DNA from: Candidatus Micrarchaeia archaeon
Lineage (GTDB): Archaea > Micrarchaeota > Micrarchaeia > Anstonellales > Anstonellaceae
Direction: 5' to 3'
NCBI GenBank assembly: GCA_041659465.1
Contig: JBAZYD010000008.1
Location: 7,484-71,483, forward strand
DNA: 64,000 bases
Shown here: piece by piece, positions 1 through 64,000 of the stretch
Layout of the letters: the number at the start of each line of letters is the position of its first letter
Position numbering within the stretch: position 1 is the stretch's first letter
Translations under genes and position numbers: made by a program
The notes under the pieces: generated by a model
What the model was told of the DNA's origin: nothing
The model's database searches: none
Seen by the model: the letters and a program-made list of their open reading frames with translations, nothing else

Positions 1-417
1 GAACAGGAACGCGGATTTCCAGAGCGCGCCCTGGCAAAGCGCGAGCACGCGGTTCTGCCTTTTTGCGAGGTAGAGCTCCTTCACTGAATAGACAAGAAGT
101 GCATTTCCCACCCAGATGAACGGGTTGAGGTAGATGAGGGCGAACGATGCGGCGCCGAATATGTAGCCTGCGAGGTATGCCCCGATGCTCGGGAGCACGA
201 TGATTGGCAGCAGGCTCTTGCCGCGGAGGTTGAGCGCGGACAGGACAAGCGCACAGTTCACCACCGTGCCCACCAGGATTTGGGGGTGCCCAAGGACAAA
301 GGGGAGCGAAATCGCGATCACCGCGTAGAGGAGCATCTCCACGTTCTCGCGGATTGCTGTCAGCTGGTATTCCTGCAGGTAAAACGACGCCGGCACGTAT
401 GAGTATTTGTTTTCCAT
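1..417 (-). CDS. integral membrane protein, 3' end cut by window edge
   Basis: Hand translation from the ATG (complement of 415-417) gives MENKYSYVPASFYLQEYQLTAIRENVEMLLYAVIAISLPFVLGHPQILVGTVVNCALVLSALNL... The frame stays open to base 1 and contains several hydrophobic helices. It is absent from the ORF track because it runs off the edge. Confidence 0.6.
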   Translation of the reverse strand, partial: MENKYSYVPASFYLQEYQLTAIRENVEMLLYAVIAISLPFVLGHPQILVGTVVNCALVLSALNLRGKSLLPIIVLPSIGAYLAGYIFGAASFALIYLNPFIWVGNALLVYSVKELYLAKRQNRVLALCQGALWKSAFLF

Positions 418-447
418 GGCAATCACGGCGATTGTACGGAGCTTAGG

Positions 448-456
448 AATATAAAA
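448..456 (+). promoter_or_regulatory. TATA box (aatataaaa) for the hydrogenase operon
   Basis: The A/T box ends 23 nt before the ATG at 479. This is the same geometry seen at many other genes in the window and implies a leaderless mRNA. Confidence 0.5.
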
Positions 457-478
457 GGTACGAACGAATGTTGCGTTA

Positions 479-946
479 ATGGTTAAGGAAAACGGCAAGA
501 AGGACAGCCGCCCCCTGATAAACATACTCCACGAGGTGCAGGAAAAGCACGGCTACATCTCCGAGCACATGCTCAAGCAGATTGCGGTGGAGCAGGACAT
601 TCCGATTTCCCGGCTTTACGGGGTGGTGAAGTTCTATACCATGTTCCACACCGAGCCTCAGGGGAAGTATGTCATCGAGATTTGCGGCTCGCCCTCGTGC
701 GTTCTCAACAACGGCGTGAGGCTTGAAAAGTTCCTGGAGACCGAGCTTTCCACCGCAATAGGGGAAACGAGCAAGGACGGCATGTTTTCCCTTTACAAGA
801 CATCGTGCATAGGGTGCTGCGACGAGGCGCCCGCCATGCTGATAAACGGCGAGCCGCACACCAAGATGACAGTGGAGAGGCTCAAGCTCATCCTGAAAAA
901 GCTTCGCGAAGCCGAGGCAGCGCAGGCGGGAGAAAAAAAGAAGTGA
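479..946 (+). CDS. hydC: NuoE/HydC-like thioredoxin-fold [2Fe-2S] subunit
   Basis: 155 aa with 24-kDa-subunit-like Cys pattern (ICGSPSC ... CIGCCDEAP). It sits directly upstream of the NuoF-like and HydA genes. Confidence 0.85.
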   Translation: MVKENGKKDSRPLINILHEVQEKHGYISEHMLKQIAVEQDIPISRLYGVVKFYTMFHTEPQGKYVIEICGSPSCVLNNGVRLEKFLETELSTAIGETSKDGMFSLYKTSCIGCCDEAPAMLINGEPHTKMTVERLKLILKKLREAEAAQAGEKKK

Positions 947-950
947 CTTG

Positions 951-2072
951 ATGCAGATACTACGCCAGACAAAGCTCGAGGCGCTTGAGAAGGCGCGTTC
1001 ATTGGGACCGGAGGCCACCATTGCCCTGATTGGGAAGCGCGGGCTCGAGGGCAGGGGAGGCGCGGCCTATCCCACCGCGAAGAAGTGGAAAACGTGCAGG
1101 GATGCGCCATCCGACGAGCGGTTCGTGGTTTGCAATGCCGACGAGGGCGAGCCAGGCACCTTCAAGGACAAGCTCATCATTCGGCACAATGCGGAGACCA
1201 TGATAGAGGGCATTCTGATTGCGGCGTATGCCGTTGGCGCCAAGAGATGCTTCATCTACCTGCGGGGGGAATACGATTATCTCCGCCCGCGCCTCCAGGA
1301 GCAGATTGACGACGTGCTTGCGCGCGCGAAGACGGAAGGCGTTACCATCGAGATTGTAAGGGGTGCAGGAGCATACATCTGCGGCGAGGCGACCGCGCTC
1401 CTCCAGTCCATAATGGGCTTTAGGGGAAATGCGATGTGCAAGCCGCCCAACCCCACCACGCACGGGCTTTGGGGAAAGCCCACTGTCATCAACAATGTGG
1501 AAACGCTGACGTGCGCGGCGCAGGCGGTCCTTTTCGACGACTGGGATTCCACGCTCCGCCTGTTCTCGATTTCAGGCAATGTCAAGAACCCCGGCGTGTA
1601 CGAGTTCCCGCTTGGCGTGAAGATGTCCACAATCATAGATGTCGCGCGCCCTGAGAAAAAGCTGAAGGCGATGTCGTTCGGCTGCTTCGGCGGGATAATG
1701 CCCGTGGACGAGAACATGTCCGTGACGCCGGAGACCATCAACATGGAAAAGTGCCAGCACGGCGCGTACAGCATCATTTTCATCGACGAGACGAACAATG
1801 TTGTGGATGTCGCGTATTCCATTGCGAAATTCTACACCTACGAGTCCTGCGGCAAGTGCACGCCCTGCAGGGAGGGCACCATGCGCATGCTCAACCTGCT
1901 CAAGAAGGTGCGCTCGGGCAAGGCCGTGAAAAAGGATTTGGAGCTGATGCGCGAGCTTGCTGTGCACATACAGGACACCGCTTTATGCGGCCTTGGGCAG
2001 ACGTGCGGGAACCACATACTGACAAGCCTTGAGCATTTCCCGAAGGATTACGATGCATTCATGAAAAGATAA
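951..2072 (+). CDS. hydB: NuoF/HydB-like flavoprotein subunit (minimal core)
   Basis: Motifs GRGGAAYPTAKKW, CNADEGEPGTFKD and ESCGKCTPCREGT (N3-type 4Fe-4S). The track start at 948 is TTG; ATG lies at 951. No extra ferredoxin domains are present. Confidence 0.9.
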   Translation: MQILRQTKLEALEKARSLGPEATIALIGKRGLEGRGGAAYPTAKKWKTCRDAPSDERFVVCNADEGEPGTFKDKLIIRHNAETMIEGILIAAYAVGAKRCFIYLRGEYDYLRPRLQEQIDDVLARAKTEGVTIEIVRGAGAYICGEATALLQSIMGFRGNAMCKPPNPTTHGLWGKPTVINNVETLTCAAQAVLFDDWDSTLRLFSISGNVKNPGVYEFPLGVKMSTIIDVARPEKKLKAMSFGCFGGIMPVDENMSVTPETINMEKCQHGAYSIIFIDETNNVVDVAYSIAKFYTYESCGKCTPCREGTMRMLNLLKKVRSGKAVKKDLELMRELAVHIQDTALCGLGQTCGNHILTSLEHFPKDYDAFMKR

Positions 2073-2087
2073 ATACCGGGTCATCAG

Positions 2088-3752
2088 ATGAAAATAAAGC
2101 TGAACAACAACGAAATCGAGGCCGCGGAGGGCAAGTCGCTCCTTGACATCTGCCGCGAGAACGGCATCAATGTGCCAACATTGTGCTACCACGCCAGCAT
2201 GGCGCCGGAGGCGCGCTGCAGGGTGTGCCTGGTGGAAATGGACGGCAAGCTCGTCACATCATGCTCCACAAGGCCGCGAGAGGGCGCATCAATCGTCACC
2301 AATTCGGAGCGCGTGATGAAGGCAAGAAGGCTGAACATGGAGCTCATGGTGCCCGACCCGTCGTGCAAGCGCGAGGACGACTACGAGGTCTGCCAGACCT
2401 ACAAGGAGGTCGGGATGGACAATGCGCGCTTCTCGCAGATAAAGGACTACATACCCGACCTGGGCGCCGCGGTGATACGCGACAACAACAAGTGCATAAA
2501 CTGCGGCAGGTGCGTCAAAGTGTGCGCGGAGATACAGGGGGTCTTCGCGATAGACTTTGCGAGCCGCGCGCACAACGAGCATGTCACCCCGTACTGGGAG
2601 AACCATTTGGCGGACGTTGCCTGCATACGGTGCGGCCAGTGCATACTCAACTGCCCTGTCGGCGCGATTTCTGAAAGGTCCCATATTGAAGAAGTTGTGG
2701 CTGCGCTTGACGACAAGGACAGGCACGTGGTGGTGCAGGTTGCGCCTTCCATCCGGGCGGCCTTAGGCGAGCTTTTCGGCATGCCCGCGGGCGCGCTTGT
2801 GACAGGCAAGACTGTTGCCGCGCTCCGCCGCTGCGGCTTTGCAAAGGTGTTCGACGTGGACTTGGGCGCGGACATCACCATCATGGAGGAGGCGTCCGAG
2901 CTTCTGAGGCGGGTGGAAAACAACGGCAAGCTGCCCATGATTACCACCTGCTGCCCGGGCTGGATACTGATGATGGAATTCTTCTACCATGACCTGATAG
3001 GGAACATGTCCACCTGCCGCTCACCGCACGAGATGCTCGGCATGCTCATCAAGACGTATTATGCGAAAAAGGCGGGCATCAGCCCGAAGAAAATAACCGT
3101 TGTTTCCATCATGCCCTGCACTGCCAAGAAGTTCGAGTCCACGCGGCCAGAGCTTGAAAGCGGGGTGGACTATGTGCTCACCACGCGTGAGCTAGGAAGG
3201 CTCATCAAGATGAAAAAAATCGACTTCGCATCGCTTCCCGACGAGGAATTCGACCCTGCGCTCGGGATTTCGACAGGCGCTGGCGTGATATTCGGGGCGA
3301 CAGGGGGCGTGATGGAGGCTGCGCTGCGCACCGCGCACTTCCTGGCAACAGGGGCGGAGCTTGAGAAGGTTGAGATTGCTGAGATTCGCGGCATGAAAGG
3401 CATGAAGGAAGGCAAGATAGTGCTCAATGGCAAGGAGATACTGTTTGCCTGCGCGCACGGAGGGGCGAACGCGCGCAAGCTCATGGAGATTAAGGACAAG
3501 TACCACTTCATCGAGATAATGGCATGCCCGGGCGGCTGCATCGGGGGCGGCGGGCAGCCCATCTACCGCGACCCCGAGGTGCTGAGGAAGAGGACTGAAG
3601 CCATCTATTCCGCGGACCGCGCAAGCAAATTGCGCCGCTCGCACGAAAACCCGGTGGTGCAGCAGATTTACCGCGAAATGCTCGGCGCGCCGCTTTCCGA
3701 AGAGGCAGAGAGGCTGCTGCACACGCACTATGTAAAGAGGGACAGGTTTTGA
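2088..3752 (+). CDS. hydA: [FeFe]-hydrogenase catalytic subunit
   Basis: H-cluster motifs TTCCPGW, MPCTAKKFE and EIMACPGGCIGGGGQP are all present. The N-terminus has a 2Fe-2S fold (CYHASMAPEARCRVC) and two 4Fe-4S motifs (CINCGRCVKVC, CIRCGQCILNCP). Confidence 0.92.
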   Translation: MKIKLNNNEIEAAEGKSLLDICRENGINVPTLCYHASMAPEARCRVCLVEMDGKLVTSCSTRPREGASIVTNSERVMKARRLNMELMVPDPSCKREDDYEVCQTYKEVGMDNARFSQIKDYIPDLGAAVIRDNNKCINCGRCVKVCAEIQGVFAIDFASRAHNEHVTPYWENHLADVACIRCGQCILNCPVGAISERSHIEEVVAALDDKDRHVVVQVAPSIRAALGELFGMPAGALVTGKTVAALRRCGFAKVFDVDLGADITIMEEASELLRRVENNGKLPMITTCCPGWILMMEFFYHDLIGNMSTCRSPHEMLGMLIKTYYAKKAGISPKKITVVSIMPCTAKKFESTRPELESGVDYVLTTRELGRLIKMKKIDFASLPDEEFDPALGISTGAGVIFGATGGVMEAALRTAHFLATGAELEKVEIAEIRGMKGMKEGKIVLNGKEILFACAHGGANARKLMEIKDKYHFIEIMACPGGCIGGGGQPIYRDPEVLRKRTEAIYSADRASKLRRSHENPVVQQIYREMLGAPLSEEAERLLHTHYVKRDRF

Positions 3753-4086
3753 TTTTCCATTTTTTACAACCCTTTTTAAACCTTTTTAACAGTACCCACA
3801 TGTGCACTCCAAAACATACTCCATAAGGGCAACGGCGGGAAAGCCTGCTTTCCTGGCAAGAAGGCTGCGTGCCTTCAATGGGAAGACGGCACTCCCGCTC
3901 TTGAGAAGCCACCCTGCGAAACTACAGTCGGAAAGGCGCCTGGACGGAAATCATGCCATATGGAGGCAGAAGCGCGGCAAATGCGAATATGGCTATGAAA
4001 CATCGGCTGCAGGCAGCGGGGGAATCGCAGTGAAGGAAAAAGCCTGTGCTGCGTGCCTTTTTATTCCAACGGTGCAATTCCATTCC

Positions 4087-4341
4087 ATGGACAGTGTGGA
4101 ACTCCTTGGGCTTGCCGCTTCGCTGCTTGTGATAGTCTCGTGGATACCCCAGCTGAAAAAGAGCCTCAAGACGCGCCAAATGAAGGATTTTTCCTGGGGC
4201 ATGCTCTCGCTCCTTTTTACCTCGCAGGTCATGTTCCTTGCATACGGGGTCCTCATTGAAAGCCTGCCGGTCGTCCTGACGAATGCATTCACCGCGCTCT
4301 TCATAGGCGCCCTTGCATTCCTCAAAATCAAGCACGGCTAG
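4087..4341 (+). CDS. PQ-loop / SemiSWEET-like small membrane protein
   Basis: 84 aa from the internal ATG at 4087 with three hydrophobic helices and a WIPQLKKSLKTRQMKDFS PQ motif. The 95 codons upstream in the track ORF start at GTG and are Arg-rich and non-protein-like. Confidence 0.65.
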   Translation: MDSVELLGLAASLLVIVSWIPQLKKSLKTRQMKDFSWGMLSLLFTSQVMFLAYGVLIESLPVVLTNAFTALFIGALAFLKIKHG

Positions 4342-4369
4342 CAAAAAACAGTTGCGATGCGGGAAGGCG

Positions 4370-4669
4370 CTACGGGGGCATCCTGTAGACCTGCAGGTGC
4401 GGCACGCCGCCTATGTTTTTAGCGTACGAGACCGCGAGCCCTGCCTTTTTCGCGGCCTGCAAAGCGCGCCTGCCCACGATGTTGGCGTTCTGGGCGGCTT
4501 TCAGCGCCTCCACCGCCTCTTTCTCATCGACTTTTTTCCCCAAGTAGAATGGCGCGTAGGCGGACAGGTCAAGCCTTGCCTTGCCGCTTTCAAGCACCTT
4601 GCCGATGAGCTCGATGTCGCAGAGCGCGACAATCTCGCCGTCAGGGGAGGCGTGCGTTTTCAGGTACAT
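4370..4669 (-). CDS. DUF424-like conserved archaeal protein
   Basis: 99 aa, MYLKTHASPDGEIVALCDIELIGKVL... This matches my recollection of the DUF424 family pattern. A TATA (cctaataaaa, 4690-4699) lies about 26 nt upstream. Confidence 0.6.
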   Translation of the reverse strand: MYLKTHASPDGEIVALCDIELIGKVLESGKARLDLSAYAPFYLGKKVDEKEAVEALKAAQNANIVGRRALQAAKKAGLAVSYAKNIGGVPHLQVYRMPP

Positions 4670-4790
4670 GATGGAAAGTCGGAGGCAAGCCTAATAAAAG
4701 ATGGGGCGGGCGCAAAAGCGCGCGGCGGATAAATGGCGGGCTGCAAAGCCGGGCGTCAGCCTAATAAAATATTGGCATGGAAATCGGAGC

Positions 4791-5459
4791 ATGGGAAATA
4801 TTGCGCGCCCGCTTGCATTCATTATGCTTGCAGCAGCCATCCTGCTTTCCCCCGGGTGCGCGCAAGTCGGCGCGCCCGCCCGGAATGAGACCGCAAGCTC
4901 GGCGAGGTTCATCCTGCCAGCGTCGGATGTTTCATATTATGCGCGCTACACCGTGGAGGAAGGGGGGCCGGCGACAAAGGAGATCTGGCGCGCGAAGGGC
5001 ATGATGAGGATTGACCTGTCTTCGCAGGGGATGCGCGCGCTTTCATTCTTCTTCGTGGATTCGCACGCCTACTCGTGCTCCTACGCGTCATCCAAGCCTG
5101 CGTGCTATGATGTGAGCGGCGCGCTTTCGCAGGGGGATGCGCAGAGGCTGGTGCCGTCGGAAAATGATGCAAAGGGCGGCACGCGGCTGGAAAGCGTCAA
5201 AATCGGCAGCGCAAATGGCAACTGCTACGGGGTTCCAATAGGGATGATGGGCATGCGCAAGCTCTGCTTTGCCCCGCAGGGCGTGGTGGCGTATGATTCG
5301 TACAATGTGAGCAAGGCGCTGCTGCACACCGAATACCTGACGGACATTGAGTACTACGAGGATGGGCTGGGGCCTGATGCCTCGGTGTTCGCGCTCCCCG
5401 CAACGCCTATCCCCGCGCCAGCCGTGCCTGAGCCGGCTGCACCTGATTTTGAAGAATGA
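4791..5459 (+). CDS. predicted lipoprotein, function unknown
   Basis: The internal ATG at 4791 gives MGNIARPLAFIMLAAAILLSPGC (signal peptide plus lipobox-like Cys). A second copy of cctaataaaa (4760-4769) lies about 26 nt upstream. Confidence 0.55.
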   Translation: MGNIARPLAFIMLAAAILLSPGCAQVGAPARNETASSARFILPASDVSYYARYTVEEGGPATKEIWRAKGMMRIDLSSQGMRALSFFFVDSHAYSCSYASSKPACYDVSGALSQGDAQRLVPSENDAKGGTRLESVKIGSANGNCYGVPIGMMGMRKLCFAPQGVVAYDSYNVSKALLHTEYLTDIEYYEDGLGPDASVFALPATPIPAPAVPEPAAPDFEE

Positions 5460-5495
5460 GAAATGCTTACATCTTTTGCCGATGTAAAAAGTCAA

Positions 5496-5609
5496 TGGGC
5501 CCGCGAGGAATCGAACCCCGAATCTTCGCTGTGTAAGAGCGACGTCTTAACCATTGTCGGCTTGCCGGCAAGTTCTTGCCTGCAGGCAAGAGCATTCGAC
5601 TACGGGCCC
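5496..5609 (-). tRNA. tRNA-Val(UAC) with a 41-nt intron in the D-arm
   Basis: Manual fold gives acceptor GGGCCCG/CGGGCCC+A, anticodon arm TCGCT-CTTACAC-AGCGA, variable loop AGATT and T arm CGGGG-TTCGATT-CCTCG. The D arm GTCG-AATGGTTA-AGAC only forms after removing 41 nt (about 5556-5596). The mature tRNA is 73 nt. Confidence 0.8.
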
Positions 5610-5682
5610 AAAGCTTGCGGAGTACCTTCATCGCCAAAAGCCTTAAATACCGCGCATGAGAATTGCCCTCTGGTGATTGATA

Positions 5683-6366
5683 ATGGCGTATGAATACCTG
5701 CTGAACCAGCTCCAAGCAAGTTCTGCCAATTTCATTGGGAACCTGCTTTCAGGCGTGTTTGCGTTTTGTATATTGGCCGCAGTCATGCTAATCGGCATCT
5801 GGGTGGCAAACCTGCTCGGGAAGGTCCTCAATGAGTTCTTCCGCAGGGTGAAGCTCGAGAGCTTCCTGGAAGGCCATGGCGTGCACGATGCCTTCCTCGG
5901 GTTCACGCTTTCCGGGGTCGCGATAATAATGCTCAAGCTGTACGTAGTCGTGGCATTCCTGGGAATCGCCGCCGACCTGGTACAGATGCCCATGCTGTTC
6001 ATGATTGCGGCGCAGGCAATCAATTACCTCCCCTCGCTCGCGCAGGGGCTGGTGATACTGCTCGCGGCGCTGATGGCGGCGGACTACCTCACGGACAGGA
6101 TAAAGGAGAGCAAGAAGCTCCCGTTTGCAAACAGCATCGGGCTCCTTGTGACGCTCTTCATCGCCTACAACGCGCTGGTGATTGCGATGCCCCTCCTGCT
6201 CCCGTCGGCAGACCCGTCCCTGCTTGTCTGGTCGTTCCTGGTGCTGCTCTCGGCTTTCGCAATCGCGCTTGGCTTTGGCGCAGCGATTGCAATCGGGCTT
6301 GGCATGAAGGACACGGTTGCGGAGATTGCCAAGAAGAACAAGGACAAGTTCTCCAAGCTGCTGTAA
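5683..6366 (+). CDS. polytopic membrane protein (TM-helix-repeat, mechanosensitive-channel-like N-region)
   Basis: About 227 aa with 5-6 hydrophobic helices and a charged C-terminal tail. The track start at 5677 is TTG; ATG lies at 5683. Confidence 0.55.
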   Translation: MAYEYLLNQLQASSANFIGNLLSGVFAFCILAAVMLIGIWVANLLGKVLNEFFRRVKLESFLEGHGVHDAFLGFTLSGVAIIMLKLYVVVAFLGIAADLVQMPMLFMIAAQAINYLPSLAQGLVILLAALMAADYLTDRIKESKKLPFANSIGLLVTLFIAYNALVIAMPLLLPSADPSLLVWSFLVLLSAFAIALGFGAAIAIGLGMKDTVAEIAKKNKDKFSKLL

Positions 6367-6373
6367 GGCGGCG

Positions 6374-6401
6374 CTTTTCTCTTTTTTTATTTTTCTTTTT
6401 T
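6374..6401 (+). terminator. T-rich tract between convergent genes
   Basis: The tract cttttctctttttttatttttctttttt follows the stop at 6366. Archaeal termination typically uses oligo-T. Confidence 0.45.
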
Positions 6402-6417
6402 GGGATGAGCGGAAGCT

Positions 6418-7017
6418 TTAGAATTCTATCCTGTCCCCCTCGCGCACCGCGCCTTTCCTCAGCACCTTCATCCTGATGAGGTCTATTACCGTGCTCCCCT
6501 GCGCGTACTTGCACCTGCCCCCGTCAACCGCAAGGTCGCAGCCCGAGAGGATTTCCTGTGCCACGCCTGAAAGCTCGGCTGCATCGCCCTCCCCTGAAAA
6601 ATTCGCGCTTGTCGTGACTATGGGGACGCCCGCGGCCTTGCCCACTGCGCGCATGAATGCATGCTCTGGCACCCGCACGCCGGCCTCCAAAGTTTCCGAG
6701 ACAGGCAGGCGCTGCTTTAGCGGCAGGATGAACGTATAGGGGCCTGGCAGAAGCTCGTGCAGGATTTTTTCCTGGGCGGAAGATGGCTTGCAGAAGCGCA
6801 GGAGCATGGCAAAATCAGGGACGAGGATGGAGAGGGGCTTTCCAGCATCCCGGCGCTTGAGCGCGCGCAGCCTCTTCACAGCGGCTGCATTGGTGGCGTC
6901 GCAGCCCATGCCATAGAGCGTGTCGGTCGGATAAAGGACAATGCCGCCTGCCGTTATTGCGGCAAGGGCAGCTTCAAAGGCGGTGTCGTGGTCCGAAAGA
7001 GGGATTGTGAGAGCCAT
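6418..7017 (-). CDS. tsaC: L-threonylcarbamoyladenylate synthase (YrdC/Sua5 domain)
   Basis: Motifs YPTDTLYGMGCDATN, KPLSILV and TTSANFSG. Confidence 0.85.
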   Translation of the reverse strand: MALTIPLSDHDTAFEAALAAITAGGIVLYPTDTLYGMGCDATNAAAVKRLRALKRRDAGKPLSILVPDFAMLLRFCKPSSAQEKILHELLPGPYTFILPLKQRLPVSETLEAGVRVPEHAFMRAVGKAAGVPIVTTSANFSGEGDAAELSGVAQEILSGCDLAVDGGRCKYAQGSTVIDLIRMKVLRKGAVREGDRIEF

Positions 7018-7077
7018 GGAATCACGATGCCGTGCGTGCAGCGCCGCAATCGGGCGCAGGGGATGCGAATGCCGCAG

Positions 7078-7845
7078 TTAGACTTTCTTCTTCCCTGCCT
7101 CGCGGATTGCGCGCACGAACTCGGCGACCTTTTTCCTCGTGTCCCCGCCTTTTTCAAGCGCGGTGCCGACCTGCACGGCGCCTGCGCCGGCAGCTATCAC
7201 TGCAGCTGCCTCCTGCGGCGTGCGTATGCCGCCTGCGGCGATGTAAGGCACGGATATCACGCGCGAAACCGCAGCCACCATCTCAAGGGGCATATGCCCG
7301 TCCTTTGGGTTGGAGCCGCAGTCCGTGAGCACAAAGCGGCTGCCGGACATCTCTGCCGAAAGGGCGAATGCAGCCGCGATTTGCGGCTTGTCGCGCGGCA
7401 CAAGGTTCACGTCGCCTACAAAGCCCACCGTGCCGCCTGGCGAAATCACTATGTAGCCGACCGGAAGCGCCTCAAGGCCAATCTTGCGCACGGACGGGGC
7501 TGCGAGCATCTGCGCCTGGGAAATCCAGTACGGGTTGCGGCTGTTGAGAAGCGACATGAAATATACAGCGTCCGCGTATTTTGTCACGGTTGAGATGTTG
7601 CCCGGGAACAGCACCACTGGCACGCTAGCTTGTTCCTTTATGCTTTTGGTGACAGTGTCCAAAAGCTCGCCCTGCGCGCCCATGCTGCCGCCGATGAGTA
7701 TGATGTCCGCGCCTCCCTCGCCTGCCGCCGTGCCTGCGGCTATCGCCTCGGATGGCGACTTGTAGTCCACAGGGTCGATGAGCGCAAAGAGCAGCCCGCC
7801 CTTTTTCGCAATGTTGTCCTTGATGTATGTTTCGACTTTGCCCAT
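7078..7845 (-). CDS. geranylgeranylglyceryl phosphate synthase (PcrB family)
   Basis: LFALIDP, ILIGGS, FPGN, LLNSRNPYWI and GGIRTPQEA are present. Start chosen at MGKVETYIKDN (7845). An alternative ATG at 7881 overlaps the upstream stop as TGATG. Confidence 0.85.
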   Translation of the reverse strand: MGKVETYIKDNIAKKGGLLFALIDPVDYKSPSEAIAAGTAAGEGGADIILIGGSMGAQGELLDTVTKSIKEQASVPVVLFPGNISTVTKYADAVYFMSLLNSRNPYWISQAQMLAAPSVRKIGLEALPVGYIVISPGGTVGFVGDVNLVPRDKPQIAAAFALSAEMSGSRFVLTDCGSNPKDGHMPLEMVAAVSRVISVPYIAAGGIRTPQEAAAVIAAGAGAVQVGTALEKGGDTRKKVAEFVRAIREAGKKKV

Positions 7846-7880
7846 TGTATCAAGCCCCGCACATGTGCCTTGTCCTTTCA

Positions 7881-8996
7881 TCAGCCGGTCATTCCTTTCC
7901 TTGCCGTTTGCCGCCATTGGCCGTCCTTTCCCCTTTTCTTCTTCCTGTACTCGCCCGCCATTTGTTTGATGCCCGCAGCCAATTTAACCTTTGCGGAAAA
8001 GCCAAGCTCGCGGCGTGCGCGTTCGGTGGAATATGCCCTGTCAAGCGTGAGCTGCCGTATGTTCTCAGCGTCGAACGGCAGCGGGGCGGCAAGGCCAAGC
8101 GCAGAAAGCAGGCCGCCCACTGCCGAGGCTGATTGCACGAGGAGGAGGGAGGAATGGCGTGTGGGGGCAGGCACATTGAGCGCTTTTGCAGCCATTGCCA
8201 GGAGCTCTTCCTGCGTCGGCGCTTCCTCCCCGACTATGTTGTATTCCCGGCAGGAGACCATGTGCGCGCCAAGCGCTGCGAGCACTGCGCGCGCCGCGTC
8301 GTCCGCGTGCACAAGGGGTATCCTGTTCTGCCCGTCCCCGAATACCCTCATCCTGCCCTTTTCCAGGAACCTGAAAACATCGAAATATCCCTGCTCAAAG
8401 CCCGGGCCGTAAATCATGCCGAAGCGGAGCATCGCCGTGGGAATGCCGCGCCTGTGTGCGCGTGCCTCCCCTTCCGCGGCAAGCTTGCTTTTTCCGTAAG
8501 GGCTTTCTGTTTTTGGCCTGAATTCCTCATCCACTGTTTGCCCCCTGTATTCGCCGTAAATCGAGATGCTGCTTGCCAGCACCAGCTTGGAGAGCTTTTG
8601 CGGGCAGGAGGACACGAGGTTGCGCGTTGCCACTGCATTTGAGAGCTCAAGCTCGCGCCATGGGCGGCTGCCTACCAGGCCTGCAAGGTGGATTGCCCTG
8701 TCCACCCCGGCAAACGCAGTGTATGGCAGCGGGTCGGACGACAGGTCCCAGACAAAGCGCTCCACGCCGCGTGGAAGCTTCGCCATGCTTCCCGGGCGCA
8801 CGATTGCGCGCACTTTTTCCTTCCTTGCCAAAAGCGCCGCTAGCACGTGCCTGCCCAGCCTGCCGCTTGCGCCTGTGAGCAGTATCTTGCGATACGACGG
8901 CAGTTTTGCACGGCAAAACTGCGCCCATTCGAGCGAACGGCTCGAATCGGGAGCATCGCGAGAGATAGGCGCTGATGACGCCTGGATTTTCCCCAT
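7881..8996 (-). CDS. NAD-dependent epimerase/dehydratase (extended SDR)
   Basis: LLTGASGRLGRHV Rossmann motif and a YGKSK catalytic YxxxK. Confidence 0.8.
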   Translation of the reverse strand: MGKIQASSAPISRDAPDSSRSLEWAQFCRAKLPSYRKILLTGASGRLGRHVLAALLARKEKVRAIVRPGSMAKLPRGVERFVWDLSSDPLPYTAFAGVDRAIHLAGLVGSRPWRELELSNAVATRNLVSSCPQKLSKLVLASSISIYGEYRGQTVDEEFRPKTESPYGKSKLAAEGEARAHRRGIPTAMLRFGMIYGPGFEQGYFDVFRFLEKGRMRVFGDGQNRIPLVHADDAARAVLAALGAHMVSCREYNIVGEEAPTQEELLAMAAKALNVPAPTRHSSLLLVQSASAVGGLLSALGLAAPLPFDAENIRQLTLDRAYSTERARRELGFSAKVKLAAGIKQMAGEYRKKKRGKDGQWRQTARKGMTG

Positions 8997-9019
8997 GCCA
9001 TGAATAGGGAAAGCAGGCT

Positions 9020-9027
9020 ATTTATAA
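9020..9027. promoter_or_regulatory. shared central TATA box (atttataa) of a divergent pair
   Basis: It lies 24 nt from the minus-strand ATG at 8996 and 22 nt from the plus-strand ATG at 9049. It is the only A/T box in the 52-bp spacer. Confidence 0.6.
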
Positions 9028-9048
9028 CTTAGCTGAAAATGGGAGGCT

Positions 9049-9660
9049 ATGCTCATTGTCCTTGAAGGCATAGACGGCTCGGGCAAGGGCGGGCAAATCC
9101 GGCGCCTGCTTGCCTTTTTTTCGCAGAACAGGATAAAGTGCAGGCTGCACAAATACCCCACGCGAAGGGCAAAGGACGCATTTTTGCACCTTAAGGGAAA
9201 GAAGGATGTTGCGCCTGATGCGCTTGCGGACGTTTTTGCGGACGATATCGTTGCCGAGAGGAAAAAAATGGAGCGCGAAATCGCCGCTGGTTTTGTGGTG
9301 GTGTGCGACAGGTACCTCCATTCCACGCTCGCCTACCAGGGAGTGGCATTGGGGTTTGCCAAGCTACGGCGGAGGCTTTCAGGCATTGACGCGCTTGTGC
9401 CGGACATCGTCATTCTTCTTGATGTTCCCGCGCGGGTGTCGGGGGAAAGGAAGCGCGCGCAAAAGACGCCTGACAGGTTCGAGAAGGATGTTGCCTTCTT
9501 GGAGAAGGTGCGCGAGAATTACCTGCGCGAGGCGCGCGAAGGGTTCCTTGCCTACAAGTATGCCGTTGTGGACGCATCGCGCGCAAAGGGCGAGGTTTTC
9601 TCCGACGTGGTGCTGCACGTGGAGCCTTTGGTTGTAAAGAGAATGGGGAGAGGGACTTAA
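9049..9660 (+). CDS. tmk: thymidylate kinase
   Basis: MLIVLEGIDGSGKGGQ P-loop and DRYLHSTLAYQG. Confidence 0.85.
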   Translation: MLIVLEGIDGSGKGGQIRRLLAFFSQNRIKCRLHKYPTRRAKDAFLHLKGKKDVAPDALADVFADDIVAERKKMEREIAAGFVVVCDRYLHSTLAYQGVALGFAKLRRRLSGIDALVPDIVILLDVPARVSGERKRAQKTPDRFEKDVAFLEKVRENYLREAREGFLAYKYAVVDASRAKGEVFSDVVLHVEPLVVKRMGRGT

Positions 9661-9663
9661 GGC

Positions 9664-10023
9664 TTACACGCCTTTCTCGCACCGCAGGTCCGCGCGCAGT
9701 TCGCACCGCTCGGCGATTGTGCCGTCCTTTCCGAAGCCGAAGAATGTGAGGCGCAGCACGTAGGTGTCAGGGTAGGAACTGGCGCCGCCGAAGATGCGCA
9801 CTTTTTTCGAGATTCTCTCACCAGGTAGCGCTATGCCGATCCTGAGGCGCCCGTGCGAGAGGAGCTTGTCGGGCGCGAGTGAAATCGCCTCGGGTATCAT
9901 GAGGTCGGCCTCCACCCATAGAGGGGAGGGCGCATCGTTTTTCACGGAAACTTCCATCTCAACCTCGCTGCGCACGTATGAGGGCATGCGGATTGGCGAA
10001 AAATGGGTGTTCGGGTTGAGCAT
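9664..10023 (-). CDS. hypothetical protein
   Basis: 119-aa ORF with an ATG start that fits the shared-TATA geometry. No motif recognised. Confidence 0.45.
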   Translation of the reverse strand: MLNPNTHFSPIRMPSYVRSEVEMEVSVKNDAPSPLWVEADLMIPEAISLAPDKLLSHGRLRIGIALPGERISKKVRIFGGASSYPDTYVLRLTFFGFGKDGTIAERCELRADLRCEKGV

Positions 10024-10044
10024 GCCTTGTATTCGTTGGGGAGA

Positions 10045-10052
10045 TTTTTAAT
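10045..10052. promoter_or_regulatory. shared central TATA box (tttttaat) of a divergent pair
   Basis: It lies 22 nt from the ATG at 10023 (minus) and 23 nt from the ATG at 10075 (plus). Confidence 0.6.
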
Positions 10053-10074
10053 CTTTGGCGCGGCAAGGGGGCAT

Positions 10075-10548
10075 ATGGGAATGCCTGAGAGCGAGCTCAT
10101 ACGCGGCGAGTGCCTGGTGCGCGACCTGCAGTTCAATGAGGAGGCGAAGATGACGCGCAAGTCCCTCGTGCGCTGGCTCGCCCTGTCGCTCGGGCTCATT
10201 TCACCCAATGAAACGCGCGCGGGCTTATTGGAAGTGCTTGAGGCGCTCCTTTATTTCCATTTCCAGAAAAGGCATGGTGGTGCTGACCCTGACATCTACC
10301 AGCTGCTTGGGAAAGTGAAGGAAATCAGGAAGGAGGAGCCCAACCCCAAAGCGGTGCGCTACCACCTGCTCCAGCTCAAGAAGCTGGGGGTCATCGAGGC
10401 AAAAACGCGCAGGTACCGATTCGTGCTCCCGCCCATGCAGGAGGACGACAATCTTGCGTCCGCGCTTTCGTATGTCTACAAGCAGAGGATGGACTCTTCT
10501 TTTGAGAAAATAAGGAAGGCAATGTCGCTGCTTGAGAAGACCCTTTAG
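10075..10548 (+). CDS. winged-helix DNA-binding protein (putative regulator)
   Basis: The internal ATG at 10075 fits the promoter geometry. The C-terminal half (AVRYHLLQLKKLGVIEAKTRRYRFV) looks like a wHTH wing. Confidence 0.5.
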   Translation: MGMPESELIRGECLVRDLQFNEEAKMTRKSLVRWLALSLGLISPNETRAGLLEVLEALLYFHFQKRHGGADPDIYQLLGKVKEIRKEEPNPKAVRYHLLQLKKLGVIEAKTRRYRFVLPPMQEDDNLASALSYVYKQRMDSSFEKIRKAMSLLEKTL

Positions 10549-10558
10549 GATGCAAATA

Positions 10559-11053
10559 CTACAGGAGCGGCTTGCTGGAAAACTCGGTGCGCTCAACGCC
10601 ATTCCTCATTTTGCCGAGAATCTGGGCTATGTTGAAAACCCCGCCGTCAAGGAATTGCACGCTCCTTGCGCCCATTTCATGCAAATCTGAAAGCGCCATG
10701 TACTCGGCCAGGCCTGAGAGGACATATCCCTCATGGGTTCCGGGAGGGGGGTAATTCCTGCTGAAGGCTGTTTTCCCGTCATCTGAAAATCGGAAAGTGA
10801 ACCGCGCTATCCTTGTGTGGTTGTGCTTTAATTGAAGCTCATCCGTGAATTGGGTGTAAAACCGGGGGGAGTCTATCTCCTTTTTCAGCATCTTGCCGGG
10901 CTTGGCGCCGAACCCGTCCGAGATGCCTGCAAGATTGTCATTGCGCCGGAGGGAGAAGATATATACCGAGAGCCTGTCCTTGCCTTTGCCGGAATCGTGC
11001 CTGGTGCCGATTAGGGAAAAATTGGCGCGCCAGTCTTGGGCGTGTTTTTGCAT
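10559..11053 (-). CDS. hypothetical protein
   Basis: 164-aa ORF, last gene of a same-strand run after the HerA-like ATPase. No motif recognised. Confidence 0.45.
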   Translation of the reverse strand: MQKHAQDWRANFSLIGTRHDSGKGKDRLSVYIFSLRRNDNLAGISDGFGAKPGKMLKKEIDSPRFYTQFTDELQLKHNHTRIARFTFRFSDDGKTAFSRNYPPPGTHEGYVLSGLAEYMALSDLHEMGARSVQFLDGGVFNIAQILGKMRNGVERTEFSSKPLL

Positions 11054-11092
11054 GAGTTACTGTTATAAGAAATGTTTATAAATGATGTGTTG

Positions 11093-11917
11093 TCAGGCAG
11101 GCTTCCCGGGCTTGGGGAGCCTGATTGCGGATGCGATGGCCGCAAGCGCGCCCGGGGGCTTTTGCGCAAACTCGCCGTGGGTGTGCTCGCCCTGCGAATG
11201 GAGCGAGCCGCCTATCCGCTTCACCTCGCCCGAGGCAAGCAGCCTCTGCAGCCCCTCCTCCGCGCGCGCAGGCGGGACGGAATGCGTGCGGGAAAACAGG
11301 GCGGCGTCGAACACGCCCCTGTGCATGGAAAGCCAGTCCTGCACAAGCTCCAGAAGCGTGTCGTCCGACACCGATTCCAGCTTCCTTATGCGCGCGGAAA
11401 GGGCTGATATCTGGCGCTCAAGCTCCAGCGACGCAAGCACGCTTTCCTCCGAAGAGCGCAGGAGCGCGCGGTTCTTCGAGAGCAGCGAGCCCAGGTCGGC
11501 GTGCGCATCCGAGCATTTCTTGGCAAGCGATTCATAGGGCGTGCCAGCCACCTTCTCAGCGGCCGAAAGGGAGGGGAGGAGGAGCTTTGCAAGCTCAGAG
11601 GCATTGGCATGCATGGACGGGAACAGCGAAACCACGCGGAGAAGCGTGGCGCATGCGCGCATTTCCTCAAGCTCCGGAGAGAGAGCGGAGGGCGATGAGA
11701 TGGTCATGGAAAGCGACGTGCGCTGCAGCCTGATTTCAAGCCCTGATACTGGCAGGTTGTGCATCCCGCGCCTGCTTTTCCTGATTGTTACGGCTGATTT
11801 CGTGGTTGACACGCTGTCGAAGCCAAGGTTGGACAGCGCCGCAGTGCTGGGCGGGAATTTCCCAGTGAAGGAAACCGGGATTGACCGCTCGAGCTTGAAT
11901 TGGCTTGCAGCTTGCAT
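11093..11917 (-). CDS. hypothetical protein partnered with the HerA-like ATPase
   Basis: ATG at 11917, 5 nt after the ATPase stop and preceded by GGAGGT. About 274 aa with a beta-rich N-terminal part, a coiled-coil-like middle (LELERQISALSARIRKLE) and a possible wHTH C-terminus. The 70 upstream codons in the track ORF overlap the ATPase. Confidence 0.55.
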   Translation of the reverse strand: MQAASQFKLERSIPVSFTGKFPPSTAALSNLGFDSVSTTKSAVTIRKSRRGMHNLPVSGLEIRLQRTSLSMTISSPSALSPELEEMRACATLLRVVSLFPSMHANASELAKLLLPSLSAAEKVAGTPYESLAKKCSDAHADLGSLLSKNRALLRSSEESVLASLELERQISALSARIRKLESVSDDTLLELVQDWLSMHRGVFDAALFSRTHSVPPARAEEGLQRLLASGEVKRIGGSLHSQGEHTHGEFAQKPPGALAAIASAIRLPKPGKPA

Positions 11918-11921
11918 GGCA

Positions 11922-13472
11922 TTACCTCCGTTTTGGCGCTTTGGGCGCCTTGCCGGCGCCGGCCTCGCCCTGGAGAATGGCAATCGCCTCGCCTTCCTGC
12001 CTGCCTGACGGCGACAGGGCGGAAAGTAGCTCGCGCTCCGATGCGCCAAGATCGCGGAGCAGCGAGATTGCGGACGCCTGCCCGTACCCGAATTTCGAAA
12101 GAAGCGCCGCAAACTCCAGCGCCTCAAGCGAGAAGCTGCGCCGCTCGAATTCCGACAGCACGGCGCGCGCCTGCGCGTCGGTCAGCCCGAACGATATGAG
12201 CCTTGATGAAAGCTCCCCTTTCTCGAATTCCAGGTCCATCCCACCACCCCGTATATGCTGCGCTACCAGGAGCTCTTCCCCGTCCACCTTGCGCAGCATG
12301 AAGGTGCGCGGGCAGGCGGCAGGGGACGAGAACTCCAGGTGCACGATTGCCTGCCCCACCGAGAGCGAATGCGACTCCTCCTCGTAAAAGTCAGAATATG
12401 CCAGGGAGGAGCGGACATAGCTGCGCTCCTGGGCATGCGTGAGGCGGAACAGGAGCATGGTGCCCGCGTTTGAGAAGATGCTCCTGTGCACGTCGGTCGG
12501 GCTCTGGGACGCCACAATGAGGCCGAAGCCGTATTTCCTCCCCTCGCGCACGATGGAGACCACGTCCGAGCGCTCGTCCGCCGCTATCTTCCACGCCTCG
12601 TCCACCACCACGAACAGGCGCGGGCGGGAGAGGGAGGAATACTCCGAGGCGCGCATGCTTTCCTTCACGAATTGGAGGATGGAAAGGCCTGCAAGAGAGC
12701 GCAGCGCCTCGGTCGGCAGCGAGTGCAGGTCCACGCAGACCAGCCCGGAGAGGAGGGAGGAAAGCGGCAGGGTGGATTTCGTGAACGAGCCTCCTGATGA
12801 GCAAAGCAGGTTCCTTATGCGCCGCGCGGCTTCCGCCGCATCGGCGCTGCGCCTTGATTGGCGTTCCAGTATGCGCACCACGCTCTCCAGCGTGGGCGGC
12901 CTTTTCCCGCTGTGGAGCCTGCCGCGCGCCTTCCCGGCCCCGGCATATGCCTTCTCCATCGCATCCTCGGTCATCCGGCACTGAGCCGGTGACGATGAGA
13001 TGTCGGTCAGCATGCGCAGCGAATCCATCACCTGCTGCGTGCGCGTGCGGGAGGAGCTTCCCGCCAGCTCGAGCAGGTTGATGCCCTCCTCGCCGAAGGA
13101 AACCACGCGCCCGCCTGCGCTTCGCACCCAGTCCGCGTACTCGCCTGCCCAGTCAAGTATGAGCGCGGACGCGCCAAGCGTGAGCCCTGCGCGCGTGATG
13201 AAGGTCTTTACGAAGTAGGACTTGCCCGAGCCCGTGGTGCCGACCACGCAGAGGTGCGGATTGAGGAGCTTTTTGCTGTTCCAGAAAAACGGCACGCCCA
13301 GGTATTTCGTCCGCCCGATGTAGACGGATTCCGAGGGAGGGGACAGCAGCAAATCTGGCGAAGGCTCAGGCGGCCTGAAAAGGAAGTCGCGTGATGCCAT
13401 CTGCCCCGAAAGCACCTTCTGCGAAGAGAGCATGCCGCACATAAATGGGAAATGGCACCCATAGCGCCCCAC
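11922..13472 (-). CDS. HerA/FtsK-superfamily ATPase (DUF87-like)
   Basis: Walker A VVGTTGSGKS, Walker B LFVVVDEAWK and the signature REGRKYGFGLIVASQSP. The start is uncertain: GTG at 13472 or ATG at 13400. Confidence 0.8.
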   Translation of the reverse strand: MGRYGCHFPFMCGMLSSQKVLSGQMASRDFLFRPPEPSPDLLLSPPSESVYIGRTKYLGVPFFWNSKKLLNPHLCVVGTTGSGKSYFVKTFITRAGLTLGASALILDWAGEYADWVRSAGGRVVSFGEEGINLLELAGSSSRTRTQQVMDSLRMLTDISSSPAQCRMTEDAMEKAYAGAGKARGRLHSGKRPPTLESVVRILERQSRRSADAAEAARRIRNLLCSSGGSFTKSTLPLSSLLSGLVCVDLHSLPTEALRSLAGLSILQFVKESMRASEYSSLSRPRLFVVVDEAWKIAADERSDVVSIVREGRKYGFGLIVASQSPTDVHRSIFSNAGTMLLFRLTHAQERSYVRSSLAYSDFYEEESHSLSVGQAIVHLEFSSPAACPRTFMLRKVDGEELLVAQHIRGGGMDLEFEKGELSSRLISFGLTDAQARAVLSEFERRSFSLEALEFAALLSKFGYGQASAISLLRDLGASERELLSALSPSGRQEGEAIAILQGEAGAGKAPKAPKRR

Positions 13473-13512
13473 GCGCAGGTGGCGTGCCGCACATAAACGG
13501 GATTTTGTATTT

Positions 13513-14460
13513 CTAAAACCGCCCCACTATCTTTTCCCTAAGCGTGTTGAGTATGTCTATCTTGGACGCTTCGGACGCGATGGAGTTGGATGCCACTATC
13601 TCCTCTGCGCCCGCAAGCTGCAGCTTGGTGTAGGCGTCGCCCAGGAACAGCCCGTGCGTGCAGCCGCAGCACACGGACGCGGCGCCGCGCGCAAGCACTG
13701 CCTTGGTGGCGCGTATCATCGTGCCGCCCCCTGCAATCATGTCGTCGAGTATCACCACGTCCCTGTCTTTTACCTCAAAATCTGCCTCAAGGGATTCCAC
13801 ATTGCGCACTGCCTGGCGCTTGTGGTTCTTGTACTCGCCGCGCTTCTTCACCATGCTCTTGCCGTCGGCCTCGTTCACCATGTATGCCGCGCCCTGGTCA
13901 GGGCTTATGAAAAGCGCGTCTGGCTTCCGCGCCTTGAAGTATGCCACCAGCTCCTCGGAAAGCGAGAAGTTCCGAAGCTGCAGGTTGCCATGGCGGAACA
14001 CGCCGGCTTTTTTGAGGAAGTGGCAGTCGAAGGTGGCAACGGACGTGAAGCCCGCGGCGGAAAGCATCTGCAGCACAATTTCGGCCGAGAGCGCCTCCCC
14101 GTGCTTCCAAATCTTGTCCTGGCGCGCGTAGGGGAGATAGGGGATGATTGCCTCTGTGCGGTTGGCGATAGCGCCCACGGTCTTGCCCATTATGAAAAGC
14201 TGGAGAAGCGAGGAGTCCTGCTTTGGGTAGCAGCGATGCAGTATCTGCACGTTCTTGCCGCGGCTTTCCTCAAGCCTGTGCATGAAGATGTGCGACTCCT
14301 TGTCGGGGAAGTTCCTAAGCTCTATGTTTGAGGAGTAGATGTATGAGCAGTTCTGGCTCACCATGAGGTGGTATGGCTTGCCGTCAGGGGGGGAAATCTC
14401 GGATGGAGCCGGCTTGAATTCGGGCGTCTGTTGTGCGCCCTCAGTTGCTTGCGCGACCAT
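13513..14460 (-). CDS. prs: ribose-phosphate pyrophosphokinase
   Basis: IIPYLPYARQDK and the VVILDDMIAGGGTMIRA PRPP-binding loop. TATA tttaaaa (14483-14489) lies 26 nt upstream. Confidence 0.9.
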   Translation of the reverse strand: MVAQATEGAQQTPEFKPAPSEISPPDGKPYHLMVSQNCSYIYSSNIELRNFPDKESHIFMHRLEESRGKNVQILHRCYPKQDSSLLQLFIMGKTVGAIANRTEAIIPYLPYARQDKIWKHGEALSAEIVLQMLSAAGFTSVATFDCHFLKKAGVFRHGNLQLRNFSLSEELVAYFKARKPDALFISPDQGAAYMVNEADGKSMVKKRGEYKNHKRQAVRNVESLEADFEVKDRDVVILDDMIAGGGTMIRATKAVLARGAASVCCGCTHGLFLGDAYTKLQLAGAEEIVASNSIASEASKIDILNTLREKIVGRF

Positions 14461-14544
14461 GATGGAAATTGGGCGAAACGGGTTTAAAAGTCTTGGTGCC
14501 GCCGCCCACTTTTTCCCCTTTTTTTCGAGGCGCGCCTTGGGCGG

Positions 14545-14586
14545 GCGCCCTTGGCTTACTTTTTCCTGAGAAGTTCATCTGCCTCG
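14545..14586. repeat. 42-bp perfect direct repeat, copy A
   Basis: gcgcccttggcttactttttcctgagaagttcatctgcctcg is identical to 15525-15566. Confidence 0.9.
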
Positions 14587-14626
14587 ACTGCGCCCGTGCG
14601 CCGGCGGAGCTATCCAAGATAAGCTG

Positions 14627-15406
14627 CTACAGCTTCACTTGTGCCATATTCTTGCCTATGTATGACTGTGGAGAGTATTTTGTAAACTTCTTCCTACTCC
14701 CGCTTATTTTCCCATTCAGCCTGAAAAACTCGGACGCAAAAGGTTCGCCTTTTTTTGACCTTGCCATCCGCAGCATGACCCCCATGAATGGGTTGATGAC
14801 GTGCACTGTTTTCTTGCCTGAAGACGTGAATATGGCAATATTCGGATCGCCTGTTTCCTCTGCATTCGCGGCAAACCCCCCGGATTCGCATGCGTCCACT
14901 GCCGCTATTTTCTGCCCTTCCAATGAACGGAACCAGGCTACAAACTTCTCGGAGTTGATGCTTGATTTCCTGAAGAAAATGGCCGACTTTCCTTTTTTCC
15001 TGCCCATTTCGCCATGGCCAGAGTATAAAAATAGCGAAACTGCGTCTTTCCCTGCGTTCGAATTGAAAAAATTGTGGATGTTTTTCCAGCTGTCGTCTGA
15101 TGTGTGGAAGATTTGGACAGCAAATCCCTTTGCCTCGAGGTTTTTTGCAATCTTCTTTGGGGCAATCTTTTTGAAGTAGAATTTATGCCCGGAAGCGAAT
15201 ATGAAAAGCGAGAAAAGCGTTGTAAACGTGCCCAATGTAATCAATGAGAAGGCGGAAAGATGTGGATTGATGATTAAACTGATGATTTGCAGGGTAAGCA
15301 CGGCTAGGCACCCCCAACCAAGGCGGCGGGCCATTTTGGATTTGGTTGCGTCTATTACTATTGCAGCCTGCTTTTTGGCAGGTGCGTTGCCAGGTATATC
15401 CTCCAC
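14627..15406 (-). CDS. membrane-anchored clan CD (legumain/caspase-like) cysteine peptidase homolog
   Basis: Two N-terminal TM helices, then LFLYSGHG (catalytic His-Gly) and, about 40 aa later, IAAVDACESGGF (legumain-like Cys). GTG start at 15406 with TATA tttaaaaa (15428-15435) 22 nt upstream. Visibly AT-richer than its neighbours. Confidence 0.6.
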   Translation of the reverse strand: MEDIPGNAPAKKQAAIVIDATKSKMARRLGWGCLAVLTLQIISLIINPHLSAFSLITLGTFTTLFSLFIFASGHKFYFKKIAPKKIAKNLEAKGFAVQIFHTSDDSWKNIHNFFNSNAGKDAVSLFLYSGHGEMGRKKGKSAIFFRKSSINSEKFVAWFRSLEGQKIAAVDACESGGFAANAEETGDPNIAIFTSSGKKTVHVINPFMGVMLRMARSKKGEPFASEFFRLNGKISGSRKKFTKYSPQSYIGKNMAQVKL

Positions 15407-15524
15407 GAGCCAATCTGCCTTGAAGTGTTTAAAAATAATGTGGTTAAAAAGTAAAAAAGTTGTTCGTTAGCGGGCGCGATGGTTTGCATTAATCCGCGCG
15501 GTTGCCGGTGTTTTGCTCGCTTGC

Positions 15525-15566
15525 GCGCCCTTGGCTTACTTTTTCCTGAGAAGTTCATCTGCCTCG
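15525..15566. repeat. 42-bp perfect direct repeat, copy B
   Basis: Identical to 14545-14586. It covers the last 9 codons, the stop and 11 nt downstream of the 53-aa GatE-tail ORF. Confidence 0.9.
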
Positions 15567-15697
15567 GCCGCATCCACCCTCAGGCGGTATTTTGCCATCA
15601 GGCGCGCGAGGTCGAGCTTTTCGCCGGAAATGAGCGCCCCAAGCGCGCTGCCCGTGATTTTTTCGAGCGAGAGCCTGAGCGCTGCATCAGCCGGCAT
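15536..15697 (-). CDS. 53-aa paralog of the GatE C-terminal tail
   Basis: Hand translation: MPADAALRLSLEKITGSALGALISGEKLDLARLMAKYRLRVDAAEADELLRKK. 33 of 49 aligned residues are identical to the last residues of GatE. It is below the track's size cutoff. Confidence 0.5.
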   Translation of the reverse strand: MPADAALRLSLEKITGSALGALISGEKLDLARLMAKYRLRVDAAEADELLRKK

Positions 15698-15712
15698 TGG
15701 GGGCAAACCTGC

Positions 15713-16231
15713 TTAAAGCGGCTCAAACTCCCCGATTTTCCTGTTCTTTCTCACTGCGTTCCACAGGAAGCATCTTCCATTCATGGCAATATAGACGCCG
15801 GGTGGAAGCGCCTGGGCGAAGGCTAGGGCGCTTCCGAAATTGAACAGCCCGTCCGAGCTTCCGAATTTGTATGGCACCATCGCGCCGGTGAGCACGATGG
15901 TCTTGTTCTTTATTTCCCTGGCCAAAACCGCGGCGGTTTCAACCATCGTGTCAGTCCCGTGGGTAATGACGATGTTTTTTGCCGGGCTGCCCTTGCAATT
16001 GTCCGAAATTATTTTCCTGTCGGCATCGGTCATGTCCAGGCTGTCAATCATCATCAGGGTGCGTATTTCCACTTCGACTTTGCACCTGCCTGTTTTCAGT
16101 ATCTCCGGCAAGTGGGTGTCCTTGAAGAACAGCCGCCCGTTCAGCTCATTATACTCTTTGTCAAAAGTTCCGCCAGTAACGAATATTGCTATCTTGCTTT
16201 CATTCATCCAATCAACCCCATGGGAAGTCAT
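15713..16231 (-). CDS. asparaginase/glutaminase N-domain-only protein
   Basis: 172 aa with VTGGTFDKEY and ITHGTDTM, the two Thr motifs of the asparaginase fold. The ATG at 16231 overlaps the gatE stop as ATGA; an alternative ATG lies at 16207. Confidence 0.7.
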   Translation of the reverse strand: MTSHGVDWMNESKIAIFVTGGTFDKEYNELNGRLFFKDTHLPEILKTGRCKVEVEIRTLMMIDSLDMTDADRKIISDNCKGSPAKNIVITHGTDTMVETAAVLAREIKNKTIVLTGAMVPYKFGSSDGLFNFGSALAFAQALPPGVYIAMNGRCFLWNAVRKNRKIGEFEPL

Positions 16232-18150
16232 TTTTTCGTCTTTTTCAGGAATTCCTGCGCTTCCGCCGCGTCCACCCTGAGGCGGTACTTTGCCATGAGC
16301 TCCGCGAGGCTGAGCTTTTCCTCATCGATAAGTGCTGCAAGCGACTTGCCGCTTATTTTGGAAAGCGAGAGCGTTTCCGTTGCAGATTTGGCGGTGGCTG
16401 CTGCGTCTTTGCACATTTCGCGCAGTATGTCCTGCATGGCGGCGCGCGCAAAAACGCCTTCCTGGCAGGCGGAAAGCGCAAAAAGCAGGCGCTCCTCGTC
16501 AAGCGCGCGCGTGTCTGAGCCTTCGCGCTTGAGGGATTGCAGCGTGTTTGTGATGGTGGAGGCGACGAGCTTGCCGTCGATTCCCGCCTCGATTGCGGTA
16601 ATATAAACCGAAAGCTCCGGAGTGAGCGCGCGGCTCTTGTGGGAGGGGGCGTGCGAGAGGAGCCCTTTTGCCGCGGCCAACTGCGCGGAAAGCTCGGCTG
16701 GGAGGGAGGAGAGGGCATCCTTTGTTTCTGCCTCGGATGCCTGGATGGCGCTTGCCGCTTTTTTTGCCGCTGCAAGCATTCCATCAGTTATCGATATGGG
16801 CTCCACGTCGGTTTCGGGATACATGCGCGCCCGGCCTGGCAGCGGGCGCATGTAGCTGGAGGTGCCATCAGGGTTGGCGCGGCGGGTTTCCTCGATTATC
16901 GTGAATCGTATTGCGCGGCTGAAAGCGGCGGAAAGCGCTGCGCGCGCCTTTTTTTCGTCGGCGACCACCAGGAGGAAGGCATCCTCGGGCTTGAGCGAAA
17001 GCGCCATGCGAAGCTCGGAAATCTCGTCGTCCGAAAAGCCGTATTTCTCCATGCTCTCGTCCGAGTGCACCAATCCGCGCACGCCGTAGGCGCGCGCATA
17101 GTCGGCAAGCTCGCTGCCGAAGCGGCGGTTGGGCGAGATTTCAGTGCCGAGAAGCCCTGCGTATTTGGGAAGGGGGATGGCAAGCACGCGCGCATGGCCC
17201 TTGAGCGCCTTTGAGACCATCTGGCACTGCGTGTTCGCAAATGCGTCCGTGATGTCGAATATGCTCTCAGGCGGCAGCTTGCCTGCGAGGCGCGATTTTG
17301 CCTCGGAAAGTACAGATAGGAGCTTTTCCTGGCGCTGCACCTCGAGGTCCACGGTAAGCGCGATTAATGAGAGGTCCTGCACGCCCTTTATTTCCACGCG
17401 CGCGCCTTGCGGGATGGAAATGTTGAGGTCCTGGCGTATGGTGCCTATGCCGCGGCTCACCATGCCGGTTTTCCGCAGCAGCGTGCCTATTGCAAGCGCG
17501 GCTTCCTGCGCCTCCTTTCCAGAGTGCAAATCAGGCGAGGTGGCGATTTCGACAAGGGGAATGCCGAGGCGGGACAGGTCGTATTGCGCATGCTCTCCCC
17601 TGCCTTGCATAGGCTGCCCGCCAGATGTGGAGCCGTCTTTCCCCTCCATTATGCCTGCGCTTTCCTCCTCTATGCAGATTGTCTGTATGGGAAGCTTGCC
17701 GGACTTGGTGCTGATGAAGCCTCCAATCCCGATGATTGCGGTGCGCTGGAAGCCCGAAGTGTTGCTGCCGTCAATCACGTTCTTGCGCATGACATGGAGC
17801 ACGTCCACTGGCTGTGAAGAAAGGAGGGAGCATATCGTGAGGGAGGAGTGCAGGGCTTCGGGCGAGAGGGAGTGCGGCGGCTCCTCGTCGGATTCCACCA
17901 GGCAGGTGGAGGGCGCGGGCGCAACATAGGAGAACGTGCGGCTGCGGCTCGCCTCCGCCGCGGAGGCTGCGTCCACCTCGCCAAGCTCGGAGCGCACGGT
18001 GTGCAGCCTGCGGGTGAAATTTTCGGATTCAGGCGCGCCTTGCGCAGGGCTGGATGGGCCTGCCGTTGCATCGCCTGCCTCAGGTGGCACGCAGGAGCAG
18101 AACAGCTTCCTGCCGGACAGGCGCTGGTGTATTTCAAGGCCGCACATCAT
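16228..18150 (-). CDS. gatE: Glu-tRNA(Gln) amidotransferase subunit E
   Basis: MMCGLEIHQRL N-terminus, a GatB/E-type core and a C-terminal tail. The track start at 18165 is TTG; ATG lies at 18150. Confidence 0.9.
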   Translation of the reverse strand: MMCGLEIHQRLSGRKLFCSCVPPEAGDATAGPSSPAQGAPESENFTRRLHTVRSELGEVDAASAAEASRSRTFSYVAPAPSTCLVESDEEPPHSLSPEALHSSLTICSLLSSQPVDVLHVMRKNVIDGSNTSGFQRTAIIGIGGFISTKSGKLPIQTICIEEESAGIMEGKDGSTSGGQPMQGRGEHAQYDLSRLGIPLVEIATSPDLHSGKEAQEAALAIGTLLRKTGMVSRGIGTIRQDLNISIPQGARVEIKGVQDLSLIALTVDLEVQRQEKLLSVLSEAKSRLAGKLPPESIFDITDAFANTQCQMVSKALKGHARVLAIPLPKYAGLLGTEISPNRRFGSELADYARAYGVRGLVHSDESMEKYGFSDDEISELRMALSLKPEDAFLLVVADEKKARAALSAAFSRAIRFTIIEETRRANPDGTSSYMRPLPGRARMYPETDVEPISITDGMLAAAKKAASAIQASEAETKDALSSLPAELSAQLAAAKGLLSHAPSHKSRALTPELSVYITAIEAGIDGKLVASTITNTLQSLKREGSDTRALDEERLLFALSACQEGVFARAAMQDILREMCKDAAATAKSATETLSLSKISGKSLAALIDEEKLSLAELMAKYRLRVDAAEAQEFLKKTKK

Positions 18151-18173
18151 AGCTACCACGTTCAAACCGCAAA

Positions 18174-19550
18174 CTAGAAGTCAAAATCCACTATTTCCGA
18201 GCGCACGGAAATCTCGCCCGCGATGTTTTTCTCCATCATTTCGCGCACGCGCGCCATTTTCTTCTCGCGCCCAAGCACCCATATCAGCTTGGCGTATGCC
18301 GCCTCCGGCGTGAAGTCGCACATGTGCCCGATTGCGCCTGCCTCGGCAAGCACCCTGCCGGACGAGTAGACGTTGAGGTTTATCCTGCCGTAAATCGTCT
18401 GCGGCGCGATTACCACCGGGATGCCGGAAGAGATGAGCGCGGAAATCTCCTTGATGACCGGCACGGCATCCTTGTTGTTGGAGGTATTCGAGGGCACGTG
18501 CCCAAGCCCGGTACCCGCAATCACCACGCCGTCGTATTTTGAGAGGGAAGCCAGCATTTCAGGCTTTATGCCAGGGTAAGAGTAGATGAGCGCGACGTTG
18601 GGGTTGAGCCTGGTGTCAAGCAAGAGCTTGCCTTGGTTCCTCGGCTGCGCGAGTTGGGAGATTCTCTCGAACTTGCCCGAAAGCGGGGACACGCGCGCTG
18701 CGGGCCTGCAGTTTATGGAACGGAAGGCGTCGCGCCGCGACGTGTGCATCTTTCGCACCTTGGCGCCGAAGTGGAGGAGGCAGGAGTCGTCCGAGAGGTT
18801 CTCATGCATGCAGATGAACACGCCGGACAAATCAGAGCCTGCGCCAAGAAGAGCAGCCTGCATGTTGAGCGCCGCATCGGACGAGCTCCTGTCCGAGCTT
18901 CGCTGGCTGCCTGTGAAAATCACAGGGCAGGGAAGGTTTTGCAGCATGAAAGAGAGCGCCGCGGACGAATAGGACATCGTGTCCGTGCCGTGCGTGATGG
19001 CCACGCCCTGCGCGCCGTCGTTTATTTCGTCGGCCGCAGCCTGCGCGATTTTCTGCCAGTGGACTGGCGTGGTGTCCTCGGATGATATTGAAAAGAGCGA
19101 TTTCGCGCGCAGCGGCTTTTTCGAGAGGTGGGCAAATGCGTCCACAAGCTCCGCAGGCGTGGTTGCCGCATCCACTGCGCCTGTGCGGTAGTCGATTCTG
19201 GAGGCTATGGTGCCTCCGCAGCCCAGTATGGTGAGGAAATCCTTCTTTGGCGCCGAAGCGGCGCGCACCTGAGCAGCCGAGGACGGGGGCTTCCCGGTTT
19301 CGACTACCTTGATTTTCTGCACGTTTTCCTTCCTTATCCCTATGTTGTAGCCTGAGGAAAGCTTGATGGAGATTGCACTTGGGTCGGAGGACGGGAGCAA
19401 TATTCCCTTGTGCTCGCCGCTTGGGCCTGAAACCAGAACCGAGTCGCCCGGCTGGGCGGCGTTTTCAGCCGCGCCTTGCCCGATGGCGCCAGGAACGGCT
19501 TGCCTGCCGGACGGCGCTGCGGGGGCTTTTTGGGATTTTGCCTTTGCCAT
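18174..19550 (-). CDS. gatD: Glu-tRNA(Gln) amidotransferase subunit D
   Basis: Asparaginase-like domain (LGCGGTIAS, ITHGTDTM). The ATG at 19550 (MAKAKSQK...) fits the shared-TATA geometry. The upstream 43 codons of the track ORF overlap the promoter. Confidence 0.9.
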   Translation of the reverse strand: MAKAKSQKAPAAPSGRQAVPGAIGQGAAENAAQPGDSVLVSGPSGEHKGILLPSSDPSAISIKLSSGYNIGIRKENVQKIKVVETGKPPSSAAQVRAASAPKKDFLTILGCGGTIASRIDYRTGAVDAATTPAELVDAFAHLSKKPLRAKSLFSISSEDTTPVHWQKIAQAAADEINDGAQGVAITHGTDTMSYSSAALSFMLQNLPCPVIFTGSQRSSDRSSSDAALNMQAALLGAGSDLSGVFICMHENLSDDSCLLHFGAKVRKMHTSRRDAFRSINCRPAARVSPLSGKFERISQLAQPRNQGKLLLDTRLNPNVALIYSYPGIKPEMLASLSKYDGVVIAGTGLGHVPSNTSNNKDAVPVIKEISALISSGIPVVIAPQTIYGRINLNVYSSGRVLAEAGAIGHMCDFTPEAAYAKLIWVLGREKKMARVREMMEKNIAGEISVRSEIVDFDF

Positions 19551-19571
19551 GCAGGAAATTGGGCGCCTCAG

Positions 19572-19579
19572 TTTTAAAT
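19572..19579. promoter_or_regulatory. shared central TATA box (ttttaaat) of a divergent pair
   Basis: It lies 22 nt from the ATG at 19550 (minus) and 23 nt from the ATG at 19602 (plus). Confidence 0.6.
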
Positions 19580-19601
19580 GGCTAGGTGGCGAAATAGGCA
19601 T

Positions 19602-20690
19602 ATGGGATATGAAGAGAAGCTGCGCGAGCTCGAAGAGGAGATGGCGCGCACGCAGAAGAACAAGGCTACCGAGTACCACATCGGGCTTCTCAAGGCAAAG
19701 ATTGCAAAGCTCAAGCGCGAGATAATCGCGCCCAAGAAATCAGGCGTGAGGACTGGCGGCTTTGACGTCAAGAAAAGCGGGGACGCCACGGTTGTCTTCA
19801 TCGGCTTGCCCTCGGTCGGAAAGTCCACACTGCTGAACGTGCTGACAGGGGCTAAATCAAAAACGGCTTCATATGCCTTCACCACGCTCACATGCATTCC
19901 AGGCGTGATGGAATACAACGGGGCGAAGATACAGCTTTTGGACTTGCCCGGCATTATTGTCGGGGCGAAAGAGGGAAAGGGGCGCGGCAAGGAAGTGCTT
20001 GCTGTTGCAAGGAATGCTGACCTTGTGCTCATACTTCTCGATGTTTTCCAGCCCGGCATCCTTGCGAACATAAAGGACGAGCTTGCGGGCATAGGCATCC
20101 GCCTTGACGAGGAGCCGCCCAAGATATACATTACAAAAAAACTCCGGGGAGGAGTGGAGATAAATTCCACCGTGCCGCTCACCAAGCTGAACGAGAGGAT
20201 GATAACGGGCGTGATAAACGAGTACGGGATGCACAATGCGTCCATTGTCTTCCGCGAGGATGCCACCGTGGACAGGCTCATCGACGTGCTTGCAGGCAAC
20301 CGCAAGTACAACCACTCGCTTGTCGTGCTCAACAAGGTGGACATGGTGAGCGAGGAATACCTCAAGGCGATAAAATTCGACTATGTGCCTGTTTCCGCAG
20401 AGAAAGGGCAGAATGTCGAGGAACTGAAGAAGGCGATTTTTGATGGCCTGCGCATGATGAGGGTGTACACCAAGCCGCGCATGGACGTTGCAGATTTGAA
20501 GGAGCCCATGATGATGAGGACAGGGGCCACTATCGAGGATGCGTGCAACAGGCTGCACCGCGACCTCGCGCGCGACTTCAAGTACGCGCTCGTCTGGGGC
20601 AAGAGCGCGAAATTCCCTGGGCAGAAGGTGGGCATACAGCACGTGCTGCAGGAAGGGGACATTTTCTCGATAATTAAGAAGCAGGGATAG
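19602..20690 (+). CDS. DRG-family GTPase with TGS domain
   Basis: GLPSVGKSTLLN, FTTLTCIPG, DLPGII, NKVD and a C-terminal TGS-like segment. Confidence 0.9.
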   Translation: MGYEEKLRELEEEMARTQKNKATEYHIGLLKAKIAKLKREIIAPKKSGVRTGGFDVKKSGDATVVFIGLPSVGKSTLLNVLTGAKSKTASYAFTTLTCIPGVMEYNGAKIQLLDLPGIIVGAKEGKGRGKEVLAVARNADLVLILLDVFQPGILANIKDELAGIGIRLDEEPPKIYITKKLRGGVEINSTVPLTKLNERMITGVINEYGMHNASIVFREDATVDRLIDVLAGNRKYNHSLVVLNKVDMVSEEYLKAIKFDYVPVSAEKGQNVEELKKAIFDGLRMMRVYTKPRMDVADLKEPMMMRTGATIEDACNRLHRDLARDFKYALVWGKSAKFPGQKVGIQHVLQEGDIFSIIKKQG

Positions 20691-20723
20691 GGCAGCGCTG
20701 CCGCCAAAAAAAACAGTGGTCTG

Positions 20724-21326
20724 ATGATTACAACCATTATCTTTGACCTTTCAGAAGTATATCTTACAGGGCTTCTGGGCGCAGAGCACAACCTGGAAAA
20801 AATACTCGGAATCAAGGCAAATGAGATAAAAAGAGGGCTGACTGGACCGGAATTGGCTGCTTTTTTCCATGGCGAACTGACAGAGGATGAATATTGGCTG
20901 AGAATTATTGAGAAACACAAATGGAAAGCCAGTGCTGGCGAACTCAAGAAAGCCGTCCGGAAAAACTTCAACGAGATAGAGGGAACCAGGAAGATTATGG
21001 AGCAATTGAAGGAGGATGGCTTCAGATTGGGATTGTTATCGGTGCATACGAGGGAATGGGTGGATTACTGCGAGGGAAAATTCGGCTACCATAAATTATT
21101 CCATTCCACGCTGTATTCATTCGAAGCCGCAGCATCAAAGCCGGACAAGAAGGTTTATCGGATGATCCTCACGAAGCTGAAATCATCGCCGGAAGAATGC
21201 ATTTTCATCGATGACCATCCAGAGAACCTGATTCCAGCCAGGGAGATGGGGATGAAGGCTGTTCTTTTCAAGAATTCCAGGCAGTTGAAACGAGACTTGG
21301 CTTTCTTGGGGATTGCTGTACGCTAA
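20724..21326 (+). CDS. HAD-superfamily hydrolase
   Basis: N-terminal IIFDLSEVY (DxS/DxD-type motif I) and FIDDHPEN (motif IV). Visibly AT-richer than its neighbours. Confidence 0.75.
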   Translation: MITTIIFDLSEVYLTGLLGAEHNLEKILGIKANEIKRGLTGPELAAFFHGELTEDEYWLRIIEKHKWKASAGELKKAVRKNFNEIEGTRKIMEQLKEDGFRLGLLSVHTREWVDYCEGKFGYHKLFHSTLYSFEAAASKPDKKVYRMILTKLKSSPEECIFIDDHPENLIPAREMGMKAVLFKNSRQLKRDLAFLGIAVR

Positions 21327-21345
21327 AAAGAAGGATGTAGCTCGG

Positions 21346-21648
21346 CTATTTTTTCCTTATCTTCCTGTTCATCATGAACGCGCCGCCGCGCTTTTGCAGC
21401 GCGATTCTCTCCGAGAAGTCCAGTATCTTGATTTCGTTGCCGCGCTGGATGGCGCTCACCATGGGCTCGCCGCGCTCGCTTGAGAGGGTGAGCTCGGTCT
21501 GCCCCTGCGCCACGGTCACGGTCATGCGCTGGCGGCTGCCGTTGAGGTCGAACTCGAAGCTGTATGCCTTGCCGTCGGAGGTTACGCGCACCTCCTTTAT
21601 CTTGTCCCAGGGGATTGTGCCGGGCTTTGGTAGCTTTTCCTTGCCCAT
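21346..21648 (-). CDS. small hypothetical protein (paralog of 21825-22025)
   Basis: 100 aa. It shares the pattern Y-S-x-x-x-x-x-G-x(5)-T-x-x-V-x(4)-TEL[ST]L with the 66-aa ORF. Confidence 0.5.
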   Translation of the reverse strand: MGKEKLPKPGTIPWDKIKEVRVTSDGKAYSFEFDLNGSRQRMTVTVAQGQTELTLSSERGEPMVSAIQRGNEIKILDFSERIALQKRGGAFMMNRKIRKK

Positions 21649-21656
21649 AAGAAGAC

Positions 21657-21815
21657 CTAAACCCCGTGTACCTTTAAAAGCATCTGTTCGCAGGCCGGGC
21701 CGACTGCCTTGAGCAGCCGCTGCGCATCCTTGCCAGTGAAAATTTCCACCTGCTGCTTGAATGCCTGCCCTTCCTGCGGCGCATTTTTCTGCATTCCGAC
21801 CTGGAAAACGAACAT
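21657..21815 (-). CDS. possible 52-aa small protein
   Basis: Hand translation: MFVFQVGMQKNAPQEGQAFKQQVEIFTGKDAQRLLKAVGPACEQMLLKVHGV. It fills the gap between two same-strand small genes and is below the track cutoff. Confidence 0.3.
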   Translation of the reverse strand: MFVFQVGMQKNAPQEGQAFKQQVEIFTGKDAQRLLKAVGPACEQMLLKVHGV

Positions 21816-21824
21816 GCCAACACC

Positions 21825-22025
21825 TCAGAATTTTTCGTGCGTGACTTCCTTGTCCTCCTCGCGCAGAATCTCGACGAGCTTGCCATCCTTCACCAGGGAA
21901 AGTTCGGTGGAATCCTTGCCGACGCGGAGAGTGAATATCCTGGTTGCGCCGCCAACCTCGAGCTTGACCGAGTATATCGCGTTGCCGTTTGTTTTTTTCG
22001 CGGGCATCTTAGGCAATTTGCTCAA
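21825..22025 (-). CDS. small hypothetical protein (paralog of 21346-21648)
   Basis: 66 aa, AIYSVKLEVGGATRIFTLRVGKDSTELSLVKDGKLVEIL. Confidence 0.5.
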   Translation of the reverse strand: MSKLPKMPAKKTNGNAIYSVKLEVGGATRIFTLRVGKDSTELSLVKDGKLVEILREEDKEVTHEKF

Positions 22026-22275
22026 CTCCGACCGTTGTTTTCATTCCTGCGAGGATTGCAGGGTTCTTCCTTGACTCGGCAATGAGCGACGCGAGGTCCT
22101 TTTTTATCACCGAGTCGAATGGGAACTGGTCCGCCACCTTGGCGAGGAAAAAGAGGGTTTCATTGTTGCGCTTCACAGTGGTCTCCTTGGTGACGAAAAA
22201 CAGGTTTTCCCCGGGTTTGTGGATTTGCCTGCCGATCTTCAATGCCGGCATTTCGATTGTTGCTTCGGGCGCCAT
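22009..22275 (-). CDS. small hypothetical protein
   Basis: ATG at 22275 (MAPEATIEMPALKIG...) chosen from the shared-TATA geometry. It is the first gene of a four-gene small-protein run. Confidence 0.45.
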   Translation of the reverse strand: MAPEATIEMPALKIGRQIHKPGENLFFVTKETTVKRNNETLFFLAKVADQFPFDSVIKKDLASLIAESRKNPAILAGMKTTVGVEQIA

Positions 22276-22298
22276 GCAAAGTTTCTGTTGCCTGCGCC

Positions 22299-22306
22299 TT
22301 ATATAG
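22299..22306. promoter_or_regulatory. shared central TATA box (ttatatag) of a divergent pair
   Basis: It lies 24 nt from the ATG at 22275 (minus) and 23 nt from the ATG at 22329 (plus). Confidence 0.6.
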
Positions 22307-22328
22307 CTTTTCGTCAAATCCAGATATT

Positions 22329-23006
22329 ATGAATGCAAACGAGCTGGTATCGCACCTGCGCCACAAGGGAAAGGAGAAGAACCTGGAGGGCATGGCGAAC
22401 TTCGGCATCAACGTGGACAATGCGTGCGGGGTTGCCATACCGGAGCTTCGGAGGCTTGCAAAGCACATTGGGTTGCACCACGGGCTGGCATCCGACCTGT
22501 GGCGCACGCAGGTGCACGAGGCAAGGATACTTGCGGCGTACATTGACGATTACAAGCGCGTGACCGAGCGGCAGATGGAGGACTGGGTGGCTGATTTTGA
22601 CTCCTGGGACCTGTGCGACCAGGTGTGCGGCAACCTGTTTGACAAGACAGATTTTGCGCACAAGAAGGCGATTGAGTGGAGCTTTCGCAAGGAGGAATAC
22701 GTGAAGCGCGCTGGCTTTGTGCTCATGGCGACACTGGCAGTGCACGACAAGCGCGCGGGAAAGGCGGCGTTCGAGAAGTTCTTCCCGCACATAATCCGAG
22801 GCTCCACTGATGAGAGGAACTTCGTGAAAAAGGCCGTGAACTGGGCGCTTAGGCAGATTGGCAAGAGGAGCCTCACGCTCAACAAGGAGGCGATTGATGT
22901 CGCGCGCCAGATAGCGAAAATCGACTCCCCTTCGGCAAAATGGGTGGCGTCAAACGCGCTCCATGAATTGGAGGGCGAGGCTGTGCAGAAAAGGCTGAAG
23001 GAATGA
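22329..23006 (+). CDS. DNA alkylation repair protein (AlkC/AlkD-like HEAT repeats)
   Basis: The pattern LWRTQVHEARILAAYI ... DSWDLCDQVCGNLF ... EYVKRAGFVLMATLAVHD ... VKKAVNWALRQIGKR matches my recollection of the family. Start taken at the internal ATG at 22329. Confidence 0.75.
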   Translation: MNANELVSHLRHKGKEKNLEGMANFGINVDNACGVAIPELRRLAKHIGLHHGLASDLWRTQVHEARILAAYIDDYKRVTERQMEDWVADFDSWDLCDQVCGNLFDKTDFAHKKAIEWSFRKEEYVKRAGFVLMATLAVHDKRAGKAAFEKFFPHIIRGSTDERNFVKKAVNWALRQIGKRSLTLNKEAIDVARQIAKIDSPSAKWVASNALHELEGEAVQKRLKE

Positions 23007-23055
23007 TTGGGGCTTTTGACCTGAATTAATAAACATGGCTCGCCAATCTGACTGC

Positions 23056-23907
23056 ATGCCAAAAAAACGCGCGGGTTTTGCAGGCAATCTCTGGAATGCC
23101 TGGGTGTGGGTCGCATCAGGCCTACTCCGCGCCCCGTATCTTGCCACTAAATTCTTCATTTGGGCAATGAGCGCTGCCCTGGGCAAAGCGTCTGCGGCAA
23201 GGGAATGTGCAGCGGTAAAATCAAGCAAGCCGCGCACGGGCGCAGTGTATCAGCCGCTTGCGCTCCAAAAACGGCTGGCAGGCAATCTTGACGAATTCGA
23301 GGGGAAGCTGCTGGCGTCAAAAAGCACGATTGGGCTGGTGCTGGGAGCACGGGGGAGCGGCAAGTCGGCACTGGGCATGCGCATACTTGAAAATATTGCC
23401 GCGAAGGGGGGCAGGAAAGTCTGTGCCATGGGCTTTGACGAGTCCGCGCTCCCGGATTGGATACGCCCCGTGCACGGCGTGGAGGAGGTCCCAAACGGCG
23501 CGTTCGTGCTGATTGACGAGGGAGGCATCACTTTCTCCTCACGTTCGTCGCAGTCGCCTGCAAACAAAATCCTGTCTTCATTGCTCCTTGTGGCAAGGCA
23601 CAAGGACCTCTCGGTGCTTTTCATTTCGCAAAATTCCGCCAATCTCGAGATAAACACCATTAGGCAGGCGGATTACCTCCTGATGAGAAAGCCTTCTCTT
23701 CTGCAGAAGGAGTTCGAGCGGAAAAAAATCGGGCAGATTTACGATGAAATAAGCGCGCAGTTTGCAGGCCTGGAAGACACTGGCAGATATTCCACCTACA
23801 TCTATTCAGACGAATTCCGGGGGTTCGCAGCAAACGCGCTTCCGGATTTTTGGAGCCAGAAGGCGAGCAAGTCGTTCGCCGATTTCAAGGCAGGCCGCCC
23901 TAAATGA
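23056..23907 (+). CDS. small FtsK/HerA-superfamily P-loop ATPase (Zot/packaging-ATPase-like)
   Basis: Walker A LGARGSGKSALG, Walker B AFVLIDEGG and the signature VARHKDLSVLFISQNSANL. The start at 23056 fits TATA ttaataaa (23023-23030); the track start is 23035. Confidence 0.65.
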   Translation: MPKKRAGFAGNLWNAWVWVASGLLRAPYLATKFFIWAMSAALGKASAARECAAVKSSKPRTGAVYQPLALQKRLAGNLDEFEGKLLASKSTIGLVLGARGSGKSALGMRILENIAAKGGRKVCAMGFDESALPDWIRPVHGVEEVPNGAFVLIDEGGITFSSRSSQSPANKILSSLLLVARHKDLSVLFISQNSANLEINTIRQADYLLMRKPSLLQKEFERKKIGQIYDEISAQFAGLEDTGRYSTYIYSDEFRGFAANALPDFWSQKASKSFADFKAGRPK

Positions 23908-23924
23908 ATTCGACCGAAGGCGCA

Positions 23925-23981
23925 AGCAGAACGTCGCAACGTTCTGCTGCGCACCAGAACGGTTCGCCGTTCTGGTCGCGC
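23925..23981. repeat. two tandem perfect 10-bp-stem palindromes sharing the CAGAACG/CGTTCTG core
   Basis: The first is AGCAGAACGT-cgca-ACGTTCTGCT (23925-23948). The second is ACCAGAACGG-ttcg-CCGTTCTGGT (23953-23976) plus a GCGC extension. A third imperfect hairpin lies at 23981-24000. Confidence 0.85.
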
Positions 23982-24160
23982 CCCACTGCAAGCAGCGGGG
24001 CATCATCGCCATTCGGTCGAAATATTGCCAGTTGGGCCCGCCGCAAGCGGCGAGGTATCGCCCATCTGGCAATGAAAATCGCAGGCAGCACGGAAAGGCG
24101 ATGCCATCAATAACCATTATTAAGTAATAGCATATAAGATACTGCATAGAAGGTGACCCG

Positions 24161-24838
24161 ATGCCAAAAGCCGCCAATTACACCGACGAGGAAATTCTGC
24201 TTGCGCTAATCTGGACCATGCCCAGCAAGATGACCAAGGGCCAGATTGGCCGCCTGCTTGGGATCAAGTCCGCCGGGCAGAAGCACTGGAGCGAGCGCTT
24301 CCGGAAGCTTGGCGAGAAGGGGCTGCTTTCGATCGACAAGCTGGATGCCGGGGAATTGTTTTTTGGGTCGCCCATCCTCAAGTATTACCTTACCGAGGCG
24401 AACCTGGAGGCAATCTGGCGCCACTATTTCATCAATTACGACGAGCGCCACAGCCTGGTCAACGACCCTTTCCTCACGCCGTTTTCGGCCGGAATCTGGA
24501 ACGTGACTTCCTCGCCTGACTTTTCCAGGCTGGTCGGCTCGAGGTTCAACTACCATTTCCTTTGCGCCAAGAACAAGGCAAACCCGACCAAGCCCATGGA
24601 GAGCATTGCATCGGTAAGCAAGGAAAAGATCTGGAAAGTGATGGATGCCGTGCTTTCAATCGGCTGGAAGACGGAGGCGTACATGAGGAAGCCTGTGCTC
24701 ATGGACACACTGAATTCTGAACAGAAGAAGACTTACAGCATCATAAAGTCGCTTTACGACGGGCAGGTAAAGGAGCACCCGGCGGACTACAGGAAGTTCA
24801 CGGCGCTATTTGAGAAGAACTTCAAATACTACCTGTAA
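24161..24838 (+). CDS. wHTH-containing hypothetical protein
   Basis: The N-terminus (TKGQIGRLLGIKSAGQKHWSERFRKLGEKGLLSI) looks like an HTH; the rest is unknown. TATA catataag lies about 23 nt upstream. Confidence 0.5.
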   Translation: MPKAANYTDEEILLALIWTMPSKMTKGQIGRLLGIKSAGQKHWSERFRKLGEKGLLSIDKLDAGELFFGSPILKYYLTEANLEAIWRHYFINYDERHSLVNDPFLTPFSAGIWNVTSSPDFSRLVGSRFNYHFLCAKNKANPTKPMESIASVSKEKIWKVMDAVLSIGWKTEAYMRKPVLMDTLNSEQKKTYSIIKSLYDGQVKEHPADYRKFTALFEKNFKYYL

Positions 24839-25180
24839 AGCGGCTGGGATGCAGCGATTTTTTGCCAGCCCCTAGTGCCTAATGGCCTGATTTCCGAAGC
24901 CTGCCTCCTCGATGGTTCAATTGAACTTGCCGGCGGCAGCCAGGGGCTAGCATATACAAATATATATGGCTAATACATACCTATATATATTAGTAAGGCT
25001 AATAACCTATTATATTCGTAATAGAAAAGAAGAATGAAAACCAACTGAGACGAAGAAGTGGATTTGTGGAGATTGAGACGGGGGTTGGCTTGGCGCTGAT
25101 GTCGGGCGCGCTTGCCATCCTCGCATCAGTAAAGCTCTTCAGGGCGGGCGTCTAAGCAGGTGGATGGGGAGATGATTTGA

Positions 25181-25612
25181 ATGGGTAAGCACAACACAGT
25201 ATCGGGAATTCTTGTTTTCATCGTCATTTTGACGATTGTGGCAACCACCATCATGGTGATAACCTATGCCACCGGCGTTTTGGCGTCAGCAGTGGCTTTT
25301 GCCTCGTCGGACCAGATTGCCAAGATGCAATCGTGCGGGATAGCCGCCCCGCCTGAATTGTCCAAGCTCCAGGCAGATGTTTCGAGCCTGCTGATTCCGG
25401 CGATTTATGTCGGTTTCCCAAGCCTGATGATATTCATCTCGGCATTGATGTTCATCGCTGGGCACTATTATGGCAGCGATAAGGAAGGGAGCGTCAGCCG
25501 CGAAACCACCGTAACTACAAGCAGCCCGAACAGGAAGCATGGCATGTACGCATCCGGCAGGCGTGTGGAGCAGACGCGGACGCAGAAATCGACCAAGACC
25601 GAAGGGGCATGA
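25181..25612 (+). CDS. membrane protein, function unknown
   Basis: 143 aa with hydrophobic helices and a Ser/Thr/Arg-rich tail. GGAGA lies about 10 nt upstream. Confidence 0.5.
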   Translation: MGKHNTVSGILVFIVILTIVATTIMVITYATGVLASAVAFASSDQIAKMQSCGIAAPPELSKLQADVSSLLIPAIYVGFPSLMIFISALMFIAGHYYGSDKEGSVSRETTVTTSSPNRKHGMYASGRRVEQTRTQKSTKTEGA

Positions 25613-25832
25613 ATCACTCGAAGATGAGTTGAAATGAATATTATACTGAGCTGAAACGAACAACACACCGAGGTGTACATATATGGCAAAGAAAAGCAGG
25701 GGCGGAAGGATGACGGCGGCAAAGAAGCGCGCCGCGGTTGGGAAGGGTGGAAAGGGCATGGTCAAGAACCGGCCGGCAGGAAAGCGCATCATGAGGACAT
25801 AAGCCCTGCGTGCGATGGGATTGGGGGATTTG

Positions 25833-26564
25833 ATGGATACAAAACTTTTGCTGATGGCTTTCGCCATCTTGCCACTTCTGCTGCTGGGCTGCACAGGCGC
25901 CCCGCAACAGCCTTTGGCCCAGCAGCAACCTAACGCCTTGCAGCCTGCGCAGAATCCGCCGGCAATCAACGCAAGGACAGGCGCAAACGTCGAGAACAAC
26001 GCCACGGCCTCTCCGCCGCTGCAATCGCAGCACACCTGCGCCCTCACCCTCAATCCATCGGTCATAGCCCCGGGCGAATCGACTGAAATAGGGTTTGCCG
26101 TGCAGTCGGAGCGGAAGGTGGCGTTCACCTACAACTGCGGCAATGAAATACGCGAGATATCCACAGGCGGCCTCACCAGGGGCTCCAGGCTGTGCCAGTT
26201 TTACACCCCGGGCAATGTGGAAGTCTGGATAAAGGCGGATGGCGCGGTATGCGCGCTGCAGACGCTTGTTGTCCGGCAGCCCCAAACGGCGAAAAGCTGC
26301 TACATTGACCAGTCAAGCGTGAAGCGCGACCTCGCCAACTATGTTTATGAGGCAAGGGTGCAGTTCACCGGCTTTTCGCCCCAGGACGAGCTTGTGTGGG
26401 TATGCGACCGCACCACCACCAGGCACTTGCTTGGAGGCGGGGACCCCGTGGTGGGGATGCCCCTTTACAGCGACATATACTGCGACTTCGCAAGCAGGCC
26501 GGTAAACGACAATATCGGCGTATCGATAGGGAGCGTTTCGTGCGGCAGCATTTCAACCAGATGA
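25833..26564 (+). CDS. predicted lipoprotein, Cys-rich, function unknown
   Basis: MDTKLLLMAFAILPLLLLGC lipobox, a Q/P-rich linker, then a beta-rich Cys-containing region. Confidence 0.55.
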   Translation: MDTKLLLMAFAILPLLLLGCTGAPQQPLAQQQPNALQPAQNPPAINARTGANVENNATASPPLQSQHTCALTLNPSVIAPGESTEIGFAVQSERKVAFTYNCGNEIREISTGGLTRGSRLCQFYTPGNVEVWIKADGAVCALQTLVVRQPQTAKSCYIDQSSVKRDLANYVYEARVQFTGFSPQDELVWVCDRTTTRHLLGGGDPVVGMPLYSDIYCDFASRPVNDNIGVSIGSVSCGSISTR

Positions 26565-26588
26565 GGAAGGATTAACGGGAGTGATTTT

Positions 26589-26858
26589 ATGGCAAAGCAA
26601 TACATAGAGCTTGGGACGCTGATACTCGCATTGGTTGCCCTTTGGCTGCTCATCGTGTTCATCCAGAACCCCATGGCGCTTCTTGTCAATTCAATCTTTG
26701 CAATCGTGCTCCTGATGCTGCTGAACCTGATTTTCAGGGTGGGCATACCCATCAACATAATCACGGTCCTGGTGGTCGCCATAGGCGGCATCATCGGCCT
26801 TCTGCTGATACTGCTGTTGCGCTACTCGAATCTTGCGTTCTATACTGAACGGGCGTGA
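26589..26858 (+). CDS. small 3-TM membrane protein (BofA-like), tandem paralog 1
   Basis: 89 aa, similar to the next ORF (NP-x-x-L-x-x-N-x-x-x-x-I-V-x-x-x-x-x-N). Confidence 0.5.
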   Translation: MAKQYIELGTLILALVALWLLIVFIQNPMALLVNSIFAIVLLMLLNLIFRVGIPINIITVLVVAIGGIIGLLLILLLRYSNLAFYTERA

Positions 26859-26867
26859 GGCGGGAAT

Positions 26868-27119
26868 ATGGCCATGTTTATAGAAATGGGGGCGTTGCTG
26901 GTTGCGGTGTTCATACTGTACCTGCTGTACTCCTTCCTGAAAAATCCCGTGCACCTCGTTGCCAACGCGGTCGTGGGCATCGTAATCTTCCTGATTGTGA
27001 ACATGTTCCTGGTGCAAAATGTCGTAATCAACCTTTTCTCGGTCGGGACCGTTGCGATTGCAGGGATTCCCGGCGTGCTGCTGGTGCTCCTGTTACATTT
27101 CATGGGTTGGGGATTCTAA
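26868..27119 (+). CDS. small 3-TM membrane protein (BofA-like), tandem paralog 2
   Basis: 83 aa, LKNPVHLVANAVVGIVIFLIVNMF, similar to the preceding ORF. Confidence 0.5.
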   Translation: MAMFIEMGALLVAVFILYLLYSFLKNPVHLVANAVVGIVIFLIVNMFLVQNVVINLFSVGTVAIAGIPGVLLVLLLHFMGWGF

Positions 27120-27132
27120 CTAGGTGATATAT

Positions 27133-28197
27133 ATGGAAACAAAAAAAATGCCGTTGCTTTTCGCATTCGCCGTAGTGGCGGCAATCTCGCTTTTTGCCGC
27201 TGGCTGCGCCCAGAATGGCAGTGGTTTGTCTTCAGGCCAGGGAAGGGCGGTGTTCACTGTGGCAGATGCTGCGGCGGACATGGGCACTGTTACAAGCGTG
27301 AAAGTGACTGTGGACCGCCTCGAGGTGCAGCATGCCGCCAGTGGATGGACGACTGTTTCCTCGACCCCGTACACATACGACCTTATGCAGCTTCGGGCAA
27401 GCAAAAGCCAGTCGCTCATGGCTGACGCAAAGCTTGAAGCCGGCTCCTATGGGCAGGTGCGCATGCACATATCCAGGGTGACTGTTACCGATTCTTCCGG
27501 CGAACATGAGGCAAAACTGCCTTCAAACGACCTGAAGATTGTTGGAGGCTTCGAGGTAAAGCCGAATGCAACGACAGTGGTGACCTTTGACTTCCTGGCG
27601 GACAAGTCCGTCCACGTGGCAGGCAATGGCAAGTACATCCTGGCGCCGGTGGTGCGCATGCAGGGGCGGGAAGATGCCGAGGTTGACGCAAGCTCCAGGG
27701 AAGACGTCAAGGTAACCGACGGCAGGGTCAGGACCGACACCGAAGTCGGCATGGATGCCGAGGGCAATGTCGGGGTTGGAGCAGGAATACCTGCAAATGC
27801 CAACATAACAATCGATGGGGGCACCATAGTGGTGCTCGGGCTGCTCCCGCGCGCGTGCACGGCGGATGCAAAGATATGCCAGGATGGCAGCGTGGTGGGC
27901 AGGCAGGGGCCTGATTGCGAGTTTGCAGCATGCCCGCAAGGATGCTCAAAGGAGGCCAAGACCTGCCCGGGCGGCAGCGTGGTGGGCAGGCAGGGGCCTG
28001 ATTGCGAGTTCGAGGCCTGCCCAAAGGAAAACAGCCTGGCAGCATGCATAGCCATTTCCAGCCAGCCTGAACGGCTTTCCTGCATAGCGATGTGGTGCGG
28101 GTCTGAAAACAGGGATTTCAACAAATGCTACAATCTTACAGATGAGAACGACAAGCTCGGGTGCCTGAACAAGTGCAACCCGAACTCGAACATCTGA
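27133..28197 (+). CDS. lipoprotein with DUF4382-like N-domain and two 4-Cys modules
   Basis: METKKMPLLFAFAVVAAISLFAAGC lipobox. The VKVTVDRLEVQ...YDLMQL...GSYGQVRMHISRVTV pattern is followed by ACTADAKICQDGSVVGRQGPDCEFAACP and CSKEAKTCPGGSVVGRQGPDCEFEACP. Confidence 0.65.
   Translation: METKKMPLLFAFAVVAAISLFAAGCAQNGSGLSSGQGRAVFTVADAAADMGTVTSVKVTVDRLEVQHAASGWTTVSSTPYTYDLMQLRASKSQSLMADAKLEAGSYGQVRMHISRVTVTDSSGEHEAKLPSNDLKIVGGFEVKPNATTVVTFDFLADKSVHVAGNGKYILAPVVRMQGREDAEVDASSREDVKVTDGRVRTDTEVGMDAEGNVGVGAGIPANANITIDGGTIVVLGLLPRACTADAKICQDGSVVGRQGPDCEFAACPQGCSKEAKTCPGGSVVGRQGPDCEFEACPKENSLAACIAISSQPERLSCIAMWCGSENRDFNKCYNLTDENDKLGCLNKCNPNSNI
27886..27923 (+). repeat. 38-bp perfect in-frame direct repeat, copy 1
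   Basis: ggcagcgtggtgggcaggcaggggcctgattgcgagtt is identical to 27973-28010 (offset 87 bp, or 29 codons). Confidence 0.9.
27973..28010 (+). repeat. 38-bp perfect in-frame direct repeat, copy 2
   Basis: Identical to 27886-27923. Confidence 0.9.
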
Positions 28198-28463
28198 ATG
28201 GTTCGCAAGGGCAGATAGCCCGAAAGTGGTGCAGGATATGCAAATGTCATTGGCGCGGTTCGGGGCAGATGCTGAAGGCGGGCCAGCAATGCCGGAAGGG
28301 GAGGGCGGAGGCTCGCGCGCCATGGCAGAAGAAGATGCTCCCGGGCCCATTGAAATCGATATTTCAGAGGGCTGGGAGCGGACAGGGGTGGCGGGGCTTT
28401 TCCATAACGCAGCGGAATTCCTTATAATTTCCATTACGGGCTGCGAACCAAGAAGGTGACCAT

Positions 28464-29246
28464 ATGAAGATGATTTTGATGATTGCGGTGCTGTTTGTCT
28501 CGTTGTTTGCATTTGGCTGCACCCAGAATGGGCCTGTTGCTCCGCGCGCGTGCACGGCGGATGCGAAAATATGCCCGGATGGAAGCGCAGTCGGAAGGGC
28601 GGGCCCCAATTGCGAGTTTGCAGCCTGCCCGTCAGGTGGCAACAATACGCCCCCGCCAGGCAACAGCACCACTCCGATAGTGTGCTCATGCCCCAATGAT
28701 CAGGCGCCGGTATGCGGCGCGGACGGCAAGACGTATTCAAATAACTGCTATGCCGCGTGCCTGAATGTGCAGGTGTCCCATTCCGGCAGGTGCGGGTTCG
28801 AAATCTACCCGCCTGCATGCATGGGGGATGCAATTCGCTGCCCTGGCGGCTCGTATGTCTTTAGGGCTGGGCTGGATTGCGCATTTGCAGCCTGCCCGCA
28901 GGCAAATTACACCCTTCCGCCCGCCCCGCCGGCCAACTACACGCTTTATGGGAAGGTGACCATTGGCCCGCTCTGCCCGGTTGAGCCGTGCAGCAGGGTG
29001 TTTGACTATAGCGTGGTGCGCGTGAATGTCTACAACGCCACAAGCAAGGCATTGGTTGTCCAGGCAAGCGCTGCTTCCAGCGGCTATTACGGAGTCAAGC
29101 TCGGGATAGGCAGCTACCTGGTGAATGTGACGGATGCATCGGGCGCATCGTTCGGGCTGCCGCGCCTGGATTACACCCAAGCATTCACAATCGAGAAGGG
29201 GCATTTGGTCCAGATGGACTTTGACATAGACACCGGGATAAGATAG
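28464..29246 (+). CDS. lipoprotein with 4-Cys modules, a Kazal-like domain and a beta-sandwich C-terminus
   Basis: MKMILMIAVLFVSLFAFGC lipobox. It contains ACTADAKICPDGSAVGRAGPNCEFAACP, CSCPNDQAPVCGADGKTYSNNCYAACLNVQVSHSGRC (Kazal pattern, about 28683-28793) and PACMGDAIRCPGGSYVFRAGLDCAFAACP. Confidence 0.65.
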   Translation: MKMILMIAVLFVSLFAFGCTQNGPVAPRACTADAKICPDGSAVGRAGPNCEFAACPSGGNNTPPPGNSTTPIVCSCPNDQAPVCGADGKTYSNNCYAACLNVQVSHSGRCGFEIYPPACMGDAIRCPGGSYVFRAGLDCAFAACPQANYTLPPAPPANYTLYGKVTIGPLCPVEPCSRVFDYSVVRVNVYNATSKALVVQASAASSGYYGVKLGIGSYLVNVTDASGASFGLPRLDYTQAFTIEKGHLVQMDFDIDTGIR

Positions 29247-29263
29247 GCAAGCCAGGCGAAACA

Positions 29264-29593
29264 ATGGGGAAAAACCAGGAAGCGAAAATAACCATCTGCA
29301 CCGCGCCGCCAGGGCTCTATGCCGTGATTAGGGACATGGAGCTGCATTCCGACTCCGACACCATGCATACCGTGCAGGTTGTGACAGCCTTCAAGTACAC
29401 TTATTTTGGCGATGGCGCAGAGAAAATCTTTTCAGAGCCGCTGGTTTATTGCGAAAGCAAGGATACCAATGCGCTTGTTGACGGCAAAATGAAAATAGAG
29501 TTCGTAGGCTCGCATGAAAACTGCGTCCTGAAGATAAAGGAACTGATTTCGCTGCATTATGCAAAGAAGGCCGCCAAAAAGGACGGGGCATGA
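29264..29593 (+). CDS. hypothetical protein
   Basis: 109-aa ORF with no motif recognised. Confidence 0.4.
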   Translation: MGKNQEAKITICTAPPGLYAVIRDMELHSDSDTMHTVQVVTAFKYTYFGDGAEKIFSEPLVYCESKDTNALVDGKMKIEFVGSHENCVLKIKELISLHYAKKAAKKDGA

Positions 29594-29609
29594 TGGCAGC
29601 TGCGCAGTT

Positions 29610-29879
29610 TCAGAACGACCAGTTGAACCTTGGCTGCTTGGACTGCCTCATTATCATTGCTTCGGCGTTAAGATTGCCCGCGAGCTTGTACAGGTCGGGC
29701 TCTTTGCGCTCGTCGCAGGACATCAGGGCTTTATAAAAATCATTTTGCGCGAGCGCGAGCTTCCCGGCATCCCGGCGCCTTATCCCGCGCGAGACGTGCT
29801 CGGCAGAGGTCATTCTGCTGATGAATTTCCTGCCTTCCTGCTTGTTTTGGGGGGATATTTTGCAGTTGAATGCGTACAT
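29610..29879 (-). CDS. hypothetical small helical protein
   Basis: 89-aa ORF, last gene of the minus-strand run 31841 to 29610. Confidence 0.4.
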   Translation of the reverse strand: MYAFNCKISPQNKQEGRKFISRMTSAEHVSRGIRRRDAGKLALAQNDFYKALMSCDERKEPDLYKLAGNLNAEAMIMRQSKQPRFNWSF

Positions 29880-29935
29880 GCCTTCACCAAGGAGATTTGT
29901 GTGGAAAATGATTTAAATGTGAATTTTGGAAGCGC

Positions 29936-31237
29936 TCATTGGAAAGTCGCCTGCAGGAGCTCTGCCGCGCGGATAAAGCCATCCTGCGCCGATGGGAAGT
30001 TTCCCGCCTCAAACGCCAGCACTGCCGAGTTGAGGGCAATGACCGTGCCTTTTAGGTAGGGCTCGTGCCCTTTTTGAAGCTCGTCTAAGATGAAGCGCGG
30101 CTTGTTCGCGTGCACGAAAAGCTCAAGGTGCCCAAGCTTTTTCAGTGAAAGCGCGCGCAGTTCCCGGTTGACGAACTTGTAGAGCCATCTGTAATGAGAT
30201 ATCTGGTAGTCGTCCTTGCCAAGGCTTGGAGGAAGGACCACACCCGCCTCGGCCAGTGCGATGCGCTTGTCGGCGCCGTGCGCGCTCCGTTCCGGGACCC
30301 TGAAAAGCCGGCTGTACGACTCTATCTGGAGCAGTATGTCATTTTTTGGCTCCCGGGCGGCAATCATTCCCCTTAATTCAGCAAGCTTGTCAAGCTTGAT
30401 CTTGTCGAATTGCAGGTATTCATGGATTTTGGCAGGGTTTCCGGCGAATTTCCTCAGCTGGGCATACAGCCATTCATCCCTCAGCTTCCGAAGCGAGCAT
30501 TCCTTGAGGTAGTTGTAATACGAAATGTTGATAATCTGCCTGTCCCTGTAAGCGCCCACCCTGTTCCGCGCTTTCCAGAATTTCGAGCACGCCCTTGCCA
30601 CCTGGAAGTCGCGCTTATGGCCCATTTCCATTGAAATTGCGGTTTCAAGCATGCTCACTGCCTCGCCCACGCTTTCGCGCGCAAGCAGCCTTTTGACCGC
30701 GGCGCGTTTTTTCTGGAGCGTGCTTATATCAAATGACTGGAGAACGGCGATTGCCGCCCGGAGCTCTTCATCGCTGTGGCCGCTCTTCCTTTCGCTTAGC
30801 ATCAGGTTAGCCCTGTCCAGAATCTCCAGGGACGAGCCCGCCCTTGCAAGCTCGTCAGCATAGCCTTTGCGGACGTGCCTGAGGAGCCTGACCGCGGATA
30901 TTATGTGCAATGAGGAGTAGGTCGCCGTCCTGGGAAGGAAGCCGATTTTGAGGACCTCTTCCAACTCCTCCCTCGTCAATTCGCCAATCTTTACCGCGTC
31001 CTCCCGCATGAACTTCAGGACGACATACCACTTGTCAACAAGGATATTCAGCGCGGCAGGGATTAGGGTTTCGACGGCTGCGCCATGCTCGCCCCTACCA
31101 AACATCAATTCCCCGCTTCCAATCGCGCGCTCGTCCATCAGTTTCTTCACAGTGAATGCGGTAACCCTCATTTCCCTGCTCCGCTGGGCAGTGAGCGCTT
31201 GGGTTTCTTTCTGGATGCTTTTCTGGAAATCCGCCAT
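29936..31237 (-). CDS. hypothetical all-alpha protein
   Basis: 433-aa ORF with an ATG start and helical composition. No motif recognised. Confidence 0.55.
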   Translation of the reverse strand: MADFQKSIQKETQALTAQRSREMRVTAFTVKKLMDERAIGSGELMFGRGEHGAAVETLIPAALNILVDKWYVVLKFMREDAVKIGELTREELEEVLKIGFLPRTATYSSLHIISAVRLLRHVRKGYADELARAGSSLEILDRANLMLSERKSGHSDEELRAAIAVLQSFDISTLQKKRAAVKRLLARESVGEAVSMLETAISMEMGHKRDFQVARACSKFWKARNRVGAYRDRQIINISYYNYLKECSLRKLRDEWLYAQLRKFAGNPAKIHEYLQFDKIKLDKLAELRGMIAAREPKNDILLQIESYSRLFRVPERSAHGADKRIALAEAGVVLPPSLGKDDYQISHYRWLYKFVNRELRALSLKKLGHLELFVHANKPRFILDELQKGHEPYLKGTVIALNSAVLAFEAGNFPSAQDGFIRAAELLQATFQ

Positions 31238-31331
31238 GGAAACACTGCTTGTCCCTTAATGGCAAACCTCTTTTAACCATTGTGGGGCACCGGCGGGTAA
31301 GGAAGAAGATGCCAGTAGAGGGCACAATAAG

Positions 31332-31841
31332 TCAAATGAAGCTTTCATTGATTGGCTGCTGCTTCCTAAACGACGCCCTGTCCTGAAGCGGGAGCGCAAG
31401 GTCGGCTTCCCTTTCTTTTTCACCCCTAATCCTATGCTGCAAGATAGATGAGCCGAAAGCAGGCAGGGGAATCCTATGATAGAGGGATATTGCCTTTTGG
31501 ATGTGCTGCAGAGCCAAGTCGTATTCGGCCTGGGTGCATTCTTCATTGTTAAATAGGTCGCGCGCAAGCCGGTACTCTTCTGTTGCGGCTGCCCAGTATT
31601 TCATATCCCTTTGGGCGATCTGCGCGGGCATGCCAAAAATCTGCATGGCTTTTATTTTCCCTTTTAAGGCATAGGCCCAAACTGAAGGCGCCTTGTTCAG
31701 CCAATAGAGCCTGATGGCAGTGTTGATGTTTTCCTGCGCCTGGCCGTATTTGTGGAGCTTGCAATGCCTTGACGCCAGCGCGAAGTGGAAATCGCCGGAT
31801 TTCCGCCTTTCCGCCATCCTTCCCAAGAATTGAGCCGCCAT
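31332..31841 (-). CDS. hypothetical TPR-like helical protein
   Basis: 169 aa with helical-repeat-like segments. The TATA (complement of gatttttaagg) is centred about 26 nt upstream of the ATG at 31841. Confidence 0.5.
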   Translation of the reverse strand: MAAQFLGRMAERRKSGDFHFALASRHCKLHKYGQAQENINTAIRLYWLNKAPSVWAYALKGKIKAMQIFGMPAQIAQRDMKYWAAATEEYRLARDLFNNEECTQAEYDLALQHIQKAISLYHRIPLPAFGSSILQHRIRGEKEREADLALPLQDRASFRKQQPINESFI

Positions 31842-31971
31842 GCATTGTTTCTGGCGCGATGATTTTTAAGGGGTTTCGGCGCGCGATGGTGCGGAATGAG
31901 GAAGGAAAGAAGGGAAAAAGAGAAAAATGAAAGAAGAAAAAACAAAAAGAAAAGGAAAAAGATACTCAAAA

Positions 31972-33996
31972 CTATATTGCCCCAACCTGCTTGCCGGCAA
32001 TGATTGCCGCAACAAGCAAGGAGACGATGTTGAGTATCTTTATCATGGGGTTGAGCGCGGGGCCGGACGTGTCCTTGAATGGGTCGCCGACAGTGTCGCC
32101 CACCACCGCTGCCTTGTGCGCGTCTGAGCCCTTGCCGCCAAAGTGCCCTTCTTCTATGTACTTCTTGGCATTGTCCCATGCCCCTCCTGCGTTGGACATG
32201 AACACTGCCATGAGCTGGCTCACAAGGATTGCGCCTGCAAGGAAGCCGCCCAGCGCCTCAAGCCCGAGCGTGAAGCCAAGCACTATGGGCGTGAGCACCA
32301 CAAGCGCAGCGGGCAGGTAAAGCGAGTCTATCGCGGCCTTGGTGGAGATGTCCACGCATGCCGCGTAGTCAGGGTCCTTGGTGCCTTTCATGATGGCGGG
32401 GTCGCGGAATTGCCTGCGCACCTCCTCCACCACAAGGTTTGCCGCCCTGCCCACAGCCTTCATAGTGAGGGAGGAGAAGATGAATGGCAGCGCGCCTCCG
32501 ATAAGAAGCCCGACGAAAACGTTGGGGAGGGCGATGTTTATCGAGGAAAGCCCGGTGGTCTCAAAGTAGGTGGAGAACAGCGCCACCGCCGCGATTGCCG
32601 CGGAAGAGATGGCAAACCCCTTGGTCACTGCCTTGGTGGTGTTGCCCACTGCGTCCAGCACGTCCATCCTCTTCCTGCCTTTTGCCTCAAGCCCGGACAT
32701 TTCACCAATGCCGTTTGCATTGTCAGAAATCGGGCCAAAGGTGTCCATTGCCATAATCATTGCGGTTGTGGAGAGCATTCCCAAGCCCACAAGCGCGATG
32801 CCGAAATAGCCAAGCCCGAAACCGTAGTAGCCAACCGCAATGGATGCCGCCACCACAAGGACGCCGACCACTGCGGATTCCATGCCAACACCCAACCCTG
32901 CGATGAGGTTGGTGCCCGCGCCGGATTTTGCCGCCGTGGCAATCTCCTGCACGGGCTTGTGCTTGGTGGATGTGTAGTAGTCCGTGAAGCTCATGATGAC
33001 GTGCGTGGCAAACAGGCCTGTAAGGAGCGCAAAGAATGCCGCGCTTGTGTTGAGGACAAAAACGGACAGCGCCGCGAATGCTATCGCTTGGAGCACGGTG
33101 GAATACAGGAAGCCGCGCCTCATTGCCTCGAACGGGTATTCGCTTTCGTTCTTCACGCGCACGAACACGCTGCATGCGAGCGCAATCAGCATGCCAATGC
33201 CTGCCACCAGGAGCGGGAACATTGCGCCTGAAATTCCATATGACACCATCCCAAGCACCATGGTGGAGATGATTGTTACTGTGTATGACTCGAACACGTC
33301 CGCGCCCATGCCTGCGCAGTCGCCCACATTGTCGCCCACATTGTCCGCGATGGTGGCGGGGTTGCGGGGGTCGTCCTCAGGTATTCCCTTCTCCACCTTG
33401 CCGACCAGGTCTGCGCCGACATCCGCCGCCTTGGTGAAAATGCCTCCGCCCACCCTCATAAAAAGCGCGAGGAGGTTTGCGCCGAAGCCAAAGCCTATGA
33501 GCGCCTGGCCTGCTGATGCGAGAGCGGCGCTGTTTGCGCCAAGCGAAAGGTAAACGCCTATGAATACGACTGCGACGCCCAATAGTCCGACTCCCGAGAC
33601 AAGAGAGCCAGACACCACGCCTGCGGAGAAGGGGACGGAAAGCGCATCCTGCATCGAAGAGAGCGATGCCTGCGCTGCGCGCGCGTTGGAGCGCACGGCA
33701 AGGTACATGCCGAAGTAGCCCACAAGGCCGGAGCATACCGCGCCGACCACGAACGCCATGGCGACGAGTGGGCCCAGCGCAAGGTAGACTATGATGGTAA
33801 GAGCGACTGCAAACAATGCAATTGTCCGAAACTGGCGCTTGAGGTAGGCATCCGCGCCCTCGCGGATGGCGCCGGAAATCTTCCTCATCTTTTCCGTGCC
33901 CTCGCTTTTCCTGAAAATCGAGAGCGCGACAAAAACGCCATACACTATTCCGACTACCGCAAGCACCACCGGAAGATAAAGCACGATGTCCGGCAT
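31972..33996 (-). CDS. hppA: membrane-bound ion-translocating pyrophosphatase
   Basis: DNVGDNVGDCAGMGADVFESY, about 15 TM helices and GDTVGDPFKDTSGP. The track start at 34014 is TTG; ATG lies at 33996. Confidence 0.92.
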   Translation of the reverse strand: MPDIVLYLPVVLAVVGIVYGVFVALSIFRKSEGTEKMRKISGAIREGADAYLKRQFRTIALFAVALTIIVYLALGPLVAMAFVVGAVCSGLVGYFGMYLAVRSNARAAQASLSSMQDALSVPFSAGVVSGSLVSGVGLLGVAVVFIGVYLSLGANSAALASAGQALIGFGFGANLLALFMRVGGGIFTKAADVGADLVGKVEKGIPEDDPRNPATIADNVGDNVGDCAGMGADVFESYTVTIISTMVLGMVSYGISGAMFPLLVAGIGMLIALACSVFVRVKNESEYPFEAMRRGFLYSTVLQAIAFAALSVFVLNTSAAFFALLTGLFATHVIMSFTDYYTSTKHKPVQEIATAAKSGAGTNLIAGLGVGMESAVVGVLVVAASIAVGYYGFGLGYFGIALVGLGMLSTTAMIMAMDTFGPISDNANGIGEMSGLEAKGRKRMDVLDAVGNTTKAVTKGFAISSAAIAAVALFSTYFETTGLSSINIALPNVFVGLLIGGALPFIFSSLTMKAVGRAANLVVEEVRRQFRDPAIMKGTKDPDYAACVDISTKAAIDSLYLPAALVVLTPIVLGFTLGLEALGGFLAGAILVSQLMAVFMSNAGGAWDNAKKYIEEGHFGGKGSDAHKAAVVGDTVGDPFKDTSGPALNPMIKILNIVSLLVAAIIAGKQVGAI

Positions 33997-34059
33997 TGTT
34001 CCTGACGCTACCAAATTATCACCTCGGATTTTTTCAGAAATTCAAACGGAATGGGGCGG

Positions 34060-34458
34060 CTAGACGTAATCCAGCTTTGATTTCCCCTTGACGGCAATCA
34101 CCGGCACTCCCAATGCCAGCAGCCGCCTGCGCAGCCCAACGTCGTTGGTGGCAACGCAGGAATGGTTTTTCTGCGCGTATTTAAAAATCCAGTCGTCGGC
34201 GCGGGAAGGGAATCCCTGCTCGGAGACCACCTCAACCGGGAAAAGCGCCTTTATTTTCGGGAGGTTCTGCAGGGCAAAGCGCGCCGCGCGCGCCTTGTTG
34301 CCCGTCTTTCCGGCGATTGTTCCAAGCTCTGCCATCACGGCGGATGGGATGACGAGCGTGAACGGCTCGGCTGCAATGCGCAATAACTCGCCTGGCAGGT
34401 CGAATGCATACTCGAATTGTGACAGGAGCATGTTTGTGTCTATGAGGATTTTCTGCAT
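34060..34458 (-). CDS. PIN-domain protein (Fcf1/Utp24-like)
   Basis: 132 aa from the ATG at 34458, with ILIDTNMLL and CVATNDVGLRRRL. The 149-codon upstream extension in the track is Arg/His-rich and non-protein-like. Confidence 0.75.
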   Translation of the reverse strand: MQKILIDTNMLLSQFEYAFDLPGELLRIAAEPFTLVIPSAVMAELGTIAGKTGNKARAARFALQNLPKIKALFPVEVVSEQGFPSRADDWIFKYAQKNHSCVATNDVGLRRRLLALGVPVIAVKGKSKLDYV

Positions 34459-34479
34459 GCGGCATTTTTGGCTGCAAGG

Positions 34480-34487
34480 TTTTAAAG
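34480..34487. promoter_or_regulatory. shared central TATA box (ttttaaag) of a divergent pair
   Basis: It lies 22 nt from the ATG at 34458 (minus) and 23 nt from the ATG at 34510 (plus). Confidence 0.6.
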
Positions 34488-34509
34488 CGAGACGATGGAG
34501 AAGAAGCGC

Positions 34510-35040
34510 ATGGCAGAGATTTGCATCCTGAGGCTCGGGCACCGCCAGATGCGCGACCAGCGGATTACCACCCATGTTTTCCTTGTGGCGCGCGCGCTGG
34601 GCGCCACCGAAGGCGTGCTTTCCGGCGACCTGGACGAGTCGGTGGTGAAGGGGATTGCGCGCGTTTCGGAAATTTGGGGCGGGGAATTCAAGGTGAGGTA
34701 CGAGCAGAACTGGAAAAGATTCCTCGCGGAGCGCAAGCGCGCAGGCTGGAAGGTGGCGCACCTCACAATGTACGGGGAGGATTTCCGCGCGGCCGCAAAA
34801 AAGCTTTCCGCAAAAAAATGCATAGTCATTGTGGGCGCGGGGAAAGTCCCACGCGAGGCATACGAGCTTGCGGACTTCAACATTTCGGTCACGACGCAGC
34901 CGCATTCGGAAGTGGGCGCGCTTGCGCTTTTCCTGGACAGGTATTTCTCGGGGAAGGAATTGGGGAAAAAATTTTCAGGCAGGCTCACAATTGTGCCAAA
35001 TGCGTGTGGCAAGGTAGTGCTTCATGGTGAAAGCGACTGA
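34510..35040 (+). CDS. tRNA (cytidine56-2'-O)-methyltransferase aTrm56 (SPOUT)
   Basis: MAEICILRLGHRQMRDQRITTHVFLVARALGA matches my recollection of the aTrm56 N-terminus. Start at 34510 from promoter geometry; the track start is 34495. Confidence 0.8.
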   Translation: MAEICILRLGHRQMRDQRITTHVFLVARALGATEGVLSGDLDESVVKGIARVSEIWGGEFKVRYEQNWKRFLAERKRAGWKVAHLTMYGEDFRAAAKKLSAKKCIVIVGAGKVPREAYELADFNISVTTQPHSEVGALALFLDRYFSGKELGKKFSGRLTIVPNACGKVVLHGESD

Positions 35041-35083
35041 AGGGATATATAAAGAGTGGGTCAGAAAAACTGTGTGACTTTGG

Positions 35084-35827
35084 ATGGCTAATCCGAAAAA
35101 TAAATTCAAGGCAGGGAGGGGAAAATCCCGCGGGAATTTTTCCGCGCCGGAATCCAAAAATTCCAGCCTAAAAAAAGCCAGTTCTGCTTCTTATCGCGCC
35201 ACAAAAAAACAGCCAGGGGAAAAAATTGCAAAGCCCCAAGGCGCAGAAAGTGCCCAGGCGGCGCGGCCTTTCGGGAGGAGGGCTCCGTTCTCCAAGGCAA
35301 AAAAAACCTACCCGGCCAGGAAAACCGCGAACGCGGACATCATAGTGAAGCGGAGCACGTATTCCAAGGCTGCAAGGGCCGCAGTGCTTGCGGATGCGGC
35401 CGCGCGCCAGCGGCTCATTGAGATTGGTGGGGAGAACACCATAAACATAATACGAGAGTTCGACATGGACATGAGCGATGACGAGCTTGCGAAAAAAACG
35501 GGTATAAAGCCGAGCGAGGTCCGTGTGGTCCTGAACAGGCTGCACAACCGCGGCGTCTTCGCATACACGCGCGTGCGGGACCGCGACAGCGGCTGGTACT
35601 CGTACATTTGGAAAATGGACGAGGGGCGCCTGAAGGATGTCGGCGGCGCGGTGGTTGCCGAGGAGGCCACGCAGGCGGCAGGGAAGGAAGGTTATAGGTG
35701 CGCATGCTGCAGCCAGCAGAAAATAATGGACTTCTCGGATGCTGTGGACGCGCGCTTCAGGTGCGGCAGCTGTGGAAGCTGCCTTGAATTTTTCGATTCC
35801 AAGCGAAGCAGGCTTGGGAATTTATAG
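35084..35827 (+). CDS. tfe: transcription factor E (TFE alpha) with long basic N-terminal extension
   Basis: Winged helix (IIREFDMDMSDDELAKKTGIKPSEVRVVLNRLHNRGVFAY...WYSYIW) and a zinc ribbon (CACC...CGSCGSC). The first ~100 aa are Lys/Arg/Ala/Ser-rich. Confidence 0.8.
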   Translation: MANPKNKFKAGRGKSRGNFSAPESKNSSLKKASSASYRATKKQPGEKIAKPQGAESAQAARPFGRRAPFSKAKKTYPARKTANADIIVKRSTYSKAARAAVLADAAARQRLIEIGGENTINIIREFDMDMSDDELAKKTGIKPSEVRVVLNRLHNRGVFAYTRVRDRDSGWYSYIWKMDEGRLKDVGGAVVAEEATQAAGKEGYRCACCSQQKIMDFSDAVDARFRCGSCGSCLEFFDSKRSRLGNL

Positions 35828-35956
35828 GCGCTGCCCGCCAATTTCCTAAAGCATGTTTGCCTCTTTTTGCGGAATGGATGGGGAATATTTTCCGCCAAGG
35901 CAAAAAAGTGTGCAATTGCCAAGCTTTTTAATTACCTCATCTCTAATACGCCTTGT

Positions 35957-36031
35957 AGCGGGATAGGGTAGTTTGGAGTGCCCGCTGGGCTCATAACCCA
36001 GAGATCAGTGGTTCAAATCCACTTCCCGCTA
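35957..36031 (+). tRNA. initiator tRNA-Met (CAU)
   Basis: 75 nt with A1:U72 (AGCGGGA/TCCCGCT+A) and anticodon arm CTGGG-CTCATAA-CCCAG carrying three G:C pairs, both archaeal initiator hallmarks. T arm AGTGG-TTCAAAT-CCACT. Confidence 0.9.
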
Positions 36032-36338
36032 TTCTCCTTTTCGCTTTTTTTTGCGTTGGTTTTTCCTTTTTCATTTCCCAAAAAGCCAGGCCCCCACCCG
36101 CCCTGGGACCCCCATACTTCCTATAATAATAAAAGATATATTTGATTGTATATATATGTAACTATGGTTACAATAAACAACTATAAACATCACAAACAAC
36201 AAAAATCATCGAATACAAACGCAAAACACCCACCCTTTATTACCGGAACTCCAGGGGTGGGTGGCTAGAGGCAAAACGGGCAAAAAGGCGCGTGCTGGGG
36301 AATGAAAAACAAAAAGAGGGCCTGGAAAACAAGAACAG

Positions 36339-36623
36339 CTATTCGTCCACACCTGCAGCGGAGGCGGCGCCCTTTGTCACGACCACCACATCCTCAACAG
36401 ACTTGACCGACTTGTAAAGCACGGACTTGTCGCGCAATATCCTCTTGGCCTCCTCCTTTGAAACAGAATTGAGGGGCTCCATTGTCAGGCGGATGATTTC
36501 CCCCTTCTCAAGGTCAAGGAGAATCTCCTGGACGCGGCCCAGGAACTTGCCGCCGTCTGTGTAGATGTCCATCCCATATATCTTCGAAACTTTTGTCGTC
36601 ATAAGTATCACCTTAATCTGCAT
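36339..36623 (-). CDS. PRC-barrel domain protein
   Basis: 94 aa, SKIYGMDIYTDGGKFLGRVQEILLDLEKGEI. TATA aatttaaaaat (36648-36658) lies upstream. Confidence 0.7.
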   Translation of the reverse strand: MQIKVILMTTKVSKIYGMDIYTDGGKFLGRVQEILLDLEKGEIIRLTMEPLNSVSKEEAKRILRDKSVLYKSVKSVEDVVVVTKGAASAAGVDE

Positions 36624-36683
36624 GCCTGTCGTTTCTTCTCGGTTCCAATTTAAAAATCTTCCTTACACGCTCCCGTTCCAGCG

Positions 36684-37688
36684 CTACCTTTCCCGCTTTG
36701 TGATGTACGCAGCGAGCCTGGCAAGAAGGCCACTGGCCCTGTTGCGCGGCAGGCACTCAAGCTCGGACAGGGACGACTCCACCACGCCTGCCGCGTACCT
36801 CATCGCCTTTTCCGGCGCCCCCGACTCCTTTAGGAGCGACAGCGCCTCTGCAACGTCTTCCTTGCCCTTGTTTTTCTTCCGAAGAAGCGCCCCCAACTGC
36901 GCGCGCTTCGCGCCGGGAAGCATCCTAAGCGCCCACATTGTGATGAGGGTGCGCTTCCCCTCCCTTATATCCCCGCCAATCTCTTTCTTGTATTTTTTTT
37001 CATCACCAATGATATTCAGCACATCATCGATTATTTGGAAGCTCACGCCAATGCCCATGCCGAACCGCGCCATCGCCCTGCACGTCTTTTCATCCGCGCC
37101 GCCAAGGAGCGCCCCCACTCCGCACGAAACCCCGATGAGCGCGCCGGTCTTGCCGCCGACCATCCTCAGGTATTCGCTTTCCGAGATGTCCCATGCATTG
37201 TCATTGTGCCAGCCAAGCTCGAGCGCCTGCCCCTCCAGCACTTCCGTGAAGGCAAAGAGCAGCTGCTGCTGCGCCTTTTCCCGCCTTTGGCTCTGTATGG
37301 ACAGCGTCTCGCGCCACACCATCATGAACAGCCCGTCGCCGGCATTGAGCGCAAGGGGCACGCCGTATTTAACATGCATGCACGGCTTGCCGCGCCGCAT
37401 CTCCGAGGCGTCCTCAATGTCGTCATGTATCAATGTGAAGTTGTGGAACATCTCGATTGCGGTCGCGGCCTTCAGGGCGTCTTCCTTCCTGCCCCCCACT
37501 GCCTCGCAGGAAAGCATGCAAAGGGCCGGGCGTATCCCCTTCCCCTCAACCAGCAGGAATTCCGAAAGAAGGCCGTAAACCGCGGCAGGCTCCTGCTTCT
37601 CGCTGAATATCTCCTTGAGCCTTGCGTGCACCGGCGCATTCAGGCGCGCAAGCTCGCCTTCAAGACCAACAATGTCGGTTTCTGCCAT
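36684..37688 (-). CDS. polyprenyl (geranylgeranyl) diphosphate synthase
   Basis: FARM LIHDDIED and SARM FQIIDDVLN motifs. Confidence 0.9.
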   Translation of the reverse strand: MAETDIVGLEGELARLNAPVHARLKEIFSEKQEPAAVYGLLSEFLLVEGKGIRPALCMLSCEAVGGRKEDALKAATAIEMFHNFTLIHDDIEDASEMRRGKPCMHVKYGVPLALNAGDGLFMMVWRETLSIQSQRREKAQQQLLFAFTEVLEGQALELGWHNDNAWDISESEYLRMVGGKTGALIGVSCGVGALLGGADEKTCRAMARFGMGIGVSFQIIDDVLNIIGDEKKYKKEIGGDIREGKRTLITMWALRMLPGAKRAQLGALLRKKNKGKEDVAEALSLLKESGAPEKAMRYAAGVVESSLSELECLPRNRASGLLARLAAYITKRER

Positions 37689-37752
37689 CGAATCAACAGC
37701 CGAGGATGGGCAAAGAACTTTTATATCCTTCCATCCTTAATGCCTCGATTGG

Positions 37753-37849
37753 GGGCCCATAGCTCAGCTTGGTAGAGCAGTGGACTCTTATGCTCGCATG
37801 CGCGCGCAGAGCCATCCACGTGTCGTGGGTTCGAATCCCACTGGGCCCG
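37753..37849 (+). tRNA. tRNA-Lys(CUU) with 23-nt canonical (37/38) intron
   Basis: Acceptor GGGCCCA/TGGGCCC+G, D arm GCTC-AGCTTGGTA-GAGC, anticodon stem GTGGA/TCCAC and loop CTCTTA|intron 37791-37813|A. T arm GTGGG-TTCGAAT-CCCAC. The mature tRNA is 74 nt. Confidence 0.85.
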
Positions 37850-37869
37850 CTCCCGTCCTTCTTTTCAGT

Positions 37870-39384
37870 TCAGTTGATGACTGTCTTGTTGATCGTGTCG
37901 TTTGCCGTGGAATTGCCGGGTATGAGGCTTTTCAGGTATTCCTGGAACGCCTGGTCCTCCACGCCATTTATGCACGAGTAGTAAGTCTCGTTTTTTGCAA
38001 ACCCGCAATAGCCTTCCAGGCAGCCGCACGGCACCCCGCTGAGGCACGAATATGCCGGATGGGTGCTGTTGGCAAAGGAGGCAGTCGAATTCCTCGGGGC
38101 GCAGTACTGGTTCGCGTTCCCGAACGTCTTGCAGTCCTTGTCCTCAACACAGTTCCGCGCCGCATATGCCTTTGCAGCAAGCGCGGACGCAGCCTCCACT
38201 TTCTTCTGCCCTGCAGTCGCGGCGGCTATGCAGTTTGATGAAAGGCTTGCGTTCTTCACGCTCTTGCAGAGCCCGAAGTCGCCATTCTCGCCCGCGACCG
38301 CAATATAGCAGTCGTCCGCGAGCATGGGGAGTGTGCCACAAATCGTGCTGTTGAGCGTTCCCTGGGCCACGATGATGCTGCAGCTCTCGAATTCATTGGG
38401 CGTCTTGATGAGCTTGCAGGTTTCCCAGTCTCCCCTGTCCGCGGCGATGCTCTTGAGGCAGGTGTCCTGCTCCGCCCCGCTCTTTGCAAAGCATGCGGCC
38501 CTGTCGGCGTAATCTTTCGTCGACTTTGAATAGAAGTCGATGAATGCCAGTGCAGTGGCCATCCTTGCCTGCTTCTCTGGGAATGGCCGGCTGGCCGGCG
38601 CCGCGCCGGAGTATTCCGTGTCGTAGAAGCCCGGCGTGCCGCGGTTGCTGTAGGACGCGTGGCTTTTCACCATGAGCCCGGTCTGCCTGTCTATCCAGAA
38701 AGTTACGCGCTGGTCGGTTATCGAAAGCAGGCTCTCGTCGTTCGGGGATTTCCCGAGCGAAATCATCTGCTGGACCGTGAGGTTGCTGTAGTCAAGTGTG
38801 TAGGATATCTTCTGCGTGTCGAAATTCCCGACTTTCTCCTCCACCATGCCCGAGTCGAGCCTGATGGCCCCTGTGGCGATATGCTTCCTGGTGTCGTCTT
38901 TCTGGCTGAGGTAGGCGCGCGGGTTTGGCCGCAATATCTTCAGCCCCGCCGCAATGTCTGCCATGTCGCTGTTGTTCCCGCCGACGGCGCATTCCGCCTC
39001 GCCGCCATACTCCAAGCAGATAGTGTCCGACAGGTTGTCCTTACCGAAAAAGCCGTACATCTTCCCGAACGAGCCGCGCACGCCGACGAAGCTGTCGCTC
39101 CCGTTCTTCACAAGGGTGTACTCGCTTTTGACCCCGTTGTCATTCACCGTATAGTTCAGGAAATAGTCTGAAAGCGCCGCCCCGCTGTCAAAGCTTGCAA
39201 GGAGGAGCCTCGCCTCCGGGGTGGCAAGCGGGAGGGCGGGGTTTGGCTGGGCTGGCGGCGCAGCGCCCCCGAAAAAGCCCCCATAGAAGCCTATCGCGGC
39301 AAGCGCAGCAACAATCACCACTGCGGCAAAAGCCAGAATCTTCGGGTCAGCCCCTTTTTTCGCGGTGTTCGCAGCATCTGCCAT
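37870..39384 (-). CDS. N-terminally anchored extracellular protein, Cys-rich C-terminus
   Basis: MADAANTAKKGADPKILAFAAVVIVAALAAIGF anchor, many N-x-S/T sequons and a Cys-rich C-terminal third. No enzymatic motif recognised. Confidence 0.55.
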   Translation of the reverse strand: MADAANTAKKGADPKILAFAAVVIVAALAAIGFYGGFFGGAAPPAQPNPALPLATPEARLLLASFDSGAALSDYFLNYTVNDNGVKSEYTLVKNGSDSFVGVRGSFGKMYGFFGKDNLSDTICLEYGGEAECAVGGNNSDMADIAAGLKILRPNPRAYLSQKDDTRKHIATGAIRLDSGMVEEKVGNFDTQKISYTLDYSNLTVQQMISLGKSPNDESLLSITDQRVTFWIDRQTGLMVKSHASYSNRGTPGFYDTEYSGAAPASRPFPEKQARMATALAFIDFYSKSTKDYADRAACFAKSGAEQDTCLKSIAADRGDWETCKLIKTPNEFESCSIIVAQGTLNSTICGTLPMLADDCYIAVAGENGDFGLCKSVKNASLSSNCIAAATAGQKKVEAASALAAKAYAARNCVEDKDCKTFGNANQYCAPRNSTASFANSTHPAYSCLSGVPCGCLEGYCGFAKNETYYSCINGVEDQAFQEYLKSLIPGNSTANDTINKTVIN

Positions 39385-39470
39385 ATTCCCACCTTCCTCT
39401 CCTTGTGGAAGCAATCAGGTTATAAGCGGTTCGTTTTTGTTCGCAGCCTTCCTCAGCCCCTGTCCGCCAG

Positions 39471-40625
39471 CTATCTTCCGGCAATTATTTTTATAATATC
39501 CCCGTTTTCAAGCGCGTGCTCAGCGCCCACGCGCAGGTGGCGCCTGCAGTCCACTGCGCCTATGAACTTGTGCGCCAGGTCTGTGTGCACCATCGCGGCA
39601 AGCTGCAGGGCGGTGGTGCCCTTTGGCACGAGATACGCGTCCGGCAGCACCTCTCCCTTGTTGTTCGAGTACTTATGCTCGTCCTCAACAGGGTAGACTA
39701 TGATGCAATTCAGGTGCCGGTAGACTATGTAGTCTATGATTTGCTGCACCCCGCTGCCGCTGTTTGCGGCAAGCACGCGCTTCATGGCAGACAGCGCCGA
39801 AGCCTGCTTCTCGTTCGGTGCCCCCTTGACTGAAAAATCCAGGTCCCCTGGCCTATACTCCACCATACCTGCATGCTCAGCTTTGCGCAGGGCAAGCTCC
39901 ACTGCCGCGCTGCACGGCATGGACGGCCTCCCGGATTCGCGCTTTACCCTCTCGTACCCGTCCCGCGCGCCCGCGATGTCCATCTTGTTGCATGCAACGA
40001 CGATAGGCATCCTCATCTCCACCAGCTTTCTTGCCAGCCGCTTCGCCCCTTCGGCATCCGGCAGGCCCGCAGCCACATCCAGCCCGCACTCAAGCGCAGC
40101 CCTGTGCAGCATTGCCTCTGTGATTTTCAGGCCGGTGAGCGAGCCTGCCAGCCCGGCTGCGCCCTTTCCCTTTGCCCCCCGCGCCATGATGTCGGAAAGC
40201 CACAGCGCTATCTCCTCTTGCAGGAACGCGACTTCCTCGGCGGGCGAGGCTGATTCGCAGGGGTTTCCCTGCAAGTCGGTTTTCCCCGTGGCATCCACCA
40301 CCTGGATGAGCACGTCTGCCTCGCGTATGCTGTCCAGGAACTTGTTGCCCAATCCCTTCCCGGCGTGCGCATCCGGCACCAGCCCCGGCACGTCTATCAT
40401 GCCGACCGGCACAAGGCGCACTCCGCCCGAGCACCTGCTGTTCTTCGGGTTGCACGAGGGCAAGCCCAGCTCAGCATGCGGGCATGGCGCGCGCACATAG
40501 GTGACGCCCCTGTTTGGCGTAATCGTGGTGAAAGGGTAATTCGCAATCTGGACATCCACCAGCGTGGCTGCCGCAAAGAATGTGCTTTTGCCCTTGTTGG
40601 GCGCCCCCACCACGCCGATAAGCAT
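39471..40625 (-). CDS. Obg/YchF-family GTPase with TGS domain
   Basis: GAPNKGKST, YPFTTITPN, DVPGLV, CNKMD and a C-terminal TGS-like segment (LENGDIIKII). ATG at 40625 fits TATA gtttaaaac (40648-40656). Confidence 0.85.
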   Translation of the reverse strand: MLIGVVGAPNKGKSTFFAAATLVDVQIANYPFTTITPNRGVTYVRAPCPHAELGLPSCNPKNSRCSGGVRLVPVGMIDVPGLVPDAHAGKGLGNKFLDSIREADVLIQVVDATGKTDLQGNPCESASPAEEVAFLQEEIALWLSDIMARGAKGKGAAGLAGSLTGLKITEAMLHRAALECGLDVAAGLPDAEGAKRLARKLVEMRMPIVVACNKMDIAGARDGYERVKRESGRPSMPCSAAVELALRKAEHAGMVEYRPGDLDFSVKGAPNEKQASALSAMKRVLAANSGSGVQQIIDYIVYRHLNCIIVYPVEDEHKYSNNKGEVLPDAYLVPKGTTALQLAAMVHTDLAHKFIGAVDCRRHLRVGAEHALENGDIIKIIAGR

Positions 40626-40719
40626 AAGCATATTTTATATGGCTGAAGTTTAAAACATAGCCTGATGAAGCATTATTTATAAACACAAGGATTCTCAAAA
40701 AACCACGCAAAGTGATGCG

Positions 40720-41607
40720 ATGAAACAGGCAATCCCATTGAAGAAATTCGCCGCCGCCCTGTTGATAGCCTCGGTAGTCGGTTGCTCGCCATACCATTAC
40801 GCCAACGTCAAGGCAAGGCAGTATGCAAAGCAGCACCCGAAAACCGGCGTTTCAGTGCACCGGCCGCAGCCCCGCAAGAAAGCAGCGCCGATTTTCCGCC
40901 TGAAGCCCATGATGCCCCTTGTTGAAACAGGCGCTGCCAGTGCCGTCCCGCAGACGCTAATGCCAATAAAAGCCGCGCCAGCGCCGCCTCAGGCGGCAAG
41001 GATGCCTGCAAGCCAAATCCTCTTGGAAATCTACTCCTCCGGGCTGCCCAAGGGAATGGTCTCGCCAGCCTCGCTTGCGGCGGCATACAGCTCCTACTCG
41101 AACGCGGTGATGAACGGCAGCATAAAGAAAGGCAAGTTCGTGGTGGTGGACTTCACAAAGGAAAGCAGCGCAAACCGGCTGGCTGTCGTGGATTTTGAGA
41201 CAGGCGCGTTCTTTGGCGCAATCAAGGTGATGCATGGGTCCGGCAGCGGGGACCTCAAGACGGTTCAGCGGGTCTCGAACATCCCCGGCTCCTATGCAAC
41301 CCCTGGCGGCCTCCTGCGCATCTGCGGCGTGAACGGCGGCTCCTGGGAAGGATGGCTGCTTGAGGGATTGGAGAAGGGGAACAGCAATAGCAGGGAAAGG
41401 GACATCCTTCTGCACATGCTGGACATCCCGCCTGCCAATAGCAGCAAAGGCCCGGATTATCCGACCTATGGCTGCCTGGGCGTCAATTTCGAGGATGCAA
41501 AACGCATAGGCCTGCCTGTGGCGCGCTCCGAGATGACGCGCAGCGTCCAGCAGGAGTGGGTTGGGCGCGGGATTTACGTCTACTTCCCTGGCGGGGCAAA
41601 AAAATGA
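40720..41607 (+). CDS. L,D-transpeptidase catalytic-domain-like lipoprotein (YkuD_2-like)
   Basis: LLIASVVGC lipobox. The pattern VMHGSGSGD...VSNIPGSYATPGG...LLEGLEKGNSNSRERDILLHM...TYGCLGV resembles the YkuD_2 family pattern (HG..SG, FSN..GS, LEGLEKG.N.N, GC). Confidence 0.7.
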   Translation: MKQAIPLKKFAAALLIASVVGCSPYHYANVKARQYAKQHPKTGVSVHRPQPRKKAAPIFRLKPMMPLVETGAASAVPQTLMPIKAAPAPPQAARMPASQILLEIYSSGLPKGMVSPASLAAAYSSYSNAVMNGSIKKGKFVVVDFTKESSANRLAVVDFETGAFFGAIKVMHGSGSGDLKTVQRVSNIPGSYATPGGLLRICGVNGGSWEGWLLEGLEKGNSNSRERDILLHMLDIPPANSSKGPDYPTYGCLGVNFEDAKRIGLPVARSEMTRSVQQEWVGRGIYVYFPGGAKK

Positions 41608-41690
41608 TTTGCGCAGGAAGGGCGGCTGCCACCGTGGCAGCGCCTGCGCCGTTCCGGTGTTGTTAAAAAAACAATGCCCCATATCGCCCT

Positions 41691-44600
41691 ATGCACTCCG
41701 ACGCGCTGCAGCGGAAGGTCCGGGAAGCCGCCTCAAAGGCAAAGGAGGCCCCTGCCAACTTTTCCAAGGAGCACATAGTGGTGACTTATTCTTTCAACGG
41801 AAGGCAGGGCCAGCGGGTGCTCCGCTGCGAGGGCACGGACGCATTCGGCTCAACACTGTATTACGATTATCGGACCAATGCCGTCAAGTCCCTTGAGGCG
41901 CACGCGCGCAGCTGGGGAGTCACGAACCTCAAGGAGACCCATAAGGCAGACCTTGCCAACCTGAAAGCCACCCGGATAGACGCAACCAGCCAGCAGGAAG
42001 AAGGGCGCACGCAAGCGCCGCAGCAGCCGCAAAACAATGCCGACACTTCGCACCGCCCGCCGCGCCAGGCGCCGCCGCAGCCAGGGCAAACACCACAGCA
42101 GTCTCAAAACACCGCCGACACCGCGCACCGCCAAGCGCCCGGCAACGGAAACCAGGGCGTTCCTCCAACCCAAAACCAGCCTGTGCAGCCAGGGCAAAAC
42201 CAGCATCAGCAGCAGCCCGGCAACGGAGGGCAGGGACAGCCTCCCACCCAAAATCAGCCCGCGCAAAGGCCAAGGCAGAGGCGGCCAGCCAGGCAAAAGC
42301 CAGTTGACGGGAAATTAAGCCCAAAAGCAGCAGAGCCCAAAGCCCCGTTCGAGCCGCCGCAGGGCAGGCCCGCCGGCACTGCAAAGACAGACGCGTTTAC
42401 CGAGCTTTCCAGGCCCATGCCGATTTTCGACTATTTCAAGCGCTACTACAGCGGAACAGTCCACTGCGCAAGCTTTGCATGGGGCATATCAATGTCCTAC
42501 CTTTGCGCCGAGCAGGGCCGCTCAGCGGTGATTTTCCCGGTAAGCAGCTGGAAGCTCAAGGATTACCTTACGAACAGGAAAAACAAGGAAATCACAGCAC
42601 TGGTAAAGCAGCTTGACATCCCTGTAAGGACAAACAAGGACTATTACGACATACTCGCCAACACACAAGGCAGGCTGCAGCCTGGCGCGGTAATGACCCT
42701 GGACAGCGGGCATGCGTGGGAGGGCAAGCTGAAAAACCAGCCCACGCACACCATGGTCTATCTCGGATATGGCTACTGGGCCGACAACCGGGATGACAAG
42801 CAGGTAATCAAAGTCAAGTACAGCGAAGCGGTGGCGCGCTCTGGCGATGCCGCGGCATTTTCAGCCCAAGCTGCCAAGGAGACAAAGAACGCGGTCATAG
42901 TCTCGCCTTCCGACCTGCTCGCCCTAAAAAACAACGGCGACTGGCTGCGCAAGGGGAACCATGTGCTTGCGCGCGAGGGCGGGGAATATTTCCTCTACAA
43001 ATGCAGCGACGACGACCTGACCTCCTTCAAGCGGCTGGCGTCCGTGCCTGCAAGCAGCGGGGCGGCAGGGGTTGCCAATGTGATAAACAACCCATGGGTG
43101 GACATGGCGTCCGCGGATGCGAAGAAAATAGGCTCCCTGAAAGAGGGGGAATGCGCATTCCTGTCCCCGCAAATAAACAACCAGTACATATTCAGCAGCC
43201 TGGACGGCGGTGTTGCAAGGTCCATCCGGATGTTCGGCAAGGACGTCTTCACAGGGTTCCAAGGCAACGGGCCGACACCTGTCCAGGGGCTGGACGGCAA
43301 GGACTATTGGGTGAAGCGGGAATTCACCGCCAGCGGCCTGCCTGAAATATGCGTCTATTCCCCGTCAACAGATGTGGTCTACTACATCGTGCAGAAGAAC
43401 GGAGCAAACCTTGGCATCTCGGTGAAAAAGCACTGGTTCCTCGACCGTTTCGAGTGGAGCGGCGGCTCGGGCGTTTACCAGGTGGACATCGACAAGATGC
43501 CCCCCGCGAAGAAACGGGCAATTTCATCCCAGGATTTCGGGCTGCAAAGCGTGACTGCCGAGGGCTTTGCCGCGCTGCTTTCCAAGACATACAGCATCCA
43601 ATTCGAATACGCCCTCAACGAGATAATGCGCCAGAACCCAGCAATACCCTACCCGCGCGCCAAGGTGAGGAGCATTTCCGTCGTCCTTGCGGTTATCCTG
43701 CCTGACGTCAAAATAGGCCGCATCACCGGGCCGATTGAAAGGCTGGAGACGCCTGCGGAGCGCAGGCTGGTGCACGAAATAAGGGACCAAAAGCCCAATT
43801 ACACCCCCAGGGACAAGGAGGAGGTGAACATCAGGAGCGCTGTGATTCTCCGCGGCGACGCATACCTGAAGAGATGCAGCGACATAGACAGCAAGTATTA
43901 CAAGCTCGGCATCATGGCGTCAAACGTGGGCGCGCTCCAGGTGATTCTCTACAACGAGCTTTTCAGCTCGCCAAAGTCGCTTGATGAAAAGTACCGCGAA
44001 CAGGGATTTTTCAGCGACAGGGAAGCCGGGAAATCCCGTGCACGGGAACTGTTCGGGATAGATGGCAATGCAATCGGTGATGCCGTTGCAAAAATCCGGG
44101 GCAAGAACGATTCCCGCCTGGACTCCTGGGGGCCGTTCCAGACCAACATAGACTACGTGCGCTACTACCTGGAAGGCTACCACATGCGCAAGGTGGCCGG
44201 CGGGAAGGAGAAGTACCTGCCCGATGACGCGCTTGGGGCAAAGCGGCGCGAAGAGATTGGCGCCCTCCTGGCAAGCGCAGGCGCAAGCAAGGAAACGCTT
44301 TTCACGCTCAGGAAATATGCCGCATTGCCGCAGAACAAGCGCGAGCTTGTGGCGGACATGCTTTATGATTTCACGTTTGCCCTTTATTTTGCCAACAAGC
44401 TGCTCTCGGAAAACAAAAGCGTGATAGAGGACCAGGCAAAAAAGATCGCCGGCCGGAAATACTGGGGCGCCGACCTTGAGATGACCAGCGTGCTTGCCTA
44501 CAACAGGGGCATAGTAAGGGCAAACACCGCGATATTCCAGCAGAACCTTCTCCTGGTCGGGCAAACCGTCGCTGGCCAGGCAATGGCATCCAAGGACCAG

Positions 44601-45455
44601 GGCGCGCGCGACACGGCGCGCGAGCTTTATTCGACTTTGAAGAAACTGCAGATTGACGGGCTGCTATCCGGGGGCATCCCCACAACAATGGGCTCGCTTC
44701 GCTCCACTATGGACCTATTTCACCCTGGCACGTCGGATTACGGCGGAAAGGAAAGCAACACATTCAAGGCGTTCAAGCTCATCTGCGCGCTAAAAGGGAT
44801 AGGCTATTTCCGCCTGGGCACGAAAACATATGATGCGCAGAAAATGGGCCTTGACGAGTTCGCCCAGGCATTCGGCACAAATGGCAACTACAAGCGGGCG
44901 TTCGAATTCTTTGAATTGCCGCAATTCGCCGAAGGGGATTTCGCGTCCAAAACCGACAAGGGAAACAAGCATCCATACCCCGCCCTCAACTACGCGTTCC
45001 TGAGCAGCGTGTCGGAAAGCAACAAAAAGGCGCTTACGAGCTACCTGGCATCATACATGTTCTACATAAAGCCGGTGGAGGAGGAGCCGCACGGCCCGAC
45101 ATATTCCAGCGCCACCCTGAAGCTCGACAGGTATGATTGGGCAACCGGGAGGGAGTCAAACAAGATAAACATCGCATACACCGTCCCGTATTCCCCCGGG
45201 CTTGGCACCATGAGCGTCTACAACATCAAGGGCGAGAAAGTCGCCACAATATTTGAAAACGCGCGCCAGAACGAGGGCAAGTACCGCAGGGCATCCCCTG
45301 CCCTTCCCCCAGGCGTCTATGCAGTGAAATACACTGTCGGCACGCTGAGCGTGGCGTCCACCATCACCATCCTGCCTTCCTCCGGGGCGGCCAGCGCCCA
45401 GGGCGCGCCCATAGTGTCGCCCACCACCGCAAAGAAAGCGCCCCCGAAAAAGTGA
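41691..45455 (+). CDS. 1254-aa multidomain protein: Q/P-rich repeats, NlpC/P60-like Cys peptidase, possible lysozyme/SLT-like region, FlgD-Ig-like C-terminus
   Basis: Cys motif GTVHCASFAW (Cys259) and His motif PTHTMVYLGYG (His353) preceded by LQPGAVMTL. Later come SWGPFQTNIDY and VLAYNRGI (SLT-like). The C-terminal segment is MSVYNIKGEKVATIFENARQNEGKY...LPPGVYAVKYTVG. No signal peptide was seen. Confidence 0.7.
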   Translation: MHSDALQRKVREAASKAKEAPANFSKEHIVVTYSFNGRQGQRVLRCEGTDAFGSTLYYDYRTNAVKSLEAHARSWGVTNLKETHKADLANLKATRIDATSQQEEGRTQAPQQPQNNADTSHRPPRQAPPQPGQTPQQSQNTADTAHRQAPGNGNQGVPPTQNQPVQPGQNQHQQQPGNGGQGQPPTQNQPAQRPRQRRPARQKPVDGKLSPKAAEPKAPFEPPQGRPAGTAKTDAFTELSRPMPIFDYFKRYYSGTVHCASFAWGISMSYLCAEQGRSAVIFPVSSWKLKDYLTNRKNKEITALVKQLDIPVRTNKDYYDILANTQGRLQPGAVMTLDSGHAWEGKLKNQPTHTMVYLGYGYWADNRDDKQVIKVKYSEAVARSGDAAAFSAQAAKETKNAVIVSPSDLLALKNNGDWLRKGNHVLAREGGEYFLYKCSDDDLTSFKRLASVPASSGAAGVANVINNPWVDMASADAKKIGSLKEGECAFLSPQINNQYIFSSLDGGVARSIRMFGKDVFTGFQGNGPTPVQGLDGKDYWVKREFTASGLPEICVYSPSTDVVYYIVQKNGANLGISVKKHWFLDRFEWSGGSGVYQVDIDKMPPAKKRAISSQDFGLQSVTAEGFAALLSKTYSIQFEYALNEIMRQNPAIPYPRAKVRSISVVLAVILPDVKIGRITGPIERLETPAERRLVHEIRDQKPNYTPRDKEEVNIRSAVILRGDAYLKRCSDIDSKYYKLGIMASNVGALQVILYNELFSSPKSLDEKYREQGFFSDREAGKSRARELFGIDGNAIGDAVAKIRGKNDSRLDSWGPFQTNIDYVRYYLEGYHMRKVAGGKEKYLPDDALGAKRREEIGALLASAGASKETLFTLRKYAALPQNKRELVADMLYDFTFALYFANKLLSENKSVIEDQAKKIAGRKYWGADLEMTSVLAYNRGIVRANTAIFQQNLLLVGQTVAGQAMASKDQGARDTARELYSTLKKLQIDGLLSGGIPTTMGSLRSTMDLFHPGTSDYGGKESNTFKAFKLICALKGIGYFRLGTKTYDAQKMGLDEFAQAFGTNGNYKRAFEFFELPQFAEGDFASKTDKGNKHPYPALNYAFLSSVSESNKKALTSYLASYMFYIKPVEEEPHGPTYSSATLKLDRYDWATGRESNKINIAYTVPYSPGLGTMSVYNIKGEKVATIFENARQNEGKYRRASPALPPGVYAVKYTVGTLSVASTITILPSSGAASAQGAPIVSPTTAKKAPPKK

Positions 45456-45510
45456 CGCTGCCCCTTTGGCTGGCGAGAGCGTTTTAAACCCCTTCATCCC
45501 GACTATTGGC

Positions 45511-46707
45511 ATGGCATCTTCCGGGGGCAAACCGACGCTTTCCTCCCTCATTGGCAACCCGACCGCCATAGCGGCGGCAAGGGCATGGGCGCAGGGCTGG
45601 CAGGACGGGAAGCGGCAGCCACCCCTTCTCATCACAGGCTCCACAGGCACAGGCAAGACCGCGCTTGCTCACGCGATTGCAGGCGAATTCGGCTGGGAGC
45701 TTTTCGAGTTCAACGCATCCGACTTCAGGAACGAGGAAAACGTCACCGCGCTGCTCTCGCACTCCACGACGTCCTCCTCCCTTTTCGGCGGCACGCGCCT
45801 CATCCTGATTGACGATGCTGACTCCCTTTCCGGCACTGCCGACAGGGGCGGGGCAGGCGCAATCGCAAAAGTATTGGCAGGCGCACGCCAGCCAGTCATC
45901 CTGACCGCAGCCGACTACTATGACAGGAAGATGTCCTCGATAAAGGCGCACTGCCAGCAACTTGAGCTCCGCCGCTCGCATGTCTCCACAATCGCGAAAT
46001 TCCTGGGGCGGGAGGCGGCCTCGCGCGGCATTGCGCTTGCAGAAGGCGACGCGGAAAAAATCGCGCAGGCGGCCGCGGGGGACATCCGCGCCGCGCTCAA
46101 CGACCTTGCCGCGCACAACACGTCCGCAAGCCGCGACCGGGAGAAGAACATATTCGACATCATGCGCGACATCTTCAAGGCGGAAAAATACTCCGACGCG
46201 CGCAAGGCGGCGTTCTCATCCGAAGCGGACCACGACACGCTCAAGCTCTGGATTGCGCAAAACCTCCCGACGGCATGTGCCAAGCCGTTTGACCTGGCCG
46301 AAGGCTACAACAGGCTCTCGCGCGCAGACATGTTCGACGGCAGGATAAAGCGCACGCAATACTGGGGCTACCTGCGCTACTCTTCCGACCTGATGACTGC
46401 AGGGGTGTCACTTTCAAAATCATCGCCATCGCAGCAGCACGGCTTTGTGCCATTTGCATACCCGGACTACATCCGCGCCATGGGCTCGTCGAAATCCGCG
46501 CGCACGCTGCGGAAGGGCGCGCTGTCCAAAATCGCGCGCATGTGCCACTGCTCCATTGCGCAGGCTGGGGGCTACCTGCCGCTGTTTGAGCTGGTGGCAA
46601 AAAAGGACGGGGCGGCATTCGGCGAGCTGTTTGACGAGGACGAGCTAGCATTTATAATGAAGAAGGATGCGAAGAAGGCAGCAGCAAGGAAAAAGGCAAA
46701 GGAGTAG
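45511..46707 (+). CDS. rfcL: replication factor C large subunit
   Basis: LLITGSTGTGKTALAHAIA, LILIDDADSL and GDIRAALNDL. ATG at 45511 with TATA ttttaaac (45482-45489) about 22 nt upstream. The track start at 45466 is TTG. Confidence 0.75.
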   Translation: MASSGGKPTLSSLIGNPTAIAAARAWAQGWQDGKRQPPLLITGSTGTGKTALAHAIAGEFGWELFEFNASDFRNEENVTALLSHSTTSSSLFGGTRLILIDDADSLSGTADRGGAGAIAKVLAGARQPVILTAADYYDRKMSSIKAHCQQLELRRSHVSTIAKFLGREAASRGIALAEGDAEKIAQAAAGDIRAALNDLAAHNTSASRDREKNIFDIMRDIFKAEKYSDARKAAFSSEADHDTLKLWIAQNLPTACAKPFDLAEGYNRLSRADMFDGRIKRTQYWGYLRYSSDLMTAGVSLSKSSPSQQHGFVPFAYPDYIRAMGSSKSARTLRKGALSKIARMCHCSIAQAGGYLPLFELVAKKDGAAFGELFDEDELAFIMKKDAKKAAARKKAKE

Positions 46708-46710
46708 CAT

Positions 46711-46822
46711 CACACTCTCACGCCCGAAGCCCATGCCTTTCAGGCATGGGTAAAGGCAGATCATCTTTGTCCAACATTTTCCATCCGTAACAGAAGCCCA
46801 TGCCTTTAGGCGTGGGAGTGTG
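46711..46822 (+). ncRNA. structured RNA element (14-bp closing helix, internal hairpin, 15-nt direct repeat)
   Basis: CACACTCTCACGCC (46711-46724) pairs with GGCGTGGGAGTGTG (46809-46822), with one G.U. Hairpin CCCATGCCT-ttc-AGGCATGGG lies at 46730-46750. gaagcccatgccttt occurs twice. TAAAGGCA (46751-46758) can pair with TGCCTTTA (46801-46808). Confidence 0.4.
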
Positions 46823-46827
46823 TCACC

Positions 46828-47325
46828 ATGCTCGAACCAACCGCAAAAGACGCAAAGCTTTTCACTGAGGCCGACGTGGCACTTGCGCAGAAATTCCGCG
46901 AAGCGGGCTTTGGCCTCTACAAGGAAGGCGAACTGCTCCTCTCGCCCCTTGAAGCAGGCTACCTGGTGAAAATCGGCAAGGCAAAGCTCGCGTCAGGCAC
47001 GCTCGCCTCTTTCACAGGCGCGCAGAAGAAGCGCGACAAGGCATTCCCATTCGCGCTTTCAGTGTACTTCATCATCCGCCAGACCGGCAGGATGGTCGCG
47101 CCGTTCGAAAAGACAACGCAATATTTCCGCGCATACGCGCCCGGCGTGGGGCGCACCGAGAACCGCCCCTCCCAGCTGATATGCCTCTTGCCAGGCGTTG
47201 CCCCATCGACAAAACAGCTGGTCGAGCAGGTGAAAATCGCGCACCTCGCGCGGCTCGAGCTCATAATCGCATGCGGAACGGAAGAGGAGCCGCACTTCTA
47301 CAAATTGTCGGCGTTCAATTTCTGA
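46828..47325 (+). CDS. short tRNA-splicing-endonuclease-like protein (EndA paralog, possibly non-catalytic)
   Basis: 165 aa. LLLSPLEAGYLVKIG resembles the EndA N-domain, VYFIIRQTGRMV...YFRAY the C-domain, and LIIACGTEEEPHFYKL the C-terminal strand. No clear His/Lys catalytic pair was seen. Confidence 0.5.
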   Translation: MLEPTAKDAKLFTEADVALAQKFREAGFGLYKEGELLLSPLEAGYLVKIGKAKLASGTLASFTGAQKKRDKAFPFALSVYFIIRQTGRMVAPFEKTTQYFRAYAPGVGRTENRPSQLICLLPGVAPSTKQLVEQVKIAHLARLELIIACGTEEEPHFYKLSAFNF

Positions 47326-47335
47326 CAAATTCGCA

Positions 47336-48157
47336 TCATTCTTTTTTCTCAGGGTAAAGATACTCCTGGTTCTCCTGGAACTTCTTTTTTCCATACCACA
47401 TGATTTCCAGCTTCTCGCGCGAGATTTTCAGGTACTCCCTGTCCTGCGAATGCACCTCCAGCGTGATGGTGCCGTCGTAAAAGGCTTTCAGCTCCTTTAC
47501 AGCGCGCGCGATGTCTATCTTGCCGGCGCCAAGCGGAAGGTGCTGGTCAGCGCGCCTGTCGTTGTCGTGCAGGTGCACGTGCTTCACCCTCTTCTTGAAC
47601 TGCGCAAGGTAATTCTCCAGCCCCTCGCCGTCTGCTGTGGATGCATGCCCGACATCGAGCGTCATCCCCATTCCAGACTCGGAAAAGAGGAGCTTGAACT
47701 CGCGGATGGAAAACGAGCTTGCGTTGAAATTCTCCACAAGAAGCTCAAGCCCTCGCACCTCTGCTTCCTTGTGCAGCTTCCGTATGTTTTCCACTGTCTT
47801 TGCCACCCTCACCCCGCGCTCCTCGATGCCTGCGGGCAGGAACTCGGTGTGGAGCGTCGCCTTTTTCGCGCCAAACAAGGCCGCAGTGTCAAACGCGCGG
47901 CAAAATTCCAGGTTTATGGCTTCCTGCACCGAGGGGTACGGGTGCGCCACAGAAAAATACCAAGGCATGTGCGCAAGCACCCCGAAATTGTACGAGGAAA
48001 GCGCATCCAGCACCGCCTGCCTTTCCTTCAGCAGCCTGTCAGGGCGCGCGAGCGGCGCCTCGATGGTCAGCTCGAAATAGTCAAAGCCCATCTCGCCGAA
48101 AAGCGCGATTTCATCCGCAACACCCTTCTTCGGGTCGTTCATTGCGCCGATTATCAT
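47336..48157 (-). CDS. xylose-isomerase-like TIM-barrel protein (sugar phosphate isomerase/epimerase family)
   Basis: 273 aa, FDYFELTIE...HTEF...VKHVHLHDN pattern. Confidence 0.7.
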   Translation of the reverse strand: MIIGAMNDPKKGVADEIALFGEMGFDYFELTIEAPLARPDRLLKERQAVLDALSSYNFGVLAHMPWYFSVAHPYPSVQEAINLEFCRAFDTAALFGAKKATLHTEFLPAGIEERGVRVAKTVENIRKLHKEAEVRGLELLVENFNASSFSIREFKLLFSESGMGMTLDVGHASTADGEGLENYLAQFKKRVKHVHLHDNDRRADQHLPLGAGKIDIARAVKELKAFYDGTITLEVHSQDREYLKISREKLEIMWYGKKKFQENQEYLYPEKKE

Positions 48158-48168
48158 GCAAATCTCCC

Positions 48169-48597
48169 CTAAAATGCGGCTTCTGCCATTTCCAGCCTCT
48201 TGTGCCTCTCCTGCTCAAGCTCTTTCTTCCTCTCTTTATAGATTTTGTGAAGCACTCCCACTGTCCTTGCGTTTATCTTGACCTTGCCCCCATGCGGCCG
48301 CAGCGCGCCTGAGAACGTTTTCGGGATGTGCAGCAACTCATGTATGATGACCTTCTCCTTCTCCTCATCGGAGAGCGGGTCATAGTGCTGCGTGAGCACC
48401 TCTATTATGTAAAACGTGCCGACCGAGAGCGCCTTCTGCCAGATGTCCGGCAGGTTCCAAATCCTGGCGTACGCGCGCGCCGTGGCATTCCTCGACCGCA
48501 TGCAGATTATCCTGAACTCATTCACATGCCCGTAGGACAGCACGTCCACTATCTCGGAAACCTTCCTCTCGACATCAGGGGCCATCTCCACGTCCAT
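48169..48597 (-). CDS. HExxH metallopeptidase-like protein
   Basis: 142 aa with the IIHELLHIP zinc motif. Confidence 0.55.
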   Translation of the reverse strand: MDVEMAPDVERKVSEIVDVLSYGHVNEFRIICMRSRNATARAYARIWNLPDIWQKALSVGTFYIIEVLTQHYDPLSDEEKEKVIIHELLHIPKTFSGALRPHGGKVKINARTVGVLHKIYKERKKELEQERHKRLEMAEAAF

Positions 48598-48619
48598 GGC
48601 TAAATTTCCTGCATTCTCA

Positions 48620-48627
48620 TTTTATAA
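48620..48627. promoter_or_regulatory. shared central TATA box (ttttataa) of a divergent pair
   Basis: It lies 23 nt from the ATG at 48597 (minus) and 23 nt from the ATG at 48650 (plus). Confidence 0.6.
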
Positions 48628-48649
48628 CTGCGCCGCCAAATTACCGCGT

Positions 48650-50017
48650 ATGGGGGACGGGCAAGGGTTTTTCGCGCGCTGCGCAAAGGCGCGCGATGAG
48701 GTTTCGCGCATGCGCGCGCCGCTATTGGTGCACCACTACGACTGCGACGGCATCACCTCCGGCGCCATAGTGACGGGCTCGCTTGGAAAGATGGGCAAGC
48801 CCTGCCGCGTGCAGTCTGTGCGCAAGCTGGACGCGGAATTCCTCGCCTCGATTGCGCACGAGCCGGAAATAATATTCTCAGACCTTGGCAGCGGGACGGC
48901 GGAAATCGATTCCCTGGCAGGCAACGTGGTGGTGATAGACCACCACCAGCCGAAAAGCAGCGCGCACCTGCAGGCAAACCCCCACCTGTTCGGCTTTGAC
49001 GGCGGGACGGACATCTCTGCAGCAGGCTGCGCATATTTTGTCTTCGGGGAATTCGTGGAGCTGGGAATTGTCGGCGCAATAGGCGATGTCCAGGCCCCGC
49101 TTTGCAGCCTGAACAAAATCATGCTCGACCAAGCGGTGGCGCAGGGCGCAATATCCGTGGAAAAGGACATACTGCTGTTCGGCAGGAACAGCCGCCCGCT
49201 GAAGCAATTCCTTCTCTATGCGGACGAGCCTTACCTGCCAGGCATCACTGGGCAGGATGACGCCTGCAATGCGCTGCTGCAGGAGCTTGGCATTCCGCAA
49301 AAGCAAAAGGGCGCGGCAAATGGCGGCGAGCAGGGCGATGGCATCGGAGCGCTCGGAAGCGGCGAAAAATGGAGGACGTACTCCGACCTTTCCTTCACTG
49401 AGCGCCGCGCGCTCGTTTCCTCGCTTGCAAAGCTTCTTGCCATGCGCTCCTCGCCCGAAGCGGCCCTGCGCCTTGTCGGAGACACGTATAATCTTCTTCG
49501 CATGCCTCAGGGCACGCTCCTTCGCGACGCATCCGAATTCTCCACTCTCCTCAATGCATGCGGCAGGAACAACAGGCCCGAGCTTGGCGTGTCCGTGTGC
49601 CTGCAGCGGCAAGGCGCATACGAGGAGGCGCAGGCGCTCCTTGCAGAGCACCGCAAGAACCTGCGCGCGGGGATTGAGTTTGCGTCCAAGAACACGCAGG
49701 ACATCGGCAAGTTCCTGCTGCTGGACGCGCGCGGAGTGATTCCCGACAGCATAATTGGCGTGGTGGCTGGCATGCTCTACGCAGGCTCGCGCAAAAAGCC
49801 CATACTCGCGCTCTCGCTTGAGGCGCCTGGCAAGATAAAACTGTCCACAAGGGGCACGCGCGCGCTCGTGGAAGCAGGGTTGAACCTCGGAAAAATCCTC
49901 TCGGAATGCTGCGCGCAGGTCGGCGGCGCGGGCGGCGGGCACAACATCGCGGCAGGGGCGAGCATACCTGAAGAAAAGCTGGATGACTTCCTAAAAGAGT
50001 TTGCCTCCCGCTTGTGA
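48650..50017 (+). CDS. DHH/DHHA1 phosphoesterase (archaeal RecJ/GAN-like)
   Basis: HHYDCDGITSG, VIDHHQP and GGGHNIAAGA. Start at 48650 from promoter geometry; the track start is 48596. Confidence 0.8.
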   Translation: MGDGQGFFARCAKARDEVSRMRAPLLVHHYDCDGITSGAIVTGSLGKMGKPCRVQSVRKLDAEFLASIAHEPEIIFSDLGSGTAEIDSLAGNVVVIDHHQPKSSAHLQANPHLFGFDGGTDISAAGCAYFVFGEFVELGIVGAIGDVQAPLCSLNKIMLDQAVAQGAISVEKDILLFGRNSRPLKQFLLYADEPYLPGITGQDDACNALLQELGIPQKQKGAANGGEQGDGIGALGSGEKWRTYSDLSFTERRALVSSLAKLLAMRSSPEAALRLVGDTYNLLRMPQGTLLRDASEFSTLLNACGRNNRPELGVSVCLQRQGAYEEAQALLAEHRKNLRAGIEFASKNTQDIGKFLLLDARGVIPDSIIGVVAGMLYAGSRKKPILALSLEAPGKIKLSTRGTRALVEAGLNLGKILSECCAQVGGAGGGHNIAAGASIPEEKLDDFLKEFASRL

Positions 50018-50135
50018 TATGGCGCCGCCGCTGGCTTGGGGCGCCGATATGTTCCTACTGGAGCTTGCCGCGCGGCTGTGAGCCTGCACAGCCTGTTTTG
50101 AAGGAATTTGCTGCAAAGCTCTGAAAACGCCCGCG

Positions 50136-50684
50136 CTACGGCTTTTTCAGCCCGAACTTCCCAGTCCCGTATTTATCCCAATACATCCATTTCTTCTCAA
50201 GTTCAACGCCGGCGCTCTCCTTGATATAATCGCCAATTGTGGAATATAATCCAAATCTAAGTTCACCGGCGCTTGCCCCGAAAATATTGTTGATTGGCGC
50301 GTGGAGGATGGCAAACCAAAAGCGCGTTGAAAAAAAGGCCTTTGCCCCGCCATCATCCCGAATGCAGTCCCCTATTATTTTTCTGACCGCTTCTTCAAGC
50401 TTCTCCTTGTTATCTGTGTTGGCTTTAAGCGCATTGGAAATTTTCTTTGAAAGGCTCCAAAGAAAACCATCGCCGATTATTCCTTCGTTGTATGCAGTCT
50501 GAAGATGGTTTTTCGGCTTGCCATTTTGGGCAACGCAGGCATTTTTCAAAGCCAGAAAGCATGCGCGTTCCGAAGATTTTGCCCTTTGCGTGTCTTGGAT
50601 GGTTGGGATGGTTGAATTCTTGGCGGACTGCTGGGGGGTTACTGCGTTGGCGGGAGATTTCTTATATATCTGGAATTGGAACAT
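50136..50684 (-). CDS. hypothetical protein
   Basis: 182 aa from the ATG at 50684. TATA tttaaat (50707-50713) is centred 26 nt upstream. AT-richer than its neighbours. The track's longer start would overlap the next gene. Confidence 0.45.
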   Translation of the reverse strand: MFQFQIYKKSPANAVTPQQSAKNSTIPTIQDTQRAKSSERACFLALKNACVAQNGKPKNHLQTAYNEGIIGDGFLWSLSKKISNALKANTDNKEKLEEAVRKIIGDCIRDDGGAKAFFSTRFWFAILHAPINNIFGASAGELRFGLYSTIGDYIKESAGVELEKKWMYWDKYGTGKFGLKKP

Positions 50685-50776
50685 GTATAAAAAATGGCAG
50701 AAACAGTTTAAATCGATTTCCCCAACGCCACGATTTCCTAAAGGATTTTGTCGCACGGCTTTGATTTTTGGCAGTT

Positions 50777-53104
50777 CTAGGATTCCAGCTTCCCTATTGC
50801 GTACCAACAAGCAAGCGCAACCAGCGCGCCCATGAAAACAAGCGGGTAAAGCCAGCCTGCGGGCTTAGGCTCGAGGGCAATATCGAACTTCCCGCGCGGT
50901 ATGCCGCTAACATAGACTGCATTGTCGTTGCCGTACGATACTGCGCATCCTTCTGCCCCACTGCACGCAAGCGCGCCCGGAAGCGAATCCCGCCTTATCC
51001 TGACTGTGCAGCTGCCGGCCAGGCACTCCCCCTGCACGCTTCCCCTGTCATAATCGAACGAATATCCGTCCAAGCGCGCATCGCCGCTTTCCAGTTTTGC
51101 CGCCCCCACCACGCCATTGAGGGCAAAGAGCCGGTTGCTTCCCCCGTAGGCGATTTCCTCCAGCCGCGTCTCGCTTTTGAAGCCCAGGTATTCCTGCCAT
51201 CTTGTGTTGCCGGATGCGCTGGCGACCAATTTGACATTGCCCAGGAGCAGGTACCTGCAGCGCGCTTTTGCCATTGCATTGATGATGCCATCTGAGGAAT
51301 CAAGCCCCGTGATGGCAGTCCTCTCCAACCCCTCATCGTAAATAGGATACTGGGAAACATCCGTCTTTCCCTGCACGAACACGCACCCATCCCCGGTTAT
51401 CCCGTATGCGGATTGGAGATCGGAATATTCCGCGGCAACGGCAAGCGATGCCGCCTCGTTGTGGTACTGGTCCATGGTGGACAGCGCCGTGGAGGCGAAA
51501 ACCACCGCGAGCGGGGCAAGGATGGCAAGGCAAAACGACACTGTTGCATCCAGCCTGTCGAGCTTCAGGCGCCCCCTGGCCTTTTCCACCCACGCAGCCG
51601 CAAGCTCAAAGGCAAGCAGCGCCCCTGCGCCGGAAATGAAAAAGACCGGCAGGAAAAAGGACGGCATGAACCGCAGGCCATCCATGAAGGGCGCGAGCCT
51701 GTTCATCTCAGGGCTTGTGGCAACGGCAAAGACAAGCGCGCAGGCGGCAAAAAGGAAGAGGAGGAACCTCTCGCGCCTTGAGACTGCCGCGGCCACGCCT
51801 GCGATGAAAAGCAGCGGCAGGATGAAATAGCCCAGCTGGAAAAAGCCCACCAGCGACCAGCCAATGCCCTCGGGGCTCGCCCCTCCCACAGCAGAACTTC
51901 CAAGGCCCCCATCATTGGCGGCAGAAATGGCAAACGGCGCAAGCAGGAATGCGGCTGCCGCTGCGCATGCAATGCCCAGGAGAATCGCCCTCCTGGCATC
52001 CGATGCAACGAGCGAAAGGGCGAGGAGCGCGCCCATCCCGATGGCAAGCGCCATGAATATTCTCTGGTTCGACGCGACTGCAAGCACAAAAAACAGGAGG
52101 GAAAGCCAAAAGCCGCGCCTCTTCCCCTCTATTGCAAATTCATATGCGAACAGGAGCGACAGCAGCGAGAGCGATGTGGCAAGGGTATGCGCGGTCATGC
52201 CGTACATGAACAGGTCCGCGCCTCCGCCCACCACCATGCCCTGGCTTGGGAGGAAAAGGTAAATCAGGGCTGCAAACAGGAAGGTGGCATCCTTGCCCCT
52301 TGACAGCTTGCGCGAAAAAAGCCAGAACACCGCAACCGGCAGGAAAAACAGGAGGATTTCCCAAAGCTTGTAGGCATACTGGCGGCTCGTCCCGGTCAAA
52401 ATATAAATGAGCGACGCAGGCATGGCAGAAAGGAACGTGTACTCTGCGTATGGCCACTGCAGGCGCTGCAGGTGGCTCGCCCCCACCATCACGCGGTGGA
52501 TGTGGAAAGGCGCGTCCACGCCGTAAAACGAGGAAGGCACTGCGGCGTTCGGGCTGGCCCGCCACCCTCCCTCCAGCCTGACGCTGACCGGGGCATCAAT
52601 GTGCGTTTCCATTGCCTTGTCGAAAAACGCGCGCCTGATTAGCCCTGCGCCTGATGGCTCTGCAAGCGCGGCTTCCTTTGCAAAGACCCCGACTGCAACA
52701 TCCCCCTCAGCCTCAACCGGGTAGTCCTTTCCCGCAACGCAGGGCGAGCAGGCAGCCTTCCCGTTCACCGTAATTTTTGTGACATTTGCGGTCTGGTCCA
52801 TGGATGCATAGGAAACTGACGCGACGCGCCCGTTGCCAGAAAACACGGCGCCTGCGCCCATGCCCTGCGCATGCGGCAGCTTGAAAAGAACGGCGTTCCC
52901 GGCAGCATATGCATGGCCGCTTCCGTTTGCCACATCCACTTCCTGGAAATGGAGCCCGGGTTCCAGTGCCCCCAGGCGGACCGCAAAAACAAGGCAGGAC
53001 AGGAGCACAATAATGGCTGGCAGGTTCGCGCCAATCCTCTCCACAATTTCCCTGGAAGGATGAGCCACTGCTTTCCATGCGCGGGGGGTTTTTTTCCCTT
53101 TCAC
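50777..53104 (-). CDS. large polytopic membrane protein, possible GT-C-type glycosyltransferase
   Basis: 775 aa with more than 10 TM helices between two soluble domains. The GTG start overlaps the upstream GT2 stop as GTGA. The functional guess comes from context only. Confidence 0.5.
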   Translation of the reverse strand: MKGKKTPRAWKAVAHPSREIVERIGANLPAIIVLLSCLVFAVRLGALEPGLHFQEVDVANGSGHAYAAGNAVLFKLPHAQGMGAGAVFSGNGRVASVSYASMDQTANVTKITVNGKAACSPCVAGKDYPVEAEGDVAVGVFAKEAALAEPSGAGLIRRAFFDKAMETHIDAPVSVRLEGGWRASPNAAVPSSFYGVDAPFHIHRVMVGASHLQRLQWPYAEYTFLSAMPASLIYILTGTSRQYAYKLWEILLFFLPVAVFWLFSRKLSRGKDATFLFAALIYLFLPSQGMVVGGGADLFMYGMTAHTLATSLSLLSLLFAYEFAIEGKRRGFWLSLLFFVLAVASNQRIFMALAIGMGALLALSLVASDARRAILLGIACAAAAAFLLAPFAISAANDGGLGSSAVGGASPEGIGWSLVGFFQLGYFILPLLFIAGVAAAVSRRERFLLFLFAACALVFAVATSPEMNRLAPFMDGLRFMPSFFLPVFFISGAGALLAFELAAAWVEKARGRLKLDRLDATVSFCLAILAPLAVVFASTALSTMDQYHNEAASLAVAAEYSDLQSAYGITGDGCVFVQGKTDVSQYPIYDEGLERTAITGLDSSDGIINAMAKARCRYLLLGNVKLVASASGNTRWQEYLGFKSETRLEEIAYGGSNRLFALNGVVGAAKLESGDARLDGYSFDYDRGSVQGECLAGSCTVRIRRDSLPGALACSGAEGCAVSYGNDNAVYVSGIPRGKFDIALEPKPAGWLYPLVFMGALVALACWYAIGKLES

Positions 53105-53985
53105 GTCTTCTCCCTCGTCTCGAGCATTTTCTTAAGGGTGTAAAGGTTCAGGCCGATGAGCACCATTATCATGCCCGCGATGCCGAAAAACACGGTGAGG
53201 AACGCAGAGCCGGTGGCAAGCTCGTGCCTCGTGTAAAACGTATCCACCACAAAAATCCCTAGCAGCGCGGAAACAACGAGCATCAGCGTGCCCATGCCTG
53301 CAAAAAGCGCAAGCGGGTTTTTCCTGATGAGCAGGCCTGCAAAATAATCCACGAGCCCCGCGCCCTGCGCGAACGGGTTGTTCTTCTCTGGAAAATATTT
53401 CACGTGCACCGGCACTTCCGCCACCCTCAGGCCCGCATGCTGCGCCGACGATACCATTTCCGCCCCGCCCGCATACCCGTCCGAGGCAACCGCCATCTTC
53501 CCGGCGGCCAATTTTGAAAAGGCACGGAAGCCGCACTGCGCGTCGACCTCCTTTTTCCCGTTGTGCGCGGATGTCAGCTTGTTGATGAATGCCACGCCCT
53601 CGCGCCTCCCGACCGGTGCCGAGACGAATTTCCCAAGGAAGCGCGAGCCTTGGCAAAAGTCCGCCCTTCCTTCAAGCACGGGCTGCGCCACTATCGGAAT
53701 CTCGCCGGCATCGTGCTGCCCGTCAGCGTCAACAATGACAAATGCATCGGCGTCCATCCCACGCGCGGCGGAAAGGGCGCTCTTGAGCGCAGCGCCGTAC
53801 CCTTTGTTTCCCCTATGCGCTATCACGCTTGCCCCTGCTTTGCGTGCAATCTCGGCGGTCCTGTCACCCGAGCCATCATCAATTACGAAAACATCGCCGT
53901 ATTTTTTCGAAAGCAGGACTGAGGAGCCTATGTTCCTCTCCTCATTGTAGGCAGGGATGAAAATTGCGATTTTCCCGCGCGTCAT
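53101..53985 (-). CDS. GT2 dolichyl-phosphate sugar synthase-like glycosyltransferase
   Basis: IFIPAYNEERNIG, VIDDGSGDRT, DADGQHD and two C-terminal TM helices. The ATG overlaps the topA stop as ATGA. Confidence 0.8.
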   Translation of the reverse strand: MTRGKIAIFIPAYNEERNIGSSVLLSKKYGDVFVIDDGSGDRTAEIARKAGASVIAHRGNKGYGAALKSALSAARGMDADAFVIVDADGQHDAGEIPIVAQPVLEGRADFCQGSRFLGKFVSAPVGRREGVAFINKLTSAHNGKKEVDAQCGFRAFSKLAAGKMAVASDGYAGGAEMVSSAQHAGLRVAEVPVHVKYFPEKNNPFAQGAGLVDYFAGLLIRKNPLALFAGMGTLMLVVSALLGIFVVDTFYTRHELATGSAFLTVFFGIAGMIMVLIGLNLYTLKKMLETREKT

Positions 53986-56309
53986 TTTTTCTCACCGGTT
54001 TTCCTTTTTTTCGAAGGAGCTTTCCTTTTCGCCTCCGCCTTTTTCACAGCAATCGGGGCTGCAATAGCTTGGGCTGCCATGGTTGCTGAGGGAGCCGCGC
54101 TTGCTGCAGCGGGCTGCGCCGCCTTTGGGCTTGGAATTGCCCGGGCTGCGCTTGCCAATGGCTCCGTTGCCTTTGCAATGGGCGCAGCGGCTATCGTTGC
54201 GGCTGGCGCCTTTGCCGCCCCCTTTGCAGTGCCTGCAGGCGCCGCCGCGGCTTTTGCCGCGGAAGAGGGCGCGCTCCTCTGGTAATTCGGAGAGCCCCAG
54301 TTCTTTTTGGTTTCACATGTCGGGTCAATGCACATCTCAAAGGGCTTTTTTGCCTTCCTTATCACGCGCACGAGCGGCGTGCCGCACTTCTCGCACGCCT
54401 TGCCAAGCGGCATTATCTTGGCTTCCTGCGGAAGCGGGTACGTCGCCTTGCAATCCGGATAGCCGGAGCAGCCCACGAACTGCTTGCCCATGCGCGAGCG
54501 TATCGCGCGCAGGTCCCCGCCGCACTTCACGCACTTGCCGAGCATGCTGTCCGCAAAATCCTTCTGCCGCAGGCCGGACAGCAGCCCGAAGCCAATGTCC
54601 TTCTCGTTCCCCTCGAATTTCTTAAGTATCGCATCAAGCACTTTCTTGCCATCCTCTATTGCCTTCTTCTCATTCTCCCCGTCGGCAATCTTCTCCATCT
54701 CCTCCTCAATCGACTTGGTGAGCTCCTCGTCCATGATTTCCGGCGCCACTTTTGCCAAGAGGTCATAGACTGCCAGCCCAAAAGGCGTCGCCCTGATGCT
54801 TTCACCCTCAAGATAGCCTCTCTTGAAGAGCGTCTCAATGACCGCCGCCCTTGTCGCCTTCGTGCCAAGGTTCATTTTCTCAAGCTCGGAAATTATGGAA
54901 GCGGCAGTATACCTCCTTGGAGGCTGCGTTTTCTTTTCATCCACTTTGAATCCGGACACCGCCACTTTCTCGCCTTCAACAAAGGCAGGGAGCGTGATTT
55001 CATCCATCTTCACGTAAGGCGCATACGCGTCGAACCAGCCCATCTCCACGGTCCTGCTGCCTGATGCGGCATAGTGCTCTGTCCCTGAAAGCAGCGACAC
55101 CTTCAAAGTCTCGCGCTTTGCAGGCTTGCCAAAGCAGGCCAGGAACCTTTTTGCAATCAGGTCGTACAGGCGCATCTCCTTGTCGCCCACCTGCCCTCCC
55201 TGCCCTGTCGGGTGTATCGCAGGGTGGGCTGGGTCTTCCTTCTTTCCCTCTGCAGGGGTGAACCTTCCTTCCGCAATCTGCGCCTTTGCGGTTTTTTCAT
55301 AAGCTGGGTTTTTGGAAAGCGACTCCACAATTTTTCTCAGGTTCAGCTTCGCCGGGAGCTTCTGCGAGCTTGTCCTCGGGTATGAAATCATGGATGCCTC
55401 GTAAAGCGTCTGCGCAAGCTCCAAAGTCCTTGCGGGCGCAATGCCCAATGCGCGGTGCGCCTCGACCTGCAGGCTGGTCAGGTCAAACGGCGGCGGCGGC
55501 GCCTGGAGCCAGTCCTTCCTCTCCACCTTTTCCACGCTGCCGTCCGCGGACGACGCCTTCATGGCGCCGTCGGCTTCCTCGCGCTTCTCAAACCTTCCCT
55601 TTACATTGTCGAACCTGACATCCTTTGCCTTGCACCAAAGTTCCCAGTATGGCTTTGAAACGAATGCGGAAATTTCCTTTTCCTTCTTGGCAAGGATTGC
55701 AAGCGCCGGCCCCTGCACCCTGCCTATGCTCATGGTCTGCTTGTAGCTTGCTCCTGCGCTCCTGATGGATGCCATGAGCGCGCGGGACAGGTTTATGCCA
55801 TAGTACCAGTCCAGTATGTGGCGCGCCTCGCCTGCAAGCGCATTTTCCACGTCAAGCTTCCCCCTCTCAAGATAGGCATTTTCCAGGTCATCTTGGGTGA
55901 GCGCCGAGAACTTCATGCGGCTCCCCACCTCTGTGCCGCAGGCAAACCGGAGTGCATTATAGCCGATAAGGCTTCCCTCCACGTCGTAGTCGCAGGCGCA
56001 GATGTACTCGTCAGCGCCCGGCGCGAGCTTCTTTATGGCATCCACGTATTTCTTGGTGTAGTCCGCGTCCTTCTCCACTTCGGAGCTTGGCGCCCATTCG
56101 ATATTGTAGACCGGATAGCCGCCCGTCCCTTCTGCCTGACGCAATGTGTACAGGTGCCCCACAGCCGAGACAACGACGATGTGCGCCCCGTCGCGCTCCA
56201 CTTCGTAATATGGCACGCCGTTTGCAGACTTCCTGTCAGCCTTCCCCCTACCTATGGCATACGCTATCTTCTCTGCAACCTTTGGCTTTTCGCAAATAAC
56301 AAGCTTCAT
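53982..56309 (-). CDS. topA: DNA topoisomerase IA with zinc ribbons and Ala/Lys-rich tail
   Basis: TOPRIM MKLVICEKP, DYDVEG, active-site ISYPRTSS, CVKCGG...CSGYPDC and CEKCGT...DPTC zinc ribbons, and a ~100-aa Ala-rich basic tail. Confidence 0.9.
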   Translation of the reverse strand: MKLVICEKPKVAEKIAYAIGRGKADRKSANGVPYYEVERDGAHIVVVSAVGHLYTLRQAEGTGGYPVYNIEWAPSSEVEKDADYTKKYVDAIKKLAPGADEYICACDYDVEGSLIGYNALRFACGTEVGSRMKFSALTQDDLENAYLERGKLDVENALAGEARHILDWYYGINLSRALMASIRSAGASYKQTMSIGRVQGPALAILAKKEKEISAFVSKPYWELWCKAKDVRFDNVKGRFEKREEADGAMKASSADGSVEKVERKDWLQAPPPPFDLTSLQVEAHRALGIAPARTLELAQTLYEASMISYPRTSSQKLPAKLNLRKIVESLSKNPAYEKTAKAQIAEGRFTPAEGKKEDPAHPAIHPTGQGGQVGDKEMRLYDLIAKRFLACFGKPAKRETLKVSLLSGTEHYAASGSRTVEMGWFDAYAPYVKMDEITLPAFVEGEKVAVSGFKVDEKKTQPPRRYTAASIISELEKMNLGTKATRAAVIETLFKRGYLEGESIRATPFGLAVYDLLAKVAPEIMDEELTKSIEEEMEKIADGENEKKAIEDGKKVLDAILKKFEGNEKDIGFGLLSGLRQKDFADSMLGKCVKCGGDLRAIRSRMGKQFVGCSGYPDCKATYPLPQEAKIMPLGKACEKCGTPLVRVIRKAKKPFEMCIDPTCETKKNWGSPNYQRSAPSSAAKAAAAPAGTAKGAAKAPAATIAAAPIAKATEPLASAARAIPSPKAAQPAAASAAPSATMAAQAIAAPIAVKKAEAKRKAPSKKRKTGEKK

Positions 56310-56388
56310 TCACGCTCGCCCCACGGGTTTCTCTTTTTTGCATAAACCTTTTAACCTGCGCCTGCGATATTCCTTCCGGGGTGGGGCA

Positions 56389-56640
56389 ATGGGTGGCAGG
56401 GGTCAGCTTTCCGCGGAAATGCTCGTTGTTTTGGTGGTTATCCTTGGGCTAGCCGTGATACTGGCAAGCACCATGCTCAAGAGCGCGAACAAGGCCGCAT
56501 CAAGCGCGGACGCCAAGACAGACGCGGTGCTTGCGGCATCCGACAAGGGCGTCACCAAGGGCGTGAGCGGCGACTACTGCGCAACGGATGCCGACTGCGC
56601 GTCGAGCAGCTGCGATTCCTATACGAACAAATGCGTATGA
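56389..56640 (+). CDS. type IV pilin-like protein (class III signal peptide)
   Basis: 83 aa from the internal ATG. MGGRG|QLSAEMLVVLVVILGLAV has a short basic leader, Gly, then Q-x-S-x-E and a hydrophobic helix. Confidence 0.6.
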   Translation: MGGRGQLSAEMLVVLVVILGLAVILASTMLKSANKAASSADAKTDAVLAASDKGVTKGVSGDYCATDADCASSSCDSYTNKCV

Positions 56641-56699
56641 GCGCAAGCGTGCCGCGCAACAGGGAACAATGCGTATGATTTGAAAAGGCGGCGGTAATT

Positions 56700-57143
56700 A
56701 TGCCTTGCCCCCCACATTCACGCGCGCAAGCCTCAATCGAAACCCTGCTCGTCTTCCTCATTTTCCTCTCGGCATTCGGCATAGTCTATGCAGCTTCCTC
56801 GCGCCTGGCATCAGCCTCGCAGTCGCGCCTTGACACGTCGCTCTCGCAGTCCTCGTTCTCCGATTTTGCGGCAAAGCTCCAGTCCGCCTGCTCGCTTGGC
56901 AGCGGGAACGTGCGCGAAGTGGAAGTGAAAGGAACGCCTGCAACACTCGTGCTGGCATCAGATGGTGCAAAACAGGCTCCCCTCGCGCAGGGCAGCGCAG
57001 GCAACTCCATCATCTTCACCGCTGGCAACTTTTCCGCGCGCGCAAGCTCAGGCTGCGAAATCACGCTTGCCGCAGGCGCGCCCGCGCGCTCTTTCCGGAT
57101 AGAAAACAGGGATGGCGTGGTTGAAATAACAACGCCCGCCTGA
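56700..57143 (+). CDS. type IV pilin-like protein (class III signal peptide)
   Basis: MPCPPHSRAQASIETLLVFLIFLSAFGIV has the same Q-x-S-x-E plus hydrophobic-helix pattern. Confidence 0.5.
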   Translation: MPCPPHSRAQASIETLLVFLIFLSAFGIVYAASSRLASASQSRLDTSLSQSSFSDFAAKLQSACSLGSGNVREVEVKGTPATLVLASDGAKQAPLAQGSAGNSIIFTAGNFSARASSGCEITLAAGAPARSFRIENRDGVVEITTPA

Positions 57144-57188
57144 GCAGATGATGGCAACCTTAATAAGAAACAGGCAAGAAATAGTGCC

Positions 57189-58070
57189 ATGTCTGACGAA
57201 GGAACTCCTTACCTCTATTTGGCGCTTACCATCCTTTTATGGTCTGCAACTCCTGCCGTGGCAAAGCTTGCATTGGCAGAAATAAACAACGTGCAGATGC
57301 TTTTCTACAATAACATTGTGGGCATAATTGTGCTATCTGCAATCATCATCTTCCAAAAAAAGCAGCGCCTGTTTTCAAACTACTCCAAAGGCGATTACCT
57401 CAAGATGCTCGGAATGGGGTTCCTTGGCCTTTACCTGTACTATATTTTCCTCTACGGCAGCTTCAGCATCGCACCCGCCGGCCAGGCCAACATGATAAAC
57501 TACCTATGGCCGGTTTTTGTGGTGTTATTCTCCATCCTGATTTTGAAAGAGAAGTTCACATGGAAGACGTTTCTTGCGATTTTTCTTGGTTTTTTGGGCG
57601 CCATTCTCGTGGTTACCCGGGGCAACCTCTCAAATTTGCAAAACGAATACACCTTTGGGTATTTCCTGGCCTTTTGCGCGGCAGCCTGCTACGGGCTCTT
57701 TTCAGTATTGGGAAAAAAGCTCAACTATGATAAATTCACCAGCATGCTTGTCTTCTATGTCGCGTCCCTTCTCCTGATAACGCCCACCATGCTGGTGTTC
57801 TCAAAATTCATCATTCCCCAGTCGCCAACCACGTGGCTCGTCATACTTTTCTTGGGAGGGCTGTCAAATTCGCTGGGATTTGTATTTTGGTTCAAGGCGC
57901 TTGAGAAAGGCAAGACCCACCGCATGGCGAATTTAATCTACATCACGCCATTTGTTTCCCTGATATATGTGTATTTCCTTAATGGAGAAGTAATCCCTGT
58001 AATTTCCATTGCTGGACTGGCGCTCATTATAGGCGGGGTGCTGTTACAGCTCAAAACCGGAGAAAAATAA
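57189..58070 (+). CDS. EamA/DMT-family transporter
   Basis: 293 aa, about 10 TM helices arranged as two repeats. TATA ttaataag (57160-57167) lies 22 nt upstream. AT-richer than its neighbours. Confidence 0.75.
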   Translation: MSDEGTPYLYLALTILLWSATPAVAKLALAEINNVQMLFYNNIVGIIVLSAIIIFQKKQRLFSNYSKGDYLKMLGMGFLGLYLYYIFLYGSFSIAPAGQANMINYLWPVFVVLFSILILKEKFTWKTFLAIFLGFLGAILVVTRGNLSNLQNEYTFGYFLAFCAAACYGLFSVLGKKLNYDKFTSMLVFYVASLLLITPTMLVFSKFIIPQSPTTWLVILFLGGLSNSLGFVFWFKALEKGKTHRMANLIYITPFVSLIYVYFLNGEVIPVISIAGLALIIGGVLLQLKTGEK

Positions 58071-58095
58071 TAGCTTAACCGCCAGCGAGCCCGGC

Positions 58096-58695
58096 CTAGC
58101 CCAAAAATTCCTTCACGAACGCAGCGCATGCCTTCTCATTCATGCCATCAAGCATGATGGAGCGCACTCCCGCGCCCTCCCCCGCCTGCATGTCCTCCAG
58201 ATTGTCGCCGACAAAAACAGCCTTGTCCGCGCGCACACCGAGCCTAGCAAGCGCAAGCCTTATCATCGTCGGGTCAGGCTTGACAGGCGCGTCACCGCTT
58301 GTCATCACAGCCTCGAAATATTTCTCGATGCCGATTTGCCGAAGCACCGCGATTGCGCTTGATTTCCTGTTGCTTGCTGCGGCAAGCCGGTAGCGCGCGG
58401 CAAGCGCAGGCACTTGCGCGGCAAGCATGGACGGTTTTACAAGCGCCATATTTTCGTTCGTAAGCTCCCGCAGCCTGTCAAGCATTGCCGCAAGCTTCGC
58501 CCTGTCCGCGGAAAGCGATGGCGCCAGCGCAATGAGCACGGATTCCGCCGAATGTGCGGAGGACATCGAGTCGATGCGCGCATCAGGCACGTCAAAGCCG
58601 AATTCCCTCATGAGGCATTTCGTATTGTGAGAAATCGCCTCGCGCGAATCCGCAAGCACGCCGTCGATGTCGAAAATAATCGCCTTTATTGCCAT
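58096..58695 (-). CDS. HAD-superfamily phosphatase
   Basis: MAIKAIIFDIDGVLADS (motif I) and VFVGDNLEDMQAG (motif IV). Confidence 0.75.
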   Translation of the reverse strand: MAIKAIIFDIDGVLADSREAISHNTKCLMREFGFDVPDARIDSMSSAHSAESVLIALAPSLSADRAKLAAMLDRLRELTNENMALVKPSMLAAQVPALAARYRLAAASNRKSSAIAVLRQIGIEKYFEAVMTSGDAPVKPDPTMIRLALARLGVRADKAVFVGDNLEDMQAGEGAGVRSIMLDGMNEKACAAFVKEFLG

Positions 58696-59774
58696 AAAAT
58701 CTTCCGGTTTTTCTCGGTTTCCCCGTCCCTGCACAGCAACGCCACGCGCGATGGTGAATGAATGTCCACCAATTTATATCCCGTCATCTTGGCAAGCTTT
58801 CCTGCAATGGCCTCGATTTCCTCCATCTTCAGCATGGACCCAAGCGCCAATCCCCGCGCAGGCTCGCGCGCGCCGCCCACAAACACCATGCTCTTCACTT
58901 CGACATAATGCGGCTTGGCAAGCTTAATCTGCGCGGCATAGCCCTCCAAGTCGCAGTCATTCACCCCGCGCGCAATTGTCATCCTAAGCACGGTCCTCGT
59001 TTTCTTCCCAATTTCCGGCATCATATCTAGCGTGCGCAGGTATTTTTTCCATAAGCCTGGCGTGGATGGGCGTATGAAGCGCCGGTAAACATCCTCGTTC
59101 GGCGCAACCATGGAGACATAGAACTGCGTTGGCAGCACTTTCCATTTTGCAACAGCTTCCGGCAATGTCCCGTTCGTGACGACAAACGTGGTCATGCCGC
59201 GCGCATGGAAATCAGCAAGCAGCCCGTCCATCTTAGGGTACATCGTGGGCTCCCCGGTAAGCGACAGGGCAACATGTTTTGGGGAAAGGGCTTCAACGTA
59301 TAGGGATTTTTTCACTTCCGGATTGCCTCCAAAGCCAGCCACCAGCGTTTTCTGAGCTTTCACCAGCCCGTCGGCAATGTCTTCCGGCTCCCCCCACGAA
59401 AAGCCTTTCACATCGCCGTATTTGTCCTCAGATTGGAGCTGCGGCTCCAATACAGACAAATTTCTCCGAAATTTGTCTCTTTCCGGCATCATCCTCCAGC
59501 AGAAGACGCACGCGTGGTTGCAGAACTGCAAAACTGGCGTGCACTGCAGGCAGCGGTGCGAGGAAATCCCATAGAACTTTGATTTGTAGCATTCGCCGCG
59601 CCCTTTGAGCGACTCGCCAGCCCAATGGCAAAGCTTCGCGGCTGAGTGCTCGCCCACCACGGCATACTTCTGGTTCACAAGCTTCGCGAGCATCCTGTCC
59701 GGCAGGCTGGCGTTCCTGCGCCTAAGCGCGTCATAGTGCTTCCCCTTTCCCAGCTTCCTCCTCTGCCTTGCCAT
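58686..59774 (-). CDS. taw1: tRNA 4-demethylwyosine synthase (Taw1/Tyw1, radical SAM)
   Basis: CNHACVFCWR radical-SAM CxxxCxxC plus upstream Cys residues. TATA gttttaaacc (59797-59806) lies upstream of the ATG at 59774. Confidence 0.85.
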   Translation of the reverse strand: MARQRRKLGKGKHYDALRRRNASLPDRMLAKLVNQKYAVVGEHSAAKLCHWAGESLKGRGECYKSKFYGISSHRCLQCTPVLQFCNHACVFCWRMMPERDKFRRNLSVLEPQLQSEDKYGDVKGFSWGEPEDIADGLVKAQKTLVAGFGGNPEVKKSLYVEALSPKHVALSLTGEPTMYPKMDGLLADFHARGMTTFVVTNGTLPEAVAKWKVLPTQFYVSMVAPNEDVYRRFIRPSTPGLWKKYLRTLDMMPEIGKKTRTVLRMTIARGVNDCDLEGYAAQIKLAKPHYVEVKSMVFVGGAREPARGLALGSMLKMEEIEAIAGKLAKMTGYKLVDIHSPSRVALLCRDGETEKNRKILWQ

Positions 59775-59875
59775 GTTCCCATTCCCCCTCACTCACGTTT
59801 TAAACCTTGTGGGGCAATACACGAACAGCAGTCTTCCGGGGATATTTTTTTCAATGCCCCCAAGAGCGTGAAAAA

Positions 59876-61081
59876 ATGGCAATCAAACTCGATTTTTCCC
59901 CAAAGAAAAAATCCGCGTGCGTATCCGAGCCCGAGTCAGTCTCATCGCTTGTGAACGGGCACTACGGCTACATGAAAAAAGGCGTCATCCACCTTTTCCC
60001 CGAGGAGGCGCTGTATCTTATGGACATACGGAACGCGCGCGCGTTCGACTCGTCGCTGAACGAATACCGCTTCAACCACGTGGCCGCCGCCTTTGAGCGC
60101 AAAAAGCAGATGGCGCGCTACTTCACCTACAAGGACTGGCGCGACAGGGGGCTTATTGCGCGGCAGGTGAGCGAAATCTGCGAGCGCTACGGCAGGAACA
60201 ACAGCATCAAATACCCGTCGGGGAATCTCAGGCTTGACAAATACTCCCTAGTCGGCCGCTTCTACCCTGACGACCTGTGGTCCATAATCGACGACGAGGA
60301 AGTCGGCAAGCGCCTGTATGAGGAGCACTGGTTCGGCCAGTTCGGCTCCTACAAGGCCGAGCAGCGCGGCAGGCTTTCCAAGCTTGATGCATACGAGACG
60401 CTTTTCCTCATGCGCCATTCCGGCATGCGCCTGGAAAATGCGGATGAGAGCGGCGTGATTCGCGCCGCCAGGCGCCAGCACAAGGACTTTTTGCACCTGT
60501 ACGAAGTTTACGAGGACTGGCGCCTGCACGGTTTCGTTCTCAAGACAGGCTTCAAGTTCGGCACGCACTTCAGGCTTTACTTCCCGGGCGCCTCGCCGGC
60601 GCGCGAGGGCAAGGAATGGATTCACAGCAAGCACGTGGTGCACTGCTTCCCCCGCGCAAGCAAGCTGCTCATATCCGAGTGGGCGCGCGCAATCCGCGTT
60701 GCGCACTCTGTGAAAAAGACATTCCTTCTTGCGATACCTGGCGAGGCGAAAAAGAAAGCGAAGGCAACTGCAAAGAAGGCAAAGGCGGAATCGGCAGATC
60801 TCCACACCGCTCTTGATTTCCTCCTCTACCACCGCCAGCACGGCGGCATCGAGAACCCGAAAACCGGCAAGCCCAAATACCTGATGTTCTCGCTTTCCGA
60901 GGAGGAGCACATAGGCGGCGAGGAGCTTGCGGATGCAATCGCGCAGTGCAAGCGGATTGGGCTTGAGCTGCTGCTTGCTATCTGCGACCGCGAAACATCT
61001 GTCACATACTACCTGGTGAAAAGGCTCGAGGTGCCTGGGAGCACGCGCGAGTACTACGAAATAGAGTGGGTGCAGCCTTAA
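59876..61081 (+). CDS. endA: tRNA splicing endonuclease, long three-unit form
   Basis: 401 aa. The catalytic unit is YEDWRLHGFVLKTGFKFGTHFRLY...HSKHVVH...VKKTFLLAI. An N-terminal extra unit (LFPEEALYLMD...YFTYKDWRDRGLIA) and a C-terminal extra unit (GLELLLAICDRETSVTYYLV) flank it. Confidence 0.85.
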   Translation: MAIKLDFSPKKKSACVSEPESVSSLVNGHYGYMKKGVIHLFPEEALYLMDIRNARAFDSSLNEYRFNHVAAAFERKKQMARYFTYKDWRDRGLIARQVSEICERYGRNNSIKYPSGNLRLDKYSLVGRFYPDDLWSIIDDEEVGKRLYEEHWFGQFGSYKAEQRGRLSKLDAYETLFLMRHSGMRLENADESGVIRAARRQHKDFLHLYEVYEDWRLHGFVLKTGFKFGTHFRLYFPGASPAREGKEWIHSKHVVHCFPRASKLLISEWARAIRVAHSVKKTFLLAIPGEAKKKAKATAKKAKAESADLHTALDFLLYHRQHGGIENPKTGKPKYLMFSLSEEEHIGGEELADAIAQCKRIGLELLLAICDRETSVTYYLVKRLEVPGSTREYYEIEWVQP

Positions 61082-62016
61082 TTCTTCACTTCTGGGTGCA
61101 GCCTCAGAAGCTCGGACATCTTATCCTTGTATTCAAAGTCATTCGGCGAAAGCACCAGCGCCGTCTTCAGGTAGGCATACGCATTGGCATAATCTTTCCT
61201 CGCCATCTTGACTTTATAGAATTGGTAATGCAGCATATCATCCACCATGTCCAGCCCAAGCCCGCGGTTTAGGTCATTTTCCGCACCATTGAAGTCCTTC
61301 AACTGGGTCTTGAACAATGCCCGGTTGTAGTATAGCCTTGCAACTCCTGGCGCCAATGCGATTGCCGTGTCCGCCAGGGCGATGGCGACCTCTGGCGATC
61401 CTCCCCTGTACTTTTTCAGGGCAAGATTGTTGTAAACAACAAACGACGCCGTCTTCACATCATCCGTCTCAAGGCATATCGGGCCGTACTTGCTTTCTAA
61501 CGATGCCTTATTCACCGGATCAAAGGAGCCTGCTATATCGGCGTAATATTTGCCATCCAGCATAAGCAGCATATGGTCGCGGGTAAAGACAAATGAAACA
61601 CGGTAGCCCCTCATGCTGGCGATTTGCGCCCCGACAAAGCAACCCCTGTCGCAGTCATAGTCGCCTGCCATAACTCCCTCAAAAAGGGCATAATTTATGT
61701 TGGTTCCTCCTGTTTTCAAAGAGCGCCTGAGAAAATCGAAAAATCCAGCATAATCCGCATACGGTATGCTTTTGGATCCGTCAAAAAGCCGCCCCACCAG
61801 CTTGACTACTGTGTCCCTGGTGCTGGCAATGTAATATCCATTCCTTTCCTCAATCCCCAGGCGATAAAGAGGGGGAGGGGCATCTTTGAACTTTGCCCAT
61901 TCCTTATTATCGCCGGGCTTAGGCGCTTCAATCACTCTCGCGCTGGCGTATTGGGCCTTAAGCGGTGACAGGCCAGCTGCCACAAAAGCAACAGTCAGTG
62001 CCACTCGCCCAGCCAT
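61078..62016 (-). CDS. secreted protein with possible transglutaminase-like core and C-terminal TPR-like repeats
   Basis: The ATG at 62016 gives the signal peptide MAGRVALTVAFVAAGLSPLKAQ. It contains GDYDCDRGCF...TRDHMLLML and a TPR-like C-terminus. AT-richer than its neighbours. Confidence 0.45.
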   Translation of the reverse strand: MAGRVALTVAFVAAGLSPLKAQYASARVIEAPKPGDNKEWAKFKDAPPPLYRLGIEERNGYYIASTRDTVVKLVGRLFDGSKSIPYADYAGFFDFLRRSLKTGGTNINYALFEGVMAGDYDCDRGCFVGAQIASMRGYRVSFVFTRDHMLLMLDGKYYADIAGSFDPVNKASLESKYGPICLETDDVKTASFVVYNNLALKKYRGGSPEVAIALADTAIALAPGVARLYYNRALFKTQLKDFNGAENDLNRGLGLDMVDDMLHYQFYKVKMARKDYANAYAYLKTALVLSPNDFEYKDKMSELLRLHPEVKN

Positions 62017-62039
62017 TCCCACAAAATTCACCAAAGCAG

Positions 62040-62735
62040 CTACTTCTTTACTGTTTTAGCCGGTATGTAATCAACGCTCATCCCATTGAGGTTATAGTTG
62101 CTGGCTTTTCCATATTCAGAGCCATCGTCATTCCTGGGCACAGTCTTGTATGCCGCGTTGTCCAAGTGTTTGGAAGGCAAGTCGTTCTGGGGGTGCGTGT
62201 TGTCTGTAATGTATGGGCTTCCTCCGAGTTCTCCCCTTCCAATCCTGGAAAATTGTGTCAAAGGCTCGAGCACAGGGTATTTTTTTACCAGGGCAAATGC
62301 CTTTGCCGCCGAATCCTCATCCGGCTTATATCCTGCCCCCTTTCCGCCCAGCTGCAGGTAAATGTCCCTGGGCCCGGGCATTGTCGCGCTTGTTGAGAAT
62401 TCACTCTTTGCAGTGAACATTTTAACCTTGGAAATGACCTCTGTCTGATAGGCAGTTATGCTCCTTATGAGGATTTCCCTGTCCTTGGGCTCTATATTCG
62501 GGTCAATGTTGATTTCATTCTTCACTTTTTCGCATGTTGCAAGCACAGTATTCAGATCCTTTATTGCCTTTTCACCCTTGGCATCCTTTCCAGAAATCAG
62601 ATAGGTCTTGCTCCCTTCCACAATCCTGAACTCTGCAACGGTGTTATAGGTCTGGAGTTTATTTGATTTAACCTCAAATTCCGGCAAGTTCCTCTTGAAT
62701 GCAATCGGTTTTGCTTCCACCTGAAACGTCAACAT
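62040..62735 (-). CDS. hypothetical protein
   Basis: 231 aa. The ATG is preceded by AGGAGG 7 nt upstream, an SD-led start unlike most genes here. AT-richer than its neighbours. Confidence 0.45.
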   Translation of the reverse strand: MLTFQVEAKPIAFKRNLPEFEVKSNKLQTYNTVAEFRIVEGSKTYLISGKDAKGEKAIKDLNTVLATCEKVKNEINIDPNIEPKDREILIRSITAYQTEVISKVKMFTAKSEFSTSATMPGPRDIYLQLGGKGAGYKPDEDSAAKAFALVKKYPVLEPLTQFSRIGRGELGGSPYITDNTHPQNDLPSKHLDNAAYKTVPRNDDGSEYGKASNYNLNGMSVDYIPAKTVKK

Positions 62736-62813
62736 AATCCCGCCTCCTATGCCTGATAGCCTTGAATTGTGGTATTTATATGGATATCAAGGTATTTAAA
62801 CCCTCGCTTCGCC

Positions 62814-63743
62814 TCAAGCAAGCGCCGCCATCACCTTCTTGACAAGCGCCTTGCTTCCCATGTAAAGCGGCACGCGCGCGTCCACGTCCTTGTCGGCAAC
62901 GTCGAGAAGGGAGCACTCCCCAGACCAGCTCGCGCCGCCGGCTTGCTCCATCAGGAATGCCATGGGCTGCGCCTCGTAATATAGGCGGAGCTTGCCCTTT
63001 GCGCTTTTCGCGGTGGACGGGTAGGCGAATATGCCTCCCCTGTGGAGCACCTGTGAAAAGTCGGCCACAAAAGTGCCGGAATAGCGCGCCTTCATCCTTT
63101 CGTTCTTGAACAGGCCCTTGCCGAATTTCAGGAACTGCGGGCTCCAGTCCATCGGGTCGCCCCCCAATCCGAAAACCTCTCCTGGCTCAGGCACCTTCAT
63201 ATTGCCCGCAAGAAGCAAAAACTGCGCATGCCCTTCCCCGTCATAATGCTTGACGAATTCATGCGTCCCCTTTCCCGTGGTATAGACAAACGTGTTCACA
63301 GGCCCGTAAAGCTTGTAGAATGCAGCCACCAGCTTCCTGCCTTTCTGCGGCAGGTCATCCCGGTAAACCCCCACAATGGTGCCGAATGCGTTGTTGCTCA
63401 CGATGTTCGAGCTCCCATCCAGCGGGTCCATGGCGACCACGAACGGCGCAAGGGCGTGCCCGAGCAGGGGCTCTTTCAGCTCCTCGGAGTAAACCTTGCG
63501 CACCAGCCCGGTTTTCAGCAGGCAGTCGCACAAATAGCCGTTCACCCACTCGTCAAGCTTCGCCACGGCTTCGCCGTACTTGTTCGGCTCCCCCATGGTG
63601 CCGCGCAGGTATTTTGGGAACTGGTGCTGCGCGTCGAGCGCCACAAAGGCGAACGATATTATGAGCCTGCGCAGGTCCAGCGGCACCTCCTCGCGCTTGA
63701 GATGCTGCGAAAGCGTGACGACTTCCTCGGGTTTTTTGGCCAT
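62814..63743 (-). CDS. fbp: fructose-1,6-bisphosphatase class I
   Basis: VAMDPLDGSSNI and LRLYYEAQPMAFLMEQAGG. ATG at 63743. Confidence 0.85.
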   Translation of the reverse strand: MAKKPEEVVTLSQHLKREEVPLDLRRLIISFAFVALDAQHQFPKYLRGTMGEPNKYGEAVAKLDEWVNGYLCDCLLKTGLVRKVYSEELKEPLLGHALAPFVVAMDPLDGSSNIVSNNAFGTIVGVYRDDLPQKGRKLVAAFYKLYGPVNTFVYTTGKGTHEFVKHYDGEGHAQFLLLAGNMKVPEPGEVFGLGGDPMDWSPQFLKFGKGLFKNERMKARYSGTFVADFSQVLHRGGIFAYPSTAKSAKGKLRLYYEAQPMAFLMEQAGGASWSGECSLLDVADKDVDARVPLYMGSKALVKKVMAALA

Positions 63744-63753
63744 GCAATTCCCC

Positions 63754-64000
63754 CTACCTGTAAACAATCTTCTTGATTTCTTCCGCAATTTTCATGGGGT
63801 CGTCGTGCTGCCACACGTTCCTGCCCACTGCCATGCCCACGCCGCCAGCGGCAAGCACCTCCTTTACCTTTGCGCAGAATTCCGAGTCGCTCTGCTTGCT
63901 TCCGCCCGCGGAAATCACCTTGCACCTGCCTGCCGCGGCAACCACTTTCGAAAACCCGTCCACGCTGCCGGTGTAATTCACCTTCACGATGTCCGCGCCA
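63754..64000 (-). CDS. class I fructose-bisphosphate aldolase (DhnA/FbaB type), 5' part outside window
   Basis: The C-terminal 81 aa are visible, including VKVNYTGSVDGF and GMAVGRNVWQ. The frame is open to the window edge. Confidence 0.7.
   Translation of the reverse strand, partial: GADIVKVNYTGSVDGFSKVVAAAGRCKVISAGGSKQSDSEFCAKVKEVLAAGGVGMAVGRNVWQHDDPMKIAEEIKKIVYR

Follow-up and report, generated by a model that had tools for sequence, protein, structure and literature searches.

A 938-bp segment between gatE and prs in a groundwater archaeon of the Micrarchaeota (DPANN) is a recent, lineage-specific, horizontally acquired single-gene insert that carries its own promoter. The segment, at positions 14587-15524 of the 64,000-nucleotide stretch of DNA analysed here (the window), has a foreign composition, is missing from relatives, lies between native outer flanks and is bracketed by a perfect 42-bp direct repeat. 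Little is understood of how DPANN archaea, whose genomes are tiny, acquire genes, and this locus offers a recent and cleanly delimited gain of one gene. It is a clean but modest example, in which a single foreign protease gene has come to lie between two housekeeping genes, and it would be notable only if the 980-bp unit proved to excise and re-integrate.

Every gene of the region is encoded on the minus strand. In the direction of transcription, the order begins with gatD (18174-19679) and gatE (Glu-tRNA(Gln) amidotransferase subunit E, 16228-18165, with Pfam matches to GatB_N and GAD), whose resident tail we call tail1. These are followed by a 164-aa asparaginase-domain gene (asn, 15713-16207, Pfam PF00710, within an ORF of 172 aa extendable to 16231) and by a mini-ORF of 56 aa (tail2, 15536-15706). 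Next come repeat copy B, the promoter region of the cassette, the gene for a 259-aa protein (14627-15406), a 40-nt spacer, repeat copy A and 95 nt of intergenic DNA. Beyond these lie prs (ribose-phosphate diphosphokinase, 13513-14460, assigned by Pfam and NCBIfam, with its TATA element at 14483-14490) and a gene for a HerA/FtsK-like ATPase (11922-13472).

The repeat, GCGCCCTTGGCTTACTTTTTCCTGAGAAGTTCATCTGCCTCG, occurs at 14545-14586 (copy A) and at 15525-15566 (copy B), neither being assigned to a strand, with no mismatches and a distance of 980 bp from start to start. These are the only two copies in the 64-kb window, which has no further match at up to three mismatches, and the 42-mer is its sole long perfect dispersed repeat. 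On one side the repeat extends imperfectly, over 63 nt at 86%. None of 100 dinucleotide-preserving shuffles yielded any 42-mer match, and none is expected by chance. Copy B consists of the last 28 coding nucleotides and the stop codon of the mini-ORF plus 11 nt downstream, and copy A lies 40 nt beyond the stop codon of the cassette gene (14627-14629); for both copies we thus confirm the placement given in an earlier, sequence-only reading of this DNA. The exact 42-mer, sought as a sign of further copies or of an empty site, is not found in JGI contigs, nor is a 33-nt part of it in IMG/VR. It lacks marked dyad symmetry.

This repeat is real and not a product of assembly, because k=31 Logan unitigs of the sequencing run that holds the strain, used as an independent check, reproduce all four types of repeat junction and give the 42-mer at twice the depth of its flanks. 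The prs-side unitig (14436-14574, depth 5.4) stops 30 nt into the repeat, the cassette unitig (14557-15554, depth 7.5) carries 30 nt of the repeat at either end, and the gatE-side unitig (15537-17119, depth 5.7) completes the set, with a further unitig consisting of the 42-mer alone at a depth of 12.6. The junction between asn and the mini-ORF is crossed without a break by the gatE-side unitig, which is 1583 nt long, and the junction between the cassette and copy B is found with no mismatch in a 2018 sample from another study. An origin of the repeat in collapsed or duplicated reads, which the sequence-only reading had kept in view, is thereby set aside.

The insert has a GC content of 47.1%, compared with a mean of 56.7% (sd 3.4%) for windows of 938 nt, among which it ranks in the lowest 0.4%, and the GC3 of its gene is 0.56, as against 0.72-0.80 in the neighbouring genes. 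That gene, the only ORF of the insert, starts with GTG, and its N-terminus (MED...KQAAIVID) aligns with those of its homologues. Upstream lie 118 nt of non-coding DNA (15407-15524, minus strand), which have no match in any fetched locus and which, as read from the sequence, would hold an archaeal promoter belonging to the cassette itself. A TATA-like element, ATTTTTAAA, at 15428-15436 precedes the start codon by about 26 nt, which implies that the transcript of the cassette gene is leaderless; the spacing is the same as that of the prs promoter. Hence the AT-richer cassette with one GTG-initiated gene and its own TATA box, as first described, holds up. The same is true of the reported lack of an integrase or transposase, since Pfam gave no match to either among the 47 ORFs scanned in the window. 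No recombinase or Cas1 was found by Pfam in the insert or among these ORFs.

The 259-aa product is predicted to be a cysteine peptidase of clan CD (caspase/legumain fold) with its His/Cys dyad intact. It matches Pfam Peptidase_C14 (PF00656) at E = 3e-5, and its AlphaFold (AF2) model, with a pLDDT of 86, matches legumain, caspases (caspase-7), MALT1 and GPI transamidase (PIGK) with a probability of 1.0. In an alignment, His131 and Cys173 are invariant in 17 homologues. The peptidase domain is preceded by two predicted long N-terminal helices (residues 21-92), which are a putative membrane anchor as judged from their hydrophobic sequence alone and not by a transmembrane predictor. Among 1.8e9 representatives the protein search returned only 28 homologues at E <= 1e-3, 125-411 aa in length if two longer multidomain matches are left aside, and the family has in common the N-terminal motif M-E-[DN]...KQA-I-[IV]-D. 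The nearest homologue, from locus L059, is 67% identical in amino acids and 75% in nucleotides, and it resides in a different context on a contig of 46% GC. Two other lineages have the homologue as an ordinary gene of the chromosome, convergent to a gene for a class Ib aminoacyl-tRNA synthetase. The peptidase has no match in IMG/VR, among PLSDB plasmids or INPHARED phages, in PADLOC or NCBIfam, or, by sequence, in the PDB.

To place the insert in context, we compared 20 loci from GTDB genomes and JGI metagenomes. The synteny gatD-gatE-prs-herA is kept in about 20 related Micrarchaeota lineages, the product of prs is 89-97% identical in amino acids, and the position of the HerA/FtsK-like ATPase gene beside prs is conserved; the cassette gene is absent from all of these relatives. 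From the gatE stop to the prs start, the relatives have between 45 and 1691 nt, and the window has 1768 nt. Seven lineages have short gaps of 45-161 nt (five of 45-50 nt, the others of 103 and 161 nt). Gaps of 378-496 nt hold a 72-aa ORF on the opposite strand or other DNA, the 618-nt gap of locus L092 holds an asparaginase-like gene only, and gaps of 650-693 nt hold a pilin-like gene. The longest, 1691 nt in locus L007, combines a pilin-like gene with a nucleotidyltransferase/HEPN pair of the toxin-antitoxin kind. This range of lengths with varied small cargo shows that the gatE-prs space is an insertion hotspot, bordered by conserved genes on both sides, gatE upstream and prs downstream. No flanking repeats were found around the hotspot inserts of the relatives, and none of the syntenic relatives has a second gatE tail.

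Since the relatives do not have the arrangement of the window, which is specific to its lineage, an ancient shared duplication, another way in which the first interpretation might have failed, is disposed of. The search for an empty site gave a divided result: the insert is absent in the relatives, and a site with a single 42-mer was not found among them, the nearest being only 75-88% identical at the DNA level. At this divergence the syntenic relatives are too distant to carry the same 42-mer. By sliding-window and per-gene identities, all of them are about equally distant from the window.

The other gene in this space is also an arrival. Homologues of asn (73-88% identical) in the fetched Micrarchaeota loci mostly follow a cupredoxin gene, as in the metagenome-assembled genome that supplied locus L003, and elsewhere asn follows gatE in L092 only, which has neither tail2 nor the peptidase gene. 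When the window is compared with L092, identity is 86-96% over the asn segment and 60-68% over the adjoining gatE tail, and the synonymous divergence of asn is 0.33, compared with 0.45-0.54 for gatD, gatE, prs and herA. The two flanks of asn match each other, one being the resident gatE tail and the other tail2, whose homology to gatE begins within a few nucleotides of the asn stop. Judged by these comparisons, asn is a second insert in the hotspot, with copies of the gatE tail on both sides. A possible tail relic after asn in L092 is suggestive by eye and not significant (p = 0.35).

The mini-ORF had been taken for a GatE tail, which its sequence supports: tail2 is 67-79% identical in amino acids to the gatE tails of relatives. 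It is not a copy of this genome's own tail, however, as its nucleotide identity to tail1 is 66%, within the 60-80% seen between tails of different lineages. Synonymous divergence between tail2 and tail1 is near saturation (pS 0.54), and the pN/pS of tail2 relative to the relatives is 0.39, within the range of functional tails (0.27-0.39). Taken together, these values indicate that tail2 is not a local copy of recent date, nor a relic that has long been decaying, and most likely it was until recently part of a functional gatE, either in this lineage or in another. A peptide search for the donor of tail2 returned only tail2 itself and a 69-aa fragment that is 75% identical.

The boundaries of the insert are sharp, and what lies outside them is native. 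The left flank of copy B is gatE tail. On the low-coordinate side of copy A, the 95 nt that separate it from prs hold the prs promoter, whose sequence GGCACCAAGACTTTTAAACCCGTTTCGCCC is common to loci L002, L077 and L078, which indicates that copy A is contiguous with native gatE-prs intergenic DNA. Deleting the 938 bp together with one copy of the repeat restores an order of gatE tail, 95 nt and prs, much like that of L002 with its 103-nt gap.

On the inner side of copy A, at 14587-14616 (minus strand), there is a GC-rich piece of 24-30 nt that we interpret as a degenerate fragment of a gatE tail and a putative element-borne arm. It resembles, in register, the block of gatE tails that codes for MAKYRLRVDA, which is the only conserved nucleotide block of these tails. 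The piece matches gatE tails at 15-18 of 30 positions, where 1770 background windows give 8.2 +/- 2.5 and at most 17, and a test with a position weight matrix gave an empirical p of 6e-4, or 1e-3 with a GC-matched background. Homology between the cassette and L059 stops 12 nt after the stop codon by blastn (about 17 nt by eye), so the GC-rich piece is not part of the usual 3' flank of the gene. Identity thus falls abruptly at the inner side of copy A, from 42/42 to 15-18/30 (roughly 55%), and such a sharp switch within a homologous segment suggests a recombination junction between two diverged copies. A staggered-cut duplication or uniform decay would not be expected to give this drop in identity. 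The degenerate arm favours att-like recombination over a plain duplication of the target site. The locus carries three segments derived from gatE tails in series, each after a gene: tail1, tail2, and the 24-30 nt with the 42-mer.

The mechanism that we tentatively prefer, while giving it slightly less than an even chance, is that a circular DNA with a single gene recombined in an att-like manner, through catalysis in trans or by host homologous recombination. Under this model the two 42-bp copies would be the attL-like (copy B) and attR-like (copy A) junctions of a reciprocal, Campbell-type event. The chromosomal partner would have been the last 31 nt of a gatE tail with 11 nt of intergenic DNA, and the incoming partner, probably circular DNA, would have carried the same 42 bp within its own diverged segment resembling a gatE tail. 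The catalyst could be a recombinase encoded elsewhere, or host homologous recombination might have acted on the 42-bp identity. From the geometry of the product we infer that the intermediate was circular, that the crossover took place within the 42 bp and that catalysis was in trans. In this product native sequence lies outside, foreign sequence inside and the identity core between them, with one inner arm being a diverged homologue of the target. A gatE-tail block in register beside the identity core is the pattern expected of an arm borne by the element. The first interpretation of this locus, a site-specific insertion with target duplication or an att-like core, consequently stands as to insertion, given the absence of the gene from about 20 relatives and the native outer flanks, and is weakened as to plain target duplication by the degenerate segment beside copy A.

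Several features of the locus sit poorly with the att-like model. An insert of 938 bp is too small to accommodate a decayed integrase, what was targeted is a displaced piece of tail and not the functional end of gatE, and the evidence for the degenerate arm spans just 30 nt. The searches of JGI contigs and IMG/VR turned up neither a circular junction nor an empty site at strain level. Moreover, the inserts of the relatives lack flanking repeats, which indicates that a recombination that forms repeats is not the general mode of insertion at this site.

An alternative is that no dedicated mobile unit was involved, and that illegitimate or homology-facilitated recombination among diverged Micrarchaeota haplotypes produced a mosaic at a locus prone to recombination. 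Imports anchored in the conserved sequence of gatE and prs and imperfectly joined would then have left the duplicated tail pieces, namely tail1 and tail2 and the 42-mer. Such a history is consistent with unrelated, repeat-free cargo at the hotspot in different lineages, and with three gatE-tail-derived segments in series. It also agrees with the lower synonymous divergence of asn from L092 relative to its flanking genes, and with tail2, whose pattern is functional and yet whose divergence from tail1 is of inter-lineage size, which implies import from another lineage. A further point in its favour is the ATPase encoded beside prs, whose best NCBIfam matches, below the cut-off, are Ced DNA-import proteins. 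Nevertheless, the model by itself does not explain why a perfect 42-bp duplication brackets exactly one unit of promoter and gene, and with relatives about equally distant, neither a donor nor a breakpoint has been identified; we consider it rather unlikely, if worth keeping in mind. A somewhat smaller chance, placing it among the unlikely explanations, is given to duplication of the target site, wherein a linear piece of foreign DNA was joined into a break with 42-nt staggered cuts and fill-in duplicated the 42 bp, the agent being a transposase-like or casposase-like enzyme or end-joining repair. The perfect repeat, the sharp boundaries, the native outer flanks, the compactness of an insert without mobility genes, and the lack of any att-type recombinase among the 47 ORFs of the window all conform to it. 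However, neither terminal inverted repeats nor a transposase nor Cas1 was seen, the adjoining gatE-tail block would be unexpected (p of about 0.001), and known prokaryotic duplications are much shorter than 42 bp. Those of transposons, insertion sequences and casposons range from a few base pairs to about 15 bp, with casposons at about 14-15 bp.

It is also conceivable that the assembly joined two separate molecules, a chromosome with an empty site and a cassette that has the 42-mer in common with it and exists as a 980-bp circle or in another strain. The k=31 contigs break at the 42-mer, and their graph fits both this topology and the integrated one, so that the distinction rests on the original contig of 73.8 kb; the depth of the cassette unitig (7.5) is also somewhat above that of its flanks (5.4-5.7). 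On the other hand, the window is part of that long contig, and standard assemblers finish with k greater than 42, so that reads must span a repeat of this length. All four junction k-mers are present as well, and the depth of the 42-mer equals the sum of its in-edges. A misjoin is very improbable on these grounds, and even if one had occurred, the shared 42 bp would be real and att-like.

By analogy with archaeal elements of the SSV and pNOB8 types, which integrate by a tyrosine recombinase, the insert is best described as a minimal, integrase-less variant of the archaeal att-repeat signature at the 3' end of a gene. As in those elements, the perfect direct repeat reaches into the 3' end of a protein-coding sequence and includes its stop codon, and the DNA between the copies has a foreign composition and is missing from relatives. 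The length of 42 bp falls within the range of crenarchaeal att sites (29-69 bp, median 45), and of 68 integrated elements in Thaumarchaeota, 14 have the 3'-distal part of a protein gene as their target (PMC6563490). The known elements carry an integrase, however, whereas here no intact, split or decayed one is present and the whole insert is 938 bp with one cargo gene. In such elements the repeat lies in a tRNA gene or in the 3'-distal part of a protein gene whose end is reconstituted; here it covers the last nine codons and stop of a gatE tail, which is the displaced one and not that of the resident gatE. Campbell-type ("pop-in") integration likewise predicts an insert between directly repeated copies of the shared segment, with the flanks of the incoming molecule on their inner sides, as the degenerate arm beside copy A would be, but it is a laboratory and plasmid phenomenon and not a described natural route for gene cassettes in DPANN archaea.

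Similarities also exist with the tycheposon islands of Prochlorococcus (10.1101/2020.12.28.424599), which occupy a fixed hotspot beside a conserved gene, contain partial copies of the 3' end of their target (partial tRNAs there, three gatE-tail segments here), and have cargo that persists without mobility genes. Tycheposons differ in that they target tRNA genes and carry recombinase and replication modules (10.1101/2020.12.28.424599), whereas the islet described here is under 2 kb, involves the tail of a protein gene and has no visible recombinase. The only tRNA of the window lies at 35956-36032, which excludes a tRNA target. Integron cassettes are comparable as units of about 1 kb with a single gene, located beside another such unit and without the recombinase inside, but the present insert has its own promoter, identical direct-repeat boundaries, no intI and no attC-like hairpin. 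An attC site was rejected because neither the 42-mer nor its 131-nt contexts form more stable folds than shuffled sequences do (z of -0.6 to +0.5), and the insert lacks the matching inverted repeats of a cassette. A transposon, insertion sequence or casposon was likewise rejected, there being no terminal inverted repeats at 14587 or 15524 and the duplication being 42 bp. A Xer-dependent element (IMEX) at a dif-like site was rejected too, since relatives do not conserve the sequence found here, and a structured RNA was discarded after Rfam gave no match in 13000-17000 at E <= 1.

The hotspot between gatE and prs in Micrarchaeota genomes is newly documented, and across about 20 related lineages this one spot has received different cargo, including pilin-like, nucleotidyltransferase/HEPN and asparaginase-like genes and a small ORF. 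Should the 42-bp repeats be genuine att sites on which a recombinase acts in trans, they would define a very small mobile unit and suggest that Micrarchaeota have a recombinase, or a route of recombination, that has so far escaped recognition; if they are not, a well-documented insertion hotspot is still at hand. A bolder extension, which we regard as decidedly improbable, is that Micrarchaeota have minimal integrase-less cassettes composed of a promoter and a gene, which enter and leave the 3' end of gatE by trans-catalysis at an att-like core of about 42 bp. Were this the case, the window would hold a small cassette array, asn and then the peptidase gene, marked by successive remnants of gatE tails, and the system would be an archaeal counterpart, in function, of integron cassettes or satellite elements, with the tail of a protein gene as its target. 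Within the window, same-strand duplicates bracket only the two hotspot genes and none of the four other low-GC gene regions tested. The locus also offers a caution for annotation, as what looks like a mini-gene, such as the ORF of 56 aa, can be the displaced tail of a gene.

The 56-aa mini-ORF at 15536-15706, which is called at 53 aa in public data, is a displaced C-terminal tail of gatE, whose resident counterpart lies at 16228-16400. Its reading frame is intact and its substitutions are patterned as in a functional tail; rather than an independent gene, it could represent a gene end orphaned not long ago. Between this tail and the resident one lies a small gene with an asparaginase domain (15713-16231), which we also found in L092 (4363-4878), a relative that shares the gatE-prs hotspot, and in the comparison loci L066, L069, L101 and L102. 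The gene is strongly conserved (73-88% at the amino acid level), and some of its homologues carry a bacterial label. A cupredoxin gene precedes it in most of the Micrarchaeota loci fetched, gatE in the window and in L092. Synonymous divergence between the window and L092 is 0.33 for the asparaginase-domain gene and 0.45-0.54 for the flanking genes, and this lower value hints that the gene was transferred separately. A second instance of this asparaginase-like gene between direct duplicates is present in L066, another Micrarchaeota MAG (also L067 and L068), where it lies between tandem paralogues of 153 and 159 aa. These paralogues share a perfect 29-nt repeat spanning the promoter and start (4467-4495 and 5545-5573).

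In an independent k=31 assembly of the groundwater run holding the strain (run X1), unitig depth is 7.5 across the peptidase cassette (14557-15554) versus 5.4-5.7 for the flanks (14436-14574 and 15537-17119). Either a GC-dependent bias of shallow coverage or a slight surplus of cassette copies could explain the higher value. Four other regions of the window, which has 57% GC overall, carry low-GC genes (45-51%): a HAD hydrolase (20724-21326), an ORF without a Pfam match (50136-50810), an EamA transporter (57189-58070) and two adjacent ORFs (61078-62735). None of the four has flanking duplicates.

The neighbor of prs at 11922-13472 encodes a HerA/FtsK-like ATPase and occupies the same place in all relatives whose sequence reaches that far. 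Within NCBIfam it best resembles CedB and CedD of the Ced DNA-import system and VirB4-like ATPases, but every match falls far short of its family cut-off. It may be a DNA-translocation gene adjoining the recombination hotspot. Among the hotspot cargo of relatives (L007 7882-9500; gaps of L005 and L095 and of L004, L074 and L076) are a protein resembling archaeal pilins, encoded on the opposite strand, a conserved Cys-containing ORF of 72-73 aa and what looks from its sequence like a nucleotidyltransferase/HEPN (MNT/DUF86-like) pair. The gatE-prs spacer of L070 (2214-2374) holds two near-perfect 20-nt palindromes, CCCACGCCTTCCAGGCGTGGG and CCCATGCCTTCAGGCATGGG, which may act as terminators or form a miniature repeat element.

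Elsewhere in the window, a 290-aa ORF (23035-23907) weakly matches the Zot-family P-loop ATPases (E = 8e-6), which filamentous phages and other mobile elements often carry. A 95-nt repeat is present in four copies (27847-28903), 64-83% identical to the reference copy and distributed over neighboring ORFs at ~27124-29246, of which one matches DUF4382 and another Kazal domains.

Follow-up and report, generated by a model that had tools for sequence, protein, structure and literature searches.

We analysed a window of 64,000 nucleotides (the whole stretch of DNA under study, to which all coordinates refer) from the metagenome-assembled genome of a groundwater Micrarchaeota. The locus between gatD and prs comprises the following features:

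18174..19550, minus strand: gatD, asparaginase-like glutaminase subunit (Pfam GatD_N, Asparaginase and Asparaginase_C)
16228..18150, minus strand: gatE (Pfam GatB_N and GAD)
~16228-16400, minus strand: tail copy T1, the last ~57 codons of gatE
15706..16250, minus strand: inserted block that opens with the last ~7 gatE codons (stop included), contains the asparaginase gene and closes 7 nt beyond the asparaginase stop
15713-16231, minus strand: 172-aa ORF from ATG 16231, in the same frame as the 164-aa asparaginase gene
15713..16207, minus strand: predicted short-chain L-asparaginase gene, 164 aa from Met9 (PF00710 only; PDB 8UOO match)
15536..15706, minus strand: tail copy T2, or mini-ORF, a gatE 3' end that has been displaced and carries its own stop (similarity to T1)
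15525..15566, no strand assigned: direct-repeat copy B, spanning the final 10 T2 codons with the stop plus 11 nt of downstream sequence (identical over 42 nt to 14545-14586)
14587..15524, minus strand: second inserted single-gene segment (GC 0.47) containing the caspase-like ORF
14627-15406, minus strand: ORF for a putative membrane-anchored caspase-like (clan CD) peptidase (weak Peptidase_C14 match)
14545..14586, no strand assigned: direct-repeat copy A (tail copy T3), where 42 nt of an orphan gatE end adjoin the native spacer
14461..14544, minus strand: native spacer between gatE and prs, containing the TATA box of prs (TTTTAAA) and aligning with the empty-site spacer of the relative G020
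13513..14460, minus strand: prs, ribose-phosphate pyrophosphokinase (Pfam matches; 89-95% amino acid identity in relatives)

The gatD start was set at ATG 19550, and the GatD of a sister lineage (460 aa) aligns to 19550-18177. gatE shares 77-84% amino acid identity with gatE of genus relatives, its tail T1 retains LMAKYRLRVDAAEA, and prs is its conserved right-hand neighbour in the genus, adjoining gatE in the relatives. A sequence-only reading of the locus had given the gene order as gatD, gatE and the 172-aa ORF, with an ATGA overlap in which the ATG of the ORF shares bases with the gatE TGA; our coordinates agree on both points.

The same reading had described the 172-aa ORF as an asparaginase N-domain alone, divergent from that of GatD, and this description held: PF00710 was the only Pfam domain (E 1e-27), the motifs TGGT and HGTDT are both present, and identity to the GatD asparaginase domain is 31-36%, not that of a copy. 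The best match among solved structures was PDB 8UOO (RrA; E 7e-38, 48% identity), over the full length (residues 10-172), followed by long asparaginases at E 1e-14 or worse. In its full-length similarity the protein thus sides with RrA and not with GatD or the type I/II enzymes. Short-chain L-asparaginases of the RrA type have been described as a family of self-sufficient homotetrameric enzymes (PMC10949315; Protein Sci 2024), with a chain of ~160-185 aa holding only the N-terminal domain of class 1 asparaginases and no C-terminal domain; the protein studied here, with 164 aa from Met9 (172 from Met1) and PF00710 only, has this build. RrA hydrolyses L-Asn, its catalytic residues are Thr16, Tyr21, Thr87, Asp88 and Lys158, Lys19 is family-specific, and Tyr21 and Asn26 of another protomer complete the active site (PMC10949315). 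The corresponding set T14/K17/Y19/T85/D86/K154 (164-aa numbering) is identical to RrA T16/K19/Y21/T87/D88/K158 at all six positions. Judged by its sequence, the product is a short-chain L-asparaginase of the RrA family, the predicted fold being settled by the match to a solved structure. The gene is under purifying selection (dN/dS ~0.07), and its more than 8000 database homologues include proteins of Bryobacteraceae (bacterial, ~75% identity) and of other Micrarchaeota.

In the database gene call and in all close homologues the protein has 162-166 aa and begins at the second methionine (Met9, window 16207), and in the sister lineage an in-frame TGA directly upstream of the TTG start of the asparaginase blocks a start in an ATGA overlap. 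The real start is thus probably Met9, giving 164 aa, and the overlap is probably incidental. Counted from Met9, the gap between gatE and the asparaginase gene is 20 nt, compared with 4 nt in the sister lineage.

gatDE is present in all 41 related genomes and an asparaginase homologue in about a dozen of them, and outside the present genome none of these homologues adjoins gatDE. The closest homologues (77-88% identity) sit in other contexts with their own TATA box, which is missing from the gene studied here, and their neighbours are unrelated (e.g., cupredoxin and PALP genes). The suggestion that the asparaginase is a GatDE-linked component consequently failed the synteny check in related genomes: a component of GatDE would co-occur with gatDE and keep its adjacency across genomes, and the asparaginase does neither. 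Its presumed placement in the gatDE transcription unit, on the other hand, was supported by the short distance to gatE, the lack of a TATA box, the purifying selection on the gene and the like arrangement in the sister lineage. Duplicated tails were not found around the other asparaginase homologues, except in one relative (G003), where a pair of diverged paralogues of an unknown ~155-aa gene, both full-length, flanks a homologue.

The order gatD-gatE-asparaginase-prs is common to one sister lineage only, known from metagenome contigs; it was found by a metagenome scan for the gatE-asparaginase junction pattern, which had no match in species genomes, and its ENA contig was obtained via its exact protein sequence. 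The sister lineage has neither a gatE-tail copy nor the caspase-like gene. Identity between the two lineages rises from 0.62-0.69 in the gatE tail to ~0.90 across the inserted block and ends in nothing beyond, with sharp boundaries on both sides; the block has a GC content of 0.51 (vs. 0.62 in the gatE body) and a dS of 0.42, against a background of 0.64-1.06 and lower than in any of the 16 other genes compared (0.64-1.46). The tail of the sister lineage is distant from T1 although the adjoining asparaginase blocks are close, a contrast left unexplained by a single simple transfer.

The mini-ORF lies as previously noted: 15 nt past the asparaginase TAA, ATG 15697 opens a 53-aa ORF ending at 15536 (56 aa if started at TTG 15706), and it shares the reading frame of the asparaginase gene, with only the TAA and two codons between the two. 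Its likeness to the gatE tail, also recognised earlier, is far above chance, with 73% identity across 44 aa by tblastn (E 2e-14) and 71% across 136 nt by blastn (E 7e-13), and it contains LMAKYRLRVDAAEA. The ORF is intact, with no frameshift or stop, a perfect conserved motif and an ATG, a state that by sequence fits a selected small protein as well as a recent scar. T1 and T2 form a ~175-nt pair of 63-71% identity flanking the asparaginase gene, with saturated dS (1.3) and dN/dS of 0.30; this divergence is like that between the tails of different species, suggesting that T2 was part of a working gatE until recently. The tails of relatives are closer to T2 than to T1, and in a tree of tail sequences T1 and T2 are not sisters, with weak support, the sequences being too short to resolve. 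The lineage owning T2 was not found among 23 genus genomes (best match 84% over 105 nt).

The proposal that the mini-ORF is a new part of GatDE was not borne out. The sequence-only reading had itself named what would refute it, a mini-ORF not expressed or conserved and a 172-aa protein with unrelated surroundings in other genomes, and both non-conservation and unrelated surroundings were seen. The tail duplicate is absent from the sister lineage and from the 13 relatives examined, other genomes yielded no independent conserved GatE-tail gene, and a large protein-cluster database, in which small ORFs are often missing because gene finders do not call them, held no free-standing GatE-tail protein; the sole other database match was a gatE fragment on a 600-nt contig starting with sequencing adapter. 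The one metatranscriptome run sharing words with the window, from peat, contained only fragments of asparaginase genes of other organisms. Two further ideas were discarded: a decayed T2 remnant in the spacer of the sister lineage (24-50 of 500 shuffles reach the local alignment scores), and the use of base composition to recognise the native tail, which is not diagnostic since in every species the tail has a lower GC content than the gatE body.

A third copy of the gatE end had been missed in the sequence-only reading. An exact 42-nt repeat (14545-14586 and 15525-15566) brackets the orphan caspase-like gene, so that three gatE-end copies in one orientation separate single-gene inserts; as one of these copies bracketing inserted accessory genes, the mini-ORF reads as a recombination scar. 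A homologue of the caspase-like protein was found neither in 40 relatives nor in a large protein database, and neither the repeat nor either insert has another copy elsewhere in the genome. Three close relatives (G003, G011 and G020) have nothing inserted between gatE and prs, and three more hold different cargo there: a MntA/HepT toxin-antitoxin pair plus another gene in G017, and other inserts in G021 and G022, none of the three with gatE-end repeats.

Taken together, the locus is probably best explained by capture of an accessory asparaginase gene into the gatDE transcript, accompanied by a recombination scar made of gatE ends. The gatE-prs spacer would be a variable insertion spot in this Micrarchaeota genus. 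In a small clade comprising this genome and the one sister lineage, a horizontally mobile RrA-family gene, promoterless and with a ~15-nt leader, may have become fused there to the extreme 3' end of gatE. It would presumably be transcribed by read-through from gatDE and translated from Met9, its product working as an ordinary stand-alone homotetramer. The mini-ORF is most likely a leftover gatE end without a role, derived perhaps from the former tail of this lineage or from that of a related donor, and left behind when DNA of two related lineages with differing contents at this spot recombined; homology would have anchored this exchange at one side, and the other side would have been joined illegitimately 7-14 nt past the asparaginase stop. 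A very recent further event may then have placed the caspase-like gene between two exact 42-nt copies of the T2 end.

An unlikely alternative, yet one that deserves consideration, is that the gatE end serves as an attachment site at which small integrase-less elements were added serially by a recombinase encoded elsewhere, each element (asparaginase or caspase-like gene) bringing or duplicating the gatE end; the mini-ORF would be an internal att-bearing remnant, still a scar, and the locus would resemble cis-mobilisable elements stacked in tandem where a protein gene ends. The exact 42-nt direct repeats, which include the gatE stop, the three same-orientation copies between single-gene inserts, and two tyrosine-recombinase genes (PF00589 matches) on other contigs of the genome are consistent with such a process. 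However, there is no integrase or recombinase gene between gatE and prs, in or beside the inserts, the same-spot inserts of G017, G021 and G022 lack gatE-end repeats, the sister lineage has the asparaginase block without any repeat, T1 and T2 are only 63-71% identical, and the genome holds no second copy of repeat or inserts.

Improbable, in our view, is a functional extension of GatDE, in which the asparaginase supplies Asn-derived ammonia or docks on GatE and an expressed tail mini-protein binds tRNA or GatE. Two species-level lineages retain the promoterless gene, which is under purifying selection, immediately after gatE, and from this retention a functional tie to GatDE may exist; the catalytic residues are intact, as is the mini-ORF with its conserved tail motif. 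Against this, the RrA family consists of self-sufficient homotetramers (PMC10949315), most relatives have gatDE without the asparaginase or with its homologue located elsewhere, the mini-ORF is missing from the sister lineage, the 13 relatives and the protein database, and its 53 aa would amount to only part of the GatE tail domain. We give still less credence to the combined proposal that the captured asparaginase is a GatDE partner feeding Asn-derived ammonia to GatE while the spare tail is translated, alone or via TAA read-through, and binds tRNA or GatE. If the partnership existed, it would provide a second amide donor for Gln-tRNA synthesis in reduced-genome archaea, and a functional mini-ORF and asparaginase would point to an unknown accessory route of amide supply to the archaeal tRNA-dependent amidotransferase.

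It is very improbable that the gatE end was tandemly duplicated in place when the insert arrived and that its two copies then diverged: the copies are direct repeats flanking an insert, but the saturated T1/T2 dS is at odds with the absence of the arrangement from the genus relatives and from the less diverged sister lineage (dS ~0.85), and the relic copy has changed in the manner of sequence under purifying selection and is less diverged from the relatives than the working copy is.

The junctions at the locus are physically real in two independent samples. In the probable source run a single Logan contig spans 15537-17119 without mismatch, and contigs from an independent groundwater run of 2018 cross 15569-15719 and 15349-15567. 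An assembly chimera of two co-occurring strains, conceivable for a metagenome-assembled genome in which the 42-nt repeats break k=31 contigs and links across them lack independent confirmation, is scarcely credible, since a single contig free of mismatches carries the stretch from gatE through the asparaginase gene to T2, the second, unrelated sample again shows the T2/asparaginase and T2/caspase-side junctions, depths are alike, and no shared sequence exists at the 15706 joint to mislead the assembler.

Read as a captured enzyme plus a scar, the locus is of small significance. Through it the short-chain asparaginases, a family defined only recently, gain an archaeal (DPANN) member, and it offers a clean example of a promoterless foreign gene apparently taken into an essential operon. 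Where a spot is variable, recombination may generate an intact-looking orphan gene end that a gene finder can call as a small protein, which advises caution when a mini-ORF to be annotated repeats the end of the gene next to it.

Compared with RrA, the Micrarchaeota protein keeps the Thr/Tyr/Thr-Asp/Lys set and the family-specific Lys19, whereas Asn26 aligns to a Gly, with an Asn one position earlier. The survey of the RrA family covers bacteria and mentions eukaryotes, whereas the present copy is archaeal (DPANN, Micrarchaeota), and the scattered distribution of the family suggests frequent horizontal transfer (PMC10949315). Unlike RrA, the Micrarchaeota copy has no promoter of its own and would ride on the gatDE transcript. 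With GatD it shares the operon and the fold family of the asparaginase N-domain, but it has neither GatD_N nor a C-terminal domain and is not co-distributed with GatD.

In the ICESt1/CIME arrays at fda in Streptococcus thermophilus, elements integrating at the 3' end of a protein gene leave duplications of the gene end. As in these arrays and in homology-facilitated illegitimate recombination, foreign genes are joined here to the 3' end of a housekeeping gene whose frame stays complete; as in the arrays, displaced or duplicated gene ends lie on the far side of the insert, direct repeats with the 3' end of the target gene occur at both ends of the inserts (the 42-nt pair; the T1/T2 pair), and several inserts are separated by such copies. 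The locus differs from arrays of the ICESt1/CIME type in having no integrase or other mobility gene, in the nature of its inserts, which are single genes of 0.5-0.9 kb, and in its repeat pairs, of which one is exact (42 nt) and the other as diverged as between species.

The locus belongs to a groundwater Micrarchaeota MAG (1.36 Mb, 36 contigs), and we read it as a short-asparaginase gene in a derived operon, accompanied by a recombination scar. Its features are listed here in window coordinates.

Features of the gatDE locus
18174-19550, minus strand, gatD
16228-18150, minus strand, gatE, with its attached tail (T1)
15713-16231, minus strand, 172-aa ORF (short asparaginase)
15536-15706, minus strand, mini-ORF (T2, a displaced gatE end), 53 aa from the ATG at 15697
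14627-15406, minus strand, caspase-like ORF of 259 aa
14545-14586, T3, a short orphan gatE-end copy
between T3 and prs, an 84-nt spacer with a TATA box
13513-14460, minus strand, prs (ribose-phosphate pyrophosphokinase)

The arrangement was checked against independently built contigs (k=31), which cover the joints other than those running through either 42-nt repeat. A single mismatch-free piece from the probable source run spans 15537-17119, from the mini-ORF across the 172-aa ORF into gatE; pieces from a second groundwater run (other study and year) cross 15569-15719 and 15349-15567 with no mismatch, and read depths are alike along the region. The junctions described in the sequence-only reading are seen as such: the ATG of the 172-aa ORF overlaps the gatE stop as ATGA, and 15 nt separate the asparaginase TAA from the ATG of the mini-ORF.

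While gatDE is present in 41/41 related genomes, a homologue of the small asparaginase occurs in about a dozen, and none of these 41 genomes, this one aside, has it closer than 6 kb to gatD or gatE. In the database, the nearest homologues (77-88% identity) adjoin cupredoxin, PALP or unknown genes and each has a TATA-like box ~40 nt upstream of its start; here the box is absent and the end of gatE occupies its place. One homologue in a related genome (G003, L013 5899-7456) is 76% identical and carries a TATA box of its own. It lies downstream of copper ATPase and cupredoxin genes, and on each side of it is a full-length paralogue of an unknown ~155-aa gene (MHYK.AAFFHL...YLKREYKL.), the two having diverged; cupredoxin is the upstream neighbour of asparaginase homologues in three metagenome contigs as well. 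A degenerate pattern that combined the conserved gatE tail motif with the asparaginase N-terminus matched one JGI metagenome contig and gave zero matches in species genomes. This contig represents a sister lineage, also found in ENA and Logan assemblies, with the same order as this genome (drg, gatD, gatE, asparaginase, 119-nt spacer, prs, HerA-like gene); its asparaginase is 92-93% identical and begins 4 nt past the gatE stop. The asparaginase thus belongs, without a promoter, to the gatDE gene string of two species-level lineages, beyond which the arrangement was not found among the related genomes, the closest homologues or in the pattern scan. The gene is under purifying selection (dN 0.03, dS 0.42 against the sister lineage). 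The sequence-only observation is confirmed and its interpretation partly supported: the enzyme gene does extend the operon, but the proposal of new GatDE components does not stand, and homologues in relatives lie away from gatDE.

Transcription of the asparaginase would come from gatDE read-through, and translation would start at its second Met (Met9, window 16207), at which the 164-aa database gene call begins. A purine-rich GGGGTTGAT stretch just upstream of this start is kept in homologues, DNA similarity to the closest of them starts ~11-15 nt upstream of this ATG, and the sister lineage has a TTG start at the equivalent position with an in-frame TGA directly before it. Taken together, the gene call, the homologue DNA boundary and the sister TGA show that the ATGA overlap is specific to this genome; it arises because an A-run differs in length by 1 nt, which shifts the gatE stop (16228-16250 vs 9975-10000 in the sister locus, L049). 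Here gatE ends in ...KKTKK*, and the sister gatE has eight additional codons, which lie in the inserted block (...KKAKNNVPRG*). This block, which starts with the last gatE codons, contains the asparaginase gene and ends 7 nt beyond the stop of that gene, stands out in the comparison of the two lineages: the gatE tails have a nucleotide identity of 0.62-0.69, which rises to ~0.90 from about 16250 to 15706 and then vanishes. The asparaginase dS is 0.42 (0.18 in the first 60 codons), and 16 comparison genes gave 0.64-1.06 where orthologues are well conserved and 1.26-1.46 for two divergent small ORFs; GC is 0.51 in the asparaginase vs 0.62 in the gatE body. The block seems to postdate the separation of the two genomes; given its low dS and high identity, it was probably exchanged between lineages.

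The mini-ORF is indeed a copy of the gatE tail, as had been noticed, with about 33 of 49-50 residues identical, including LMAKYRLRVDAAEA, a similarity far above chance (tblastn E 2e-14, blastn E 7e-13). The similarity to gatE tails begins near 15698, just past 15706 where that to the sister lineage ends, and continues over the stop codon of T2 into the next 11 nt. Nucleotide divergence between T1 and T2 is 29-37%, with a saturated dS of 1.3, their dN/dS (0.30) is the same as that between tails of different species (0.13-0.54), and the best identity to the tails of relatives is 80-84% for T2 and 74-75% for T1. On these grounds T2 evolved inside a working gatE for nearly its whole history and was orphaned only recently. 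It is not conserved, being absent from the sister lineage (no significant remnant in the spacer), from 13 relatives (a second gatE-end copy downstream of gatE in 0/13) and from all other genomes examined; this speaks against a long-standing selected mini-protein, which should be common to relatives. A search for free-standing relatives of 31-98 aa returned just T2 itself and one gatE fragment, a gatE 3' end fused to an Illumina adapter on a 600-nt contig (ena:ERZ27250208:k141_112457; L053 1-70), whose 69-aa 'protein' is a truncated-gene artefact because the contig starts with adapter sequence. The mini-ORF encodes part only of the GatE tail domain and is without a clear ribosome-binding site (just AGGT 11 nt upstream). 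It is in frame with the asparaginase gene, with TAA and two codons between them (15706-15715), which we take to be chance; read-through of the TAA would yield an asparaginase-T2 fusion protein. A role of either ORF in GatDE is unlikely; we see nothing in its favour beyond position.

The spot between gatE and prs, conserved neighbours in the genus, is variable: prs follows gatE directly (50-110 nt) in G003, G011 and G020, G017 carries a 1.7-kb spacer with an unknown 282-aa reverse-strand gene and an MntA/HepT (NTP_transf_2 + HepT-like) toxin-antitoxin pair (L025 4331-5949), and inserts of other sequence are found in G021 (0.7 kb, L028) and G022 (0.43 kb, L027). The empty and differing spacers mark it as an insertion spot, and recombination may exchange the gatE tails here more frequently than the remainder of the gene. 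In every species pair the tail has diverged far more than the body (nucleotide identity 0.56-0.73 vs 0.75-0.82), and synonymous sites in the last ~57 codons (16228-16400 here, and in relatives) are saturated.

Most likely, two related lineages differing at this spot recombined, one with the order gatE-asparaginase-prs, the other with a gatE bearing tail T2, a caspase-like insert and prs. One side of the exchange would have been anchored by homology and the other sealed illegitimately a few nt past the asparaginase stop, which would keep gatE whole, strand the last ~56 codons of the other allele and yield exactly the observed order. The final 42 nt of T2 recur exactly as T3, with no further copy anywhere in the genome, and T3 abuts a spacer matching the gatE-prs spacer of G020. 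These direct repeats (gatE end plus 11 nt; 14545-15566) enclose a 938-nt low-GC segment (GC 0.47) with a single orphan membrane-anchored, caspase-like peptidase gene (YSGHG / DACESG), whose product has zero homologues in 40 relatives or the large protein database. Such exact repeats fit the main rival for the mechanism, a site-specific route with the gatE end as attachment site and an integrase acting in trans; however, no integrase lies nearby, and the inserts of G017, G021 and G022 are free of gatE-end repeats. The mini-ORF is a scar under either route. As for recombination between lineages, the genes flanking the locus on either side are equally distant from the sister lineage, base composition does not discriminate the resident from the incoming part, and no lineage bearing T2 on a full gatE was found among the genus genomes or in the large protein database. 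The adjoining block is close to its counterpart in the sister lineage but the attached tail T1 is not, which means that more than one exchange took place or that the tail changes fast.

The asparaginase N-terminal domain is the sole Pfam match of the 172-aa protein, and the TGGT and HGTDT motifs are present as first noticed. Among solved structures, PDB 8UOO and its variants, the short-chain L-asparaginase RrA of Rhodospirillum rubrum, are clearly the best match (E 7e-38, residues 10-172). RrA is the prototype, described in 2024, of enzymes of 160-185 aa that lack the C-terminal domain, hydrolyse L-Asn as cytoplasmic homotetramers and are scattered over many bacterial phyla, suggesting frequent horizontal transfer (PMC10949315). 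The large protein database holds >8000 homologues, mostly 162-166 aa, including proteins named as Micrarchaeota; others named as Bryobacteraceae (Acidobacteria; P0031, P0115) are ~75% identical to the Micrarchaeota short asparaginase, which suggests transfer between bacteria and DPANN archaea. The RrA match and these homologues make the protein a member of a known family rather than the new, second amidase module that had been proposed. Its divergence from GatD was rightly noted (just 31-36% identity). With RrA it shares 48% identity over 163 residues, and the catalytic Thr16, Tyr21, Thr87, Asp88 and Lys158 as well as the family-specific Lys19 of RrA align with identical residues. It would act as an RrA-like L-asparaginase. 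The locus adds to this known family of enzymes a new archaeal member whose operon setting is derived.

Follow-up and report, generated by a model that had tools for sequence, protein, structure and literature searches.

The window analysed here is a stretch of 64,000 nucleotides from a groundwater Micrarchaeon (DPANN). Within it, the 8.8-kb block at 23035–31841 lies between an AlkD-like gene (DNA_alkylation) and hppA, encoding an H+-pyrophosphatase. All the genes and non-coding features listed for this block in the original prediction, as well as both flanking genes, were recovered at their positions (Table 1). These include the membrane protein and the three lipobox proteins, which were recognized by a hydropathy scan and by N-termini ending in LLGC, AAGC and AFGC, the two tiny paralogous membrane proteins, both of the BofA family, and the three genes on the minus strand. 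The 109-aa gene that precedes the latter was missing from that list.

Table 1. Genes and non-coding features of the block, with positions in the window
Feature	Position	Strand	Description
P-loop ATPase, 283 aa	23056–23907	+	ORF 23035–23907; start at 23056 probable, as in homologues
Palindromic, highly structured element	23909–24073	.	Closing stem around three hairpins, then a fourth hairpin; abuts ATPase TGA
AT-rich stretch	24109–24149	+	Just 5' of wHTH gene; conserved before wHTH copies elsewhere
wHTH protein, 225 aa	24161–24838	+	N-terminal winged helix, C-terminal helical domain, PadR-like architecture
Non-coding gap, 342 bp	24839–25180		Core 24950–25049 at 26% GC vs ~57% in window
AT-rich repeated element	24945–25045	.	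26% GC, GGCTAATA repeats, TATA-like palindromes
mem143, membrane protein, 143 aa	25181–25612	+	Two hydrophobic segments (hydropathy scan), Ser/Thr-rich tail
lipo249, putative lipoprotein, 249 aa	25815–26564	+	LLGC lipobox, 9 Cys
BofA-family small membrane protein, 89 aa	26589–26858	+	Pfam BofA E = 2.8e-8, passes cutoff
BofA-family small membrane protein, 83 aa	26868–27119	+	Pfam BofA E = 2.3e-9, passes cutoff
DUF4382 lipoprotein, 357 aa	27124–28197	+	AAGC lipobox; Pfam DUF4382 E = 1.2e-19
Kazal lipoprotein, 260 aa	28464–29246	+	AFGC lipobox; two 4-Cys modules; Kazal-type protease-inhibitor domain, residues 73–111
Conserved hypothetical (o109), 109 aa	29264–29593	+	77% identical in L015; last syntenic gene before insertion
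Strain-specific insertion vs L015, three genes	29594–31916	-	DNA alignment
89-aa protein	29610–29879	-	ORF
433-aa all-alpha protein	29936–31237	-	ORF
TPR-like protein, 169 aa	31332–31841	-	ORF

The first gene encodes an ATPase with Walker A (GARGSGKS) and Walker B (LIDEGG) motifs, which scores above the cutoff of the Pfam Zot family (PF05707; 25.8, cutoff 20.3). With its AlphaFold2 model (mean pLDDT 84), the best fold match in the PDB is STIV B204 (E = 1.7e-6), and HerA and Zot also match, so that the proposed FtsK/HerA-type assignment holds at the level of the fold. By hhalign it is related to the pI-like ATPase of WyrdV1 (95.6% probability, 31% identity over 116 columns), which is the morphogenesis ATPase of the Asgard spindle-shaped wyrdviruses (bioRxiv 10.1101/2021.07.29.453957). 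Its sequence is pI/Zot-like, and its fold FtsK/HerA/A32-like. It has an N-terminal hydrophobic or amphipathic helix, which is of transmembrane grade in 68 of 118 homologues and borderline in the window protein. The nearest characterised relatives of the ATPase are viral.

The ATPase family is chromosomal and DPANN-wide: it comprises 1,249 homologues, some on contigs of up to 1.57 Mb, 212 GTDB species genomes (Micrarchaeota, Woesearchaeota and Nanoarchaeota by label) encode a relative, and identity across phyla is about 50%. Elsewhere it adjoins housekeeping genes, with recurring neighbours for AspRS, Trm5, a DEAD-box helicase, FEN1, tRNA-intron endonuclease, SecF/SecD, and the biosynthesis of purines and pyrimidines, and in the close relative L002 the ATPase–wHTH pair sits in another context. 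The copy in the related genome L015 is inverted and only 60% identical, between flanks that are 85–95% identical; the gene is thus exchangeable, as plain core genes usually are not. By analogy with filamentous-phage pI and the morphogenesis ATPases of spindle viruses, we infer that this protein may form a membrane-bound oligomer, in which ATP would drive assembly or export across the cytoplasmic membrane. We regard it as a stand-alone, probably membrane-associated, pI/Zot-like ATPase that is conserved across DPANN.

The comparison with related genomes, which had been named as a check on the original prediction, revealed that the region 23035–29593 is syntenic in two Micrarchaeota genomes (L005 and L015), with the same flanks, drg/alkD and hppA. 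The shared gene order is drg, alkD, ATPase, wHTH, mem143, lipo249, two BofA genes, DUF4382 and Kazal; in L015 the 109-aa gene is also present and hppA follows immediately. DNA alignment delimits the colinear blocks likewise. The amino-acid identity is 48–85% for the genes of the block and 85–96% for the flanks, showing that the block diverges faster. Insertion points inside the block are variable, and genes are gained and lost locally.

These data bear on the proposal that the entire block derives from an integrated plasmid or provirus that has since degraded. On this view the ATPase would serve as packaging or transfer motor, the wHTH protein as repressor, and the surface proteins as structural or entry-exclusion components. 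Such an origin would fit the ATPase fold closest to a packaging ATPase (STIV B204), the homology to a spindle-virus morphogenesis ATPase, the variable insertion points, and the succession of two small tandem hydrophobic proteins and large secreted ones, which superficially resembles a spindle-virus morphogenetic module. Nevertheless, the synteny largely refutes it, as in both relatives the block is found at this very site, bordered by the same core genes, and the chromosomal, DPANN-wide distribution of the ATPase also speaks against it. No integrase or recombinase, capsid or other structural gene, or replication gene was found in the block, nor any convincing flanking att-like repeat, in agreement with the absence of integrase, capsid gene and flanking repeat noted originally. 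The small hydrophobic proteins are of the BofA family and bear no resemblance to His1-like capsid proteins. The only PHROG matches in the block were those of the ATPase (Zot-like toxin, and weak terminase and ATPase matches) and one weak, function-unassigned match on the 433-aa protein. Viral matches of the ATPase were limited to one in IMG/VR (28% identity) and one among GenBank phages (26.5%), with no relatives in the plasmid collection, and the wHTH and 433-aa proteins had none in viral contigs. The composition is also native: the k-mer deviation, which had been suggested as a further check, and the codon usage both stay within the spread of the window. The tetranucleotide z-score has a maximum of 2.6 over the envelope genes, reaches 2.2–2.3 in other parts of the window and is about 0.3 in the three-gene module, and the HAD and PIN genes of the flanks are at least as deviant in codon usage as the block. 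The evidence at read level came from fragmented contigs, in which a rare excision would not show. The reading as a virus or plasmid remnant is not supported, and we regard the scenario of packaging motor, repressor and structural proteins as very improbable.

Next to the ATPase gene, the structure behind the three predicted hairpins is real, but it actually consists of four hairpins and a closing stem, which form one dispersed palindromic element. Its folding energy is -113 kcal/mol (z = -7.2 on the plus strand and -8.05 on the minus strand), and it matches no Rfam family. It was not found in the syntenic relatives, and four other metagenome contigs, whose flanks are unrelated, carry copies with 95–99% identity; at one orthologous site it is present in one case and absent in the other. 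The copy in L094 retains the inner hairpins only. In three of four independent contexts the element adjoins the stop codon of a gene and provides its TGA. The segment thus belongs to a dispersed REP/MITE-like family, of which it is a single copy, and it provides the stop codon of the ATPase gene, where a small mobile palindromic element probably landed. It may also have a function as RNA.

The predicted wHTH protein is supported by its AlphaFold2 model (mean pLDDT 80), for which the VanR/PadR, AbfR2, MarR and Lrs14-like fold matches are marginal (best E = 1.7e-3, none ≤0.001), and there is no Pfam match. Its 132 homologues are all of about 225 aa and 59–93% identical, and the family is specific to Micrarchaeia. 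The gene is often tandemly duplicated, with two copies in each of L005 and L015. The AT-rich stretch that precedes it is found by blastn with 84–90% identity in L002, L089, L090/L091, L050 and L005, always directly 5' of a wHTH copy, and is probably the wHTH promoter. Downstream of the gene, the AT-rich non-coding island, predicted at about 340 bp, is present, and the repeated element inside it contains internal direct and inverted repeats. About 55 nt of this element are conserved at two sites in each of L015 and L005, adjoining the starts of mem143 and AI-2E genes and one or the other end of wHTH genes. It is probably the promoter/operator of the envelope gene cluster that follows.

Among the genes of this cluster, mem143 is conserved in L005, L015, L050, L014 and L089, and lipo249, in which no known domain was found, in L005, L015 and L013. 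The two tandem BofA proteins share 38–39% identity. The DUF4382 lipoprotein carries the 4-Cys module twice (27847–28028; the 95-nt repeat family D1), and the Kazal domain is supported by both Pfam (Kazal_2, E = 9.4e-8) and the PDB (leech tryptase inhibitor, E = 1.7e-8). Copies of the wHTH gene adjoin DUF4382, mem143 and BofA genes in L005, L015, L050 and L089, and the envelope cluster and the wHTH gene recur together in five further loci. From this co-location we infer that the conserved AT-rich repeat element is the binding site of the PadR-like protein, which would thereby control the two-TM protein, the three lipoproteins and the two BofA-like proteins. The description of the block as a lineage-specific cell-surface island is largely borne out by its faster divergence and by the recurrence of the cluster with its regulator.

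It could be argued that the ATPase forms one functional system with this cluster, having been domesticated from a virus-type morphogenesis ATPase and now assembling or exporting the lipoproteins and membrane proteins encoded beside it. The ATPase gene is less than 10 kb from mem143, BofA, DUF4382 or lipo249 in the window, L005, L015, L050, L013 and L014, in six other Micrarchaeota loci it directly precedes secF-secD on the same strand, and the membrane-grade helix of most family members and the homology to pI-like ATPases are in line with such a role. However, among 82 loci no gene family is constant beside the ATPase, its neighbours in Fermentimicrarchaeum and L002 are nucleotide-biosynthesis genes, and L089 has the wHTH–envelope cluster with no ATPase nearby. 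In our view, a single system of this kind is unlikely.

The three-gene module on the minus strand is the only truly accessory part of the block. The similarity to L015 DNA, the closest syntenic genome that reaches the site, ends at 29551 and resumes at 31917, leaving 2,365 bp unmatched where L015 has about 40 bp, and all three genes are absent from that genome. The start of the insertion was set at 29594, because o109 is coding up to 29593. We propose that a strain-specific insertion of 2.37 kb, downstream of hppA, brought in three lineage-specific genes. If the segment 29610–31841 were a small mobile cassette acquired by the strain, such as an unrecognised defence or toxin-antitoxin-like module, this would account for the precise presence/absence between convergent genes and for the tight packing on one strand. 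The pairing of a TPR-like protein with a large helical protein resembles the make-up of some defence systems, and by word search the 433-aa protein has only five homologues. Yet a profile search places this protein in a family of 130 clusters at 50% identity, and its homologues are all in chromosomal contexts, where they occur singly among ordinary genes (the trp operon, YjbQ, Dus) and not with the other two genes of the module. The module has no Pfam, PADLOC or viral match, neither flanking repeats nor a recombinase were found, and its composition and codon usage are native, so we consider a mobile cassette rather improbable.

The block is not one coherent unit. It is likely to be native, fast-evolving chromosome in which at least four unrelated pieces lie side by side.

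Several parts of the block can be compared with known systems. Like the pI/Zot ATPases (PF05707, including that of WyrdV1), the window ATPase has a P-loop core with both Walker motifs and a Zot score above the cutoff, the N-terminal domain of Zot (PDB 2r2a) is among its fold matches, and most members of its family have a hydrophobic membrane-grade segment. In contrast to them, it is chromosomal and DPANN-wide and not phage-borne, with no phage genes adjacent, its helix is N-terminal and does not follow the ATPase domain, and it is less than 30% identical to any virus protein. STIV B204, an A32-like packaging ATPase, is the best structural match (target-normalised TM-score 0.53) and of similar size (~200–280 aa), whereas the identity is 14–18%, the N-terminal helix is present in the window protein, and there is no double-jelly-roll capsid or other viral gene nearby. 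The wHTH protein, with a winged helix at its N-terminus and a helical domain at its C-terminus, is built like the PadR and MarR/Lrs14 regulators (top folds VanR, PadR and AbfR2), but it differs in having no Pfam match and marginal fold E-values, and in being restricted to Micrarchaeia and often in tandem. The palindromic element resembles REP/BIME and MITE sequences in its length (~115–230 nt), in the nested hairpins within a terminal inverted repeat, and in its near-identical copies in unrelated contexts and presence/absence among relatives. It departs from them in that no target-site duplication was identified and in the supply of TGA in most contexts. Finally, the secreted lipoproteins and small membrane proteins, the faster divergence and the local gene gain and loss are like those of variable surface regions in DPANN and other episymbionts with small genomes, whereas the cluster in the window is distinguished by having a regulator family of its own and a conserved AT-rich control element.

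The window is archaeal DNA. The closest relatives of the proteins in and around the block between the AlkD-like gene and the H+-pyrophosphatase gene hppA (23035-31841) belong to metagenome-assembled genomes labelled Candidatus Micrarchaeota or Micrarchaeia, and the public runs holding the sequence are groundwater metagenomes. Both flanking genes named in the original prediction were recovered, and every item listed there for the block was found in its predicted position, together with a 109-aa gene that the list did not include. Farther from the block lie genes for a DRG-type GTPase, a HAD hydrolase, a PIN protein and aTrm56. The nearest tRNA gene is ~4 kb off; a 97-nt tRNA gene, reported by Rfam and missed by ARAGORN, probably carries an intron.

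A profile of the block's ATPase was searched against GTDB species genomes, giving 80 loci, against which the window genes were then run by tblastn and blastn. Two Micrarchaeota loci proved to be syntenic. The first, L005 (JAPLWX010000029.1), has the same gene order, namely drg, HAD, two small ORFs, alkD, the ATPase gene, two copies of a gene for a winged-helix (wHTH) protein, the genes for a 143-aa membrane protein (mem143) and a 249-aa lipoprotein (lipo249), two BofA-family genes, and the genes for the DUF4382 and Kazal lipoproteins. The second, L015 (JBAZTI010000001.1), repeats this series and continues with the 109-aa gene and directly with hppA and the PIN gene. Given this gene order and the identities to the window, the region is vertically shared with these relatives, and diverges faster than its flanks. 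At two points the relatives have additional ordinary genes, for a bPH_2 membrane protein (Pfam), an AI-2E-transporter-like protein (a label that comes from reading the translation, without a Pfam scan) and a mem143 paralogue, with no mobility genes among them.

Features of the block and its surroundings, with amino acid identity to the window protein in the two syntenic Micrarchaeota relatives, and copies of the hairpin element in metagenome contigs
Feature	Position (strand)	L005	L015	Remark
DRG-type GTPase		96%	95%	
DNA_alkylation (AlkD-like) protein	22242-23006	87%	85%	Flank of block
ATPase	23056-23907	82%	60%	L015 10001-10861
Hairpin array	23909-24073			
Hairpin element, L094	5297-5361			
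Hairpin element, L095	255-347			
Hairpin element, L096	1105-1197			
Hairpin element, L097	5249-5484			
wHTH protein (225 aa)	24161-24838 (+)	67%, 72% (two copies)	82%, 82% (two copies)	L005 5380-6057 and 7213-7881; L015 7725-8417 and 9185-9859
Non-coding gap	24839-25180			Core 26% GC
AT-rich core	24965-25031			
mem143	25181-25612 (+)	65%	85%	
lipo249	25815-26564 (+)	74%	68%	
BofA-like (89 aa)		85%	84%	
BofA-like (83 aa)		79%	70%	
DUF4382 lipoprotein		64%	58%	
4-Cys module units	27847-28028, 28542-28636, 28809-28903			
Kazal lipoprotein	28464-29246	57%	48% (partial)	Kazal_2 at residues 73-111
109-aa gene	29264-29593		77%	Beside hppA in L015
89-aa gene	29610-29879 (-)			Three-gene module
433-aa gene	29936-31237 (-)			Three-gene module
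169-aa gene	31332-31841 (-)			Three-gene module
Purine-rich tract	31896-31965			
H+-pyrophosphatase (hppA)	31972-34014 (-)		91%	Flank of block; L005 contig stops short of hppA
Nearest tRNA	35956			
97-nt tRNA	37753-37849			

These findings do not support the suspicion that the block is the remnant of an integrated plasmid or provirus. Absence from the same site in relatives, which that origin would predict, was found only for 29594-31916, whereas 23035-29593 is syntenic in both L005 and L015, and hallmark genes, convincing att repeats and a deviant composition are all missing. No integrase, recombinase or transposase was detected within or at the edge of the block in Pfam, PHROGs and NCBIfam scans of all ORFs, no structural or replication hallmark gene is present in it, and it is not inserted beside a tRNA gene. 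The search for flanking att-type direct repeats gave none that was convincing, just short imperfect repeats inside coding sequence. The ATPase's own matches aside, PHROGs yielded a single weak match of unknown function, on the 433-aa protein, and IMG/VR, the GenBank phages and PLSDB gave two distant matches to the ATPase and nothing further for the block. Nor did k-mer composition set the block apart, its maximum tetranucleotide z being 2.6 against 2.2-2.3 elsewhere in the window; this mild deviation is located over the envelope genes, with comparable values at 11-14 kb and 34-37 kb, and codon usage lies inside the range of the flanking genes. The fragmented Logan contigs, at ~7x depth, contain no joint spanning the block, which is not to be counted as a negative result. 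The remnant of a spindle-shaped virus was also considered and rejected, the BofA-like proteins being dissimilar to the His1-like capsid proteins of WyrdV1, an Asgard wyrdvirus. The alternative of a lineage-specific cell-surface island suits most of the block.

The envelope cluster of this island comprises mem143, with two TM segments, lipo249, the two BofA-family proteins and the DUF4382 and Kazal lipoproteins. The residues ahead of and at the mature Cys of the three lipoproteins are LLGC, AAGC and AFGC. The BofA assignments (PF07441) score 34.2 and 37.7 bits against a cutoff of 26.1, and both are ~85-aa membrane proteins according to a hydropathy scan. The Kazal domain is genuine: Kazal_2 scores 32.5 against a cutoff of 22.8, the Cys pattern is present, and leech tryptase inhibitor is matched in the PDB with E = 1.7e-8. 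An archaeal lipoprotein is an unusual location for this type of serine-protease-inhibitor domain. A 95-nt unit, coding for ~29 aa with four Cys, occurs four times over the adjacent genes for the DUF4382 and Kazal lipoproteins, and no named domain was found for this module.

The wHTH family has 132 members, all of ~225 aa and 59-93% identical, and those whose source is named are all Micrarchaeota or Micrarchaeia; its profile has zero matches in viral contigs. In the predicted structure (mean pLDDT 80), a winged helix at the N-terminus is followed by a helical domain at the C-terminus, an arrangement resembling that of PadR-type regulators. Its top Foldseek matches, VanR/PadR, AbfR2 and MarR-type proteins, are marginal (E = 1.7e-3, low TM-scores), and there is no Pfam match to PadR. 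The gene is found in tandem copies in both syntenic relatives, and many family members lie on very short contigs, as is expected of a multi-copy gene. It also adjoins DUF4382, mem143 and BofA genes in two other loci (L050 and L089), and is found elsewhere in L090/L091. The final 40-50 nt ahead of its start codon, probably its promoter, are also conserved in front of the copies in five other loci. GGCTAATA repeats and TATA-like palindromes occur in the AT-rich core of the non-coding gap. L015 and L005 each carry the conserved core at two sites, located at the starts of the mem143 and AI-2E genes and at the starts or ends of wHTH genes. From this arrangement, we propose that the putative wHTH regulator may control the envelope cluster through the AT-rich element.

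The part of the block that is absent from a relative contains the three-gene minus-strand module. The alignment with L015 ends at 29551 and restarts at 31917, with ~40 bp at that place in L015. Just past the hppA stop, a tract rich in purines (T-rich when read on the coding strand of hppA) marks the right edge of the insertion; it is conserved in L015 and is probably the hppA terminator. For the 433-aa protein, five homologues were obtained by word search and 130 clusters at 50% identity by profile search, with zero matches in viral contigs. In four other genomes its gene lies amid ordinary chromosomal genes (YjbQ, YgjP-like, Dus, trp operon), the other two genes of the module are missing, and the genes beside it are unrelated to the 169-aa protein. 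Pfam and PDB sequence searches with the 433-aa and 169-aa proteins returned only weak TPR or helical-bundle noise, all TPR matches of the latter being sub-threshold. A known anti-phage defence system was discarded as an explanation, since PADLOC gave no match for the three proteins. With an empty site in L015, no repeats flanking the insertion, no PADLOC match, and native composition and codon usage, the module is a strain-specific insertion made up of lineage-specific genes and is not recognisable as a mobile element.

The original prediction counted three hairpins downstream of the ATPase gene. These are present inside a closing stem (23909-24021), and a fourth, long hairpin that was not counted extends the array to its right end. 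On both strands the array folds much more stably than shuffled controls (z = -7.2 and -8.05), and no Rfam family was found with gathering and permissive scans, the best scores being 10-15 bits against thresholds of 36-153. The array is missing in the syntenic relatives. A metagenome scan with its double-palindrome pattern retrieved four contigs with copies 95-99% identical and unrelated flanks, three of them with two extra hairpins. In L095 and L096 the element follows the stop codon of an orthologue (78% aa identity) of window gene 9049-9660, and the window's own site at this gene is empty, thus presence or absence differs between relatives. Of the four independent contexts, three (the window, L097 and L095/L096) have the conserved left end, ATGAATTCGACC, which there provides the gene upstream with its TGA stop; the copy in L094 has the inner hairpins only, without this left end. 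The array is best read as one dispersed copy of a small mobile REP/MITE-like element, or perhaps as a non-coding RNA gene.

The most likely start of the ATPase is at 23056, which gives 283 aa and matches its homologues. Walker A and B are intact (invariant GxxGxGKS, and DEGG), Pfam Zot (PF05707) scores 25.8 bits against a cutoff of 20.3, the PHROGs label is "Zot-like toxin", and PADLOC gives a weak P-loop match. Its AlphaFold2 model (mean pLDDT 84) shows a long N-terminal helix and a RecA-like core, for which the best PDB matches in Foldseek are the STIV B204 packaging ATPase, SIR2/HerA and the Zot N-terminal domain, with EccC also among the top. Thus, the earlier description as FtsK/HerA-type is correct at the level of the fold, its RecA-like ASCE fold being closest to members of that superfamily, but a viral packaging or plasmid transfer ATPase receives no support from genomic context. 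At E <= 0.001 it has 1,249 homologues, whose identity is typically 50-80% and some of which lie on contigs of up to 1.57 Mb, and the 212 GTDB species genomes with relatives bear the labels Micrarchaeota, Woesearchaeota and Nanoarchaeota. Viral contigs in IMG/VR gave one match to the ATPase profile (28%) and GenBank phages one match by tblastn (26.5%), with none in plasmids (PLSDB, tblastn). ORF clustering over 82 loci revealed no universally conserved neighbour and no filamentous-phage or spindle-virus morphogenesis module; the neighbours are cellular, with housekeeping genes recurring (AspRS, Trm5, DEAD-box helicase, FEN1, tRNA-intron endonuclease), and in Fermentimicrarchaeum they are pyrD, pyrE and purD. 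In six Micrarchaeota loci (L051, L055, L060, L061, L062 and L066), secF and secD lie directly downstream on the same strand, at ~0.3-4 kb, a linkage that hints at a possible role of the ATPase in membrane export. We conclude that the ATPase belongs to the pI/Zot-like branch of ASCE ATPases, as a cellular member found across DPANN. Our literature search turned up nothing relevant on it in DPANN or Micrarchaeota.

At the orthologous site in L015, between alkD and the wHTH gene, the ATPase gene is inverted and belongs to another subclade, with a protein 60% identical in the midst of flanks at 85-95%, which looks like an allelic replacement. In a joint reading that we regard as unlikely, the ATPase would be a domesticated pI-like viral morphogenesis ATPase with a cellular role in membrane assembly or export, as hinted at by secF-secD and the envelope clusters, and swapped between close Micrarchaeota by allelic replacement in the manner of a surface-antigen locus. 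As a separate part of this reading, the hairpin array would stand for a new DPANN family of small mobile palindromic elements, or else for a new DPANN non-coding RNA, that inserts at gene ends and supplies the stop codon.

The main value of the analysis is a negative one. Ordinary DPANN chromosome can contain a viral-looking set of genes, here for a small packaging-type ATPase, a winged-helix protein, tiny membrane proteins and secreted proteins, and blocks of this kind need a synteny check before they are called proviruses. It also provides leads, namely the dispersed palindromic element, the Micrarchaeia-specific putative regulator family with a conserved AT-rich element next to envelope genes, and the uncharacterised pI/Zot-like ATPase family, conserved in DPANN and homologous to morphogenesis ATPases of archaeal viruses. 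Profile-profile comparison of this cellular ATPase with the pI-like ATPase of WyrdV1 gave a probability of 95.6%, and the role of the viral protein is agreed upon by its record annotation and bioRxiv 10.1101/2021.07.29.453957. As regards a possible transmembrane anchor, a KD19 of at least 1.6 is reached within the first 75 residues in 68 of 118 homologues, with just 1.12 in the window protein; the hydrophobic segment of the ATPase family is N-terminal, whereas in pI the membrane segment is placed differently.
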